Program-made: the position numbers and the translations under genes | Shown: piece by piece, positions 1-56,031 of the stretch | How positions within the stretch are numbered: position 1 is the stretch's first letter | How the letters are laid out: the number at the start of each line of letters is the position of its first letter | The notes under the pieces: generated by a model | Databases searched by the model: none | The model's input: only the letters and a program-made list of their open reading frames with translations | What the model was told of the DNA's origin: nothing | From: an uncultured Gammaproteobacteria bacterium | Lineage (GTDB): Bacteria; Pseudomonadota; Gammaproteobacteria; Arenicellales; JAANXG01 | Assembly: GCA_947259955.1 (NCBI GenBank) | Contig: CAMYOI010000053.1 | Location: 1-56,031 of the forward strand | Reading direction: 5' to 3' | DNA length: 56,031 bases

Positions 1-209
1 TCGGCATCGATGCCGACTTCCACCGAGCCGGGCTGGTGTTTGTAGCCGTGGACGATGATGTTGGTGACTGCCTCATCCACCGCCAGAACCAGGTCGGAAA
101 CTGCGGTTTCGTTCACCCCGAGAGACCGGGCCGAACTTTCCACAAACCGGCGCACCTCTGCCAGTTTGTCGAGCGCCACATCGGTCACGAGCGTATGTTT
201 CCCGCCCAT
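1..209 (-). CDS. anti-sigma-factor serine kinase (RsbW/SpoIIAB-like GHKL ATPase), 5' part only, continues beyond window start
   Basis: Truncated, so not in the ORF track. My minus-strand translation from ATG 209 reads MGGKHTLVTDVALDKLAEVRRFVESSARSLGVNETAVSDLVLAVDEAVTNIIVHGYKHQPGSVEVGIDA. 'LAVDEAVTNIIVH' fits the N-box of anti-sigma kinases. It lies 21 nt downstream of a STAS gene and follows a PP2C gene. Confidence 0.6.
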   Translation of the reverse strand, partial: MGGKHTLVTDVALDKLAEVRRFVESSARSLGVNETAVSDLVLAVDEAVTNIIVHGYKHQPGSVEVGIDA

Positions 210-230
210 GGGGTATCCGGTGTTCAGGGG

Positions 231-590
231 TTAGAATGCGCCGATAGCTTCGTCGAGGTCATCGAACACGTCGATGTAGTTGTCGAAACCCAGGGTCTTC
301 AATACTCTACGCACTTCGTCCGACGGGTTCAGTAATTTGACGTGAGCAAACCTTGCGGACTGGTCGTCACCGCCGAACAAACCGGCAATGATGTGCAGGG
401 CGCGTAAGCCGGCGCTTCCCATATAGGAAACTTCTTTCAAATCGAGCACCATGTTTTTAGCGCCACCTCGGATCAATTCATCGGCTTTTTCTTCCAGGTC
501 CTTCTGGGTATTGGCGTCCACCGGGCCTTTGAGACGCAATACGCTGACACCTTTTTCCTCGGTAACCGCAATTTCTAGCGTGGAACTCAT
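231..590 (-). CDS. STAS-domain anti-sigma-factor antagonist (SpoIIAA/RsbV-like)
   Basis: ORF track gives 231..617. I prefer ATG 590 (MSSTLEIAV...) because GGAGG lies 5 nt upstream. 'VLRLKGPVDANT...LDLKEVSYMGSAGLRAL' is the STAS fold with the phosphorylatable Ser region. Confidence 0.85.
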   Translation of the reverse strand: MSSTLEIAVTEEKGVSVLRLKGPVDANTQKDLEEKADELIRGGAKNMVLDLKEVSYMGSAGLRALHIIAGLFGGDDQSARFAHVKLLNPSDEVRRVLKTLGFDNYIDVFDDLDEAIGAF

Positions 591-638
591 GAGTCCTCCA
601 GAAAGCATTCCAGACAAATGATTGTGAGACCGATAATT

Positions 639-1919
639 CTATAGACCCCATCCTTCTTTGTCTTGTACGCCATTATGGGTATTCCTCACCACCAATAGGG
701 TAATATCGTCGAACTGGGCGGCGCCACGGGTGAACTCGGTCAAACGTACCATGACCTCTGAAACAAGGCCGCCTGCCGGTTCGTCTACCTGTGTCAGCAG
801 GGTCAACAAACGGCGCTCGCTAAATTGCTCGGAGTCGCAGTTGGCTGCCTCGGTTACACCGTCGGTGAACACTATCAGTGAATCTGCGGGGTGCAGCTTC
901 GCCGTCTCGATGCCGTAGGTCGCGTCTGGAAACATCCCTACCACGGGCCCGGTTGGTTCCAGCCGCTGCCTGATTCCAGATTTATTGAAAATAGCCGGTG
1001 CCTCGTGTCCGCAATTGATATAGAGCAGCGCACCCGTATCCGGGTCCAGCAGCGCCAGGAACAGCGACGCAAACATACTGTCCCTGCTGTGGTTACGGGC
1101 AATATAGGTGTTGGTCAGCGAGACCGCATTACTCAACAATTGATGACTTTTCAGAGGTGAATTTTTGAGCAGATCGTCCGGATTTCGATCGTCTGACTTT
1201 GCCCAGCGCACTAAATCCCCGGAGATCAACGTTGCCCTTATCAAACTGCGGAACAGGGTCATGAATAACGCCGCACCAACGCCTTTTCCGCATACGTCGC
1301 CCACGAACAGGGCGATTAATCCATGATCCGGGATTTCGAAAGCATCATAGAAGTCTCCCGCGACCTCCCGCGCGGCCAATAGACGTGCGGCAATGTCCCA
1401 TCCCGGCACCTGCGGCAGGGTTTCTGGAAGAAAGCCGGCCTGAATTATTCGCCCGATCTCGAGCTCACGTTCCAGCGTCCGTACTTTGTAAGCGCGTCGA
1501 GTAACATCGTTGATGATGTTTTTTTCCCTCTCGCAAAGCGTATGAATCAACGCTTTGGCGACCTCGGGTTCCCTCGAAATCAGGTCGAACAAGGCATCCC
1601 GTTCCAGCCGCAGCAGAGTAGTATCTTCAACCGCCGTGATAGATGCGCTCCGCACCTCATGTTCAGCCAAAGCCGCCATTTCACCGAATACATCATTGCT
1701 GCCCAGATGGCACAATATCAGATCGGTGTCGTGCACTCGCACGCGGCCCTTGGTAATGATGTACATGGCGGTGCCGCGTTCTCCCTTTTCGAACAGCGTC
1801 TGGCCGGCATTGATCGAGGTCGTTGCAACGATTTCGGCGACTTTGCTCACAACGGATTTCGGCGCCGATTTCAGTAACCGGCTCTGCCGCAGTTGTTCCA
1901 GTATGTCGACGGAAATCAT
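639..1919 (-). CDS. cyclic-nucleotide-binding domain protein fused to a SpoIIE/PP2C-type serine phosphatase
   Basis: 426 aa. The N-terminus carries a cNMP-binding motif (FEKGERGTAMYIITKGRVRV...FGEMAAL). The C-terminus is PP2C-like (AGDFYDAF, FVGDVCGKGVGAALFMT, TDGVTEA, FDDITLLVV). Confidence 0.85.
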   Translation of the reverse strand: MISVDILEQLRQSRLLKSAPKSVVSKVAEIVATTSINAGQTLFEKGERGTAMYIITKGRVRVHDTDLILCHLGSNDVFGEMAALAEHEVRSASITAVEDTTLLRLERDALFDLISREPEVAKALIHTLCEREKNIINDVTRRAYKVRTLERELEIGRIIQAGFLPETLPQVPGWDIAARLLAAREVAGDFYDAFEIPDHGLIALFVGDVCGKGVGAALFMTLFRSLIRATLISGDLVRWAKSDDRNPDDLLKNSPLKSHQLLSNAVSLTNTYIARNHSRDSMFASLFLALLDPDTGALLYINCGHEAPAIFNKSGIRQRLEPTGPVVGMFPDATYGIETAKLHPADSLIVFTDGVTEAANCDSEQFSERRLLTLLTQVDEPAGGLVSEVMVRLTEFTRGAAQFDDITLLVVRNTHNGVQDKEGWGL

Positions 1920-1964
1920 GGGTTGACTGGCCTGTTGGGGCGTGGTTTTCAGGGCACTGCTGCC

Positions 1965-4900
1965 TTACGCTGCGGTCTGATGTCGTTCAGAGTCATTGAA
2001 TGATTCCCAGAGCTGGTCCTGCAGGGTGCGGGCTTTCTCCGCGCTGGCCAGTTTTACGTGTCCATAACCTCTGATCTGCATTGGAAGTTCGGCAATCGCG
2101 GTGGCGGTCTGATAGTTGTCCTGATCGAGTCCGGCGAGCAGTTGATCGAGCATTTTCTCGTATTCACGTATCAGGCGGCGCTCGAGTATACGGTCGCCCG
2201 CGTATCCGAACGGGTCGATATAAGTGCCGCGCAGCCGTTTAAACATTTTCAACACCCTGAACAGCTTCAGGATCCACGGTCCGAATTTTCTTTTAGTGAC
2301 GAGTCCGGTATTCTTATCGGGTTTCCCCAGCCAGGTGGGCGCCAGATTGAGCTCGAGTTCGAAGTCGCCTTCGAACTGCGCCTCGATGCTTTCCATGAAA
2401 CGCGGCTCGGTAAACAGGCGCGCAACCTCATACTCGTCCTTGTAGGCAAGCAGTTTGAAATATGAACGGGCAACCGCCTTGCTGAACCCCCGGCGTCCCG
2501 GGGTCGCCTCGTTTTCCGTTGCGATTACCTTTTCGATCATTCGTCGGTATCGAGCGGCGTATTTGCGGCTTTGGTATCCGCACAGGAAATCTGCCCGCCG
2601 TTCTAAAATCGATTCGATATCTTTGGCCGGTGCATCATTGAGGTCCTTCGTGTTCCGCTGGTCCTCTATATACTTCGGATCGTGCGCCGCCACGCGACCC
2701 CACGCCAATGCCGTTTTGTTGAAATCCACCGCAACCTTGTTGAGTTCGATGGCGCGCTCGATTGCTTGCAGGCTTACGGGGATCTTGCCCAGTTGCCAGG
2801 CATATCCCACGATAAACAGATTGCTGGCAATCGCGTCTCCCATCAGGGTCCTGGCAAGCCGTGTCGCATCGATAAATCGAACATTGGCGCTAGAAACCGC
2901 ATCGGAGATCAGCTGCCGCATCTGCTGAGCCGGAAACACGGCGTCAGGATCGCGAACAGCCTCCGCGGTCGCCGACTGGTGCTGGTTGACGACTGCATAG
3001 CTGCGGGCAGGATCGAGTTTGCCTAGTGTGTCGATTCCGGCTGCAACCACCAGGTCGCAACCCAGCAGCAGGTTCGCCCCCCCGGCGGCAATGCGGACGG
3101 ATTCGAGGTCTTCCGGCTGATTGGCGATGCGAAGATGGCTCGTCACGGCGCCGTACTTCTGGGCCAGTCCCGTCATGTCGAGCACCGAACAGCCTTTGCC
3201 ATCGAGGTGTGCGGCCATTCCCAGTATCGCCCCGATGGTGACAACTCCGGTGCCCCCCACACCCGTTATCAGGATGTTCCATGGCTCGCTTCCGTCCGCT
3301 ATGTTTGGCATTGGCAGCTCGGGCAGTGACGATGTTTCCTTCGGCGCCGGTTTACGAGGTTGGCCACCGTGCACGGTCACGAAACTCGGACAGAATCCCT
3401 TGAGACAGGAGTAGTCCTTGTTGCAAGAAGATTGATCGATCATCCGCTTGCGCCCGAATTCGGTTTCTACCGGAACCACGGATAAGCAGTTGGATTGGAC
3501 GCTGCAGTCTCCACAACCCTCGCAGACCAGTTCGTTGATGAACACACGTTTTGGCGGATCATCCATCAGGCCCCGTTTTCTGCGACGCCGTTTTTCCGCC
3601 GCGCAGGTCTGGTCATAGATGAGCGCCGATACTCCCTCGACCTCGCGAAGTTCGCGCTGTAAATGATCGAGCTTATCGCGGTGATGTATGGTGACACCGT
3701 CGGCAAATACGCTTCGGTTGCCGTACTTATCCGGATAATCGCTGACCAGGGCAATGCGCTGGACCCCCTCGCCGCGTAGTTGATGGGTGATTCCCTCCAC
3801 GCTGAGCGCACCGTCTACCGGTTGACCGCCGGTCATGGCAACGGCATCGTTGTAGAGGATTTTGTAGGTAATATTGACCCCCGCGGCGACGGCCGCGCGT
3901 ATGGCCAGGTGTCCGGAATGAAAATAGGTGCCGTCGCCAAGATTCTGGAACAGGTGTGTCTGTTGTGTAAACGGAGCGCGGCCGATCCAGTTCGCGCCTT
4001 CACCGCCCATATGGGTGAACGTATGCGTGTTCCGGTTCATCCAGGTCACCATGTAGTGGCAGCCTATACCCGCGCCGGCTTCACTGCCCTCGGGAATACG
4101 TGTCGACGTATTGTGCGGACAGCCGGAGCAGAAATAGGGCGTGCGCTGGATGATGTTCCGAGGCTTGGCCAATGAGCGTTCCTTCTCATCCAGGAAAGCA
4201 AGCCGCTGGGCCATATCCGCGTTTTCATGGAAGCGGCCTAGGCGGCCAGCAATGACGCGGGCAATACGGGCTGGCGACAGTTCGGCGGTGGACGGCAGTA
4301 TCCACTCTCCACTCTCATCGAACTTTCCAATGACTCTTGGTCGGTACCTTGCCTCCCAGTTGTACAGCTGTTCCTTCAACTGATTCTCCATTACCGCGCG
4401 TTTTTCCTCGACTACCAGCACCTCGTCGAGCCCCTGTGCGAAGGTGCGAACCATTTCACTGTCCAACGGCCAGGTCATACCCACCTTGAGAACGCGCAAC
4501 CCGATACCCGCCGCCTGGTCCGCGTCGATCCCCAGGTCCGCTAGTGCCTGCCTTACGTCGAGGTAGGACTTTCCGGTAGTAATTATCCCCATGCGGGGGT
4601 CGGGGCTGTCCAGCACGACCTTGTTGAGGCCGTTGGCGCGCGCGAAAGCCATCGCAGCATACAGTCGATGGCGGTGCAGCATTTGCTCTTTTTCCATGGG
4701 GCCGACGCCCAGTCGAATATTGAGGCCACCCTCCGGAAGGGTGAAATCCTGAGGGGTATGTAGATGAACACGTTCGGGGCCGACATGGACGGAGGCCGAA
4801 GAGTCTGCTGTCTCTGAAATGGTCTTCATTCCCACCCAGCAACCGCAATACCGGGACAACGCCCAGCCGATGATGCCGAAATCCAGGATCTCCTGGACGT

Positions 4901-5429
4901 TGGAAGGATTGAGCACCGGTATCATGGCGTCCATGAACGCGTACTCACTCTGGTGCGGCAACGTCGAGGATTTACAGGCGTGATCGTCACCCGCCACCGC
5001 CAGCACCCCGCCGTACTTGCTGGTGCCTTCCGCGTTGGCGTGCTTGAAAACGTCTCCGCTGCGGTCGACACCGGGGCCTTTACCGTACCACATACCAAAC
5101 ACGCCGTCGTAGCGCGCGCCCGGAAACAAGTTGGATTGCTGGCTTCCCCAGACGGCGGTTGCAGCCAGGTCCTCGTTTACACCCGGCTGGAAGCGGATAT
5201 GATTTTCTTCCACGAAGCGGCGCGCTTTCCAGAACTGCTGGTCGACGCCGCCCAGAGGAGAGCCGCGATATCCTGAAACAAAACCGGCCGTATTGAGTCC
5301 GTGGGCAACATCCGATTGACGCTGCAAAAGCGTCAATCGGACCAGCGCTTGTACCCCGGTGAGGTAGATGCGACCGGCGTCCAAAGCGTACTTGTCGTCC
5401 AGAGTGACGTTCGGATTCGCAAGTGCCAT
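1965..5429 (-). CDS. indolepyruvate-type 2-oxoacid:ferredoxin oxidoreductase, fused alpha/beta (IorA/IorB family)
   Basis: ORF track gives 1965..5498. I start at ATG 5429 (MALANPNVTLDDKY...), which is preceded by GGAGAA. The TPP-type N-terminus reads 'YLTGVQALVRL...GFVSGYRGSPLGG', with an internal Fe-S motif 'CEGCGDCSVQSNC'. Length is about 1150 aa. Confidence 0.9.
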   Translation of the reverse strand: MALANPNVTLDDKYALDAGRIYLTGVQALVRLTLLQRQSDVAHGLNTAGFVSGYRGSPLGGVDQQFWKARRFVEENHIRFQPGVNEDLAATAVWGSQQSNLFPGARYDGVFGMWYGKGPGVDRSGDVFKHANAEGTSKYGGVLAVAGDDHACKSSTLPHQSEYAFMDAMIPVLNPSNVQEILDFGIIGWALSRYCGCWVGMKTISETADSSASVHVGPERVHLHTPQDFTLPEGGLNIRLGVGPMEKEQMLHRHRLYAAMAFARANGLNKVVLDSPDPRMGIITTGKSYLDVRQALADLGIDADQAAGIGLRVLKVGMTWPLDSEMVRTFAQGLDEVLVVEEKRAVMENQLKEQLYNWEARYRPRVIGKFDESGEWILPSTAELSPARIARVIAGRLGRFHENADMAQRLAFLDEKERSLAKPRNIIQRTPYFCSGCPHNTSTRIPEGSEAGAGIGCHYMVTWMNRNTHTFTHMGGEGANWIGRAPFTQQTHLFQNLGDGTYFHSGHLAIRAAVAAGVNITYKILYNDAVAMTGGQPVDGALSVEGITHQLRGEGVQRIALVSDYPDKYGNRSVFADGVTIHHRDKLDHLQRELREVEGVSALIYDQTCAAEKRRRRKRGLMDDPPKRVFINELVCEGCGDCSVQSNCLSVVPVETEFGRKRMIDQSSCNKDYSCLKGFCPSFVTVHGGQPRKPAPKETSSLPELPMPNIADGSEPWNILITGVGGTGVVTIGAILGMAAHLDGKGCSVLDMTGLAQKYGAVTSHLRIANQPEDLESVRIAAGGANLLLGCDLVVAAGIDTLGKLDPARSYAVVNQHQSATAEAVRDPDAVFPAQQMRQLISDAVSSANVRFIDATRLARTLMGDAIASNLFIVGYAWQLGKIPVSLQAIERAIELNKVAVDFNKTALAWGRVAAHDPKYIEDQRNTKDLNDAPAKDIESILERRADFLCGYQSRKYAARYRRMIEKVIATENEATPGRRGFSKAVARSYFKLLAYKDEYEVARLFTEPRFMESIEAQFEGDFELELNLAPTWLGKPDKNTGLVTKRKFGPWILKLFRVLKMFKRLRGTYIDPFGYAGDRILERRLIREYEKMLDQLLAGLDQDNYQTATAIAELPMQIRGYGHVKLASAEKARTLQDQLWESFNDSERHQTAA

Positions 5430-5528
5430 GTTATTCTCCGACTGTTTCGACTGACCGTTAGTCAGTATATTGCGGCCGTTGCAATTATAATCGAACAAAA
5501 TGCCACTTTCGTGACCCCCGATTCAAAC

Positions 5529-6677
5529 ATGCCGGAATCGATATCGCAAAACTTGCGGGACCAGTTCGATCTGGTTGGAAGACCGATAGAGACGAGCGCG
5601 ACTCTGCCGCCGCTTTCGTATTCCGACAAGGCATTGTATGAATTCGAGCGGCAAGAGATCTTTCGTAAGTTGTGGGTCGGGATCGGCCGTGCCGACCGGT
5701 GGCGGCTGCCGGGAGACTATGCGGAGCTGGAGGTCGCGGGCGTGCCCGTTGTCGTATTGCGCAATGATTCCGGTGAACTCAGGGCGTTTGCGAACAGCTG
5801 CCGTCACAGAGGGGCGAAGCTCCTTGAGGGAGAGGGCAATTGCAGGGTTATCCGTTGCCCGTTCCATCGCTGGACGTACAGCCTCGACGGCAGGCTGATA
5901 GTGGCTCCCAAGATGGATCGGACCGCCGATTTCGATCTTGCCGACCATGCTCTGGTACCCGTCAGGGTAGGCACGAGTGAAGGATTCGCTTTCGTTTGCC
6001 TGGATGCGGATACGCCGGCTCTCGGGAAATGGCTCGGAGATTTCAGGGACCTGCACGACCCATGGGCGTTGTCGGAACTGGCCAGCACGCGCCGACGTGA
6101 ACTGGATGTTTCGTGCAATTGGAAACTCTTCCTGGAGATTTTCAACGAGTACTATCACCTGCCCTATGTCCATGCCGAAACATTGAACGGTCTGTACAAT
6201 GTGCCCCGGGATCCCGATCCCGTCGCTGGAAACTACGTTACCCAGTTTGGGTCCACCGAGGGTACCGGCGCGCTGCTCGCAAACAGCCAGGGGCACACTC
6301 TGCCCCGGATTCCCGGGTTGCCGGATAATGCCGCCAAAGGGACCCGTTATACATGGATATTTCCAAATATGTCGTTCGCCGCGGGAAGGGAATCGATCTG
6401 GGTCTACGAAGCCATTCCACTTGCCCCTGACCGGACGCGGGTGGGGATGACGGTCTGCTTTCCCCCGGGTACTGCGGCATGCGATGGTTTCGACAAGCAG
6501 GCCCGGGCGTACTATGAGCGGATGGATATTGCACTGGACGAGGACATCCCGGCCCTGGTCAATCAGCATCAGGGATTATGCTCACCGCTGGCGCGGCAGG
6601 GGCGATTTTGCTGTCTCGAACCGAGCGTGGCTGAATTTGCCTGCTGGTATACCGACACGATATTGGGGCGTCGATAA
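5529..6677 (+). CDS. Rieske [2Fe-2S] non-heme-iron oxygenase, alpha subunit type
   Basis: ORF track gives 5301..6677. I moved the start to ATG 5529 (MPESISQ...), because the upstream extension lies in the divergent promoter region and overlaps the ior gene 5' end. Rieske motif is 'CRHRGAKL...CPFHRW'. Mononuclear-iron motif is 'NWKLFLEIFNEYYHLPYVH'. Confidence 0.85.
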   Translation: MPESISQNLRDQFDLVGRPIETSATLPPLSYSDKALYEFERQEIFRKLWVGIGRADRWRLPGDYAELEVAGVPVVVLRNDSGELRAFANSCRHRGAKLLEGEGNCRVIRCPFHRWTYSLDGRLIVAPKMDRTADFDLADHALVPVRVGTSEGFAFVCLDADTPALGKWLGDFRDLHDPWALSELASTRRRELDVSCNWKLFLEIFNEYYHLPYVHAETLNGLYNVPRDPDPVAGNYVTQFGSTEGTGALLANSQGHTLPRIPGLPDNAAKGTRYTWIFPNMSFAAGRESIWVYEAIPLAPDRTRVGMTVCFPPGTAACDGFDKQARAYYERMDIALDEDIPALVNQHQGLCSPLARQGRFCCLEPSVAEFACWYTDTILGRR

Positions 6678-6728
6678 CGGGCATCGAACACCAGGATCAC
6701 CGCGTTGACGAAGCTGCGCAAGGTTTTC

Positions 6729-7139
6729 TTACGCTAATGGTTCCAGCAACTCGATCTTGTAGCCGTCGGGATCCTCGATGAATGCGATCACCCGGGTGCC
6801 GTGTTTCATCGGCCCGGCCGGCCGGGGGACGGATACACCTTCGGATTCCAGAGCGCTGCACGTCGCATACACATCGGGGACCTCGAGGGCGATGTGCCCC
6901 CAGCCGTTGCCTTTGTCGTACGGTTCCCGTTGATCCCAGTTGTAGGTCAACTCGATGACGGTGTCGGAATCTTCGGCGCCGTATCCAATGAAGGTGTTAG
7001 TGAACTTGCCATCAGGATACTCTTTCTGGCGCAATATACGCATGCCGAGCAGTCTGGTATAAAAATCAAGCGATTGTTGGAGATCGGTAACGCGGATCAT
7101 GGTGTGAGCGAATCTGTATTTGTTTTTCATATCGGACAT
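6729..7139 (-). CDS. gloA: lactoylglutathione lyase (glyoxalase I)
   Basis: 136 aa. It carries the VOC/glyoxalase I pattern 'FAHTMIRVTDLQQSLDFYTRLLGM ... GHIALEV ... IAFIEDPDGYKIELLE'. Confidence 0.9.
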   Translation of the reverse strand: MSDMKNKYRFAHTMIRVTDLQQSLDFYTRLLGMRILRQKEYPDGKFTNTFIGYGAEDSDTVIELTYNWDQREPYDKGNGWGHIALEVPDVYATCSALESEGVSVPRPAGPMKHGTRVIAFIEDPDGYKIELLEPLA

Positions 7140-7244
7140 GGTTTGGATTTTCGGTTTTACAGATCGATATAGTATGACTCAAAGCACGGGTCGCGCGCCA
7201 ACGCGCGGAACAACACACCCACATCTCAATATATTGATGTTCTT

Positions 7245-7781
7245 GTGATGAAATCCTTGATGTTTGCCATCCTGGCGACCTGCGCGGCCCCTACCGCTGT
7301 CGCGTTAGGGCCGAACGAGGCGGCCGGAGAAATAGCAGAAAAAATCGACGATTTGTCGGTTCAACTGTTTCTTCGAGATGCCGATACCGCGTATGCGGAT
7401 GGCAAGTTCACAGAGGCTCGAAACAAGTTCAACTGGCTGGCAGAACGGGGCAGCCCCGAGGCCAGACTGGCTCTCGGCGTCATGTACGAGGAAGGCAAGG
7501 GCGTCGAGCAGGACTACGAAAAAGCTTTCGATTGGTATCAGCAAGCGGCAAGACAAGGATTCGCACCGGCACAGCTACGGCTGGCTCGGATGTATTATTT
7601 TGGCCGGCATGTACGCCAGGATAATTTTCTTGCGTACGTCTGGGCTTCCCTCGCCGCTTCTCAGGGGGATGAGATAGGCCGCCGGAATCGAGACAAGATC
7701 GGCAAGCTGATGAGCGGCCCGCAGGTCTCTTCGGCGCAACAGCTCGCAGGCGAATGGGCAGAAAAATACAACAAACATTAG
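7245..7781 (+). CDS. secreted Sel1-repeat (TPR-like) protein
   Basis: Signal peptide is MMKSLMFAILATCAAPTAVALG. Sel1-type repeats follow, e.g. 'LALGVMYEEGKGVEQDYEKAFDWYQQAARQGFAPAQLRLARMYYFG'. Confidence 0.8.
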   Translation: MMKSLMFAILATCAAPTAVALGPNEAAGEIAEKIDDLSVQLFLRDADTAYADGKFTEARNKFNWLAERGSPEARLALGVMYEEGKGVEQDYEKAFDWYQQAARQGFAPAQLRLARMYYFGRHVRQDNFLAYVWASLAASQGDEIGRRNRDKIGKLMSGPQVSSAQQLAGEWAEKYNKH

Positions 7782-7790
7782 GCAATGAAT

Positions 7791-7878
7791 CGGCGCGAGG
7801 CGCGCCTCCTACACGTAGGAGCGGTGCCCTCGCCGCGAAGCATGCTTCCTACACGTAGGAGCGGCGCCCTCGCCGCGA
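7791..7878. repeat. REP-like GC-rich intergenic repeat cluster: one inverted arm plus two direct copies of GTAGGAGCGGYGCCCTCGCCGCGA
   Basis: Arm 7791..7812 reads cggcgcgaggcgcgcctcctac. It is an imperfect reverse complement of the copies at 7815..7838 and 7855..7878. The same 24-mer recurs at 14265..14288 and 50631..50654. Confidence 0.75.
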
Positions 7879-7895
7879 AAAATTTTGATTCCGGA

Positions 7896-9530
7896 TCAGC
7901 CTTTGGCCACCCGGGCGAAATCGCGCAAATTTCGAGTGATGGACAGCAGACCCAGCGCAATAAACGTATACAAGACGGGATAAAACAGAAAATACAGCCT
8001 GATGGAAGACGAATACCCGGTCACCCTCAAAATTGCAAACATCACGAGTTGCACCAGGACCGTTCCGGCGATACCCAAATATAGCGCGTCCAGGTTGTTC
8101 AGCTTGCCCCGTCTCAGCACGGCGTAAAGCGCCAGGATCAGACCCACGACGGCTGTCCAGAACAGGGGCAGTGTAAACTTCGCGTACAGTTTGTGGATTT
8201 TGACGCTGTATTTCGTCTTGTTTTTTTTCATTCGGTAATAGAAATCGGGCGAGGTGCGGTCTCCCTCCTGCTCCGTCGCGCGCAACGGCGCATTTACCAG
8301 CTTCGATACGAACAACCGGTCTCGCGGCGTGCCGGTAGAATGAAAATCATGGATGGTCTGGTAGGACTCAATAGTGAGTGCCCTCTCCAGCACGCGCCAA
8401 AACGCATTGGGGAATCGTTCCATGTAGCCGGGGTGCCAGGGCGGCAGGAGTTCAAAGAGGGGATCGTCGCATTCGAATCTGCCTTTTTCGCAAGCACTTT
8501 CAATCTCCTGGCCGAGACGATCGTAATAATTCAATACAGCCTGTCCGCCCGCCTCGTAGTATCCTGCGTCGGCCACAGCGGACCTGAACTTCCAGGGCAG
8601 CATGAGGGAATGAATCGGCCTCCTGTTTTCCCGCTGCCCGTGATCCAGATCGAGTTCACCGCCGCTGGGCAGCGAATACAATTTGTCCAGGACGTCCGGT
8701 TGGGCGGCGTAGCGGGGATGCCATTGCTCCGCTTTGATGCCGATCAGATTACCAAAGGCGCGTTTGAACTGGGGCGTCTTGAGTTCGACCACCGCAAACA
8801 CACCATATTCATCGTGGTTTTTCCATGCAATAGCCAGCGTGCCCATGCCCCAGATGGCAAGCGGTATCAGAGTGAGCATGGCAATTTTCCCCCTTTGGCT
8901 GCCACCTTTGGACCCACGTTCCAGCCAAGCGTGAACAGCCATGATGGCAATCAGCCAGACGAACCACGGCACGATCCATAAACCCTCTTCACGGTTGTTG
9001 AAAAACAGCAACAGCATTCCCCCCAGCAGGACGCTGAGCCGCGCATTGACGCGCCGGAATTCGATGAAATCCATGAACAGGATGATCGACAGCGCTACCA
9101 GGCCCAGCACAAGCGGCTGGTGGAGCATCCCGCGAAACGCGGAAGCAATTGCCCCATAGTTGAACGTCGACGGGCTGAAATGCACTAGCGCGAATACGAA
9201 CAAAAGGTACCCGTTGCTCAAGGTCAACCTGCGAAACGCCAGCACGACCAGTATGCTTGCTCCCAGATACAATAGATGATGGGACATCAGCAACGGAATC
9301 CCGAGAACATTCATCAGGGCGATCCACATCGCCGTGGCTGGGCCCTTCATCAGGGTGTACTCGGAGTAGGGGCCGAGCCACTCTCCTTCCAGCAGGTAGA
9401 TGGCCTGATTGATGAAAACCAGGGTGTCGTGCTGCAAATGGGTCAAGGATAAAAATGGCCACCAGCCTACCAGCGATAACTTGAACAGGGCCAGCACGGC
9501 GACCAGGAACCAGAACAGCTTGTCAGACAT
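7896..9530 (-). CDS. large polytopic membrane protein of unknown function (architecture reminiscent of lipid-carrier-dependent glycosyltransferases)
   Basis: 544-aa ORF. The N-terminal ~230 aa and the C-terminal ~70 aa are strongly hydrophobic and flank a soluble middle domain. I recognise no family signature. Confidence 0.65.
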   Translation of the reverse strand: MSDKLFWFLVAVLALFKLSLVGWWPFLSLTHLQHDTLVFINQAIYLLEGEWLGPYSEYTLMKGPATAMWIALMNVLGIPLLMSHHLLYLGASILVVLAFRRLTLSNGYLLFVFALVHFSPSTFNYGAIASAFRGMLHQPLVLGLVALSIILFMDFIEFRRVNARLSVLLGGMLLLFFNNREEGLWIVPWFVWLIAIMAVHAWLERGSKGGSQRGKIAMLTLIPLAIWGMGTLAIAWKNHDEYGVFAVVELKTPQFKRAFGNLIGIKAEQWHPRYAAQPDVLDKLYSLPSGGELDLDHGQRENRRPIHSLMLPWKFRSAVADAGYYEAGGQAVLNYYDRLGQEIESACEKGRFECDDPLFELLPPWHPGYMERFPNAFWRVLERALTIESYQTIHDFHSTGTPRDRLFVSKLVNAPLRATEQEGDRTSPDFYYRMKKNKTKYSVKIHKLYAKFTLPLFWTAVVGLILALYAVLRRGKLNNLDALYLGIAGTVLVQLVMFAILRVTGYSSSIRLYFLFYPVLYTFIALGLLSITRNLRDFARVAKG

Positions 9531-9634
9531 TGTTGTATTATTCCTTATTCAACCCCGTTTTGTCGCGTACAAGAAGCGTGTGGATAATATGGGCAGTACC
9601 AGGCGGCAACAGGGCCAATAGACGGGATCAGGTC

Positions 9635-10414
9635 ATGACCGATATTCACGTAAATGAATACAATGAAAATGTAACGGCCATGCTGGAACTGGTGTGGGGG
9701 CGCGGATTTATGGCACCCGGTGGGGAAGGCAATGTTCACCGCATCGTAGAAGGGATCGATCTCACCGACCGGACGGTGCTCGAAATAGGCTCGGGCACCG
9801 GAGGAGGCGCTTTGGTTCTGGCGGGACAGTACGGCGCCCGCGTTATTGGTTTGGAAGTTGAGGCACCGCTGATCGATCGCGCCAGAAAGTACGCGTCCGA
9901 GGCCGGTCTCGATGACCGTGTGGAGTTCAGGCTGGTCAAACCCGGGCCGCTCATGATCGATGACGGCGGCATCGATATCGTCTACAGCAGCGGGGTAATT
10001 ATCCATATAGAAGACAAACCGGCGTTGTTCAACGACGTGCTTCGCGTGTTGAAACCGCGCGGTATATTTACCGCATATGACTGGCTCAAGGGCCCCGGCC
10101 CGCTTAGCCCCGCCATGCACGAGTGGATCCGGCTCGAAGAGCTGACATTCTATCTGGACACCCTGGACAGCTATGAAAAAGCGCTCGCCGAATGCGGATT
10201 TTTAGAGGTGGCCACCCGGGATGCATCGGACTGGTACGCCGATGAAGCGAAACGCGAATATGAGCGGATGAACGAGCCGCTATACGATCAGATCACGGAT
10301 CTGGTGGGGGCTCAGTCGCGGGACCACTTCCTGAAGGACTGGGGCGCAATGGTGCGCGTGCTGCAAAGCGGAGAACTCCGTTCAGGTTATTTCCGGGGTA
10401 CCAAGCCGGGGTGA
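9635..10414 (+). CDS. class I SAM-dependent methyltransferase
   Basis: ORF track gives 9530..10414. I moved the start to ATG 9635 (MTDIHVNEYNENV...). SAM motif I is 'VLEIGSGTGGGALVLA', and the post-I/II regions include 'DIVYSSGVIIHI'. Confidence 0.8.
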   Translation: MTDIHVNEYNENVTAMLELVWGRGFMAPGGEGNVHRIVEGIDLTDRTVLEIGSGTGGGALVLAGQYGARVIGLEVEAPLIDRARKYASEAGLDDRVEFRLVKPGPLMIDDGGIDIVYSSGVIIHIEDKPALFNDVLRVLKPRGIFTAYDWLKGPGPLSPAMHEWIRLEELTFYLDTLDSYEKALAECGFLEVATRDASDWYADEAKREYERMNEPLYDQITDLVGAQSRDHFLKDWGAMVRVLQSGELRSGYFRGTKPG

Positions 10415-10435
10415 GGCACGGCCGGATGCCCCGAA

Positions 10436-11551
10436 TCAACGCACCGCCGCGAGCGCCAGTTCCTGAAAGCGCCTGACGCTGTCTTCCCAGTGAGGTGACA
10501 GCACGCCGCCGGTCTCTGCAACATGCGATGCCTTACCCTGCTGCATTCGCTCGCACATGGCGTGGTCTTCCTTGTGAACCTTGTGCCACAGTTCCTTCAA
10601 TCGTTCGATTTCGTCATCGGTTCTGTCTTTACCATCGGTGATGTATATCACCCGCTTCTGCACGGTGCGATCGACATCAATGGACACGTTAAGGTGGACT
10701 CCGATCTGGTCGGGATAGTAGCGACCTATAATGAAATTGGGAAACAAGGTCAGGTATTGGGAATTGACGGCGAGCGTGTTTGTTTCCTTGCGCACGGGGC
10801 GGGAGATGTCCACAGCGCTGCCCAGGCACTTGCCGTCAATAATCGTGGAGTGGTCGGTCAGGGGTTGATCCGTGGTTATCGAATGGACGAACTGGACATG
10901 ATACGGCTCGATGAAGTTTTCCATGAGCAGTTTCCAGTTGGCGCGGACCTCCCCAAAATCGAGGGTTGCCACCGGGGTGATCTTGTCGAGGTCCACTCCG
11001 GATAGCCGATCCTGGAGCAGCGAGGCGTCTACGTCGAAATCACCGGGTTCCCGGCCCAGATTGACGAATATCCAGTCGTGCCAGACGATGCAGTTTACGG
11101 GGATCAGTCCGTGATCCGCGGGATCAAACCCCGGTGCGCCGTGATGACCGGGACCACCCAGGTGGGGTGTTGATCGAAGCTCGCCGTTCAGGCCATAAAC
11201 CCACGAGTGATAGGGGCATCGCAGACGAGGCCCTACGTTGCCGGCCTCGACGACGAGTTTCATGCAGCGATGACGGCAGGCATTGTGAAAAGCCTTTATT
11301 TCGCGCTCCTTGTTACGTACAAGGAATACCGGCCTTCGACCTATGGTCAGTGGCACGACGTCGCCGGGCTTGGGCAGTTCGTGCGCGAAGCCGGCGAACA
11401 CCCAGTTATTTCCAAACAGAGTTTCAGCTTCGAGATGCCAGTAGTCCGGACAGGTGTAGGCAAAGCCCGGCAGGCCATGTGCGACCGGTGCATCCCGAGA
11501 AAAAGCCCGCAGTGATTCTGCACCGGCAATGTCTAGCAACGAAAGAACCAT
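10436..11551 (-). CDS. Rieske [2Fe-2S] non-heme-iron oxygenase, alpha subunit type (paralogue of 5529..6677)
   Basis: Rieske motif is 'CRHRCMKL...CPYHSW'. Iron motif is 'NWKLLMENFIEPYHVQFVH'. Length is 371 aa. Confidence 0.85.
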   Translation of the reverse strand: MVLSLLDIAGAESLRAFSRDAPVAHGLPGFAYTCPDYWHLEAETLFGNNWVFAGFAHELPKPGDVVPLTIGRRPVFLVRNKEREIKAFHNACRHRCMKLVVEAGNVGPRLRCPYHSWVYGLNGELRSTPHLGGPGHHGAPGFDPADHGLIPVNCIVWHDWIFVNLGREPGDFDVDASLLQDRLSGVDLDKITPVATLDFGEVRANWKLLMENFIEPYHVQFVHSITTDQPLTDHSTIIDGKCLGSAVDISRPVRKETNTLAVNSQYLTLFPNFIIGRYYPDQIGVHLNVSIDVDRTVQKRVIYITDGKDRTDDEIERLKELWHKVHKEDHAMCERMQQGKASHVAETGGVLSPHWEDSVRRFQELALAAVR

Positions 11552-11694
11552 ATCAACACCCTCGATGTTTGCTGATTATTGTCCCAACGCGGCGCGCATT
11601 ATATCGAAACACGCATCGGTGACAATTCTCGGTTATCATCTGGCCCACAACAATTTTACAGTACGACCAACACCAAAATTACGGGGACCAGACC

Positions 11695-13316
11695 GTGAGT
11701 AACGCCGACATCTACGAGCAGGGTCTTGAACCCAATCCCGCCAACTACAGACCGCTTACGCCGCTGACCTACCTGGCTCGATCGGCTCGGGTTTATCCGG
11801 ACAAACCCGCGATCATTCACGGCAAAATGACTCGCAGTTACTCCGCGCTTTACGATCGGTGCCGGCGGCTGGCCAGTGCGCTCGAATCGCATGGTATCGG
11901 AAGCGGTGACACGGTGTCCATCATGTCGCCCAATGCGCCGGCGATGCTCGAGGCACACTACGGGGTGCCGATGTCGGGGGCGGTGCTGAATGCACTCAAT
12001 TACCGTCTTGATGCGGACACTATCGGTTTCATATTGAATCACTGCGAAGCCAAGATGCTGCTGACCGACCGCGAGTACTCGCCGGTCGTATCGACAATCT
12101 GGGGAGGCGCATCACCGTCATTGATATAGATGATCCGCTCGCCGCCGGCGGAGAGTTGATCGGCGACGGGGACTACGAAGCATTTTTAGAGGAAGGCGAT
12201 CCCGCATACGAATGGCGGGCGCCGAAAGACGAGTGGCAGGGCATCACACTGAATTACACCTCGGGTACCACCGGCAATCCGAAGGGGGTCGTCTATCACC
12301 ACCGCGGTGCGTTTCTCAACGCCCTCGGAAATGCCCTGGTGTTTGGCATCAATGACAAATCGGTTTACCTGTGGACATTACCCATGTTCCACTGCAACGG
12401 CTGGACATTTACATGGGGCGTCACCGCCGTGGGCGGGACCCATGTATGCCTGCGCGCTGTAGACCCGGCGATGATCTTTGACCTAATAGATCGGCACCGC
12501 GTCACGCACATGTGCGGCGCACCAATCGTACTGAACATGCTGGTCCATGCTCCGCAGGAATCCAGGAAGAGCTTCAGCCAACTCGTGGAGGTGGCCACGG
12601 GCGGGGCGGCTCCGCCCAGCGCGATTATCGCTTCCATGGAGCGAATGGGATTCCGGGTCCTGCACCTGTATGGGCTGACCGAGAGCTATGGCCCGGCTAC
12701 GCTGTGCACCCCGCAACCGGATTGGGACAACCTGCCTCCGGATCAGCGCGCCTGGAAAATGTCGAGACAGGGCGTGACCTACCCAACCCTCGACGATCTG
12801 ATGGTGGCCCATCCTGAAAGCCTCGAGCCCGTTCCAGCGGACGGAGAGACCATCGGTGAGCTGATGATGCGCGGTAATACGGTGATGAAAGGTTATCTGA
12901 AAAATTCTGACGCAACGCAGGCGGCGCTTGCCGGCGGCTGGTTCCATACGGGCGATCTCGGCGTCATGCATCCGGACGGATATGCGGAGGTGAAAGACCG
13001 CTCCAAGGACATCATCATCTCCGGGGGTGAAAACATTTCCAGCCTGGAAGTCGAGGAGGTTTTGTATCGCCACCCGGATATCATGGAAGCGGCGGTGGTT
13101 TCCCGGCCCGACGAGAAGTGGGGCGAAACACCTTGTGCCTTCGTGACGCTGCGACCGGGAATCGAACACTTGAGCCAGGATGAAATCGTCGAGTACTGCC
13201 GGCGGAACATGGCTCATTACAAGGTTCCCCGGACGATAATATTCGGGGAGCTGCCCAAAACGTCGACGGGCAAGATCCAGAAATTTGTACTGCGCGAAAA
13301 GGCGGGGAACTTGTGA
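11695..13316 (+). pseudogene. AMP-dependent acyl-CoA synthetase/ligase, reading frame interrupted by a 1-nt shift near 12085-12095 (or a sequencing error)
   Basis: ORFs 11695..12129 and 12156..13316 together give one full-length enzyme, with motifs 'LNYTSGTTGNPKGV', 'GWFHTGDLG' and 'PKTSTGKIQK'. The second frame stays open back to about 12081 and reads ...RIDNLGRRITVIDIDDPLAAGGELIGDGDYEAF. This continues the first ORF sensibly after ...DREYSPVV. Confidence 0.8.
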
Positions 13317-13392
13317 CCGGGAGTGCCAACGACATAAGGCATCCCGCTGCGGGTACGGATGGTTTGGGCGTGCCCTTTGCCTGTCCGAGTAA

Positions 13393-14127
13393 TCAGTCTG
13401 CTATCCGCACGGGCTCCTGGGTATTTTCGTCTTCGAATACAACGTTTATACGGCGGTTGTGTTTGCCTTTTTTTTCTATTTTCTTCACTCGCACCCTGCC
13501 GATTTCGCCGATGTTTTTGACATGGGTGCCGCCGCAGGGCTGAAGATCGACCCCTTTGACATCGACCAGCCGGACACGGCCGCCGCCCCGCGGCGGTTCG
13601 ACTGACATGGTTCGGACGAGCTCAGGCTGCGCATCGAGTTCCTGGTCTGATATCCAGCGGGTTTCAACGTCGTGCTTCTGTTCGATCAGCGCGTTCAATT
13701 TTTCGGTAACCTCGATCTTGTCGAGAGGGTCTGGAGCGTCGAAATCGAGCCGGGCGCTGCCGTCGCGGATCGAACCCCCGGTCACTCCAAGAGGGATGAT
13801 GGAGCACAACAGATGCATGCAGGTGTGCATGCGCATCAGTCTGTGGCGGCGGTTCCAGTCGATTTCGGCACGCACTTTGTCCCCAGCGGCGGGTAAAGGT
13901 GCACCATCCGCCGCAATATGATGAATGTCAGCCTCCACTTTTTGAGTATCGATGATCTGGGCTCGATCACCATTCTCCAAAATCAGGGAGCCAATATCTC
14001 CGGGCTGGCCGCCTCCCATCGGGTAGAACACGGTCCTGTCCAGAATTATCCCATTTTCGTCGACCGCGGTTACGATGGCGTCACACGACTTGAGATAGCT
14101 GTCTTCTCGAAATAATTCGATGGTCAT
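13393..14127 (-). CDS. alanyl-tRNA editing protein (AlaX-like, tRNA-synthetase SAD editing domain)
   Basis: ORF track gives 13393..14148. ATG 14127 gives MTIELFREDSYLKSC.... Zinc/editing motifs are 'HTCMHLL' and 'CGGTHV'. Confidence 0.8.
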   Translation of the reverse strand: MTIELFREDSYLKSCDAIVTAVDENGIILDRTVFYPMGGGQPGDIGSLILENGDRAQIIDTQKVEADIHHIAADGAPLPAAGDKVRAEIDWNRRHRLMRMHTCMHLLCSIIPLGVTGGSIRDGSARLDFDAPDPLDKIEVTEKLNALIEQKHDVETRWISDQELDAQPELVRTMSVEPPRGGGRVRLVDVKGVDLQPCGGTHVKNIGEIGRVRVKKIEKKGKHNRRINVVFEDENTQEPVRIAD

Positions 14128-14264
14128 TAGTCTTGCCAGGGGAATCAATCCGAAAAGTATATCAGGGAACGCCGGATCCAGCGATTTACCGGATCAAAAT
14201 CGGCTGCAGGCGAACCTTCCGATTATTACGGGTAACGACACAGTTGCGCGAGGCTAAAAAATTT

Positions 14265-14288
14265 GTAGGAGTGGCGCCCTCGCCGCGA
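14265..14288. repeat. REP-like repeat copy (GTAGGAGTGGCGCCCTCGCCGCGA)
   Basis: 23 of 24 nt identical to the copy at 50631..50654. It lies in the intergenic region between the divergent alaX-like and dsbB genes. Confidence 0.7.
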
Positions 14289-14406
14289 TCGAGCGGGTGC
14301 TGGCGAGATATTCGGTGGCCGGGTGAACGGTGGAAGCCCCTGCCAAGTCTTGAGCTACAATCTGTCTATACTCCAAGACACAGCGTATCGCTCGAATTTT
14401 CAAACT

Positions 14407-14895
14407 ATGAATCACAGGATCATTTACCTGATTGGATTTATCGGCTGCACCATTCTCATGGCCACCGCCCTTTACTTTCAGTACGTGATGGAGTTGGAAC
14501 CGTGTCCGCTCTGCATCGTCCAGAGGATATCTTTTGTGCTGATCGGAGCGCTCAGCCTGGTTGCCTTTTTCCACAATCCCGATGGTTGGGGAAACAAAGT
14601 ATACGGAATCGCCGGCGCTATCCTTGCGGCTGCGGGCGCCGCTGTGGCGGCGCGCCATGTGTGGCTGCAAAACCTGCCGCCGGAGCTGGTCCCTGAGTGC
14701 GGCCCGGGGCTGGATTATATGCTTCGCGTCTTTCCGATCGGTCAGGTTTTTGGGATGGTATTTAAAGGATCGGGGGAGTGTGCGGAGGTGGCGTGGCAGT
14801 TTATGGGGCTTTCGATCCCAGGCTGGACGCTGGTGGCTTACGTGGTGATTGCGGTGATTGCGCTGTACCAGGCGTTCAGGCGCTATCCTCAGTAG
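14407..14895 (+). CDS. dsbB: disulfide bond formation protein B
   Basis: ORF track gives 14323..14895. I moved the start to ATG 14407 (MNHRIIYLIGFIGCTILMA...). The first Cys pair is 'LEPCPLCIVQR' and the second-loop cysteines are 'PECGPG...GSGECAEVAW'. There are four hydrophobic helices. Confidence 0.85.
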   Translation: MNHRIIYLIGFIGCTILMATALYFQYVMELEPCPLCIVQRISFVLIGALSLVAFFHNPDGWGNKVYGIAGAILAAAGAAVAARHVWLQNLPPELVPECGPGLDYMLRVFPIGQVFGMVFKGSGECAEVAWQFMGLSIPGWTLVAYVVIAVIALYQAFRRYPQ

Positions 14896-15007
14896 AGCCG
14901 ACTCACAATCCTCTCAACTAGCCCGCAGTTTGCACCAGATCGGCCGTGCTCTTTACAATGACGCAATAGATCGGCGGTTTCGCGCACTGTACCGTCGGAA
15001 TCGCAGT

Positions 15008-16816
15008 TCAGTTATAGCACTGCTGGACAGCGAGAGAATTGCCTGCTCTTATGGTCTCGTACTTCCTCCAGAATGACTCGTCGATCCGTTTCAACTCGGG
15101 TGACGTGTTTTTTTTCTGGTATCTCGTCAGGTGCCCCGGCCCGCCGTGGTACGCCGAGTAAGTGGCGCGAGCCAGGTTCTGCACATCGTTCGATCGCTTG
15201 TGTTCTATTTTTCTGATCGCGTAGTGCACCAGATAATGATGCAAAATCTCCGCGCCGGCGGTGGCGTTGTAAGAAATGTTCCAGGTCAGCGGCTTCGGAT
15301 GATAGAAGCCTCGCCAGACTCTTGGTGAAACCTGCATGATGCCGACCGCGCCGACACTGGACTTGATGGGTTTTTGCTTCCCGTCCTCGACTATGAACTG
15401 GCGCCAGCACGTTTCCTGCCAGGCGGACGCAAGCAGCAGCGGGTGAAAAATATCCCTATAGGGCCGATCCAGCTCCCTGTCACGAAGGACCTTGTCCCCC
15501 ACGCCGTCCAACAACTGGCGCACGCGAACCAGATACTCATGAATGTTGTCTTTAGCGGGTATCCACTTGTCGAGATCGATCAGCGTGTCGCTGTCCGTCG
15601 AATTCTGGGCCCATGCGCTGCTTATGAGCCAACCGCTGCCGGTCGAAAATCGTGTCCCGTGAAGCTCGACGGGCTGCCCGAAGTCGAATAGATCGCGCAG
15701 CGCGGGATCAACCTCCTCATCATAGAGCAGCGGATCCGTCTGACCCGGAGGGGCAATGAGACGGGCGAGCCCCCTGAGCCCGTTTGTGGAAATGTCCATG
15801 TTGAGCCCAGGGCCTGCCGCGTCGATTGCCCGTAAAGCATCCAGCGCCCCGACGAAGGCGATATAGTCAAGCGCCGTGTCGTCCGGGATGCTGCTGCTTA
15901 TTTTTTTTATCAGGGGCGCCAGCTCGGACCAGGTGTCCAGAAAAAGCGCGCGCACCGGATCCTCAGAACCCGGGATCACCGTCTCGAGGGCCCGGACTAT
16001 TTCATGGCGAGCATTCAGCAGCACGGCCAACAAGTCATCTCGCAACGCTTTATCGGAAGTACGCAGGGCGGTTTGTTTCGCCGCCAGCGTAACGAACACA
16101 TCCCAGCTCACCAGGACTTCGTCGACCCTCGCCATTTCTGACGCAGACAGTACCGGCTGTTTGTACCGCGGCGGTTGATTTTCCGCGTCGATCGCCATTT
16201 TAAGCAGCAACGACATACCTTCGGTGTCTGTGGATACGTCGGATATCAACAGTGAGGTGAGTATGTCGTCGACCGGCCCCGCATTGCTGTGAGGGAAAAG
16301 CGTTCGAGCCGCGGAGTGTAGGTCCATCAAAGGCCTGGAGAGATCGATGCGCATCGTCGCCAGGCGGGGATGAACATATTGCTTGGTCCAGTTCCATACT
16401 GCTCCCCCCGTGTCGGCCCTACCATGGGAACTGCGGATTTGTGAATCGATCACAATCAATTCGATACCATTACCCCTGGCTGCCACTGACGGTGCCATGA
16501 TCACATCGATTTCGCCTTGCCACGGCACCAGGGGCACGCATAGATTTCCGACGGGTGTTCCTGCACGACCCTCGCCGTTCATTCGCATCCGGATCCCCGA
16601 CGGATCGCTTGAAATCACCGGATCGGAAAGGACTAAATGATTGCATCCCGTCCCGTCGTTCCACGCTACGAAAGTTTGATTCGGATCGGTGAAAATCTTC
16701 TTCACTGCGAGGTACTGAAAATACCCGGTGCCCAGACGCAGCGGTATCGAAACATCACCGGCAAACACGGCCGTTTGCAGGGCACACAGGAGAAACATCA
16801 GAGAGAATCTTAGCAC
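15008..16816 (-). CDS. secreted protein with a C-terminal lytic transglycosylase (SLT) domain
   Basis: 602 aa. Signal peptide is MLRFSLMFLLCALQTAVFAG. The SLT-type motif is 'AVGIMQVSPRVWRGF...NISYNATAGAEILHHY'. Confidence 0.8.
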   Translation of the reverse strand: MLRFSLMFLLCALQTAVFAGDVSIPLRLGTGYFQYLAVKKIFTDPNQTFVAWNDGTGCNHLVLSDPVISSDPSGIRMRMNGEGRAGTPVGNLCVPLVPWQGEIDVIMAPSVAARGNGIELIVIDSQIRSSHGRADTGGAVWNWTKQYVHPRLATMRIDLSRPLMDLHSAARTLFPHSNAGPVDDILTSLLISDVSTDTEGMSLLLKMAIDAENQPPRYKQPVLSASEMARVDEVLVSWDVFVTLAAKQTALRTSDKALRDDLLAVLLNARHEIVRALETVIPGSEDPVRALFLDTWSELAPLIKKISSSIPDDTALDYIAFVGALDALRAIDAAGPGLNMDISTNGLRGLARLIAPPGQTDPLLYDEEVDPALRDLFDFGQPVELHGTRFSTGSGWLISSAWAQNSTDSDTLIDLDKWIPAKDNIHEYLVRVRQLLDGVGDKVLRDRELDRPYRDIFHPLLLASAWQETCWRQFIVEDGKQKPIKSSVGAVGIMQVSPRVWRGFYHPKPLTWNISYNATAGAEILHHYLVHYAIRKIEHKRSNDVQNLARATYSAYHGGPGHLTRYQKKNTSPELKRIDESFWRKYETIRAGNSLAVQQCYN

Positions 16817-17059
16817 TTGCCGTTTAAGTCATTCAGGTTGGCGCTCATATTTACTACGTGATTCCATGATCATCAACATGCGGAATACTAAAACCATAAT
16901 ATTCACAAGAGTTTGTGAATGAAAGTTGAACTTCTTGTTCAAATAGCGCCGTTAAAAATGTAAAGAAACGCGCGATCCTAAACTTCTAGCTGTCCAATTG
17001 GCCCCGTAGAATACTTGCACTATACTATAACGGCCCCAACATCCCGGTTTGCGAATCGC

Positions 17060-17248
17060 ATGCGCAACGACAACTACTGGTACGACGAGGGAGCCTATGC
17101 ATTCAAGGCGGGCATCGAACTGGGCGATCTCGAAGAGCATTTTCCGTGCGGCAAGATGACGGAACGAGAGTGGCAATCCCTGCAAACCGGATGGGTTGCG
17201 AAGCAAAACGAGTTTTTCGAGAGTATGGGACAAGGACGTCTTTTCTGA
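17060..17248 (+). CDS. small hypothetical protein
   Basis: TTG-initiated ORF 17015..17248. ATG 17060 gives 62 aa (MRNDNYWYDEGAYAFKAGIELGDLEEHFPCGKMTEREWQSLQTGWVAKQNEFFESMGQGRLF). Composition is balanced and protein-like. I recognise no family. Confidence 0.4.
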   Translation: MRNDNYWYDEGAYAFKAGIELGDLEEHFPCGKMTEREWQSLQTGWVAKQNEFFESMGQGRLF

Positions 17249-17370
17249 CATCCCTTCAGTCCTCAGCATTGCTCAGAAACAGGATTTGAGTTGTTCGTCC
17301 GTATGCCGGCCCAGATACCGGATTCCTGAACCCTAACCTTTCCAGCAGAACTTTATACCGAGGAGTGTAC

Positions 17371-17841
17371 ATGGCACTTGAAGAAGGCAAATCCGCGCCG
17401 GCGTTTACGTTGAAGGATCCCGGTGGTAACGCGGTTTCACTGAAGGACTTTCGGGGAAGGAACGTCATAGTCTATTTCTATCCTAAAGACGATACACCGG
17501 GGTGTACGAAAGAAGCATGCGGATTCCGGGACCTGTGGAAGGATATTCAGAATACCGGCACGGTTGTGATTGGTATATCTCCTGACGACGAAGCGTCACA
17601 CAGAAAGTTCATCGACAAATTTGGTCTTCCCTTCTTGCTGCTGAGCGATCCGGAAAGAAAAGTCATGAGCAAGTATTTCGCCTATGGCGAAAAAATGATG
17701 TACGGCAAAAAGACCGTGGGTGTCATCCGTTCCACGGTCTGGGTGGATCCCAACGGAAAAGTTAAAAAGCACTGGAAGAAAGTAGCCAAGGCTGCCGATC
17801 ACCCGGCTAAGATACTGGAACTGTTGCAATCGGCTGAATAA
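17371..17841 (+). CDS. bcp: thioredoxin-dependent thiol peroxidase (peroxiredoxin Bcp)
   Basis: AGGAG lies 5 nt upstream of ATG 17371. The active site reads 'FYPKDDTPGCTKEACGFRD'. Confidence 0.9.
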   Translation: MALEEGKSAPAFTLKDPGGNAVSLKDFRGRNVIVYFYPKDDTPGCTKEACGFRDLWKDIQNTGTVVIGISPDDEASHRKFIDKFGLPFLLLSDPERKVMSKYFAYGEKMMYGKKTVGVIRSTVWVDPNGKVKKHWKKVAKAADHPAKILELLQSAE

Positions 17842-17913
17842 ACTGGCCTGTAATTTCTCCCCGGCTTAGTCAGGAAGACGCTGCCCTTGGCGAGTGAGTC
17901 CGCATATTGCAGG

Positions 17914-19311
17914 CTAGCTGCTCGACCCACCCCATAACCAGGACCAGCCCCTGCTTTGTTTGTGTTCGCGCACGTCAATGCTGGCAAAGGGGCGTTCGAC
18001 CTCGCCCGTATAGAGCTGCCGGGGGCGTCCAATCTTTACTGAAGGCTCGGACATCATTTCCTTCCAGTGGGCGATCCAACCTACCGTACGCGCGATCGCA
18101 AAAATTACCGTAAACATGTGCGGTGGGAATCCCATGGCCTTCAGAATGATGCCGGAGTAAAAGTCGACATTCGGGTAAAGTTTGCGACTGACGAAGTAGT
18201 CATCTTCGAGCGCTATTTTTTCGAGCGCTACGGCGATTTCGAGCAGCGGGTCGTCGATGCCCAGTTCGTTCAGGACTTCGTTACAGGTTTCACGCATGAC
18301 CGTCGCTCTTGGATCGTAGTTCTTGTAGACGCGATGGCCGAATCCCATCAGTCTGTAGCTGTCGTCCGGATCCTGTGCACGCTTGACGAATTTTGCAACG
18401 TTCTTCTTGTCCTCGATCTCACCAAGCATCCGCAACACGGCCTCGTTCGCACCGCCATGTGCGGGGCCCCACAACGATGCTATGCCGGCGGCGATGCAGG
18501 CGAATGGATTGGCTTGGGAAGATCCCGCGAGTCGAACCGTGGAGGTTGATGCATTCTGCTCGTGGTCGGCGTGCAGGATTAGGATTTTATCCATTGCCTT
18601 CGCCAGAACAGGGCTGACAGTATATTCCTGCGTAGGCAAGCCGAACATCATGTTCAACAGGTTTTCGGCGTAGCTCAGATTATTGCGGGGAGAGATGAAC
18701 GGCTGGCCTAATGAATACTTGTAGGCGTAAGCGCCAATCGTCGGCATTTTCGCGACAAGACGGTGCGATGCGATCATCCGCTGGTGCGGGTCCGAGATGT
18801 CCGTGCTGTCGTGATAGAAAGCCGAGAGGGCGCCGACCACACCGACCATGATGGACATCGGGTGGGCATCGCGCCTGAACCCTTGATACAACTGCTTGAG
18901 TTGTTCGTGCAGCAGCGTATGGTTGGTAATGCTGCGATCGAACTCCTCTTTCTCCTCCGGCGAAGGCAGATCCCCGTGAAACAACAGGTAGCAGACATCG
19001 AGGTAGTCGCTGTTTTCCGCAAGATCGGAGATGGAGTAACCGCGATGTCGGAGAATCCCCGCGTCGCCATCGATGTATGTGATGCCGGAAGCGCAGGCGG
19101 CGGTTGAAGTAAATCCGGGATCGTAGGTGAAGACTCCTACATCTTTGTACAGGTTCCTGATGTCGAGCACGCTTGGACCCACCGTCCCGTCCAGTACGGG
19201 AATCTCATAGGTATTGCCCGTCGCATTGTCACGCAGGGAAAACGTGTGGGCACCGTTGGTAATGTTTTCTTCGTTTTTGTTTATCGCTTCTGCCTTTTTC
19301 GAATTAGTCAT
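17914..19311 (-). CDS. gltA: citrate synthase (type II)
   Basis: Signatures are '[14 protein letters not shown]', '[12 protein letters not shown]' and 'RPRQLYTG'. Length is 465 aa. Confidence 0.92.
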
Positions 19312-19502
19312 TCCATATGCTCCCGTTACCGTGAAACTTCTTCCGCGCGAACACTATGTTCACGCACTGCAAACGCATTATTTTACCTGTTTGACGGCCA
19401 AGGGGGAAATCGCTCCGATGCAGATGCGCGGTGCTGTATGAGGGTCGGCGGGCAATATGATCACCATTGGAACAGGCAGCGTCGCCGACGGGTTGTTCGT
19501 TA

Positions 19503-20945
19503 TCAGGGAATTTTCTCCCCACGGATCCGAAGTTCCTGCTGGATTTCCTCGATCCTTGCTGAAACACTTGATTGCGCGTAGAAGCTGTCCCCCGTGTACT
19601 TTTTGGCCAGGCCAAGTTGACGCAAGGCCTCCGCTGAGTTTCCATTGAAATAGTAGAACTCCGCCAGCTCCTGGTGTGCGGCGAGATGATTCCCCGATTC
19701 ACCCTCGGCTCGGGCCAATAATTTGTGCAAACGAGGGTCTCCCCGCCGGGAGAGCAGATGGCTTTTCAGGATTTTCTTGGCGTCCGCGTACTGTTCGCTC
19801 TCGATCAGCGCGTTGATGAAGTACAAATCGAGCACCAGGTTGTCGGGATGGTTAGCTCTGATTCTTTGATACGCTTTCGCCGCATTGCCGGGTCGGCCGT
19901 CGGCAGTCTCGACATCGGCAAGGGCTATCGAGTAGCTCAATCGTTCAGGGTCCTGCGAAATAAGTTCGTTCATCAATTCCCGGGCTGCCTGATACTGGCC
20001 GTCGGCCATGAGGGCCAGGGCATATCCGTATCGCTCGGCGTATAGATTCTCGTAGGTATTTTCCTTCAACCTGGCGGCGAATCCCTGTGCAACCCGGGCC
20101 GGATCGGATCCACTGTACAGGGCCCTGATTTTCGCCTTCATCAGTTGGAACTGCGTTTCGTCCGGATTTTCGATGCGCGGGTACTGATCCGCGCGTGCGA
20201 CGGATTCTGCAATTCGGCTGTAGGTCAATGGGTGGGTTCGCAGGAATTCCGGAGCATTCGACTCCTGGCTTCGGCTGTATTGCTGCAGGCGCCCAAAGAA
20301 ATCCGGCATCGCGCGCGGGTCGTATCCCGCCGAGGCCAGAGTTTGAATTCCGATGGCGTCGGCTTCTTCTTCGAAACTGCGGGAGTACTGCAACTGCCTT
20401 TCGACGAGAGCTGCCTGCGTTCCCATTATGGCCGCGGTCCCTGCCTGTCCGCCGAGCAGGATGGCCGCGATCAACGCCGCCATCGCCGGTATGTTCGTGC
20501 GTTTGTTCTGCGCGATCATGCGGGCGATGTGGCTTTGCGTTACGTGTGCGATTTCGTGCGCTATTACACTTGCCAATTCCGATTCATGAAGGGTGTTGGT
20601 GATCAATCCGGTGTGCACCGTTATGTGGCCCCCGGGCACGGCGAAGGCGTTCAGGGCGTTGTCCTCTACCAGATAGAATGTAAATGTTCTTCCGGGTTGA
20701 TCGCTGTTACTCACCAGCACGCTGCCCAGACGATTCAGATAAGTGATCAGTTCCTGATCGTCGATGAACCGCAACTGCTGCCGAATCTGTCGCATGAACT
20801 CCCTTCCCAACTTCTGCTCTTCTGACGCCGATAGAACGGTTGCAGAGTAGTCACCGAGATCAGGCAGGTTGCTCTGCGACAGCACGGGTCCGGACATGAT
20901 CGAAAGGCCTGTCAGGAAAATCAGTGGTTTCAAGAGGTTGCGCAT
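19503..20945 (-). CDS. M48-family zinc metalloprotease with TPR repeats (BepA/YfgC-like)
   Basis: ORF track gives 19503..21002. ATG 20945 gives the signal peptide MRNLLKPLIFLTGLSIMSGPVLSQS. Zinc motif is 'HEIAHVTQSH'. The C-terminal half is TPR-like. Confidence 0.85.
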   Translation of the reverse strand: MRNLLKPLIFLTGLSIMSGPVLSQSNLPDLGDYSATVLSASEEQKLGREFMRQIRQQLRFIDDQELITYLNRLGSVLVSNSDQPGRTFTFYLVEDNALNAFAVPGGHITVHTGLITNTLHESELASVIAHEIAHVTQSHIARMIAQNKRTNIPAMAALIAAILLGGQAGTAAIMGTQAALVERQLQYSRSFEEEADAIGIQTLASAGYDPRAMPDFFGRLQQYSRSQESNAPEFLRTHPLTYSRIAESVARADQYPRIENPDETQFQLMKAKIRALYSGSDPARVAQGFAARLKENTYENLYAERYGYALALMADGQYQAARELMNELISQDPERLSYSIALADVETADGRPGNAAKAYQRIRANHPDNLVLDLYFINALIESEQYADAKKILKSHLLSRRGDPRLHKLLARAEGESGNHLAAHQELAEFYYFNGNSAEALRQLGLAKKYTGDSFYAQSSVSARIEEIQQELRIRGEKIP

Positions 20946-21103
20946 AGTATTGGCACGGATGGCAATATTCGGGCTGGTCATATTCATTGGCTGTTGAGAC
21001 AAGTCCGGACCCGGGTCGTTCGCGTATGGTCATACTTCAGCAGGGGTGCTGTACTCCAGCCGAATATCATTCTACTATAATACATTGATAATCCTAGAAA
21101 AAA

Positions 21104-21577
21104 ATGACCATCGTGGCAGGAACACATTACAATAATCGTAACGAACGATCGCGCAGACCCGCCGGTGGTCCGGACGACCCGGCGCCGTCGTTGCCTTGCC
21201 CTTTCGAAGGGGCCATTTTAAGCCGCAAGTGCGGATGCCGGCTGGCACTTCGTAGCAGCGTGGGATCCAGACAGAAAGTGCAGTGCAATTCGGCGGAGAG
21301 TCACCAGGATTGCGCGGAAATGCTCAACTACATGCGAAAAAGTGTGAACTTTTCACTTGGCCTTGCACACGCGCCCAATGCGCTTCCGCGGGCGCAGGCT
21401 AAGAAGTTACAGTGCGGTACGTTGATCGGCCTGCAAAACGCCCTCGATTTGGTGGTGGAGAACGACCGCGTCAACAACATCCACGATACGGTACAGCGAG
21501 CGAAAAAACGCTACGGTTCCGTCGAGGAGTTTCCGGAACAGCAGATCGTCAGGTGCATTGCATCTTACGGTAAGTGA
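21104..21577 (+). CDS. hypothetical protein (true start possibly ATG 21321)
   Basis: This is the only ORF of 60 aa or more in this interval. The C-terminal half (MLNYMRKSVNFSLGLAH...RCIASYGK) has G/C-rich third positions like the neighbouring genes. The N-terminal half is Arg/Pro/Ser/Cys-rich and looks non-coding. Confidence 0.35.
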   Translation: MTIVAGTHYNNRNERSRRPAGGPDDPAPSLPCPFEGAILSRKCGCRLALRSSVGSRQKVQCNSAESHQDCAEMLNYMRKSVNFSLGLAHAPNALPRAQAKKLQCGTLIGLQNALDLVVENDRVNNIHDTVQRAKKRYGSVEEFPEQQIVRCIASYGK

Positions 21578-21590
21578 CCCTGGCGCCGCG

Positions 21591-21959
21591 TTACTTTTCG
21601 AAGAGTGCGTTGACTATCAGACCATAGAAGCGGTCGACGGCGCCTAGGAAGCTCCATCCAAGGTGTTTACCGCAATTGGCGCACAAGGCAATACGCCATC
21701 GATAACCCGGAAACCAGGAGTGCTCTTCGGTGGGGACGCCCGTCTCCTTGCATCCCGGAGCTTCCTTGAAGCATCCAATAGTGAATGTCAACTGAGCGGG
21801 GTTAGTGCAGGTGTGACGCTGCGAACCGTGAATTACCAGCGAAGATCGGGGGTCCGTGATGAATGAACGGCAAGCCGAGCAGTACAGACCTCGATGCGCC
21901 TCGTTTCGAACCGTCTCGTCGAGCCGTTCGGTTTCGTCCTCGCTGAATTTTCGGAACAT
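21591..21959 (-). CDS. cereblon-like CULT-domain protein (bacterial cereblon homologue)
   Basis: ORF track gives 21591..21989. ATG 21959 (MFRKF...) has a G-rich RBS. There are two CxxC pairs ('CSACRS', 'CANCGK'). '[28 protein letters not shown]' matches the human cereblon thalidomide-binding segment '[28 protein letters not shown]', including all three cage tryptophans. Confidence 0.8.
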   Translation of the reverse strand: [122 protein letters not shown]

Positions 21960-22114
21960 GCGTTTCCCCCCTTGACGGCCGTATCCCAATGCGTTTCGTC
22001 GACCTTGCGTGATTATCTCGAAAGTTCCTCACAATATCGACAACGCCGCCAAGTCCGATGTAACGGAGCCGAGTGTCGTTTAGAATCCGAACATCAACAT
22101 AACAGGTGCCAGAT

Positions 22115-22435
22115 ATGTCGCAACACGAAGAGATTGACCAGGCAACGCAAACGGAAATCGAAGCAGCCGTCTATCGGAAGATGATCGAACACCTGCGCAA
22201 GTACCCGCAGGTGCAGAACATTGATTTGATGAATCTTGCCTATTTTTGCCGGAATTGCCTGTCGAAATGGTATCGATCTGCAGCGAACGAGCGCGGAATC
22301 GATCTCGACTACGATGACGCCCGTGAAATCGTTTACGGCATGACGTACCGGGAATACAAGGACAGGTATTCAAAAGAGGCAACCCCTGAGCAATTGACCG
22401 CTTTCGAGGAGTCCAAACTGAAGGCGACCGATTGA
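22115..22435 (+). CDS. DUF1244-family protein
   Basis: ORF track gives 22106..22435. ATG 22115 gives MSQHEE.... I recognise the core 'IDLMNLAYFCRNCLSKWY' from DUF1244 proteins. Confidence 0.7.
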   Translation: MSQHEEIDQATQTEIEAAVYRKMIEHLRKYPQVQNIDLMNLAYFCRNCLSKWYRSAANERGIDLDYDDAREIVYGMTYREYKDRYSKEATPEQLTAFEESKLKATD

Positions 22436-22618
22436 ATTCCGTGCGGGCTGGACCGACTCCGCCGATGGACGAATCCGGACTAATAAATATTGTAAGGAGA
22501 CCCGCGAGACATCGTTGGCCGGGTTTGTTACAGTACAATCCGAAGCGGAAAACAGGCCGCGTGGAAAACGGCATGCGGTCGAAAAGAACTTAAACGAACT
22601 ACCCATAGGAGTGACGAG

Positions 22619-23137
22619 ATGCTGAGAGCTCTGAGCCTGGAGCCGGAACGGTGTACCGGATGTCTGCAGTGCGAAATGGCCTGTTCCTACGAGAACGAAG
22701 GCGTATTCAACCCGGCAAAATCGCGCATCAAGGTATTTGCATTTCATGAAGAGGGACGGTTCGCACCGTACACTTGTACCCAGTGTGACGAGGCCTGGTG
22801 TATGAAGGCGTGTCCCGTGGACGCGATCGTAATCAATGCCGAAACCGGTTCCAAGGATGTGCTCGATAGCGTCTGCGTGGGCTGCAAGGTCTGTACGATC
22901 GCATGTCCGTTCGGCACCATCAATTACAACTCCAGCACCGGCAAGGTGATCAAATGTGATTTGTGCGGCGGCGATCCGCATTGCGCAAAAGCGTGCCCGA
23001 CTGGCGCCATAACCTATGTCGACGCGGACAGTACCGGAATGGAGCGTATGCGTGCCTGGGCACAAAACAGACCGGAGGCGGGGCCGAACTACATCACCCC
23101 CGTGGAAAAAGACATTCAAACCTACCAGAGACCTTGA
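22619..23137 (+). CDS. aorA: polyferredoxin-like 4x[4Fe-4S] electron-transfer subunit of aldehyde oxidoreductase (AorA-like)
   Basis: Four Cys clusters are present: CTGCLQCEMAC, CTQCDEAWCMKACP, CVGCKVCTIACP and CDLCGGDPHCAKACP. The gene sits immediately upstream of the AOR gene. Confidence 0.85.
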   Translation: MLRALSLEPERCTGCLQCEMACSYENEGVFNPAKSRIKVFAFHEEGRFAPYTCTQCDEAWCMKACPVDAIVINAETGSKDVLDSVCVGCKVCTIACPFGTINYNSSTGKVIKCDLCGGDPHCAKACPTGAITYVDADSTGMERMRAWAQNRPEAGPNYITPVEKDIQTYQRP

Positions 23138-23154
23138 AGTAGGAGGAGCGCACA

Positions 23155-24931
23155 ATGGCATGGGCTAAGAAAATTCTACGTGTAAACCTGAGCGAGGGAA
23201 GCGTCAAGAGCGAACCGCTCAACATGGAATGGGCGCAACAGTACCTGGGCCAGCGGGGGCTGGCAAGCAAGTACCTCGTCGAGGAGATCGATCCGAAATG
23301 TGATCCGCTAGGGCCTGACAACAAGCTCATTTTTACTACCGGGCCGTTGACCGGCACCATGGCCTCCACGGGCGGCAGATACTCTGTCGTCACCAAGGGT
23401 CCGCTGACCGGGGCCATCGCGTGCTCCAACTCGGGCGGTTATCTCGGGGCGGAACTCAAGATGGCCGGCTGGGACATGATCATTTTCGAAGGTAGATCCC
23501 CGGAGCCGGTGTATCTTTATATCAGCAACGACAAGGCTGAATTGATGTCCGCGGACGGAATTTGGGGCAAGTCCGTGTGGGCAGCAGACAAGATCATACG
23601 CGCCAAACACCAGGATCCGCAGATCCGCATCGCCTGCGTAGGACGTTCCGCGGAAGCCGGCTGTTTTTACTCCGCGATCATCAATGACCTGCACCGCGCC
23701 GCCGGCCGCTCGGGTGTGGGCACCGTAATGGCGTCGAAGAACGTCAAGGCCGTGGTGTGCCGGGGAACCCAGGGCGTGGGTAATATCAAAGACCCGATGG
23801 CGTTCATGAAGGCTACCGAGGAAGGCAAGAAGGTGCTGCGCGAGAACGCGGTTACCGGAGCGGGATTGCCGCAGTTCGGCACGCAGGTGTTGATGAATGT
23901 CATCAACGAGACCGGGGCGCTGCCAACGAGGAACATGCAGGAAGTTCAGTTCAAAGGCGCCAGCAAGATCTCCGGGGAGGCCATGCATGAGCCCCGCAAG
24001 AGCGATGGCAAGCCGAACCTCACGACCAACGCGGCGTGTTTCGGGTGCACCATCGCCTGCGGCCGGATTTCGACCATCGACAAGACGCACTTCAGTGTCG
24101 AAAACAAGCCGGAGTACTGGGGCAATTCGGGCGGTCTGGAATACGAGGCGGCGTGGGCGCTGGGGGCAGCAACGGGCGTTGACGATCTGGATGCGCTGAC
24201 CTATGCCAACTTTGTCTGTAATGAAGATGGCCTGGATCCCATTACATTCGGTGCCACCGTGGGTGCCGCGATGGAACTGTACGAGAAGGGCGCAATCACC
24301 AAGCAGGACACCGGTGGAATCAAGTTCAAATTCGGCAAAGCAGAGGTGCTGACGCAGGCCGTGGAACTGGTCGCCGCCGGCGAGGGTTTTGGCAAGGATC
24401 TGGGTCTCGGATCCAAGCGTCTGTGTGAGAAATACGGCCATCCGGAACTGTCCATGAGCGTGAAGGGCCAGGAGTTCCCCGCCTACGATCCGCGGGGAAT
24501 TCAGGGTATGGGCCTGGCCTATGCCACCTCTAATCGGGGAGCCTGCCACCTGCGGGGCTACACCGTTGCCTCCGAGGTTCTGGGTATTCCGGAAAAAACC
24601 GATCCGCTCGTCACCGAGGGCAAAGCCGGACTGGTCAAGGCGTTTCAGGACGCCACCGCCGCATTCGATTCCGCGGGAATTTGTCTTTTTACCTCGTTTG
24701 CCTGGTCCCTCGATGATGTTGCACCGCAGATAATTCAATCTCAAGGCTGGATTTACGAAGGCGGACGATAATCTGCCGCCGCGATTGCTTTCCGAGGCGG
24801 CCCGCTCCGGCCCGGCGGAAGGAAAGGTGAACGAACTGGACAAGATGCTGCCGGAGTATTACGCCGCGCGGGGCTGGGATGAACAGGGCGTCCCCACCGC
24901 CGATACCAGGCAGCGACTCGGATTGAGCTAG
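23155..24931 (+). pseudogene. aorB: tungsten/molybdopterin aldehyde:ferredoxin oxidoreductase (AorB-like), frame broken near 24730 with apparent loss of ~25 residues
   Basis: ORF 23155..24771 is AOR-family throughout ('GGRYSVVTKGPLTG', 'LEYEAAWALG', 'GACHLRGY', 'DSAGICLFTSF') but ends '...DDVAPQIIQSQGWIYEGGR*'. A second frame, open from 24734, reads FNLKAGFTKADDNLPPRLLSEAARSGPAEGKVNELDKMLPEYYAARGWDEQGVPTADTRQRLGLS*. That is the canonical AOR C-terminus. Confidence 0.8.
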
Positions 24932-24940
24932 GAGATTGTA

Positions 24941-26185
24941 ATGGACCACATTGTCATTGGCGCTGGCCCGGCCGGCGTGGTCGCGGTCGAGCAGCTTCGC
25001 AAACACGACCCGAACGGAAGCATTGTTCTGATCGGCGATGAACCGGAACCGCCTTACTCGCGTATGGCCATCCCTTACTATCTGGTGAAACGGATCGACG
25101 AGGCCGGCACTTATCTGCGCAAGGATCCGGGACACTACGGCGCACTGGGTATAGAAGTCTTGCGGGATCGTGCGTCATCCATCGACACCGCCAAGCAGGA
25201 GATCATGCTCGATGCCGGCGGTTCACGGCGCTATGACCGTTTGCTCATTGCCGCCGGTGCCAGTCCGATTACGCCTCCAATTTCCGGTGTGGACCTGCCG
25301 GGTGTATACAACTGCTGGACTCTGGAGGATGCGCGCAGCATCATCAAGCTCATGGAGCCGGGCAACAGCGTGGTGCTGGTGGGCGCCGGGTTCATCGGAT
25401 GCATCATTCTGGAAGCGCTCGCGCAAAGCGGCGTGAAGCTGACGGTCGTCGAAACGGAGAATCGCATGGTGCCGAGGATGATGAACGACGTTTCGGGTGG
25501 CATGATCAAGGACTGGTGCTTGAGCAAGGGTATCAACGTACTCACCTCCACCCGCGTCACTGCCATCGAGGCCGGCAGTCCGCTTGTGGTCAGATTCGAC
25601 AACGGAGAAGAAGTCTCGGCGGACCTGGTCATTACCGCCACCGGCGTGGCGCCGAACACCGCTTTTCTGGAAGGCAGCGGCATCGATGTGGATGCGGGGA
25701 TCGTGGTCAATGAGTTCCTCGAGACCAGTGTGCCCAACGTCTACGCGGCCGGCGATTGTGCCCGGGGAAAAGACTTTTCCACCGGGGGCTACAGTGTCCA
25801 GGCCATACAACCAACGGCGGTCGAACACGGCATGCTCGCCGCGCGGAACATGGTCCACGGCCATTCGCAGGGAAATCGAGGCCAGGTAAACATGAACGTG
25901 CTGGACACGCTCGGATTGATCTCCAGTTCCTTCGGGATGTGGATGGGTGTGGATGGGGGCGATAGCGTGGAGCGGATCGACCGTGACCGATTCCGTTACG
26001 TCAATCTGCAATTCGAGGATGATCGCATCGTCGGCGCGTCAGCGCTGGGTATGACCGATCACGTCGGCGTCCTGCGCGGTATGATTCAGAGCAAGACCCG
26101 GCTGGGCGATTGGAAGAAAAAGCTGCAGGACGATCCCTCAAGGGTAATGGAGGCCTATTTGGCGAGTACCCAGGTGCTGGGCTAA
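24941..26185 (+). CDS. aorC: FAD/NAD(P)-dependent pyridine-nucleotide-disulfide-type oxidoreductase (AorC-like)
   Basis: AGGAG lies upstream of ATG 24941. Two dinucleotide folds are present ('IVIGAGPAGV', 'VLVGAGFIG'), plus 'AAGDCA'. Length is 414 aa. Confidence 0.85.
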   Translation: MDHIVIGAGPAGVVAVEQLRKHDPNGSIVLIGDEPEPPYSRMAIPYYLVKRIDEAGTYLRKDPGHYGALGIEVLRDRASSIDTAKQEIMLDAGGSRRYDRLLIAAGASPITPPISGVDLPGVYNCWTLEDARSIIKLMEPGNSVVLVGAGFIGCIILEALAQSGVKLTVVETENRMVPRMMNDVSGGMIKDWCLSKGINVLTSTRVTAIEAGSPLVVRFDNGEEVSADLVITATGVAPNTAFLEGSGIDVDAGIVVNEFLETSVPNVYAAGDCARGKDFSTGGYSVQAIQPTAVEHGMLAARNMVHGHSQGNRGQVNMNVLDTLGLISSSFGMWMGVDGGDSVERIDRDRFRYVNLQFEDDRIVGASALGMTDHVGVLRGMIQSKTRLGDWKKKLQDDPSRVMEAYLASTQVLG

Positions 26186-26196
26186 CAAGCCGGAAA

Positions 26197-26448
26197 TTGA
26201 AGATCACGCTCAAGCTTTTCGCGACGTTGGGTGTATATTTACCCCCCCATGCCACGGGCAACCTGGTCGAACTGGACGTGCCCGAGGGAACCACGCCTGA
26301 CGAAGTAATCGATCGCTTCGACGTCCCGGGGGACCTGGTTCATCTGGTCCTCTTGAACGGGGTTTATCTCGACAAAAATCAGCGCTCGAGCCATGTGCTG
26401 AAACCCGGCGATGCTGTCGCGATCTGGCCGCCGGTTGCGGGCGGATAG
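26197..26448 (+). CDS. MoaD/ThiS-family ubiquitin-like sulfur-carrier protein
   Basis: ORF track gives 26110..26448, which overlaps aorC. In-frame TTG 26197 gives 83 aa, KITLKLFATLG...AIWPPVAGG*, ending in Gly-Gly. Confidence 0.7.
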   Translation: MKITLKLFATLGVYLPPHATGNLVELDVPEGTTPDEVIDRFDVPGDLVHLVLLNGVYLDKNQRSSHVLKPGDAVAIWPPVAGG

Positions 26449-26478
26449 CCTGCCGGGATCTTCTGGCAGGACAGATTT

Positions 26479-26790
26479 GTGGTAGCAGGCGCCGACCACG
26501 GCGACAAATTCAAACGAGACATGGGCTACAGCGCAGCGGAATTTTTCCGGATTTTGCCCTCCGCCGTCGGCGGTTACGAACATACGGTGGATGACGGTCG
26601 GGTCGTTATCAGACACCCGGACGAAGACCGTGAACTCGTGCTGAGAATCAGCGAGTTACCGGAGCGCCGGATCGGCATGATGCGCATACCGCGTATCGAG
26701 GTGGAATTCGCCTTCCATAATTTTCCACCACAGGAAAGGCAGGGCTTTCTGATCGCTTTTGACAGAAGCTACCAGCGCGGCGGTGGATGA
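26479..26790 (+). CDS. hypothetical protein ending in Gly-Gly-Gly
   Basis: 103-aa ORF with a GTG start (alternative ATG 26521, MGYSAAEFFRIL...). It is co-oriented and tightly spaced between the MoaD-like gene and moaA. I recognise no family. Confidence 0.5.
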   Translation: MVAGADHGDKFKRDMGYSAAEFFRILPSAVGGYEHTVDDGRVVIRHPDEDRELVLRISELPERRIGMMRIPRIEVEFAFHNFPPQERQGFLIAFDRSYQRGGG

Positions 26791-26867
26791 GGGCGGCGGG
26801 GAGAAATGGGGGCTGGTGGTTTTGCGGTCGCTTGAGTAGAATTTACGCAGGCGTTGCCTGACCCTTT

Positions 26868-27899
26868 ATGATGAGAAACCTGCCACCAAATCCGATGCTG
26901 GATGCCTTTCAAAGGCCGATCCACGATCTGCGTATTTCGGTCACGGACCGGTGCAATTTCCGCTGTGTTTACTGTATGCCGAAACATGTTTTCGGGCCCA
27001 ATTATCCCTTCCTCAAACGATCACAATTGCTGACATACGAGGAGATCGAGCAGGTGGCGCGTGTATTCGTGCGACTCGGTGTCCGCAAGCTTCGGCTGAC
27101 CGGGGGGGAGCCTCTGGTCAGAAACGATATCGAGTCACTGATCGAGAAACTGGCATCGATAGACGGTGTCCAGGACGTCAGTCTGACGACAAACGGTTCC
27201 CTGCTAACGCGGAAAAAGGCCGAGAAATTGTATAGCGCCGGCCTTCGGCGGATCACCGTCAGTCTGGATTCCATAGACGGAGAGACGTTCCAATCGATGA
27301 ATGGTGTCGATTTCGCGCCGGAGCCCGTTCTCGAGGCAATCGATACCGCCGCCGACGTTGGACTTACCCCGTTGAAAATCAACATGGTCGTAAAGCGGGG
27401 AGTCAACGACAACGCGGTGCTCTCGGCGGCACGGCGTTTCAGGGGCACCGGGCACATACTCAGGTTCATCGAATACATGGATGTCGGCAACAGCAATGCC
27501 TGGCGCGAGAACGAGGTAATATCTGCAGCGGAAATCAGGGATATTATCGGCCGGGAATTTCCCATTGAACCGGTCACACCCGACTATCACGGTGAAGTCG
27601 CTCAGAGGTGGCGTTACACGGACGGCGAGGGTGAGCTGGGGATCATTGCATCCGTATCGCAACCATTCTGCGGGTCATGCACGCGGGCCCGACTTTCAGC
27701 GGATGGATCGCTCTATACCTGCTTATTCGCCACCAAAGGGCACGATCTGCGATCGCTGTTGCGGGAAGGCATATCGGAAGAGGGCCTGTTCGAGAGGGTT
27801 AAATCGATATGGTCGGCGCGGTCCGATCGCTATTCGGAATTGCGGGCGACTCAGGTGGTTGAAATTCCCAAGATCGAAATGTCCTACATCGGAGGCTGA
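26868..27899 (+). CDS. moaA: GTP 3',8-cyclase (molybdenum cofactor biosynthesis protein A)
   Basis: The radical-SAM motif is 'DLRISVTDRCNFRCVYCMP'. The C-terminal second-cluster motif is 'SQPFCGSCTRARLSADG'. Length is 343 aa. Confidence 0.9.
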   Translation: MMRNLPPNPMLDAFQRPIHDLRISVTDRCNFRCVYCMPKHVFGPNYPFLKRSQLLTYEEIEQVARVFVRLGVRKLRLTGGEPLVRNDIESLIEKLASIDGVQDVSLTTNGSLLTRKKAEKLYSAGLRRITVSLDSIDGETFQSMNGVDFAPEPVLEAIDTAADVGLTPLKINMVVKRGVNDNAVLSAARRFRGTGHILRFIEYMDVGNSNAWRENEVISAAEIRDIIGREFPIEPVTPDYHGEVAQRWRYTDGEGELGIIASVSQPFCGSCTRARLSADGSLYTCLFATKGHDLRSLLREGISEEGLFERVKSIWSARSDRYSELRATQVVEIPKIEMSYIGG

Positions 27900-27912
27900 T
27901 GTACGGGGTACG

Positions 27913-29043
27913 CTAAGTTTTTCGGGGCAGCAATTTGAAGTCTGCGAGGGTTTCGTAAAGCGCGGTGCCGAAACTGTCGTCCAGCATGTAGTATTGAATC
28001 TTGATGGTAATCGCGCAGCCGGCAATGATGGACAATAAAGCGAGTACCGATCCCAGTGCAAGCGTCGACATTCCGGTGACGCCCTGGCCTATGGTGCAGC
28101 CGAGCGCGAGCACACCTCCGAAGCCCATCAATACGCCGGCCAGCAGGTGGTTGGTCAGGTCCGTTCGGGAGGCAAATACCTCAATTCGAAACGTCCCGGA
28201 CAAAATGGCGTACAGAAATGACCCAACGATGACGCCGAGGACCACGGCGATCCCGAAATTCATGCTGGCGCCGGTGTAGGTCATGACGTAGTTGATGGTA
28301 TTTCCGGCCGGTGCAACGAAAGTGACCGACTCCACGGGGACGGGTTCGAATTCATCGTTGCCCAGCACGCCGGTGATATACCAACCGGCGATCACCATCC
28401 CGCCGACGGCTATCGCCGCCATGATATTGTCGAAATCTCCGCGATAGCCTTTGTCGCTGAATACGTACCAGAAAGTGCCGACCACGAGCAGTCCGGCTAA
28501 GAGCAGCTGAATCGTCTGCACATCACCACCGACGAAGTTCGCAAGTATCGTTGCCATACCCTGGTCGGCAACTCCCCGTTCGGACAGATCGATGCTGGTT
28601 AACGCCTCCAGTTCCAGACGTATTGGCGCCAATAATCCCCTGAGCGTGGCATATGCCGTCATGCCCATTACTACCAACACAACGAGCGATTTCAGGTTTC
28701 CGCCTCCGACCCGCACTATCGAACGCTGAACGCAGCCGGATCCCAGCGTCATACCTACGCCGAACATCAGTCCACCCACGACGTATCCGACCCAGCCGAA
28801 GCCGGTGTTGAGATATATCGCATTGGACATATCGACCATGCCCGTCGCTCGCAAAAGCTGGGTCCCGGCTATAGCGATAGCAATTGCAAGTATCCACGTT
28901 CTGAACCGGATTTTGGTCCCCATGTTGATCCAATCGCTGATCGAGCCCATGGTGCAGAAATGCGTTCTCTGTGCAATGGCGCCAAACACGAGCGAGACCA
29001 GAAAACCATACAGGGCGATTTGCTGTGAAACTTCCAACTCCAT
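27913..29043 (-). CDS. YeeE/YedE-family sulfur-compound (thiosulfate) transporter
   Basis: 376 aa and very hydrophobic. It carries duplicated conserved Cys loops ('GMTLGSGCVQRS', 'GGVLALGCTIGQG'). It starts 49 nt downstream of soxB on the same strand. Confidence 0.85.
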   Translation of the reverse strand: MELEVSQQIALYGFLVSLVFGAIAQRTHFCTMGSISDWINMGTKIRFRTWILAIAIAIAGTQLLRATGMVDMSNAIYLNTGFGWVGYVVGGLMFGVGMTLGSGCVQRSIVRVGGGNLKSLVVLVVMGMTAYATLRGLLAPIRLELEALTSIDLSERGVADQGMATILANFVGGDVQTIQLLLAGLLVVGTFWYVFSDKGYRGDFDNIMAAIAVGGMVIAGWYITGVLGNDEFEPVPVESVTFVAPAGNTINYVMTYTGASMNFGIAVVLGVIVGSFLYAILSGTFRIEVFASRTDLTNHLLAGVLMGFGGVLALGCTIGQGVTGMSTLALGSVLALLSIIAGCAITIKIQYYMLDDSFGTALYETLADFKLLPRKT

Positions 29044-29092
29044 TCGAATCTCTCGTAATTACGTGCTAGTCCGCCTTCGTCACCCTAGGCGG

Positions 29093-30850
29093 CTAGACAC
29101 TAATGCCCGGATTGTTTTCGACGCCCTTCAAGCTCGGGTGATTGGGGGTGACGTCGTCAATGGTCTTTTTATCCCTCAGGTATTGTGCCACGACTTCCCA
29201 TATGTCCGGCAACTCTTCCGGCTGGGGATTGACACTGGCCCATCCGGCGACCCTGTAGGTCTTAGAGGGATCGATCGGTTTTTCGTTCAGCTCGAGGTCG
29301 GACAGGCGCTCTCCGATCTTTTTCCTGGGATCGAGAGTGAAGCGCAGGCCGCCGACGCGCACCATGTCACCGCCCATCTGGTAGTAGGGATCCGGATTGA
29401 ACAGGTTGTCCGTAATGTCTTCCAGGATAAGTTTGATATTTTCGCCGGTCATCTCGTTCAGCGTGGACTTGCCATACGTGATTGCCGTCTGGTCCATCAG
29501 CCTCTCCATGGTGATGGGGTCTCCGGGCAGGACGCTGGTACCCCAGCGGAAACCCGGAGAAAACGCAATCTCGGCGTCGCGCACCTCCATCATGGCGTCG
29601 ACGATGAGCTGGTCGAAAGTACCGCTGAAATTTCCCCGCCGATACAGCGTTGTTTCTGTGACCGCCAGCTCTTCGTTCAGCTTGTCGATGTAGGGCGCCC
29701 GGACACCGTCGATGTAGGCAGCCATCTCGGGATCCGCGGGCAGCAGATTCGCGAATACCGGCAGCATCTTGAATTGGTAATCCCGGACCCGGCCGTCCCG
29801 CACGTCCAGGTCCAGCACCGAGAGGAACTTCCCGTTGGACCCCGAGTTGATCACCAGCGTTTTACCGGTCGCATTCGACACGATCGACGGTTTGGGTATG
29901 CCGTCATGGGTGTGTCCGCCAAGTATTGCATCGACACCGGTCACCCGGCTGGCCATTTTCAGATCGGTATCCATTCCGTTGTGGGACAGGATGACGACGA
30001 CCTGAGCGCCCTCCGCCCGCACCCGGTCTACCATGTCCTGCATCTGCTCGTCACGAATACCGAAACTCCAGTCTTCGATCAGATAGCGCGGATTGGCCAG
30101 AGTCGTGTAAGGAAACGCCTGGCCGATTATCCCAACCGGTACGCCGTTGATTTCGCGCATCGTGTAGGGTTTGAACACGATGGCTGTTTCGGGATCGTAG
30201 GCCGGTTTCTCCTCGAACTGGGCATCCTCGGTGAGCAGTACGTTCTGTGCCAGGAATTCGGTGCCGCCTTTCAGCTCGGTCTCGATGATTTCCCTGACGC
30301 GGTCGATACCGTAGGTAAACTCCCAGTGTCCGGTCATGATGTCGACTCCGAGCAGGCTGCTCGCACCGACCATATCCGCACCCCGCGTCCACAGGGCCGT
30401 CGCCGACCCCTGCCAGGTATCCCCGCTGTCCAACAGCAGACTGCCCGGGCGCTGCTCCCGGATATTTTTAACCAGTGTGGCGAGATGTGCGAATCCCCCG
30501 ACTTTCCCGAACTGGTGAGCTGCTTCTTCGAAATTGAGATAGGTAAAGGCGTGCGCCTCGGGGGAGTTCTCCGGAATTCCAAAGTGCTCCAGAAAGCGTT
30601 TCCCTACGATGTGGGGGGCCAAGCCCAGCGCGCTGCCTATCCCCAGATTGATGTTTGGCTCGCGAAAATAGACCGGCATCAGCTGCGCGTGGCAATCGGT
30701 GAAGTGCAGCAGTGAAACATTGCCGAATGCCGGCAGATCGTACATGTCGTCGCTTGCCGAAGCCCTGCCCGGCACGAGCCCAGCCGCACCCGCTGCCGCC
30801 ATTATCCGGATGAACTCCCGTCTCGAAATGCTCATATTTGACTGATTCAA
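29093..30850 (-). CDS. soxB: thiosulfohydrolase SoxB
   Basis: Tat signal is 'SRREFIRIMAAAGAAGL'. Metallophosphoesterase/5'-nucleotidase-like motifs are 'LLHFTDCHAQL', 'GDTWQGS' and 'ILSHNG'. Length is 585 aa, and it is the last gene of soxXYZAB. Confidence 0.92.
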   Translation of the reverse strand: MNQSNMSISRREFIRIMAAAGAAGLVPGRASASDDMYDLPAFGNVSLLHFTDCHAQLMPVYFREPNINLGIGSALGLAPHIVGKRFLEHFGIPENSPEAHAFTYLNFEEAAHQFGKVGGFAHLATLVKNIREQRPGSLLLDSGDTWQGSATALWTRGADMVGASSLLGVDIMTGHWEFTYGIDRVREIIETELKGGTEFLAQNVLLTEDAQFEEKPAYDPETAIVFKPYTMREINGVPVGIIGQAFPYTTLANPRYLIEDWSFGIRDEQMQDMVDRVRAEGAQVVVILSHNGMDTDLKMASRVTGVDAILGGHTHDGIPKPSIVSNATGKTLVINSGSNGKFLSVLDLDVRDGRVRDYQFKMLPVFANLLPADPEMAAYIDGVRAPYIDKLNEELAVTETTLYRRGNFSGTFDQLIVDAMMEVRDAEIAFSPGFRWGTSVLPGDPITMERLMDQTAITYGKSTLNEMTGENIKLILEDITDNLFNPDPYYQMGGDMVRVGGLRFTLDPRKKIGERLSDLELNEKPIDPSKTYRVAGWASVNPQPEELPDIWEVVAQYLRDKKTIDDVTPNHPSLKGVENNPGISV

Positions 30851-30928
30851 GAAAAAAGCCTGATCGAAAGATCAGGCTTTCAGTTGGTTTAGCCCATTGG
30901 TTGATCCGGCTGTCAGACCCGTCGTGGA

Positions 30929-31686
30929 CTACTGGCGCTGGCTTGGCACCTGCATTGGCACCCCGGTGTTCATCACAGCCTCATAGAATTCCAGCGCCTT
31001 GTATTCTGCGCTCTGCGGCTTGAAAGGCTTGGCGCGCACCTGTTTGTTGCAGCCGTCGTAGCGCCGGTGCACGGTGCCCCAGGGCTTGCCAGCAACCGCC
31101 CATTTGGTGCGGTATACCGGGAAGCCGGTCGTGTGCCCCAGCCCGGCGCTCAATACGTCGCCCCGTATGCTCTTGCCGGCGCTGTGTACATGGCAGTCGG
31201 CGCAGGCAAAGTTCAACTGCCCGCGCTTGGTCCAGTAGAACTCCTTGCCCTTTTCATACCACTCCCTGGCGCCGTCCGAAGAGACCTCGATGACCATTTT
31301 TTCGCCGTTGAACTGTTCCTTGAATGCCGCCACCAGGCGCGCGATCTTGCCATTTTTGAGGTTCGCGATCGGTTTCTCGCCGTTGGCTTCCAGGCACGCA
31401 TTGATGTCGGCCTCGATCGTGCGGATATCGTTGGTGGCCACATCATAGTAGGGGTACTTGTTGGCCGGCGGCTTGTCGCTGAAACAGTCGTCAAAGGTTT
31501 TGCCATTGGCGAAGGGCGTCGACCATTCTTCCCGCGCCGTCTCCATCTCCAGCTCGTACGGGGGGAACTCCATGAGGATTTCCCAGTTGGCGCGGCGGTG
31601 CGCATATTGGGGCAGGGCGTTGACGCCGTCCTTGTATTCTTCCAGCGTAGAAGGATCGAAGCCGTACTGAGTGCCGTCTTTTTCAT
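30929..31686 (-). CDS. soxA: SoxA, monoheme cytochrome c subunit of SoxXA; 5' end anomalous (see findings)
   Basis: It has a single heme motif 'CADCH', and 'RRYDGCNKQV' supplies the distal Cys ligand. The N-terminal domain lacks a heme site ('DDCFSDK'). The well-placed ATG 31686 (RBS AGGGG, 17 nt after the soxZ stop) is one nucleotide out of frame with the conserved body, which reads ...HEKDGTQYGFDPSTLEEYK.... Confidence 0.8.
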
Positions 31687-31703
31687 GAGTTGTACCCCTG
31701 ATG

Positions 31704-32018
31704 CTACTTAACCGTGGCTTCGGCGCCGCCGGTCTCGCCCATATTGTCCTTCCAATCAACGTTGATCTTGTCACCGGCTTTTGCGCCCTTCACGTTGATG
31801 CCGATCAGGGGGTCTTTCGATACACCCTGCCCCAGCACCGCTTCGGCGACGGTCGAACCATTCAATTTAAAGGTCATGACTTCAATGAAATGGGCGGGGA
31901 TGGCTTCCCCGGTTTTCTTGTCTTTGCGGAGACCGGTCTCCATGGGATGTTTCACGAGGCAGAGTACTTCATGCCCGCCCTCTCCCGTTTTGACTTTCAT
32001 CTTCGTGGTAAATGCCAT
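31704..32018 (-). CDS. soxZ: sulfur-carrier complex subunit SoxZ
   Basis: 104 aa, immediately downstream of soxY. The sequence looks like a beta-sandwich (MAFTTKMKVKTGEGGHEVLCLVKHPMETG...KINVDWKDNMGE), as in SoxZ. Confidence 0.88.
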   Translation of the reverse strand: MAFTTKMKVKTGEGGHEVLCLVKHPMETGLRKDKKTGEAIPAHFIEVMTFKLNGSTVAEAVLGQGVSKDPLIGINVKGAKAGDKINVDWKDNMGETGGAEATVK

Positions 32019-32054
32019 AATTCTTTCTCCAATTTCGTCTAAAAAACCGACGGA

Positions 32055-32510
32055 TCAGCCGCCGCATCCGCCTACGGTTACCTTGATCTCCTGGGCTGCC
32101 ATATGGACCTTGCCCCCGGCCTTCACGTAGGCGGCAACTTTCGATGTCTGTCCCATCTTGATGCGCGCGCTGTACAGGCCGCCGCTGGCGCCGGGCTGCA
32201 GGTTTACCGAAGTGATGAACGGCGACGGGTTTTTTTCCACGACGATAGAGATGGATTCCGCATCAGCCAGCGTGGTCGTCACCTTGATCGGCACCACGGC
32301 GCCGTTTTCCGCCTGCAGAGGGGCTTTGATCGAAACACCCCCGCTTTCAGCAACCGGTGCATCACCAAATAAGGCCTTCACGACATCGGGCTCACTTTCG
32401 AGCTCGAAGAGCGCTTTTGGCCATTCCATCGCCATGGACACGACGGATTTCAGCAAGCCGAATCCGCTTGCGCATAGGGCCATCCCTGTCAAGAACAATC
32501 TACGGTTCAT
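32055..32510 (-). CDS. soxY: sulfur-carrier protein SoxY
   Basis: Tat-type signal is MNRRLFLTGMALCASG. The invariant C-terminal swinging-arm motif 'VTVGGCGG*' is present. Confidence 0.92.
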   Translation of the reverse strand: MNRRLFLTGMALCASGFGLLKSVVSMAMEWPKALFELESEPDVVKALFGDAPVAESGGVSIKAPLQAENGAVVPIKVTTTLADAESISIVVEKNPSPFITSVNLQPGASGGLYSARIKMGQTSKVAAYVKAGGKVHMAAQEIKVTVGGCGG

Positions 32511-32576
32511 TTTGATATACCTCTGGGAATTACGAGTAAACTGCGGGTATCACGATCAATCCGAAAACCAGGCACG

Positions 32577-33017
32577 CTAAATCGACAGAAGGAATTCGAC
32601 AATGTTATCGATGTCTTCCTCGGAAATGATCTTGTGTTTTCCGAACGGCGGCATGACAGCTTGCGGATTCACCAACTGCGCGTCATAGATCTGGGTGCGC
32701 AATTTTGCCGTGTCCGGATAGCGTTGTTTCATGGCCACCAATGGAGGGGCGACGCTGCCTCCGGGTGGAAACGCCGTCGGCCACTTATCGGTTACTATGA
32801 TATGACAAGCCAGGCAGTTGCCCTGGCGCCTGTTTATTGCTACACACCAGCCTTTGGTTTTGGCATCAGGATTCTCCAGGCTGGAACACTGCTTTTCGGT
32901 GGGCAGGAAGTCTCCGGTCTCAGCGATGCCGGTAGTCGTATGGCCAACGATAAGAAGCGTGAGCACGCTTATCGCGATGCCGGCGCGAAGGAATAAATTC
33001 ATCATCCGCATCCTCAT
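32577..33017 (-). CDS. soxX: SoxX, monoheme cytochrome c
   Basis: It has a signal peptide, the heme motif 'CLACH' and the Met ligand region 'MPPFG'. It is the first gene of soxXYZAB. Confidence 0.88.
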   Translation of the reverse strand: MRMRMMNLFLRAGIAISVLTLLIVGHTTTGIAETGDFLPTEKQCSSLENPDAKTKGWCVAINRRQGNCLACHIIVTDKWPTAFPPGGSVAPPLVAMKQRYPDTAKLRTQIYDAQLVNPQAVMPPFGKHKIISEEDIDNIVEFLLSI

Positions 33018-33283
33018 TGGATTGGTAATATTTATGGCCCACAGTGTACTGTCTGTGGCAGTCAGGTTTCAACACACCCGTTGGACCACGACGAAGACAG
33101 GAGGGATAATTTGGCTATCTCTTCTGAGATAGTCAGCCGATCGCCTACCGATTTTACGGAGTTCCAATTATTTTCGATTGTGCCGAACCTAAACGGGCCT
33201 CGGTCCCGTAAAATGCTACAATCCTGGATTTTACAGGATGCAGCTGAGGCATGGCGTTTTTTTTGTGTATTGGAGGATATTAG

Positions 33284-33514
33284 ATGTCGGAATTTGATCA
33301 AGATCTCGATGTGCGGGGCCTCAATTGCCCTTTGCCCATCATCAAAGCCCGGAAGGCCATCAACGCGCTGGATGCGGGGCAAATTCTGCGCGTGGTTGCG
33401 ACGGACCCTGGCTCGGTGAAGGATTTCGAGGCTTTCGCCAAACAAACGGGCAACGAGCTCCTGGAGTCAAGCGAGGGTAGCGGCGAGTTTACTTTCAGAC
33501 TCAAGAAAGGTTAG
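33284..33514 (+). CDS. tusA: sulfurtransferase TusA (SirA-like)
   Basis: 76 aa. The active-site motif is 'LDVRGLNCPLPIIKARKA'. Confidence 0.88.
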   Translation: MSEFDQDLDVRGLNCPLPIIKARKAINALDAGQILRVVATDPGSVKDFEAFAKQTGNELLESSEGSGEFTFRLKKG

Positions 33515-33560
33515 GCACGGGGCCGGCTTGGGGCAATTTGCGGATCAGAAGGACGGCTTT

Positions 33561-33585
33561 CGGGAGTGAGCGGATCTCACTCCCG
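33561..33585. terminator. perfect 10-bp stem / 5-nt loop hairpin between convergent genes (possible bidirectional terminator; no U-tract)
   Basis: CGGGAGTGAG-cggat-CTCACTCCCG, read directly from the sequence. It lies 47 nt after the tusA stop. Confidence 0.35.
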
Positions 33586-33624
33586 AATAGTCCATATCAA
33601 TCGATACTATATATCAATCGACGT

Positions 33625-33688
33625 ATACTACGTTGTAGAAATACTACGTTGTAGAAATAGTCAGTTATAGAAATAGTCAGTTGTAGAA
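33625..33688. repeat. four tandem 16-bp units (ATACTACGTTGTAGAA x2, ATAGTCAGTTATAGAA, ATAGTCAGTTGTAGAA) overlapping the 3' end of gene 33677..34030
   Basis: Read directly from the sequence. The units occupy 33625-40, 33641-56, 33657-72 and 33673-88. They sit in an AT-rich island within a GC-rich window. Confidence 0.9.
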
Positions 33689-34030
33689 AGGTTCGGCTTT
33701 TCCTTTCTGGGACTCGGCCTGTTCCACTCCCAGCATGGCGGCGTCCGATACGCGATCGGCGATCCGGATTGCTTCGTCGAACTCACCCGCTTCCTTTTTC
33801 TTTTTTGCTGCGCCAAGGAGTTTGTCGAGCGGTACCGAACTGGAACCCGTGGCTTTGTCGATGAGCTGCCAGACGCTCCCGGCGGACGAAGCGGCGGCAA
33901 GTGCTTTTTCCGCCTGTTCTATGGCCTGCTGTGCCTCTGCGGCCTTGTCGCCTGCAACGGCGGTGTGACTGGCGGCCAAGCCCAAGCATATGCTCACCAT
34001 CAAAGCATAACCAAGTTTTCTCAAAGTCAT
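33677..34030 (-). CDS. secreted alpha-helical hypothetical protein
   Basis: ORF track gives 33677..34189. ATG 34030 is preceded by AGGAGGAG and gives the signal peptide MTLRKLGYALMVSICLGLAASHTAVAG. The mature part is Ala/Glu/Lys-rich. Confidence 0.6.
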   Translation of the reverse strand: MTLRKLGYALMVSICLGLAASHTAVAGDKAAEAQQAIEQAEKALAAASSAGSVWQLIDKATGSSSVPLDKLLGAAKKKKEAGEFDEAIRIADRVSDAAMLGVEQAESQKGKAEPFYN

Positions 34031-34207
34031 ATCTCCTCCTGATTGTAGTTTGGCCCTGGCGCATGCGTAATGCATCCGATCTTTTACCGGATTCGTCCAA
34101 CGCCTTACTATAAACGTCATCGTAGAACGATCCGGATACGGCGAAATATATCCAAATAGAGGTAGCGGCTCAAACTCGTCGATTTTCAATGATATCCGGA
34201 CAGGCCC

Positions 34208-34414
34208 CTAGCGCCTCGATTCCTTTTCCTTGTGTGCCATTTCCAGTAACTGGTTGGCTTTCTCCGCGTACTCACCGGCATATCCCGCCAGCGGGTGGTC
34301 GCTTTCTGGGTTGAAATAGTCTTCCACGTCGATACCTTTATCGTGTTCGTAGGCGATGAACTTCTTCTGCATCTCGATCAGCGACTGGATCAGCTTTTGT
34401 TTCTCGGTTGTCAT
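34208..34414 (-). CDS. small hypothetical protein (68 aa)
   Basis: MTTEKQKLIQSLIEMQKKFIAYEHDKGIDVEDYFNPESDHPLAGYAGEYAEKANQLLEMAHKEKESRR. Composition is protein-like. It is co-oriented with the Cas6-like gene and 67 nt downstream of it. Confidence 0.55.
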   Translation of the reverse strand: MTTEKQKLIQSLIEMQKKFIAYEHDKGIDVEDYFNPESDHPLAGYAGEYAEKANQLLEMAHKEKESRR

Positions 34415-34481
34415 CGGTCGTTTCCCGTTATTTTGATTAGGTGACGGATATCCTGATTACGATCTCGTATTTACTCTTGAT

Positions 34482-35189
34482 TCACTCTTCTGTAAACCGA
34501 TTCACCGCGGATATGGATTTGTGCGGAACGAACAGGCCGCAGCCCAGTGTTCTGGCCTTGCCCAGTCCGGTCTCCTGGATTCGGATCGAATCCGCTGCCG
34601 GTATGTCGGCCAGCATCAGGCTTCGCGCGAGCAGTTCTCCTCGCGGTGTATTGATTTTACTCAACCGGCCGGGCAGCCGCTTCGGAACCGAGACATTCAA
34701 CTCGGTAAGCTCTTCGTCGATCCGGTCGAGAAACCTTTGCTCTTTTTCATCTTCCCTGGTGACGATGCGCCTTGCAAAGAGTGTGGAGGCCGGGCCGAGT
34801 TCCCTGACCTTGATACTCCCCAGCCTAACTTCGGCGTCGGCGACGGTTAGCGTTTGGCCACTCAAACCGGTGCACTGGCTGATCCTGTCTCGGGGGATTC
34901 TAAGGATCAGTCTGACCCTTCGCGATGGGTGAATGACGCCGCCTCCATGACCCTCCGGCCTTTGCCACCCGTTGCCGGATTCGGCCCCGTGGATGGCATG
35001 AATACCGGTGTTTTCTGCGGTCGAGAACCACGGCAGAAAGGATTCCAAGGACGTCAACAGTGAATACGCGTGATCGACCGGCAGATGCGAGCAATCGATG
35101 CGGAACGCCATGTCCACAATACTTTTCGAGCGGTATTGTGGTTCGGCTTCGTCCGCCTCTTGCCAGTACAGGTTTTCCCCCTCTGCCAT
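34482..35189 (-). CDS. Cas6/Cmx6-like RAMP-superfamily protein (orphan; no CRISPR array nearby)
   Basis: ORF track gives 34482..35237. ATG 35189 gives MAEGENLYWQEADE.... 'IVDMAFRIDCSHLPVDHAYSLLTSLESFLPW' and the C-terminal glycine-rich loop 'GLGKARTLGCGLFVPHK' match my recollection of type I-MYXAN Cas6/Cmx6 proteins. This needs HMM confirmation. Confidence 0.55.
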   Translation of the reverse strand: MAEGENLYWQEADEAEPQYRSKSIVDMAFRIDCSHLPVDHAYSLLTSLESFLPWFSTAENTGIHAIHGAESGNGWQRPEGHGGGVIHPSRRVRLILRIPRDRISQCTGLSGQTLTVADAEVRLGSIKVRELGPASTLFARRIVTREDEKEQRFLDRIDEELTELNVSVPKRLPGRLSKINTPRGELLARSLMLADIPAADSIRIQETGLGKARTLGCGLFVPHKSISAVNRFTEE

Positions 35190-35191
35190 GA

Positions 35192-35798
35192 TTATTGATC
35201 CGGCAGCTCGGATTGTATGGTGTCTCGGTCTATCCACCAGTTGTCCTGAACCAGCGCTTCAATGATGCGGCGCAGCCGGCTCAGGAATCCGTTGACGTCG
35301 TTTAGTTCCAGCCTGTCTACCCAGGCATCGAGATCGGCCTGGTTCTCTATGCCGCTATGTCGTCGAGCGACCGCCGTGAGCATTTGTCGGGTGCCGACGC
35401 TGAGTGCGTCGTGTTGTGCATCTTCCGCGCGCAGATCGACGATGTAGATCGCGGTCGCCCCAGATGCCCTGCCCAAGAGCCGCCAGTGAGAGCGGTTGTT
35501 CTGATCTGAACATCAGCTCGCAGGCATGCGCCGCGTTTTGCCATTGTTGTTCACGGACACTGGCTTCAAATACGTTCTTGGCACAGTCCCACGCATCGGT
35601 CATCCGTTCCAGCTCGACAAGAAGGCTACCCTCTTCGAGGAGCAGATCCATACGATTTTCGCCGTCGCCGGCCGCGGATGTTTCCCTGATGCGGTCCCGT
35701 ATCGCATGAAGCCTGCCCTCCGCAGCCTGGACCGAGGTGCGAGCATCCTGTCCGCTCTCCGCGCCCAGGTCTATGCGAACGTCCAGATGCTTCACCAT
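35192..35798 (-). CDS. hypothetical protein, apparently one ~200-aa gene split by a 1-nt frame change at a G-run near 35460 (alternatively two small genes)
   Basis: ORF 35355..35798 turns into Arg-rich junk after '...LSLAALGQGIW'. ORF 35192..35476 (TTG start) continues sensibly with 'GATAIYIVDLRAEDAQHDAL...'. The junction lies at ...GGCATCTGGGGCGACC.... The TAA stop is 2 nt from the Cas6-like ATG. Confidence 0.5.
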
Positions 35799-35820
35799 TT
35801 CAGGGGCTTGTCTGCTTATT

Positions 35821-36801
35821 TTACCAGGACGGCCGGGTCCCGGGTATGCGTTTATAAAAGCGCGCGCGGTATATCAGCCTCTGCGCGGCATCGGAATCCC
35901 CGTTCACGAAACCGGATCTACGGTGCAGCACATTGTTGCAGATGACTCCCTGCCCGGATTCGAGCTTATGGGTCACGGTGTAGCGGGAAGCCTGCTCGAT
36001 AACGTCCTTCAGGCATCTGGCGGCTTCCGTGATATGCGGATCGGGGTTCCACATGATGTTGTGCCGTCTCCCGGTGTAGCGCATGTGCAGGGCGCCTGAC
36101 TCCGGGTCAATGGAGAATACCGGGCCGGTTCTGCTGAATTGTCGATCAACGGTCTGGTCGGAATCCGGCGGGATGGTGAACGCCGAGGGATTGGATAGAG
36201 TCACCGGCAACGACTCGTCGATCTCGTGCAGCAAAAGAAATACGACATCCGGATCGATAAATGCATTCTCTCCGCCCTGCGGAGCCGGTGTAACGCAATG
36301 CAGGATAAAACTGCGTATCACCCTGCCCGAACAGTTTCCATAGTAATACCCGTCGGTATGCCAGCCAAGCGGCCGGTCCGTGTACGGTATGTATCTCGGG
36401 CGGTCCCCCTGCTGGCAGACCTGAACGGAAGATATGTTGTCGTCATCGGCGCAAAAATTGTGATCGGTCCGACCGATACCGAGCTGCAGGCCAAGGATAC
36501 CGAGATCGGTCTTTTGAAATGAATTCGAACGGGTCTGATAGATGACGAAATTGAATTCCGTCAGCCTGCGCAGCAATTCGGATCGCTCGGTGGAACTCAG
36601 GTATCGAGGATCGCGGATTTCGACGATCGATCCTACCGGTGACCTTTCATAGTGACCCAGTTTGCATTCCACACGACTGACCATCGACAGGATTGCTTTC
36701 GGACCGGTTAAAAACCGTCCAGGTCCCTCCGGTTGCGCGGACGGATCGACGCCGGCGCTGACTGAGTGATTCTGGTACTCCTGCTTCATCGCTCTGCGCA
36801 T
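35821..36801 (-). CDS. TauD/TfdA-family Fe(II)/2-oxoglutarate-dependent dioxygenase-like protein
   Basis: 326 aa. 'LGWHTDGYYY' supplies the HxD iron ligands, and the distal 'NVLHRRSGF' is typical of the family. It is transcribed divergently from dsrA. Confidence 0.7.
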   Translation of the reverse strand: MRRAMKQEYQNHSVSAGVDPSAQPEGPGRFLTGPKAILSMVSRVECKLGHYERSPVGSIVEIRDPRYLSSTERSELLRRLTEFNFVIYQTRSNSFQKTDLGILGLQLGIGRTDHNFCADDDNISSVQVCQQGDRPRYIPYTDRPLGWHTDGYYYGNCSGRVIRSFILHCVTPAPQGGENAFIDPDVVFLLLHEIDESLPVTLSNPSAFTIPPDSDQTVDRQFSRTGPVFSIDPESGALHMRYTGRRHNIMWNPDPHITEAARCLKDVIEQASRYTVTHKLESGQGVICNNVLHRRSGFVNGDSDAAQRLIYRARFYKRIPGTRPSW

Positions 36802-37077
36802 ACGGTTGATTTATTGGTCTGCCGGACAAGCCAATGGTATTACAACTTCAACATTTGGACAGTACCTCTTGAGGTAGGCGCGAACCGGAACAAAGGGATA
36901 TTGCCGGGGCCGCCAGCGGACGCTATCTCTTAAGTAATAGAGTTTTTCGGGGTGTCCCCCTCGGTCAGGAGGGTGCATCCGGAACCTGCTGCGAATAGAA
37001 TTCCTAACCTGCTGGTGGGCAGCCGCTGTGAATGCCTGCCCATGGTCAAAATCCTACCAACCACAGGAGGCAGGTAG

Positions 37078-38340
37078 ATGTCGGACAAGCACCCCACCCC
37101 AATGCTCGACGAGCTGGAAAACGGTCCCTGGCCGAGTTTCGTCTCGGGAATCAAGCGCCTTCGAGACCAGCACGACGACGAGCGGATCAACGGTATGGCG
37201 AACGATCTGCTGGGTCAGCTCGAGCATTCGTACGAAACCAGGAAGGGTTACTGGAAGGGAGGAACGGTCAGCGTATACGGCTACGGGGGCGGCATCATCC
37301 CCAGGTTCTCGGAGGTAGGCAAGCAGTTTCCGGAGTCCAGGGAATTTCACACGCTTCGGGTGCAGCCGCCCGCGGGCAACCACTACAGTACGGACATCCT
37401 TCGGCAGCTTGCCGACAGTTGGGAGAAGTGGGGCTCGGGGCTTGTCACTTTCCACGGCCAGACCGGCAACATCATGTTCATAGGTTCGAGTACCGAAAAT
37501 ACGCAACACTTCTTCGACGAGATCAACGAATACGGCTTCGATCTGGGTGGCGCCGGACCGTGTGTTCGCACCTCCATGTCCTGTGTAGGCGCCGCCCGGT
37601 GCGAACAGTCCTGCGCGAATGAGCACAAGATCCACCGCACGCTGGTGAATAATTTTACCGACGATGTCCACCGGCCGGCGCTTCCGTATAAATTCAAATT
37701 CAAAGTATCGGGCTGTCCCAACGATTGTACGAACTCGATCGAACGCGCGGATTTTGCGGTGATCGGGACTTGGCGCGATGACATCAAGATCGACCAGCAG
37801 GTATTCGGGGAATACGTTGGCACCAAGGGCCGGCAGCACGTCATAGACAACATAATCACACGCTGTCCCACCAAGTGCATGACATTGAAGGATGATGACA
37901 CACTGGAGATAGACAACCGGAACTGCGTCAAGTGCATGCATTGCCTGAATGTCGTACCGAAGGCGCTTTCCCCCGGCGATGACAAGGGCATCACGCTGCT
38001 TCTTGGTGGAAAACGTACGCTGAAAATAGGTGATCTGATGGGCACCGTGGTCGTTCCGTTCATGAAGTTGGAGACAGACGAAGACTATGAACGCCTGGTC
38101 GAGATTGCCGAGGAAACAATAGATTTCTGGGCGGAAAATGGGCTCGAACACGAGCGCTGCGGAGAGATGATCGAACGTATCGGGCTGGTCAATTTCCTGG
38201 AGGGTGTGGGCATCGATGTCGATCCCAACATGATCAGTCATCCCCGTGAAAGCTCATACGTTCGAATGGATGGCTGGGACCAGGAAGCTCAAAAATGGTT
38301 TCATCGTAAGATCGATGAGCGCCAGGCGGCGGCGGAGTAG
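37078..38340 (+). CDS. dsrA: reverse-type dissimilatory sulfite reductase, alpha subunit
   Basis: RBS is GGAGG. Siroheme/[4Fe-4S] Cys motifs are 'CVRTSMSCVGAARCEQSC' and 'SGCPNDCTNS'. The ferredoxin insert is 'CPTKCM...CVKCMHCLN'. Length is 420 aa. Confidence 0.95.
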   Translation: MSDKHPTPMLDELENGPWPSFVSGIKRLRDQHDDERINGMANDLLGQLEHSYETRKGYWKGGTVSVYGYGGGIIPRFSEVGKQFPESREFHTLRVQPPAGNHYSTDILRQLADSWEKWGSGLVTFHGQTGNIMFIGSSTENTQHFFDEINEYGFDLGGAGPCVRTSMSCVGAARCEQSCANEHKIHRTLVNNFTDDVHRPALPYKFKFKVSGCPNDCTNSIERADFAVIGTWRDDIKIDQQVFGEYVGTKGRQHVIDNIITRCPTKCMTLKDDDTLEIDNRNCVKCMHCLNVVPKALSPGDDKGITLLLGGKRTLKIGDLMGTVVVPFMKLETDEDYERLVEIAEETIDFWAENGLEHERCGEMIERIGLVNFLEGVGIDVDPNMISHPRESSYVRMDGWDQEAQKWFHRKIDERQAAAE

Positions 38341-38396
38341 CGTGGACTTCCAAATGAATGACCTGCGACCGGTTTCTATAATTGTGGAGATGCTCA

Positions 38397-39473
38397 ATGG
38401 CTAAGAAAGAGATGCGACGGCCCATCGAGTCGGGCTGCCCGGACGGGCTCCAGTACATGCACCCCGTCATGCTCAAGAACTTCGGCCAGTGGAAGTACCA
38501 TGACCACCCCCGGCCCGGGGTACTGCGGCACGTTGCCCACAGCGGAGATACGGTCTGGACGGTCAAGGCGGGCACGCAGCGCATCCTCGATGTATTTACC
38601 CTGCGTAAACTGTGCGACATTGGGGATAAATATGCGGACGGCCACGTTAGGTTCACCATTCGCTCGAATATCGAGTACATGGTGAGCGACGAGGTTAAAG
38701 TCGAGCCCCTCATCGCCGCGCTCGAGGACGCCGGGTTCGTGGTAGGCGGCACCGCTAATTCGGTGGCGATGATCTCGCACACCCAGGGTTGGCTGCACTG
38801 CGACATTCCAGGCACCGACGCGTCCGGCGTGGTGAAAGCGATGATGGATGAACTCATCGAAGAGTTCAAAAACTGCAACATGCCGAATCGGGTCCATATC
38901 ACCACATCCTGCTGCCAGATCAACTGCGGCGGGCAGGGTGACATCGCAATCAACGTTCAGCACACCAAGCCCCCGAAGATCAACCACGACCTGGTCGCCA
39001 ATGTTTGTGAGCGGCCATCCGTCGTGGCGCGCTGCCCGGTGGCGGCGATACGACCGGCGATGGTCAACGGCAAGCCGTCTCTCGAGGTTGACGAAATAAA
39101 ATGTATTTGCTGCGGCGCTTGTTATCCGCCCTGTCCGCCGATGCAGATCAACGATCCTGAGCACTCCAAGCTTGCAATCTGGGTCGGCGGCAATCATTCC
39201 AATGCCAGATCCAAACCGAGCTTCCAGAAACTCGTTGCGGGCGGTGTGCCGAATAATCCGCCGCGCTGGCCTGAGGCGACCTTGATCGTAAAGCGCATCC
39301 TCAAGGTATACAAAGACGATGCCAAGGACTGGGAGCGCATCAACGATTGGATAGACCGCATAGGGTGGCCAAGGTTTTTCGAGCTGACCGGATTGCCTTT
39401 CACCAAGTTCCACATAGACAACTGGCGCGGCTCTCGCAAAAGCCTCAACGCGTCGACCCACATCCGTTTCTAG
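38397..39473 (+). CDS. dsrB: reverse-type dissimilatory sulfite reductase, beta subunit
   Basis: ORF track gives 38382..39473. ATG 38397 gives MAKKEMRRPIESG.... Motifs are 'TTSCCQINCGGQGD' and 'CPVAAIRP...CICCGACYPPCP'. Confidence 0.95.
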   Translation: MAKKEMRRPIESGCPDGLQYMHPVMLKNFGQWKYHDHPRPGVLRHVAHSGDTVWTVKAGTQRILDVFTLRKLCDIGDKYADGHVRFTIRSNIEYMVSDEVKVEPLIAALEDAGFVVGGTANSVAMISHTQGWLHCDIPGTDASGVVKAMMDELIEEFKNCNMPNRVHITTSCCQINCGGQGDIAINVQHTKPPKINHDLVANVCERPSVVARCPVAAIRPAMVNGKPSLEVDEIKCICCGACYPPCPPMQINDPEHSKLAIWVGGNHSNARSKPSFQKLVAGGVPNNPPRWPEATLIVKRILKVYKDDAKDWERINDWIDRIGWPRFFELTGLPFTKFHIDNWRGSRKSLNASTHIRF

Positions 39474-39484
39474 AGCGCGCGCCG

Positions 39485-39877
39485 ATGAAGTTTGCCCTGA
39501 TGGTCAACGAGGGACCGTATACACACCAAAGTTCCGATACGGCCTGGCAATTTGCCAAGGCCGCCCTGGAGCGCGGCCATGAGGTATTCCGCGTTTTTTT
39601 CTATCACGACGGCGTCAACAACGGCACACGGTTTACCGCTCCGCCCCAGGATGACCGCCACATCGTGAACCGCTGGAGTGAGCTTGCCGAGGAGTACGGA
39701 CTGGATCTCGTAGTCTGCGTAGCGGCCGCCCAGCGGCGCGGCATCATCGATGCGGATGAGGCCAAGCGGCACGGCAAGGATGGCGACAATATCGCCCCCG
39801 GCTTCAGGATCTCCGGGCTCGGGCAGCTGATCGAAGCCGGGATAGAAGCCGACCGGCTGCTGCAATTTGGCGATTGA
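39485..39877 (+). CDS. dsrE: sulfurtransferase complex subunit DsrE (TusD-like)
   Basis: ATG 39485 gives MKFALMVNEGPYTHQ.... The active-site Cys is in 'DLVVCVAAAQRRG'. Length is 130 aa. Confidence 0.92.
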   Translation: MKFALMVNEGPYTHQSSDTAWQFAKAALERGHEVFRVFFYHDGVNNGTRFTAPPQDDRHIVNRWSELAEEYGLDLVVCVAAAQRRGIIDADEAKRHGKDGDNIAPGFRISGLGQLIEAGIEADRLLQFGD

Positions 39878-39880
39878 GGG

Positions 39881-40303
39881 GTGGTGACGGTGAGTGAGCC
39901 CACAGTCAAACGATTTATGTACATCAATCGCCGCGCGCCCTATGGGACGGTGTATTCGGTGGAAGGCCTGGAGGTCGCCCTCATAGGCGCGGCCTTCGAG
40001 CAGGATGTTTGCATGGCCTTCATCGATGACGGGGTGTATCAGCTCCAGAAAGACCAGGACACCTCGGCCACGGGCATCAAGAATTTCTCACCGGCATACC
40101 GAGCGCTGGGCGACTACGATGTGACCCGGCTGTATGTCGAGCGTGAATCCCTGCAAGCCCGCGGCCTGACCGAAGATGATCTCATGGCCTTGACCTACGA
40201 GGACGAAGACGACGATTGGGCGGAAAAGCCGTCGATCAGGTTGGTGAGTCGGGAAGAGCTTTCCGGGCTTGTTGACCAACAGGACGTTATTCTGCATTTC
40301 TAG
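39881..40303 (+). CDS. dsrF: sulfurtransferase complex subunit DsrF (TusC-like)
   Basis: 140 aa with a GTG start 4 nt after the dsrE stop. 'FMYINRRAPYGTVYSVEGLEVAL' is a DsrE/F-fold sequence. The gene order E-F-H supports the call. Confidence 0.88.
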   Translation: MVTVSEPTVKRFMYINRRAPYGTVYSVEGLEVALIGAAFEQDVCMAFIDDGVYQLQKDQDTSATGIKNFSPAYRALGDYDVTRLYVERESLQARGLTEDDLMALTYEDEDDDWAEKPSIRLVSREELSGLVDQQDVILHF

Positions 40304-40309
40304 TCGACC

Positions 40310-40612
40310 ATGCTGCACACGATAAACAAGTCACCCTTCGAAAAGAACAGCCTGGAGAGCTGCCTGCGCCTGGCAAAACCGGGCCACGATATCCTGTTGA
40401 TCGAGGACGCGGTGTACGCGGCGACCTCCGGCACCATCGTCTCCGAACTGGTCGAAGCGGCCGTGAAGGATAAAAATGTCTATGCCCTCGGGCCCGATCT
40501 GGCCAGCCGGGGAATCGATGAAGCCAGGCTATTGAAAGGGATCGGGATTGTGAATTACGAGGGATTTGTAGACCTGGCAGTAAAGAACGACAAAGTTCAG
40601 TCTTGGCTGTAA
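40310..40612 (+). CDS. dsrH: sulfurtransferase complex subunit DsrH (TusB-like)
   Basis: 100 aa. The conserved N-terminal Cys is in 'SLESCLRLAKPG'. Confidence 0.88.
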   Translation: MLHTINKSPFEKNSLESCLRLAKPGHDILLIEDAVYAATSGTIVSELVEAAVKDKNVYALGPDLASRGIDEARLLKGIGIVNYEGFVDLAVKNDKVQSWL

Positions 40613-40650
40613 ATGAAAATGTTTCAAGTATGAAAACCAGGAGTTAAAAC

Positions 40651-40983
40651 ATGTCATTCGAAATCAACGGAAAAACATACGAAACCGATGAAGAGGGCTA
40701 CCTGGCAAACCTTGCCGACTGGAACCCGGAAATCGCAGGCCACATGGCCACGGAAGATGATTGTGATCTTTCCGAGAACCACTGGGAAGTGATCAACTTT
40801 TTACGTGAGTACTATGACCAATACCAGATCGCTCCCGCGGTTCGGGTGTTGACCAAAGCGATCGGCAAGAAGTTGGGCAAGGACAAGGGCAACAGCAAAT
40901 ATCTCTACGAGTTGTTTCCCTACGGGCCCGCCAAACAGGCATGCAAATACGCGGGCCTGCCGAAACCGACGGGCTGCGTATAA
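40651..40983 (+). CDS. dsrC: DsrC, sulfur-carrier / sulfite reductase substrate protein
   Basis: 110 aa. The C-terminal arm 'CKYAGLPKPTGCV*' carries both conserved cysteines. Confidence 0.95.
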   Translation: MSFEINGKTYETDEEGYLANLADWNPEIAGHMATEDDCDLSENHWEVINFLREYYDQYQIAPAVRVLTKAIGKKLGKDKGNSKYLYELFPYGPAKQACKYAGLPKPTGCV

Positions 40984-41116
40984 CCCGTGTAGCGCGCCAG
41001 CGCGGCTGCGACGGCCTGCTGTTGTGTATACTGCTTCATCATCCGGCGCCCCGGGTCGATATGCAGCTGGGTCCGGCACGAACCAACCGCCGCAGATCTG
41101 GCGCGCTTAATCGCCG

Positions 41117-41863
41117 ATGATCCTGTCAGCGCTCTTCTCTGTTTTGTTCTACGCGGCGTTCGTCGTGCTGGTGGTGGGCGTAGTTCGGCGCACCCTGATT
41201 TACAAGAAGACGCCCTCACCGCTGGTCATCCCGACAACCCCGGCACCGACGACCCGTGTCGGGGTGGCTGGACGGATGTTCAGGGAGGTCGTTTTTTTCG
41301 AGAGCCTTTTCAAGGGCAGCAAATGGAGCTGGTTGTTCGGCTGGCTGTTCCATTTCGGCATGCTGGTCGTGCTCATCCGTCACCTGCGCTATTTCACCGA
41401 ACCCGTGTGGGGGTGGGTAGCCCTGATGCAGTGGCTTGGCATCTACGCCGGAATGGCCATGCTGCTGGGTTTGCTGGGGCTTCTGATCAGGCGAACGGCG
41501 GTGGATCGCTTGCGCTACATCTCCGCCCCTTCGGATTACCTGATGCTGATCCTGCTGATCGTCATTGCCGGTACGGGGCTGTTGATGAAATACGTGTGGC
41601 ATACCGACGTCATGGCATTGAAAGCGTTCGTCATGGGCATGATGTATTTTCAGTGGCAGCCGCTGCCGGCAGATCCCCTCCTGCTGCTGCATTTGCTGCT
41701 GGTCATCATCCTGATGCTTGTGTTTCCGATCAGCAAGCTGCTGCATGCGCCCGGGATATTCTTCAGTCCTACCCGCAATATGACGGATAACCCGCGCGAG
41801 GCGCGTCACGTGACGGCCTGGCCCGCACAAGACGTAAAGACCGCCGAGGCTACGCGAAGCTGA
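41117..41863 (+). CDS. dsrM: DsrM, NarI-like dihaem b membrane subunit of DsrMKJOP
   Basis: 248 aa with about five TM helices. The conserved His-containing helix reads 'WLFHFGMLVVLIRHLRYF'. Confidence 0.9.
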   Translation: MILSALFSVLFYAAFVVLVVGVVRRTLIYKKTPSPLVIPTTPAPTTRVGVAGRMFREVVFFESLFKGSKWSWLFGWLFHFGMLVVLIRHLRYFTEPVWGWVALMQWLGIYAGMAMLLGLLGLLIRRTAVDRLRYISAPSDYLMLILLIVIAGTGLLMKYVWHTDVMALKAFVMGMMYFQWQPLPADPLLLLHLLLVIILMLVFPISKLLHAPGIFFSPTRNMTDNPREARHVTAWPAQDVKTAEATRS

Positions 41864-41865
41864 CC

Positions 41866-43331
41866 ATGGCGGGCATGAAGAAACCGGAATTCGACGTTCC
41901 CGAGCTGCGGGAAATCGCGGTCATACCCCCGATTGCCATAGACGCCATGGCCCACATCAAACCCTTCGTCGCCAAGGCCGAGCACCAGGAACCCCTGGGA
42001 TTTCCGGGCGAGCTCGTCGATGACTGGAAGGACAGAGCCATCTCGAAGATGGACGAACTGCTGGGCAAGTACCGGTCGCTGCAGGTGTTCATGGACGCCT
42101 GCGTCAAGTGCGGCGCCTGTACCGACAAGTGCCATTACTACCTTGGAACCGCGGATCCCAAGAACATGCCGGTTGCCCGGCAGGACCTCATGCGCGCTGT
42201 TTACCGGCGCTATTTCACCTTTGCCGGCAAGCATTTCCCCGGACTGGTGGGCGCCACCGACCTCACCGAGGAGGTGGTGGAGGACTGGTACCGCTACTAC
42301 CACCAGTGCTCGGAATGCCGTCGCTGCTCGGTCTACTGCCCCTACGGGATCGACACGGCGGAAATCACCATGGCGGGCCGGGAAATCCTGGCCTCCATCG
42401 GGGTCGGGCAGAAATACGCCAACGAAATAATTGCCAAGGTACACAAGATCGGCAACAACCTTGGCCTGCCCGGGCCCGCGCTCGCCGACACGCTGGAGAG
42501 CCTGGAGGAGGAGGTGGAGGAAGACACCGGGGTGGCGGTGAAGTATCCGCTCGACCAGGAGGGTGCGGATATCCTTCTGGTTACGCCGTCGGCGGACTTT
42601 TTTGCCGAACCGCACGTCGACGGCCTGATTGGTTACGGCAAGGTATTCCACCAGGCCGGGACAAGCTGGACTGTGAGTTCACACGCGTCTGAGGCGGCCA
42701 ACTTCGGCATCTTCATCGGCAATTACGAAAACATGAAGCTGGTCGCGATGCGGGTGCGGGAGGCGGCGCAGTCGCTTGGCGTGAAGCGCATCGTGGTCGG
42801 CGAGTGCGGCCACGCCTGGCGGGTTGCGTACAGTTTCTGGAACTCGTTGATCGGACCATTCGATTTTCTGGACGAATCGTTTCCCGTACCGCAGCACATT
42901 TGCGAGTTTACCTACGGCCTTCTGCAGCGCGGTGCACTGCGCATCAACAAGGAGGAAAACGATGACAAGGTAGTCACCTTCCACGATTCTTGCAACGTGT
43001 CCCGCGGCTCGCGCATGGGTGACAAACCGGGCGGGCAGTTCACCATTCCCCGGGAGATCATCAAGGCCGCGTGCAACAACTTCGTGGACATGGCTCCCGA
43101 AACGACCCTAGAGCACACGTTCTGTTGCGGCGGCGGCGGCGGGCTGCTGACCGACGACCTGGTGGAACTGCGGGTCAAGGGTGCGCTTCCCCGGATGGAG
43201 GCGCTCAAGCAGGTGGTCGATGAATATGGTGTGACGCACATGGCGGCCCTTACTACGGTCTCGGCATGGACATGATAGTGAGCGTGCACCAGCTGCTGGG
43301 TGATGCGCTGGAGCTGGGGACGGAGGAGTAA
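41866..43331 (+). pseudogene. dsrK: DsrK (HdrD-like Fe-S subunit), frame broken near 43245 with loss of the terminal CxxC of the CCG domain
   Basis: ORF 41866..43275 carries 'CVKCGACTDKC', 'CSECRRCSVYCP' and 'FCCGGGGGLL' but ends '...VTHMAALTTVSAWT*'. A second frame, open from 43224, reads ...GPYYGLGMDMIVSVHQLLGDALELGTEE*, a DsrK-type C-terminus. Neither tail contains a Cys. Confidence 0.8.
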
Positions 43332-43336
43332 ATATC

Positions 43337-44413
43337 ATGCTCAGGACCTGGCGCTATCTGCTGACAACGCTGTGCATGTGTCTCCTGGCCGCGCAGACGA
43401 CGGGCGCCGACGAAGCCGTTGAGCGCGGGATTTTTAGCGGGGCCAAAACTACCGAAACGCCCGAGTGGTTCAAGGAAAGCTTCCTGGATTTCGAACAGGA
43501 CATCGACGAGGCGACGGCCAACGGCAAGCGGCTGATGCTGTATTTCCACCAGGAGGGGTGCCCCTACTGCAACGCGCTGATTGAACATAATTTCAGCCAG
43601 CCCGATATCTACGAAACCGTCCGCAGCGAACTGGACGTGGTCGAGATCAACATGTGGGGCGACCGTGAGGTCGTTCAGGTTGGCGGCAGGACTTTCACGG
43701 AGAAGACGTTGGCGGAGGCGCTCAATGTAAACTATACGCCGACGCTTCTATTTTTCAACGAAGCCAGAAAGGTCGCGCTCCGGCTGGATGGATACTATCC
43801 GCCCGATGAATTCCGTAAAGCGCTGCGCTATGTCGTCGAAAGGAAGGATGGCGAAATGACGTACGCGAAATTCATTGCGACCCTGACCATGGCCGAGAGT
43901 GGTGGAGATCTCCATAGCGAGGATTTTTTCGCATCCCCGCCATACGATCTGAACCGCGAGGCGGGTTCATCCAGGCCGCTTGCGGTGTACTTCGAGAAGG
44001 CGGGTTGCCCCAACTGCGATGCGCTGCACCAGAAAATATTGACCGACCCGCCCACCCGGCGGCTTGCAGAGAAATTCGACAGCGTCCAACTCGACCTGAC
44101 TGCGGATACGCCGGTTACCACACCTTCAGGCGAACGCACAACCGCCAGCGAGTGGGCGCTGAAACTAAACGTTCAATTCGCCCCCACGATCGTGTTTTTC
44201 GATTCGTCCGGTCGGGAAGTGATGCGTACCGAGGCCATGTTCAGGACATTTCACACGCAGTCGGTATTCGATTACGTTTTGAACGGGGGTTACAAGTCAC
44301 AGCCGAATTTTCAACGCTATATTTCCGAGCGGGCCGACCGGTTGATCGAGCAGGGCATCGATGTGGACATCTGGGGCTATCGATCGGATAGCGGAGCCGA
44401 TACAGAAAACTGA
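43337..44413 (+). CDS. secreted tandem thioredoxin-fold protein (two SoxW/COG2143-like halves, CPYC and CPNC)
   Basis: Signal peptide is MLRTWRYLLTTLCMCLLAAQTTGADE. Half 1 has 'FHQEGCPYCNAL ... YTPTLLFF' and half 2 has 'FEKAGCPNCDAL ... FAPTIVFF'. It sits 5 nt after the dsrK tail stop and 13 nt before dsrL. Confidence 0.8.
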   Translation: MLRTWRYLLTTLCMCLLAAQTTGADEAVERGIFSGAKTTETPEWFKESFLDFEQDIDEATANGKRLMLYFHQEGCPYCNALIEHNFSQPDIYETVRSELDVVEINMWGDREVVQVGGRTFTEKTLAEALNVNYTPTLLFFNEARKVALRLDGYYPPDEFRKALRYVVERKDGEMTYAKFIATLTMAESGGDLHSEDFFASPPYDLNREAGSSRPLAVYFEKAGCPNCDALHQKILTDPPTRRLAEKFDSVQLDLTADTPVTTPSGERTTASEWALKLNVQFAPTIVFFDSSGREVMRTEAMFRTFHTQSVFDYVLNGGYKSQPNFQRYISERADRLIEQGIDVDIWGYRSDSGADTEN

Positions 44414-44426
44414 AAGGGGTACTACG

Positions 44427-46385
44427 ATGGCAAGCACAGCCGAAGAAACAAAAAGTGAAACCAAGCTGACGTTTCGAATATTCGAAGACGGCGATTACGT
44501 CCAGAAAAAATGGCAGGAGGCGATTTTCGAAGCCGATCATACCCACAAGTGTCCGACCTATGTGCACCGCACGCCGCCGTGTCAGGGCAGTTGCCCCTCC
44601 GGCGAGGACATCCGCGGCTGGCTGCAGATCGTGCGCGGTATGGAAAAGCCCCCCGAAGGCGTCAGTATGCAGGAATACGCGTTCCGGCGCTCCACCGATG
44701 CCAATCCTTTCCCGGCGATCATGGGGCGGGTGTGTCCCGCGCCCTGTGAGGACGGATGTAATCGCAACAACGTAGAGGACTTCGTCGGTATCAATTCCGT
44801 CGAGCAATACATCGGCGATTCCGCTTACCGGGAAAAGTTCAGCTTCGAGCAACCGCCCGCATTGAGCGGCAAGCGCGTGGCCATCATCGGAGGCGGCCCC
44901 GCGGGTCTGGCGGCGGCATACCAGCTGCGGCGAGATGGGCACGCGTCTACCATCTTCGATGCACAGGAGAAGCTTGGCGGGATGATGTATTACGGCATCC
45001 CCGGTTATCGTACACCACGGCAGGTGCTGGAGCACGAGATCCAGCGCATCCTGGATCTGGGAGACATCGAACTCCGCACCAAAACCGCCGTGGGCATCGA
45101 CGTAGGTATTGAAGAGCTCGAGCGCGAATTCGACGCGATTCTATGGACCATCGGGTGCCAGGCGGGGCGGAGTCTGCCGGTACCCGGTGCCGATGCGCCC
45201 AACTGCGTCAGCGGAGTCAAGTTTCTGCAGGCATTCAATGACGGAACGCTCCAGGTCACAACCGACAAGGTGGTATGCGTCGGCGGTGGAGACACCTCCA
45301 TCGACGTGGTGTCGGTCGCGCGCCGACTGGGCAAGATCGATCGCGTCAATCCCAAGGACAGACCGGAAGAGGTAATTGGTGGATATGTCGCCCACGACGC
45401 CGCCTTCGCGGCGTCCAGGAAAGGTGCGGAGGTGACGCTGACTTCCTTGTTCCCGAAAAAAGCGATGACGGCCACGGAGCACGAAGTGGAAGATGCCCTG
45501 CGTGAGGGCGTCACGATCTACGACGGGGTGGTGCCGATGGAAGTGATCAAGGACGCGGAAGGCCGGGCCAGTGCGCTGAAAATGGCCAAGTGCAGCCTGG
45601 ACGACAAGGGCGTGCCGTCCGCCATCGAGGGCACCGAGTTCGTGCTGGAATGCGACCTGATCGTATCCGCCATAGGCCAGGGTGGCGACCTGTCCGGGAT
45701 CGAGGAACTGGACAACGGACGCGGATTCATCGACACCGACAAGTTCTACCGGATTACCGATCGGCCCGGCCACTTCGCCGCCGGGGACATCATCCGCCCT
45801 CATTTGCTGACGACCGCGATCGGTCAGGCATCAATCGCGGCCAGAAGCATCGACAGCTATCTCAACGGCGTCGAGCCGAAGACCAACCCTAAAGTCGACG
45901 TGGACCATTTCAGCCTGCTGGAGAAGCTCGACGAGTCGAACCTGTCGCCGGAGCAGTACGATCACACGCAGAAGTGGGGCACTGCGTCGGCGAATTTCGC
46001 GGTGCACAACTACGAGGATCGCTCGGCGCACGAGATCATCCCTGCCGATGAACTGTTCCTGGGTCATTTCGAGTACACGCCCCGCAACAAGCGGGAGGTC
46101 ATTGGTCCGGACGCTTCCCACGTGTTGGGGCACTTCGAGGAACGCCACCAGGGCCTGAGCGACGAACAGGCCGTCGCCGAGGCGACCCGCTGCATGAGCT
46201 GCGGCATGTGCTTCGAGTGCGACAACTGCGTCATTTACTGCCCGCAGGACGCCGTGTTTCGCGTCAACAAGGACAGTTCCACCACCGGCCGCTACGTGGA
46301 TACCGATTACGCCAAATGCATAGGTTGCCACATCTGCGCGGACGTGTGCCCCACGGGCTATATCGACATGGGTATGGGGGAGTAG
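44427..46385 (+). CDS. dsrL: DsrL, NAD(P)H:acceptor iron-sulfur flavoprotein (GltD-like)
   Basis: ORF track gives 44361..46385. ATG 44427 has the RBS AAAGGGG. Motifs are 'CPTYVHRTPPCQGSCPSGEDIRGW' and 'VAIIGGGPAGLAAAYQL'. The C-terminal ferredoxin reads 'CMSCGMCFECDNCVIYCP...CIGCHICADVCP'. Confidence 0.93.
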   Translation: MASTAEETKSETKLTFRIFEDGDYVQKKWQEAIFEADHTHKCPTYVHRTPPCQGSCPSGEDIRGWLQIVRGMEKPPEGVSMQEYAFRRSTDANPFPAIMGRVCPAPCEDGCNRNNVEDFVGINSVEQYIGDSAYREKFSFEQPPALSGKRVAIIGGGPAGLAAAYQLRRDGHASTIFDAQEKLGGMMYYGIPGYRTPRQVLEHEIQRILDLGDIELRTKTAVGIDVGIEELEREFDAILWTIGCQAGRSLPVPGADAPNCVSGVKFLQAFNDGTLQVTTDKVVCVGGGDTSIDVVSVARRLGKIDRVNPKDRPEEVIGGYVAHDAAFAASRKGAEVTLTSLFPKKAMTATEHEVEDALREGVTIYDGVVPMEVIKDAEGRASALKMAKCSLDDKGVPSAIEGTEFVLECDLIVSAIGQGGDLSGIEELDNGRGFIDTDKFYRITDRPGHFAAGDIIRPHLLTTAIGQASIAARSIDSYLNGVEPKTNPKVDVDHFSLLEKLDESNLSPEQYDHTQKWGTASANFAVHNYEDRSAHEIIPADELFLGHFEYTPRNKREVIGPDASHVLGHFEERHQGLSDEQAVAEATRCMSCGMCFECDNCVIYCPQDAVFRVNKDSSTTGRYVDTDYAKCIGCHICADVCPTGYIDMGMGE

Positions 46386-46831
46386 GACTGATCACCCCGC
46401 GATTCATTCTGCTTGTGTCCGTTTCACTGGCGGCGGCCGGTGTTGGCAGCGGGCATGCACAGCTTGCCGCGAGCAGCAAGGCGGCGGGGCTGGAGCAGTG
46501 CGTCGAGCCGACCGCGTTCATGCGCAAGAACCACATGGAAGTCCTGCTGCACCAGCGGGACAAAACCACGCGCGAGGGGATCCGCACTCCGGATCACAGT
46601 CTGGTCGAGTGCGTGTCATGCCACGCCGGCCGGGATGACGACGGTAATTTCGTTCCGATCAATGCAAGGGGTCAGTTCTGCGCGGACTGCCACACCAGCG
46701 TTGCGGTTGATATCGATTGCTTCCAGTGCCATGCCACGCGGCCGGAGGCTGACGCACGCGGCGGCGAACACCCGGCGATTGCATGGACCCCCGCGTATGC
46801 GGCTGCGCAATACTGTCTGAAGATGGATTGA
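46346..46831 (+). CDS. dsrJ: DsrJ, trihaem cytochrome c (start codon uncertain)
   Basis: Three heme motifs are present: CVSCH, CADCH and CFQCH. The hydrophobic N-terminus reads 'LITPRFILLVSVSLAAAGVG'. The nearest canonical in-frame start is GTG 46346, inside dsrL. No ATG/GTG/TTG follows the strong RBS GGGGGAG at 46376-82. Confidence 0.75.
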   Translation: MPHGLYRHGYGGVGLITPRFILLVSVSLAAAGVGSGHAQLAASSKAAGLEQCVEPTAFMRKNHMEVLLHQRDKTTREGIRTPDHSLVECVSCHAGRDDDGNFVPINARGQFCADCHTSVAVDIDCFQCHATRPEADARGGEHPAIAWTPAYAAAQYCLKMD

Positions 46832-46834
46832 TCC

Positions 46835-47584
46835 ATGCAGCGTAACGACGACAAGGATAGAGCGAGCCGCCGGTCCTTCTTCACTCACGTTTCTGCGGGT
46901 GTCGCCCTGCTCGCGCTGGCCCCTGGATTCCGGCTGATCGATCTGGCGGTGGGCAAGAACGACGACGAACCGGCTAGACCAGACGTACGCTGGGGGATGT
47001 TCGTCGACACGACCCGTTGCGCCGAGGGTTGCACGGATTGCGTGGACGCATGCAACACGGAGCACGGACTGCGCGGATTCGATCGACCGCTGACAGATGC
47101 GCAGTGGATCAGAAAGCTCGACCTCGAAGATGATCAGACCGGACAGACCTGGTCGCTGCCGATGATGTGCCAGCACTGCGAAAGCCCGCCCTGCGTCGAT
47201 GTTTGTCCCACCGGTGCATCGTTCGTCCGCGACGACGGCATCGTGCTGGTAGACAAGCACACGTGTATCGGCTGTCGCTATTGCATGATGGCGTGCCCCT
47301 ACAAGGCGAGATCTTTCATCCATGAAGACCTGACCGACCAAAGGCCCCATTCGCCGCGCGGTAAGGGTACCGTGGAGAGCTGTAATTTTTGTGTGCACCG
47401 TGTGGATGGGAATCGTCTGCCCGCCTGCGTCGAGGCCTGCTCCGATGCGGGCCACAAGGCGCTGGTCTTCGGCGATATGAACGACGCTGAAAGCACGGTG
47501 TCGAAACGGTTTTCCACGATGCAAACCACTCAGGTGCGCGACGACCTGGGCCTCAACACCGCGGTCCGTTACCACGGGGTCTGA
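46835..47584 (+). CDS. dsrO: DsrO, periplasmic 4x[4Fe-4S] ferredoxin subunit
   Basis: Tat signal is 'SRRSFFTHVSAGVALLAL'. Cys clusters are 'CQHCESPPCVDVCP', 'CIGCRYCMMACP' and 'CNFCVHR'. Confidence 0.92.
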   Translation: MQRNDDKDRASRRSFFTHVSAGVALLALAPGFRLIDLAVGKNDDEPARPDVRWGMFVDTTRCAEGCTDCVDACNTEHGLRGFDRPLTDAQWIRKLDLEDDQTGQTWSLPMMCQHCESPPCVDVCPTGASFVRDDGIVLVDKHTCIGCRYCMMACPYKARSFIHEDLTDQRPHSPRGKGTVESCNFCVHRVDGNRLPACVEACSDAGHKALVFGDMNDAESTVSKRFSTMQTTQVRDDLGLNTAVRYHGV

Positions 47585-48786
47585 TGATGGAAGCGGCGCG
47601 CCAGCGTTACCGGACCCTGGAGATCGATGCGGGCAAATACTGGTTAACGCTTGCCGTGCTCGGCGCCGCGATTGGCGTCGGACTGATGGCGGCGTACTAC
47701 ATGGAGCATCACGGCCACTGGGTGACCGGGATGTCCAATCAGATCGTGTGGGGCATGCCGCACGTCTTCGCCATCCTGCTGATCGTGGCCGCGTCCGGTG
47801 CGCTCAACGTGGCCTCGATGGGTTCGGTGTTCGGCGAAGCGCGCTACAAGCCCCTGTCCAGGATCTCGGGCCTGATCGCGGTGGCGCTGCTCGTGGGCGG
47901 GCTGCTCATCCTGGTGCTGGATCTGGGCCGGCCCGACCGGCTGATCGTGGCCATGACGACATACAATTTCAAATCGATCTTTGCATGGAACATCTTTCTG
48001 TACACCGGTTTCGTTGTAATCGCGGTTGTTTATCTTTGGATGCTTTTCGAACCGCGCATGGGGCGCTTCTCCAGCCGGGTCGGGATCCTGGCGTTCGTCT
48101 GGAGGATAGTGCTGACCACCGGTACGGGTTCCATCTTCGGATTTCTGGTGGCCCGCAATGCCTACGACGCGGCGATCATGGCGCCCCTGTTCGTGGCGAT
48201 GTCGCTGTCTGTCGGCACCGCCCTGTTCATGCTGATAACGTGCGCCGTGCTGCGAATGAATAATGAGGATATTGCGGCAGAATGGCTCCTCCGGCTCCGC
48301 AGGTTGAACGGAATCTTCGTGGCCGCGGTGCTATATTTCACTATCGTTCAGATCGTCGCCGGTATGTACGTTGCGGAGCACGGAGAAATCGTGCGGTTCA
48401 TTCTGTCGGACGGCGGCTCGATCACGGGCATTTTCTGGATTGGGCAGATTCTGATCGGCAGCGTGCTGCCGATGATCCTCTTTTTCCATCCTCGCCTGGC
48501 CGAAATGCGCTGGATCATGACAGCCGCGATGCTCGTCGTCATCGGGGCGGTTGCACACCTGTACGTGATCATCATAGGCGGCCAGGCCGTCCCGATGGAA
48601 CTGTTTCCCGGCAAGACCGAATTAAGCAGCTTCTACGACGGCGTCGTCGCCGGCTACAGTCCCAGCGTGCCGGAATTGCTGCTGGGCCTCGGCGGAATCG
48701 CCGTTTCCCTGTTTCTGATTGTCGTCGCGCTGCGGGTCCTGCCGTTTCTGCCGGCTGCACCGGCCCCGCAGAAGTCTCCCCGCTGA
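47584..48786 (+). CDS. dsrP: DsrP, NrfD/PsrC-like integral membrane quinone-interacting subunit
   Basis: 400 aa with about 10 TM helices. Its ATG overlaps the dsrO TGA (ATGA). Confidence 0.9.
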   Translation: MMEAARQRYRTLEIDAGKYWLTLAVLGAAIGVGLMAAYYMEHHGHWVTGMSNQIVWGMPHVFAILLIVAASGALNVASMGSVFGEARYKPLSRISGLIAVALLVGGLLILVLDLGRPDRLIVAMTTYNFKSIFAWNIFLYTGFVVIAVVYLWMLFEPRMGRFSSRVGILAFVWRIVLTTGTGSIFGFLVARNAYDAAIMAPLFVAMSLSVGTALFMLITCAVLRMNNEDIAAEWLLRLRRLNGIFVAAVLYFTIVQIVAGMYVAEHGEIVRFILSDGGSITGIFWIGQILIGSVLPMILFFHPRLAEMRWIMTAAMLVVIGAVAHLYVIIIGGQAVPMELFPGKTELSSFYDGVVAGYSPSVPELLLGLGGIAVSLFLIVVALRVLPFLPAAPAPQKSPR

Positions 48787-48798
48787 GAGGGTGTATCG

Positions 48799-50205
48799 AT
48801 GTCCGCTGTACTGATTACGGCAACCCGTAAGTCCTCCGGCAAGACCTCGTTCAGCCTGGGGCTTGCCGCCGCACTGCATGAGCGCGGCCACCGGGTGCAG
48901 ACGTTCAAGAAGGGCCCCGACTATATCGATCCGATGTGGCTTTCCCGGGCCAGTCATCGGCCGTGCTTCAACCTCGATTTTTATACCATGCCGCATTCCG
49001 GGATCAGGGAGCTGTATCGCAAGCACAGCTGCGGCGCGGATAGGGTGATCGTGGAAGGCAACAAAGGGCTGCACGACGGAATGGCCGTAGACGGCAGCGA
49101 CTCGACGGCGGCATTGGCCGCACTGCTCGACCTCCCCGTAATCCTGCTGGTAGACACGAGCGGGATTACGCGTGGCGTCGCGCCGTTGGTGCGGGGGTAC
49201 CAGGGCTTCGAACCCATGGCCCGCATCGCGGGCATCGTGCTGAACAAGGTGGCAGGGGTCAGGCACGAGCGCAAGCTGCGGGACGCGATGGAGCGCTACA
49301 GCGATATCCCGGTGCTCGGTGCGATCGGTCGACACGCGGACATGGAGATCGAGGAGCGGCATATCGGGCTGGTACCGAGCAGTGAGGATCTGAGCGCCAT
49401 GACCAGAATCTCGGCCATCTCACGGATCGTTACGGATTCGGTTGATGTGGACACCATTGTGGAAAAGTCTGAATCACCCCCGCATCCCGATCTCACAGCC
49501 GTCGCCAGTGCCGAATCGGGGAGTGTCGGGCGGATACGAATCGGGGTCGCGCGCGACAGGGCATTTTGTTTCTACTATCCGGATGACTTAGAGGCTATGA
49601 ACCGGCTCGGTGCCGAGATCGTCACCATCGACACGCTGCGCGACAGGACGCTGCCTGAGGTGGACGCGCTATTTATAGGCGGGGGCTTCCCTGAACTGCA
49701 CCTCGACGCACTGGCCAGGAATACGGGCCTGAAATCCGACATCAAGCGCTTCATCGATGACGGCAGACCCGTCTATGCCGAATGCGGCGGACTGATGTAC
49801 CTTTGCCGGGACATTACTTTCAAGGGCGTGACGCGTCCGATGGTCGGAGCGCTGGCGGCCAACGCCGTCATGCAGACCCGGCCCGTCGGGAGGGGGTACG
49901 TGCGACTCAAAGAGGCGGAGCATCACCCCTGGCCGCCAGTGGGCGGCGGCATCGATCGCGAACTGCCGGCGCACGAATTCCATTATTCCAGACTCGATAA
50001 TCTGGGTGCCGACGTGGATTTCGCCTACGACGTCGTCAGGGGCGCCGGCATCAGGGACGGCAAGGACGGGCTGGTGCACAAGAACACGTTGGCTACTTAC
50101 AGTCACCATCGAAACGTCGGGGACAACCACTGGGTCGAGCGGTTTATCCGGCACATCGACAAGTGCAAGGGCGAAAATTCCGTAGTGCGGACGGCCGCAC
50201 TTTAA
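48799..50205 (+). CDS. dsrN: DsrN, cobyrinic-acid a,c-diamide synthase-like siroheme amidase
   Basis: P-loop is 'TRKSSGKTSFSLGL'. The C-terminal glutamine-amidotransferase motif is 'YAECGGLMYL'. Length is 468 aa. Confidence 0.9.
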   Translation: MSAVLITATRKSSGKTSFSLGLAAALHERGHRVQTFKKGPDYIDPMWLSRASHRPCFNLDFYTMPHSGIRELYRKHSCGADRVIVEGNKGLHDGMAVDGSDSTAALAALLDLPVILLVDTSGITRGVAPLVRGYQGFEPMARIAGIVLNKVAGVRHERKLRDAMERYSDIPVLGAIGRHADMEIEERHIGLVPSSEDLSAMTRISAISRIVTDSVDVDTIVEKSESPPHPDLTAVASAESGSVGRIRIGVARDRAFCFYYPDDLEAMNRLGAEIVTIDTLRDRTLPEVDALFIGGGFPELHLDALARNTGLKSDIKRFIDDGRPVYAECGGLMYLCRDITFKGVTRPMVGALAANAVMQTRPVGRGYVRLKEAEHHPWPPVGGGIDRELPAHEFHYSRLDNLGADVDFAYDVVRGAGIRDGKDGLVHKNTLATYSHHRNVGDNHWVERFIRHIDKCKGENSVVRTAAL

Positions 50206-50231
50206 ACCCAGGACTGCAGACAGGAGCGGAC

Positions 50232-50552
50232 ATGGCACTGGTGATAACGGAGGGCGCGGCGCGGCAGATACTGCAATCCGCGCAGCAAAGCGGGCAGTCG
50301 GGTTCCGATTTGCGAATTGCCGCTAAAAGACGGGCGGACGGCAGCATTGAATACGCAATGGGGTTCGACGACAAACAAACGGAAGACGTACAGGTCAACT
50401 GGCACGGGGTGAATGTGATCGTGGCACCCACCAGCACCGAACTGCTGTCCGGTACGACCCTCGACTATGTCGAACTGGAAGCCGGAAAGCACGAGTTCAT
50501 ATTCATGAACCCCAACGACCCCCACTACGTTCCTCCAGACGAGGAAGGATAG
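50232..50552 (+). CDS. dsrR: DsrR, IscA/HesB-like protein lacking the Fe-S-ligating cysteines
   Basis: ORF track gives 50163..50552. ATG 50232 has the RBS CAGGAG. The IscA-like sequence (MALVITEGAARQIL...GTTLDYVE...FIFMNPN) contains no Cys, and the gene follows dsrN. Confidence 0.85.
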   Translation: MALVITEGAARQILQSAQQSGQSGSDLRIAAKRRADGSIEYAMGFDDKQTEDVQVNWHGVNVIVAPTSTELLSGTTLDYVELEAGKHEFIFMNPNDPHYVPPDEEG

Positions 50553-50573
50553 ATCAAACATGCTCGGAAAAAT

Positions 50574-50654
50574 CGGCGCGGGGCGCGCCTCCTACAATGT
50601 ACCTGGACGCTACTCCAACGGGTCCAACGGGTAGGAGCGGCGCCCTCGCCGCGA
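50574..50654. repeat. REP-like inverted pair (arm cggcgcggggcgcgcctcctac, 35-nt spacer, GTAGGAGCGGCGCCCTCGCCGCGA) between convergent dsrR and sat
   Basis: The left arm at 50574..50595 is the imperfect reverse complement of the right arm at 50631..50654. It belongs to the same family as 7791..7878 and 14265..14288 and may act as a bidirectional terminator. Confidence 0.7.
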
Positions 50655-50659
50655 TCTTC

Positions 50660-51847
50660 CTAACCTAATCCGCTGTAATAATCCACTAGGATCTTCGCCA
50701 CCTCCGGGCGCGAGAACTCGGGCGGGGGTGCAATGCCGTTGCCCAGCATTTCGCGGACTTTGGTGCCGGACAATAATACGAAGTCGTCTTTGGTGTGATC
50801 CGGTGCATCCCGCATCATGACCACTTTGTTGAGTTTTTTCGAGTACGCGGTGTGGTCGGCACGAAAAATTTCGATCTCCAGGGCACCCTCGGGAACCTCG
50901 TCATCAAAGATCGTCTGGGCGTCGAACGCACCGTAGTAGTCACCGACACCGGCATGGTCACGGCCGATAATGAAGTAGTTGGCGCCCATGTTCTGCCGGA
51001 ACACCGCGTGCAGGACCGCCTCGCGGGGTCCGGCGTACAGCATGTCGAATCCGTAGCCGGTGATCATTGCCGTATTGGGTTCGAAATAGAGGTCGACCAT
51101 CTTGCGTATCGCCGCATCTCTAACCGGTGCAGGAATATCTCCAGGCTTGAGCTTGCCGAGCAGCATGTGGATGACCACGCCGTCTGCGTTGACCGCTTCC
51201 ATCGCGATCTTGCACAGTTCCTCGTGGGCGCGGTGCATCGGGTTCCTGGTTTGGAACGCGACCACCCGGTCCCATCCGCGAGACTGAATCTCTTCGCGGA
51301 TCTGAACTGCCGTCCTGAACGTCTCCGGAAAATCCGTCTCGAAGTAGCTGAAGTTCAACACATGAAGCGGGCCTGAGAGGATGTATCTGCCCTGTTCCAG
51401 AAAAGCCTTTACACCCGGGTGTTCGGTATCCGAGGTGCGATAAATCTTGCTGATCATGGCCTCGAGGTCGCCGTCGCTCACGGTTTCCACGGCATTGATG
51501 TCCATGACGGCAAGAACCGGGGTTCCTTCACGATTGGGGTCGCGCAGGGCGATACGATCCGCGCCCTCGATCGGGGTGACGTCCCGGAGCATGTTGAGAA
51601 TCGGCACGGGAAAGAAAACGCCGCTGGTGTTGGTCATGCTGTGACAAACCGACAGCGCGTCGGTGCGATCCATGAATCCGGTGAGCGGATTGAAATATCC
51701 GCCCCCCAGCATCACGGCATTCGAAGCTGTGGCTGAACTAATGACCACGGAGGGAAGGCTCTCCGCCTCGTCCAGCAATGTTTTTCGCTCCGCGGCGTCA
51801 TAGACGTACAGGGGATTGAGCTCCGTGGAGCCGTGGGGGTTTATCAT
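50660..51847 (-). CDS. sat: sulfate adenylyltransferase (ATP sulfurylase, dissimilatory type)
   Basis: ATP-sulfurylase motifs 'QTRNPMHRAHEEL' and 'GRDHAGVG' are present. Length is 395 aa. Confidence 0.92.
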   Translation of the reverse strand: MINPHGSTELNPLYVYDAAERKTLLDEAESLPSVVISSATASNAVMLGGGYFNPLTGFMDRTDALSVCHSMTNTSGVFFPVPILNMLRDVTPIEGADRIALRDPNREGTPVLAVMDINAVETVSDGDLEAMISKIYRTSDTEHPGVKAFLEQGRYILSGPLHVLNFSYFETDFPETFRTAVQIREEIQSRGWDRVVAFQTRNPMHRAHEELCKIAMEAVNADGVVIHMLLGKLKPGDIPAPVRDAAIRKMVDLYFEPNTAMITGYGFDMLYAGPREAVLHAVFRQNMGANYFIIGRDHAGVGDYYGAFDAQTIFDDEVPEGALEIEIFRADHTAYSKKLNKVVMMRDAPDHTKDDFVLLSGTKVREMLGNGIAPPPEFSRPEVAKILVDYYSGLG

Positions 51848-51939
51848 CTCGATTCTCTGTTGTTGTGTCTTAATCTACCGAAGACACTACCTCATATCCA
51901 CCTAAACCAAAATCCATATATCTTATGACGGGATAAGCG

Positions 51940-54900
51940 TCAGCCGGTGCGTGATTTACCCGCCAGCGCGCTGTAGTAAAGGATGGGGATCACGATCAGT
52001 GTCAGCACGGTGGAAACGACGATACCGGATATCAGCGAGACCGCCAGCCCGTTGAATATCGGGTCATCCAGAATGAAGAACGCGCCCATCATTGCCGCGA
52101 TGCCGGTCAGTATGATCGGTTTGGCGCGCACCGTCCCGGATAGTTTTACCGCCTCTTCCAACGGCATACCGTCGCGCACCTTCTCGTTGATGAAGTCCAC
52201 CAGCAGGATGGAGTTTCGGACAATGATGCCGGCAAGCGCGATCATCCCGATCATGGATGTCGCGGTGAACTTGGCCCCCATGAGCGCGTGTCCGGGCAGG
52301 ACGCCGATGATGGTCAGGGGAATCGGCGCCATGATGATCAATGGCGTGAGGTACGACCTGAACTGGCCAACCACCAGCAGATAGATCAGCAATATGCCCA
52401 CGGCGTAAGCGATGCCCATGTCGCGGAACGTTTCATAGGTCACCTGCCACTCGCCGTCCCACTTGAGGCTGTACGCGTAGGGCGTAGTGGGAACATCGAC
52501 CAGGTACTGCTCGGGACCCTCGCCCGATTCCTCTATTTTCTGATAGATTTCGAACATGCCGTACAGCGGGCTGTCCGTGCTGCCGGCCATGTCGGCGGTT
52601 ACGTAGACCACGGGCTGAAGATCTTTGTGATAGACCGCGTTGTCGCGCGGTTCGGCCCGTATCTCGACGAACTCACCCAGCGGCACCATGCCGGTGCTGC
52701 CGCGGACCTTGAATGCCCGAAGACTCTCGAGACTTGCCTTGTCGGCAACCGAAAGTTCCAAGCGTATAGGCACGGCGTACTTGAGGTGCGTGTCGCGCAA
52801 GAATGACACGTCGTCGCCGCCGGTAAATACCGACACCGCTCTCGTTACCGATTCCTGGCTGATCCCGAACTGCGCGGCACGCTGCCGGTCGACTACGATT
52901 TTCAGCCTCCGGGCGGGGTATTCGATGGTGTCGTCGATATCGACGATGTCCGCGGTCTGAGCGAACAGATCGCGCACCCTGCCCGCCGTAGATTTTTGAC
53001 CGGCGTAGTCCAGACCGTAGATTTCGGCAACGAGCGGGGCGAAAACAGGCGGGCCGGGCGGCACCTCGACGACCTTTATGGCGGCATCGAAGGAAGCGGC
53101 GATCGGCTGCACGCGCTGGCGTATTTCCAGCGCAATATCGTGGCTCTTTCGCCGCCGCTCCGACTTTGGATCAAGATTGATCTGGATCTCCCCCAGGTGC
53201 GCGTCCGTGCGGAGGTAATATTGCCGAACCAGTCCGTTGAATCCGATCGGGGCGGGCGTGCCCGCATAGCTCTGATAGTTGTCTACCTCGGAAACGAGAG
53301 CGACTTCACTGCCCAGTGCGTCGAGGACGCGGTTGGTGTGCTCCACGCTGCTGCCTTCCCGCATATCGACTACGATCTGTATCTCGGATTTGTCATCGAA
53401 CGGCAGCATTTTCAGGATGACCGCTTCGGTGACCACCAGTGACATGGACACTCCGATTGCCGCCAAAATGCCTAACCCCAGTAGAAGCCGCTTGAGGCGT
53501 GCCCGGGGGGTATCGAGAAAAGGGCTCAGCAGGGCGTCGAAGAACCCCCTGATGGGACCTCCTTCGGGCGAGTGTTTGTCAGATCCATGGGAGGGCTTCA
53601 TCAAGCGTAAGCACAGCCAGGGCGTGATGGTCAACGCCACAAAGAGCGATATGATCATGCCGGTACTGGCGTTGATGGGTATGGGGCTCATGTAGGGACC
53701 CATCAGCCCGCTCACGAAAGCCATCGGCATCAGTGCCGCAACGACCGTAAATGTGGCCAGTATGGTGGGGCCGCCTACCTCGTCCACCGCGGACGGGATC
53801 ACTTGGTTGAGGGAGCCGCCTCCCGTCATGCCGCGTCGGTGGATGTTTTCCACGATGACGATGGCATCATCGACCAGGATGCCTATGGAAAATATCAACG
53901 CGAACAGCGATACACGATTGATGGTGAAGCCCCAGACCCAGGAAGCAAACAGAGTGGCGGCCAGGGTAACGAACACGGCCGCGCCAACGATAGCGGCTTC
54001 TCGCCAGCCCATGGTGAGCCACACGAGCGCCACTACTGAAAGCGTAGCGAAAACCAGTTTCTGAATGAGTTTCCTGGCCTTGGCGTCCGCCGTCTCTCCA
54101 TAATTTCGGGTGATTTCCACGTTGACGGTTTGCGGAATCACGATGCCTTGCAACTGATCGAGCCGGTCGATAACGCTGTGGGCGATGTTCACCGCATTGG
54201 TGCCGGGTTTCTTGGCTACGGCGATGGTTACCGCCGGGTAACTTTGATGCGTTGTCCCGGATACCACCGTGTGCTGTACATATTCCTCGGGCTGGTAGGG
54301 GCCGTAGTGCACGTCGGCTACATCGTCCAGATAGACCGGCATGCCTTCCTTGAGCCCAACGACGAGTCCGGCGATCTGTTCCGCATCGGTCAGGAAAGCT
54401 CCCGCTTTGACCGGGATCGACTGGTTGTCCCGAACGATGCTGCCGGCATCCGCGGACACATTGCTGGCGATCAGGGAACGCCGCAGGTCCTCCACGGCGA
54501 TGCCGTATCCCGCCATATTCTGTGCATCGAGCAGCACGTGAACCGCCTGCTCCGGAGCACCCACGGTGTAGATGTCCCGGGTTCCGGGCACTTTTTTCAG
54601 CTCCACCTCCAGGGCGTGGCCGATACGGGCCAGTTCGTATGCCCCCAGCGCCGGGTCGTCCGACCATAGCGTTACATTGACGATGGGAACATCGTCGATG
54701 CCCTTGGGCTTGACTATGGGCTGGCCGACCCCGAGCGACGGGGGGAACCAGTCGCTATTGGAAAACACCTTGTTGTACAGCCGTACGATCGCTTCCGTCC
54801 TTTGTTCGCCCACCTTGAACCTGACCGTTACGATTGACATGCCGGGTCTGGATTGCGAATAGACGTGCTTGATGCCGCTGATCTCCGACAGTATCTGCTC

Positions 54901-55125
54901 CGCCGGAATGGTGACCAGTTTCTCGACCTCCGCCGCGCTGGCGCCGGGGAAAGGTATGAAAACGTCGGCAAAGGTCACGTTGATCTGAGGCTCTTCTTCC
55001 CGGGGCGTCAGCAGTACGGCAAACACACCAAGCAGAACGCCCCCCAGCATAATCAGCGGCGTCAATTCTGAATGCAGAAATGCCGCGGCCATTCGCCCCG
55101 CGATGCCGTGCCGCCTCTCGTTCAT
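51940..55125 (-). CDS. RND-family efflux transporter, inner-membrane permease subunit (AcrB/CzcA type)
   Basis: 1061 aa. It has the typical 12-TM layout with two large periplasmic loops. Its ATG overlaps the adaptor gene stop (ATGA at 55122-55125). Confidence 0.9.
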   Translation of the reverse strand: MNERRHGIAGRMAAAFLHSELTPLIMLGGVLLGVFAVLLTPREEEPQINVTFADVFIPFPGASAAEVEKLVTIPAEQILSEISGIKHVYSQSRPGMSIVTVRFKVGEQRTEAIVRLYNKVFSNSDWFPPSLGVGQPIVKPKGIDDVPIVNVTLWSDDPALGAYELARIGHALEVELKKVPGTRDIYTVGAPEQAVHVLLDAQNMAGYGIAVEDLRRSLIASNVSADAGSIVRDNQSIPVKAGAFLTDAEQIAGLVVGLKEGMPVYLDDVADVHYGPYQPEEYVQHTVVSGTTHQSYPAVTIAVAKKPGTNAVNIAHSVIDRLDQLQGIVIPQTVNVEITRNYGETADAKARKLIQKLVFATLSVVALVWLTMGWREAAIVGAAVFVTLAATLFASWVWGFTINRVSLFALIFSIGILVDDAIVIVENIHRRGMTGGGSLNQVIPSAVDEVGGPTILATFTVVAALMPMAFVSGLMGPYMSPIPINASTGMIISLFVALTITPWLCLRLMKPSHGSDKHSPEGGPIRGFFDALLSPFLDTPRARLKRLLLGLGILAAIGVSMSLVVTEAVILKMLPFDDKSEIQIVVDMREGSSVEHTNRVLDALGSEVALVSEVDNYQSYAGTPAPIGFNGLVRQYYLRTDAHLGEIQINLDPKSERRRKSHDIALEIRQRVQPIAASFDAAIKVVEVPPGPPVFAPLVAEIYGLDYAGQKSTAGRVRDLFAQTADIVDIDDTIEYPARRLKIVVDRQRAAQFGISQESVTRAVSVFTGGDDVSFLRDTHLKYAVPIRLELSVADKASLESLRAFKVRGSTGMVPLGEFVEIRAEPRDNAVYHKDLQPVVYVTADMAGSTDSPLYGMFEIYQKIEESGEGPEQYLVDVPTTPYAYSLKWDGEWQVTYETFRDMGIAYAVGILLIYLLVVGQFRSYLTPLIIMAPIPLTIIGVLPGHALMGAKFTATSMIGMIALAGIIVRNSILLVDFINEKVRDGMPLEEAVKLSGTVRAKPIILTGIAAMMGAFFILDDPIFNGLAVSLISGIVVSTVLTLIVIPILYYSALAGKSRTG

Positions 55126-56031
55126 TGTTTTGATAGATGCTTCAGATGGGCGATGGCCGCGACCGGGTCCAGCGCGATCTGCTCATTTTCTTGCAGACCT
55201 GCCAACACGACCTTGTTTTCACCGGCCAGGCTTTTCCCCGGCCGGATTCGGCGCATTTGAACGGAGCCGTCCTTGCTTACTGCGTATACGCCGATGACTT
55301 CGCTGCGATACACGATGGCGCGCTCGGGAATGACCAGTACGGTCCGTTCCCCGGAAAAGAATGAAACTTTGACCAGCATCCCGGGTGACAGTTCTTCCAC
55401 ACCGTAAGGTAATGTAAGACGGACCCGCGTGGTACCCGTTCCGGCGCTGGCATAGGGAAAGATGGCTACGTCGTCGACTATCAGCGAGTCGGGTTCCCGC
55501 CCCGGCAGGTGCACGCGGGCGGAACGATATTCGCGTACGTGACCAAGCAGGCGTTGCGGAACGTCCACCCTGACTCGCAGCAGATCAGGCAGGAATCCCG
55601 ATATCATCGGCTGGCCGGGCGTTACGGACTCACCGCGCTCTACATGACGTTCAGTGACGACACCACCGAAGGGCGCGCGGACCAACGCGTAACCCGCTTG
55701 TTCCTCGGTCTTCGTCAACTGGGCCTCGGCGACGCGCAGGGATGCCTTGCTGACCTCGAGTGACGCTTTGGCCTGTTCCATCGCCTGTTCCGATGCGGCA
55801 TTCTGGCCGTACAATGATTCGATCCGCTGGTAAGCCCGGCTCGCTTCGACCACCCGCGCCCTGGCGTCCACGACCTGCGCCTCCGCTTTGCTGACTTCCG
55901 CTTTCTGCTCGGTGCCTCGCAGTCGGATGACGACCGCGTTGGCGGGGACGACGTCGCCGACATCGAACAGGACTTCTGCAATCCTGCCCGGGATCTCGGC
56001 GGTCAGGGTCGCTTCGTTGACGGCCTCCACG
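55122..56031 (-). CDS. RND efflux periplasmic adaptor (membrane-fusion protein), 5' end beyond window
   Basis: The frame is open to the window end. It shows a lipoyl/coiled-coil hairpin ('AEVSKAEAQVVDARARVVEASRAYQRIESL...LEVSKASLRVAEAQL') followed by a beta-barrel region, and it is coupled to the RND permease. Confidence 0.85.
   Translation of the reverse strand, partial: VEAVNEATLTAEIPGRIAEVLFDVGDVVPANAVVIRLRGTEQKAEVSKAEAQVVDARARVVEASRAYQRIESLYGQNAASEQAMEQAKASLEVSKASLRVAEAQLTKTEEQAGYALVRAPFGGVVTERHVERGESVTPGQPMISGFLPDLLRVRVDVPQRLLGHVREYRSARVHLPGREPDSLIVDDVAIFPYASAGTGTTRVRLTLPYGVEELSPGMLVKVSFFSGERTVLVIPERAIVYRSEVIGVYAVSKDGSVQMRRIRPGKSLAGENKVVLAGLQENEQIALDPVAAIAHLKHLSKQ

Follow-up and report, generated by a model that had tools for sequence, protein, structure and literature searches.

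To our knowledge, the only known role of Cas6 is crRNA processing in CRISPR-Cas systems. The 56,031-nt stretch of DNA from an uncultured gammaproteobacterium analysed here (hereafter, the window) carries an ORF for a Cas6-like protein between its sox and dsr genes, which raises the question of what such a protein is doing next to a sulfur oxidation locus. A preliminary description, made from the letters of the sequence, had proposed a solo member of the Cas6/Cmx6 family that is translationally coupled to an unknown partner in a two-gene module outside CRISPR-Cas. We assessed the family assignment, the genomic context in related bacteria and the alternative explanations for the presence of this gene.

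A Cas6-family protein encoded between the sox and dsr genes

The ORF begins with an ATG at position 35189 and lies, as originally described, between soxXYZA and dsrAB (Table 1); both peptide stretches quoted at the time are found in its translation, and the junction with the upstream ORF, TAATCATG, has the TAA of that ORF 2 nt before the ATG. Homologues and an independent gene call on contig L081, which encodes an identical protein, support the 235-aa form over the longer protein that would result from a possible GTG start at 35237.

Table 1. Features of the window around the Cas6-like gene.
Feature	Position	Strand	Evidence or remark
soxXYZA	30929-33017	-	
dn68, small helical protein, 68 aa, last operon gene	34208..34414	-	
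Cas6/Cmx6-family protein, solo dsr-linked clade, 235 aa	34482..35189	-	PF09559, TIGR02807, AF2/Foldseek, dN/dS
Gene X, disrupted, TPR-like all-alpha (predicted), 235 aa when intact	35192..35798	-	two ORF pieces
TauD/TfdA-family Fe(II)/2-oxoglutarate dioxygenase, operon gene 1	35821..36801	-	PF02668 E=4.6e-18, HxD motif in translation
tauD-dsrA divergent intergenic region	36802..37077	.	contains palindrome TACCTCTTGAGGTA at 36863-36876
dsrA	37078-38340	+	NIR_SIR Pfam matches
dsrB	38382-39473	+	NIR_SIR Pfam matches

The product matches PF09559 over the entire profile (positions 1-191 of 191; E=1.1e-58, 198.9 bits with a cut-off of 26.7) and scores 137.1 bits against TIGR02807, above the cut-off of 98.85. 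Its sequence also matches that of a solved type I-B Cas6 (8fcj_B) over the full length (E=1.2e-7). The AF2 model (pLDDT 86.6, pTM 0.81) retrieved the same chain as its best Foldseek match (E=3e-16, TM 0.73/0.79), with ranks 1 to 39 occupied exclusively by Cas6 or Cas6e chains, and displays the 2 tandem ferredoxin-like (RRM) domains of solved Cas6. Judged by profiles, sequence match and predicted fold, the ORF product is a true Cas6/Cmx6-family protein, and the original family call stands.

The gene resides outside a CRISPR-Cas context

Nothing resembling a CRISPR array was detected in the window by TRF or by a k-mer array detector, which recovered a control array in locus L084, and Rfam at gathering thresholds gave no matches over the whole window. 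Arrays were likewise absent from 84 related loci; 2 candidate repeats, one in L009 and one in L031, were rejected as ordinary, spacer-free tandem repeats. When 50 ORFs of the window were analysed with PADLOC, only Cas6 models were matched, every time on the Cas6-like ORF, and phmmer searches with 2 full sets of I-MYXAN Cas3/8/7/5/4-1/2 proteins found no homologue in the window or in the 84 solo loci. The same searches recovered the full cas3-cas8-cas7-cas5-cas4/1 operon from each of 9 cyanobacterial Cmx6 loci, where cas6 always comes first among the cas genes. With no array and no other cas gene in the window, the non-CRISPR context noticed in the preliminary description is borne out. As a side observation, the PADLOC scan yielded TIR and PycC matches, which fell on none of 20 re-scanned ORFs.

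When 185,579 species genomes were scanned with a Cas7/DevR profile, I-MYXAN Cas7 homologues were found; the best 80 of 457 belong to Cyanobacteria, Acidobacteriota, Myxococcota, Planctomycetota and similar groups, with no assembly carrying the solo gene among them.

A conserved accessory operon divergent from dsrAB

We compared the neighbourhoods of 80 loci from sulfur-oxidising Gamma- and Betaproteobacteria; as these loci were retrieved by peptide patterns from the window protein, the fractions given here describe the sample and not all genomes. The recurrent gene order is TauD-like, a protein of ~65 aa (sm66/DUF6967), gene X (present or absent), Cas6-like, a DsrC-like protein without cysteines and a helical protein of 67 aa, with a rhodanese or TusA gene sometimes added. 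The small protein is encoded immediately upstream of the Cas6-like gene in 60 of the 80 loci, a TauD homologue beside it in 50, the cysteine-less DsrC-like protein nearby in 39, homologues of dn68 downstream in 29 and X alongside in 10; dsrAB is divergently adjacent in 50, and at least one partner is found in 77 loci. The same operon was confirmed on independent Pfam-annotated contigs reached through the Cas6-like protein, X and distant cluster representatives. Throughout, the neighbours are of sulfur-trafficking or oxygenase type, and no RNA-metabolism proteins are found among them. In loci lacking dsrAB nearby, the pair of small upstream protein and Cas6-like protein alone remains.

The window contains a reduced version of the operon, consisting of tauD, a broken X, the Cas6-like gene and dn68, in divergent adjacency to dsrAB; the small upstream protein is absent from the window and from contigs L001 and L081. 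No Pfam or NCBIfam family covers dn68. Gammaproteobacterial sm66 and betaproteobacterial DUF6967 occupy the same operon position and have in common an RF-x-x-D-V/I-x-P...W motif, which suggests that they may be related; homology between them is not established, the hhalign match spanning 22 columns only (E=0.013, probability 3%).

Gene X changes how the originally proposed partner is to be understood. Rather than being an independent gene, the preceding unknown ORF (35192..35476) is the 3' remnant of X, the other piece of which lies at 35355..35798: both pieces match one single ORF in 10 loci, and X is intact (~235 aa) in 2 related contigs with 99% and 93-95% nucleotide identity. An apparent 101-bp deletion at 35459/35460, visible as a 101-nt gap in the alignment to L081 and L001, interrupts X in the window. 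The X family comprises 1172 homologues, of which the named ones are "hypothetical" and none matches any Pfam family. Its AF2 model (pLDDT 86.6) is an all-helical repeat that has no PDB match at E<0.01; the possibility that X is a hidden Cas or RAMP subunit was rejected on account of this predicted all-alpha TPR-like architecture. Translational coupling to a partner in a private two-gene module is not upheld, X being broken in the window and accompanying the Cas6-like gene in 10 of the 80 loci only. What is conserved across genomes is a larger operon divergent from dsrAB, so that the position between sox and dsr is a defining feature of the gene rather than an accident.

The DsrC-like protein of the operon resembles DsrC/TusE in its matches to PF04358 and TIGR03342 and in the length of the C-terminal arm, whereas both functional cysteines are replaced: the true DsrC of the window ends in ...KQACKYAGLPKPTGCV, and the operon version in ...KQGGRIAGLPESRRKGGY or ...GLPKPFGKGGY. 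Having no cysteines, it cannot carry a persulfide or trisulfide. For the same reason, we rejected an RNA-thiolation relay in which sulfur would pass from rhodanese via TusA and the TusE-like protein to an RNA held by Cas6.

The association with dsr is also evident from the pattern of divergence. The distance matrices of DsrA and the Cas6-like protein are correlated (Mantel r=0.755, computed after removing columns with at least 10% gaps), a value reached in 0 of 5000 permutations; a lower coefficient (r=0.24), obtained with untrimmed stop-to-stop ORFs, was discarded as an artefact of spurious N-terminal extensions. A library of representatives contains 146 clusters (50% identity) at E<=1e-30, and 2 clusters checked near this boundary are still located in an operon of this type. 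Carriers include Arenicellales, Thiotrichaceae, Ectothiorhodospiraceae, Acidiferrobacterales, Thiobacillus, Gallionellaceae and others; the gene is present in the complete genomes AP021857.1, CP070646.1, CP070653.1, OZ244198.1 and OY282353.1, and cultivable hosts of the operon are to be found, for instance, among Thiobacillus denitrificans or Sideroxydans relatives and in an Arenicellales UBA868 isolate. The gene has a dN/dS of 0.28 in comparison with L001 and differs from its counterpart in L081 by 4 synonymous and 0 non-synonymous substitutions; 21 columns are invariant in an alignment of 61 sequences.

Solo and CRISPR-linked Cmx6 proteins compared

Members of the solo clade and type I-MYXAN (type I-B-like) Cas6/Cmx6, such as 8FCJ chain B from a type I-B CAST Cascade and WP_012599599 of Gloeothece PCC 7424, belong to the same Pfam/TIGRFAM family and have the same two-domain ferredoxin-like/RRM fold (predicted for the window protein; TM 0.73-0.79), the same Asp-His motif before helix 1 and the same G-x-G-x5-G-C-G-hydrophobic-F loop, although they are only 21-31% identical. 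The glycine-rich segment noticed in the preliminary description corresponds to G208-x-G210-x5-G216-C-G218-L-F in the window protein, and G208, G210, G216-C217-G218 and F220 are invariant in the solo and CRISPR-linked sets alike. Further positions common to the 2 sets are F29, L36, D39, H40, L44, R97, F153, Q205 and P222. Asp39-His40, placed at the start of helix 1, are conserved in 97% and 88% of the solo set, respectively, and in 100% of the CRISPR-linked set; from its position, His40 is the putative catalytic residue.

In other respects the 2 sets diverge. The CRISPR-linked Cmx6 sequences form a clade of their own in a neighbour-joining tree, apart from the solo proteins. Two elements are found in the solo clade only: an invariant His223-Lys224 directly after the glycine-rich loop, and an invariant loop spanning residues 68-81 (GAESGNGWxRPE), which is modelled by AF2 with low confidence and could be a protein-protein interface. 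The median pI is 6.2 for the solo clade (6.4 for the window protein) and 9.3 for CRISPR-linked Cmx6, and such acidic-to-neutral values are atypical of an RNA-binding Cas6. Finally, the solo loci lack cas3/8/7/5/4-1/2 and a nearby array, whereas all 9 canonical Cmx6 loci have a cas operon, and it is the solo gene, unlike CRISPR Cmx6, that is syntenic with dsrAB and co-diverges with DsrA.

Search for an RNA target

Of 53 loci, 32 have a palindrome of the class TAYCYB-N2-5-VRGRTA within the 260 nt preceding dsrA, where 0.4 would be expected. In the window, palindromes described by TAYCYC-N-GRGRTA lie at 36863-36876, 33116-33131 and 51919-51935. The palindromes are real, and we considered them as a target of the Cas6-like protein; they are, however, absent near the Cas6-like gene in loci without dsrAB, and the copy upstream of sat can pair only as G-T on the strand opposite to sat. 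On these grounds, we rejected them as an RNA target and read them as a putative DNA operator. For 56 loci, the strongest local hairpin in the 130-nt dsrA leader was compared with those of shuffled sequences (median z -0.7; z<-2 in 12.5%); there was no enrichment, and a target in the dsrA leader was rejected. With nhmmer, the 4 intergenic regions of the window matched only its 2 closest relatives among all loci. Thus, neither Rfam nor dsrA-leader hairpins nor non-coding conservation pointed to an RNA target.

Possible functions of the Cas6-like protein

The protein of the window appears to be a CRISPR protein re-used for another job at the dsr locus. We consider it highly probable (roughly 0.9) that it represents a genuine Cas6-fold Cmx6 clade which has left CRISPR-Cas and become fixed in an accessory operon of the oxidative Dsr pathway in Gamma- and Betaproteobacteria. 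As to function, we lean towards RNA binding in an accessory or regulatory capacity for Dsr. From Asp39-His40, Arg97 and the glycine-rich loop shared with CRISPR-linked members, together with the invariant His223-Lys224, we propose that the protein would still recognise a specific RNA stem-loop and perhaps cut it. It would serve sulfur-oxidation transcripts as an assembly or post-transcriptional factor, with the small protein and other products of the operon as its probable partners in a complex. An RNA-directed mechanism, suggested by sequence conservation, is proposed tentatively, at somewhat less than even odds; for the complete explanation, uniting the dsr-linked ex-CRISPR clade with such a mechanism, the chances are about evenly balanced.

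A more specific version, doubtful at present, is that a Cas6 lineage has been domesticated as a sequence- and structure-specific RNA regulator of dissimilatory sulfur oxidation. With the small protein, a TPR scaffold, the cysteine-less DsrC mimic and an O2/2-oxoglutarate-dependent dioxygenase as partners, it would act on a hairpin in sulfur-oxidation transcripts, by binding or cleavage, and thereby tune the expression of dsr, and possibly of sox and sat, to sulfur and oxygen supply. The dsr operon of Allochromatium vinosum offers a possible analogy: DsrR and DsrS, studied in the Dahl laboratory, are small accessory proteins which reportedly affect dsr expression post-transcriptionally. Like these, the Cas6-like protein may be a non-enzymatic protein encoded with dsr genes, and control of Dsr expression is its proposed role. 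The folds are unrelated (that of DsrR is IscA-like), and DsrR and DsrS are encoded inside the dsr operon, whereas the Cas6-like protein belongs to the divergent one.

The Cas6 fold might instead have been kept as a scaffold after loss of RNA binding. The protein would then join the small protein, TPR-like X, the cysteine-less DsrC-like protein and the TauD-like dioxygenase in a complex and function there as adaptor or chaperone; possible jobs are modulating DsrC or DsrAB and sensing oxygen or 2-oxoglutarate. The acidic character of the clade (pI 6.2 versus 9.3), its own flexibly modelled 68-81 loop, the typical protein-binding scaffold predicted for X, partners such as DsrC-like, TusA, rhodanese and TauD proteins, and the lack of an RNA motif in the searches described above all fit such a role. 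We nevertheless regard it as rather unlikely: the positions conserved across the Gamma/Beta divergence (Asp-His motif, Arg97, complete glycine-rich loop) are exactly the ones expected for RNA recognition and catalysis, and a loss of RNA binding would hardly account for their persistence. That the small upstream protein, acidic and present in 60 of the 80 loci, could neutralise a Cas6-like endoribonuclease in the manner of a toxin-antitoxin pair is suggested by its immediate proximity and by the persistence of these 2 genes alone where dsrAB is not nearby. This is very unlikely, given that the small protein is missing from the window and its closest relatives, that inheritance is vertical along with dsrAB rather than sporadic (Mantel r=0.755), that the gene belongs to a longer operon made up of metabolic genes and that no PADLOC or NCBIfam toxin-antitoxin model scored above noise. 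Type II toxin-antitoxin systems are obligate two-gene units, sporadic and mobile, a description that does not fit the Cas6-like gene.

The score above the TIGR02807 equivalog cut-off, and the fact that the sequence inspected is 56 kb of a genome, would be compatible with a canonical Cas6 acting in trans for a cas6-less type I-MYXAN/I-B locus elsewhere in the genome. In the 9 canonical loci, however, cas6 invariably heads the cas operon, and the solo proteins group apart from the CRISPR-linked ones, differ from them in pI and contain an inserted loop. Synteny with dsrAB in 50 of 80 genomes from 2 classes, co-divergence with DsrA and the disjoint taxonomy of I-MYXAN Cas7 homologues (none of the best 80 of 457 from a solo-gene assembly) make trans action highly improbable. 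The disruption of the adjacent X might also suggest a functionless, decaying remnant of a lost CRISPR-Cas locus; this is effectively refuted by the intact ORF, the dN/dS of 0.28 relative to L001, the exclusively synonymous differences from L081, the 21 residues invariant across 61 sequences and the same operon context in 2 proteobacterial classes.

The dsr-linked Cas6 clade seems to be uncharacterised, as had been supposed. Full-text literature searches returned nothing relevant on Cmx6, solo or orphan Cas6, Cas6 with dsrAB or dsrA, DUF6967 or I-MYXAN, nor on TauD or CRISPR-associated genes upstream of dsrA, DsrC-like proteins or DsrC/TusE/RspA. With at least 146 clusters at 50% identity, the clade is large; it has found stable use outside immunity and is tied to reverse-Dsr sulfur oxidation. 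Names such as "type I-MYXAN CRISPR-associated protein Cas6/Cmx6" are accordingly misleading on thousands of database entries, and CRISPR surveys of genomes carrying the solo gene will over-call. For the Dsr field, the operon represents a previously unnoticed six-gene accessory unit that includes a DsrC look-alike without cysteines. If RNA binding is retained, the clade would illustrate how a Cas protein can be exapted in nature to regulate host genes. Should the protein indeed act as an RNA regulator of sulfur oxidation, Cas6 would for the first time have a cellular function independent of CRISPR, in sulfur oxidisers that abound in marine and fresh waters worldwide.

A Cas6/Cmx6 protein between the sox and dsr clusters

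The ORF described in the preliminary description as a solo Cas6/Cmx6-like gene is present in full and lies, as claimed, between soxXYZA on one side and dsrAB on the other, with the stop codon of the preceding ORF 2 nt before its ATG (CAA TAA TC ATG). The family call was borne out by profile searches, the protein matching PF09559 (Pfam) end to end (E = 1.1e-58) and scoring 137.1 bits with TIGR02807 (cas6_cmx6; cut-off, 98.85). The sole significant match in a sequence search of the PDB was 8fcj_B, the Cas6 subunit of a type I-B CAST Cascade (full length, E = 1.2e-7). This chain also ranked first in Foldseek (E = 3e-16, TM 0.73/0.79) when queried with an AlphaFold2 (AF2) model built from an alignment of 61 homologues (pLDDT 86.6, pTM 0.81), consistent with the proposed fold; Pyrococcus, Thermus and Sulfolobus Cas6 and Cas6e followed, hits 1 to 39 all being of Cas6 type. 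Based on these results, the Cas6/Cmx6 fold and family assignment is secure, with every sequence and structure comparison placing the protein in this family.

Coordinates of the discussed features in the window and in related loci (L numbers)
Feature	Sequence	Position	Strand	Remark
Cas6-like ORF	window	34482..35189	-	ATG at 35189; 235-aa product
Gamma-specific segment	window	~34947-34988		residues 68-81 of Cas6-like protein
dn68	window	34208..34414	-	small helical protein
X, overlapping ORFs	window	35355..35798; 35192..35476	-	frameshifted
Deletion in X	window	35459/35460		101 nt
soxXYZA	window	30929-33017	-	SoxY recognisable: C-terminal GGCGG
dsrAB	window	37078-39473	+	
Palindrome	window	36863-36876		upstream of tauD/dsrA
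Palindrome	window	33116-33131		upstream of soxX/tusA
Palindrome	window	51919-51935		upstream of sat
Palindromes	window	5352-5366; 5956-5969		inside coding sequence
16-nt tandem repeats	window	33609-33688		four copies
17-nt repeats	window	33587-33620		
Radical-SAM ORF	window	26868-27899		viperin (pVip) models
mad2 match	window	9530-10414		
cNMP-binding/SpoIIE phosphatase ORF	window	639-1919		
Cys-less DsrC-like gene	L094	8463-8801		
Cys-less DsrC-like gene	L096	8530-8868		
Cys-less DsrC-like gene	L063	3156-3515		
Oxygenase cluster	L086	9746-12908		immediately 3' of operon
Sub-module with Cas6-like gene	L180	4804-8096		

Absence of CRISPR-Cas

In the 56-kb window, Tandem Repeats Finder detected short low-copy repeats only and no CRISPR array, a k-mer detector, shown to pick up the array of 10 repeats in control locus L084, found nothing, and Rfam at gathering thresholds gave zero matches of any kind. 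PADLOC analysis of 50 non-overlapping window ORFs yielded Cas matches to Cas6 models only, all on the Cas6-like ORF, and phmmer with two complete type I-MYXAN sets (Cas3, Cas8, Cas7, Cas5, Cas4/1, Cas2) found no match in the window. Thus, the reported lack of a repeat-spacer array and of other cas ORFs stands. Searches against plasmids with tblastn matched only cyanobacterial Cmx6 (24-31% identity), the annotated neighbourhood of which is cas6-cas3-cas8-cas7(DevR)-cas5-cas4/cas1-cas2. A cas operon was detected by phmmer in all 9 cyanobacterial Cmx6 control loci versus none of the 84 solo loci checked, in agreement with the non-CRISPR context proposed earlier, and repeats were flagged in only 2 of 82 solo loci. 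The 2 flagged repeats were rejected as CRISPR arrays, being plain tandem repeats with no spacers, located >6 kb from the gene. With neither a cas operon nor an array accompanying it, the Cas6-like gene lies outside any CRISPR-Cas locus.

PADLOC also matched viperin models to a radical-SAM ORF, probably identical with the MoaA-type (Mob_synth_C) ORF of the Pfam scan, and mad2 to another region; the TIR-effector and PycC matches of the bulk scan, assigned to none of 20 ORFs scanned again, may derive from the ORF for a cNMP-binding/SpoIIE phosphatase. No complete defence system was apparent among these matches in the window.

A conserved operon next to dsrAB

Orthologous neighbourhoods were sampled at 80 genome loci (34-95% identity), all from Gamma- and Betaproteobacteria and mostly from known sulfur oxidisers (Arenicellales, Thiotrichaceae, Thiomargarita, Parabeggiatoa, Ectothiorhodospiraceae, Halorhodospira, Thiobacillus, Gallionellaceae, Sulfuritalea, Rubrivivax and others). 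Iterated HMM searches over their ORFs revealed divergent dsrAB upstream of the Cas6-like gene at 50 loci, an adjoining TauD-like gene at 50, a protein of ~65 aa directly upstream (sm66 in gamma- or DUF6967 in betaproteobacteria) at 60, a dn68 homologue downstream at 29, and the upstream gene X at 10; at least 1 of these partners is present at 77 of the 80. In clustering of same-strand operons, a gene for a DsrC-like protein of ~113 aa emerged directly downstream (39/80). Other residues stand in for both DsrC cysteines in this DsrC/TusE-family protein, which ends in ...GLPESRRKGGY or ...GLPKPFGKGGY, versus ...GLPKPTGCV in the window's true DsrC; judged from sequence, it is a conserved cysteine-less DsrC look-alike.

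Pfam-annotated contigs, reached via the Cas6-like protein, via X and via distant cluster representatives, carry dsrKMCHFEBA on one strand and, divergently, TauD, the ~65-aa protein, (X), Cas6, the DsrC-like protein and a 67-aa protein or rhodanese. The betaproteobacterial order is DUF6967, Cas6-like, (TusA), DsrC-like, (rhodanese), an unknown 201-aa protein and TauD. The window holds a reduced set, TauD, X (broken), Cas6-like and dn68, with no sm66 and no additional DsrC-like gene anywhere in its 56 kb. One gammaproteobacterial contig (L086) carries an acetyltransferase and three more 2OG-Fe(II) oxygenase genes (PF13640), a possible sign of a theme linked to oxygen or hydroxylation. At another locus (L180), a class-V aminotransferase resembling cysteine desulfurase is followed by a 61-aa protein, an X-like 231-aa protein, Cas6-like and DsrC-like, with no dsrAB within 7 kb. 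Loci without dsrAB within 8 kb retain the pair of small protein and Cas6-like gene beside unrelated genes.

The suggested two-gene module with a coupled upstream partner was not recovered: the partner is X, broken in the window and present at 10 of 80 loci, and the orthologues lie in a larger operon. Both upstream ORFs of the window align to a single ~235-aa ORF in related loci, and DNA alignment with L081 (a Logan contig with an identical Cas6-like protein, ~99% nucleotide identity) and L001 (JAHEIO010000076, 93-95%) revealed a 101-bp deletion that frameshifts X. Since junction microhomology is just 1-2 nt, the deletion may be either a real pseudogenisation or an assembly error; if it is real, the Cas6-like ATG of this genome has lost its translational coupling to X. 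Intact X has 1172 detectable homologues, none in a Pfam family and all source-named ones hypothetical. Its AF2 model (pLDDT 86.6) predicts an all-helical TPR-like repeat with no PDB match better than E = 0.01, ruling out a RAMP or Cas protein.

Regulatory elements

The palindrome class TAYCYB-N2-5-VRGRTA occurs at 5 sites in the window versus 0.73 expected, including upstream of sulfur-oxidation operons, and within 260 nt upstream of dsrA at 32 of 53 loci versus 0.4 expected. The gamma form is TATCTC-N4-GGGATA and the beta form CCTACCCG-AT-CGGGTAGG; another inverted repeat, CCCC-N3-5-GGGG(A)ATGG, lies ~25-30 nt further on. The palindrome is probably an operator for a sulfur-regulon transcription factor. 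Between tusA and a SoxAX-binding-protein-like gene, tandem copies of the unit ATACTACGTTGTAGAA, with additional repeats nearby, may form a regulatory array.

Evolution and possible function

In the neighbour-joining tree, the nine CRISPR-linked Cmx6 sequences form their own clade. Both sets conserve F29, L36, D39, H40, L44, R97, F153, Q205, G208, G210, G216-C217-G218, F220 and P222, which include the entire glycine-rich loop singled out in the preliminary description and, where helix 1 begins, the Asp-His motif, at the position of the catalytic His in other Cas6 enzymes (PfCas6, TtCas6). Unlike type I-MYXAN/I-B Cas6/Cmx6, the closest known family, the solo clade has H64, R91, E150, G174 and an invariant H223-K224 directly past the loop, and a lower median pI (6.2, acidic to neutral, with 6.4 for the window protein, versus 9.3, basic). 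Gamma members further contain an inserted, nearly invariant G68-A-E-S-G-N-G-W-x-R-P-E (AF2 pLDDT <50), a candidate partner-binding or substrate loop.

CRISPR-Cas modules typically have a patchy distribution. By contrast, the Cas6-like gene travels with the dsr locus, as indicated by the correlation of its distance matrix with that of DsrA over 40 loci (Mantel r = 0.755, reached by 0 of 5000 permutations; untrimmed ORF extensions gave an artefactual r = 0.24), its product evolving ~2x as fast as DsrA. A search of 1.84 billion cluster representatives returned 1007 proteins with E ≤ 1e-3, of which 146 reach E ≤ 1e-30; 2 checked representatives near the latter boundary both lie in the dsr-accessory type of operon. 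A decaying remnant is unlikely, the gene being under purifying selection (dN/dS = 0.28 versus L001; 4 synonymous and 0 non-synonymous changes versus L081), with 21 invariant columns across 61 sequences. Collectively, it is a conserved, selected operon member, tied physically and evolutionarily to oxidative dsrAB.

Since the positions for RNA recognition and catalysis have been kept, the protein may still bind, and perhaps cut, a specific RNA stem-loop. A target search yielded no hairpin enrichment in dsrA leaders, no non-coding conservation beyond close relatives and no Rfam match in the window. The acidic charge of the solo clade and its specific loop would also fit a protein-only scaffold, which we regard as possible if rather doubtful. 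A canonical Cas6 acting in trans is unlikely; the best 80 of 457 Cas7/DevR profile matches in a species-genome collection (Cyanobacteria, Acidobacteriota, Myxococcota, Planctomycetota and others) include no assembly with the solo gene, which is suggestive of a non-CRISPR role. A toxin-antitoxin pair is likewise unlikely. The divergent arrangement with dsrAB points to an accessory or regulatory function in Dsr, as do, possibly at the post-transcriptional level, the partners, namely, the Cys-less DsrC-like protein, the predicted TPR scaffold and a 2-oxoglutarate/O2-dependent dioxygenase.

A recent preprint on a UBA868 isolate of the Arenicellales, the first to be cultured, reports rdsrAB and a TauD/TfdA-family dioxygenase, read as taurine degradation, and mentions no Cas6-like gene. 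No description of the solo dsr-linked clade or its operon was found in full-text literature searches; given this, the family assignment and the lack of CRISPR-Cas, the clade represents a known Cas6 fold and family that occupies a new, non-immune and conserved setting. Exaptation of Cas6 outside immunity is well supported and would come as a surprise to CRISPR and sulfur-metabolism specialists alike.
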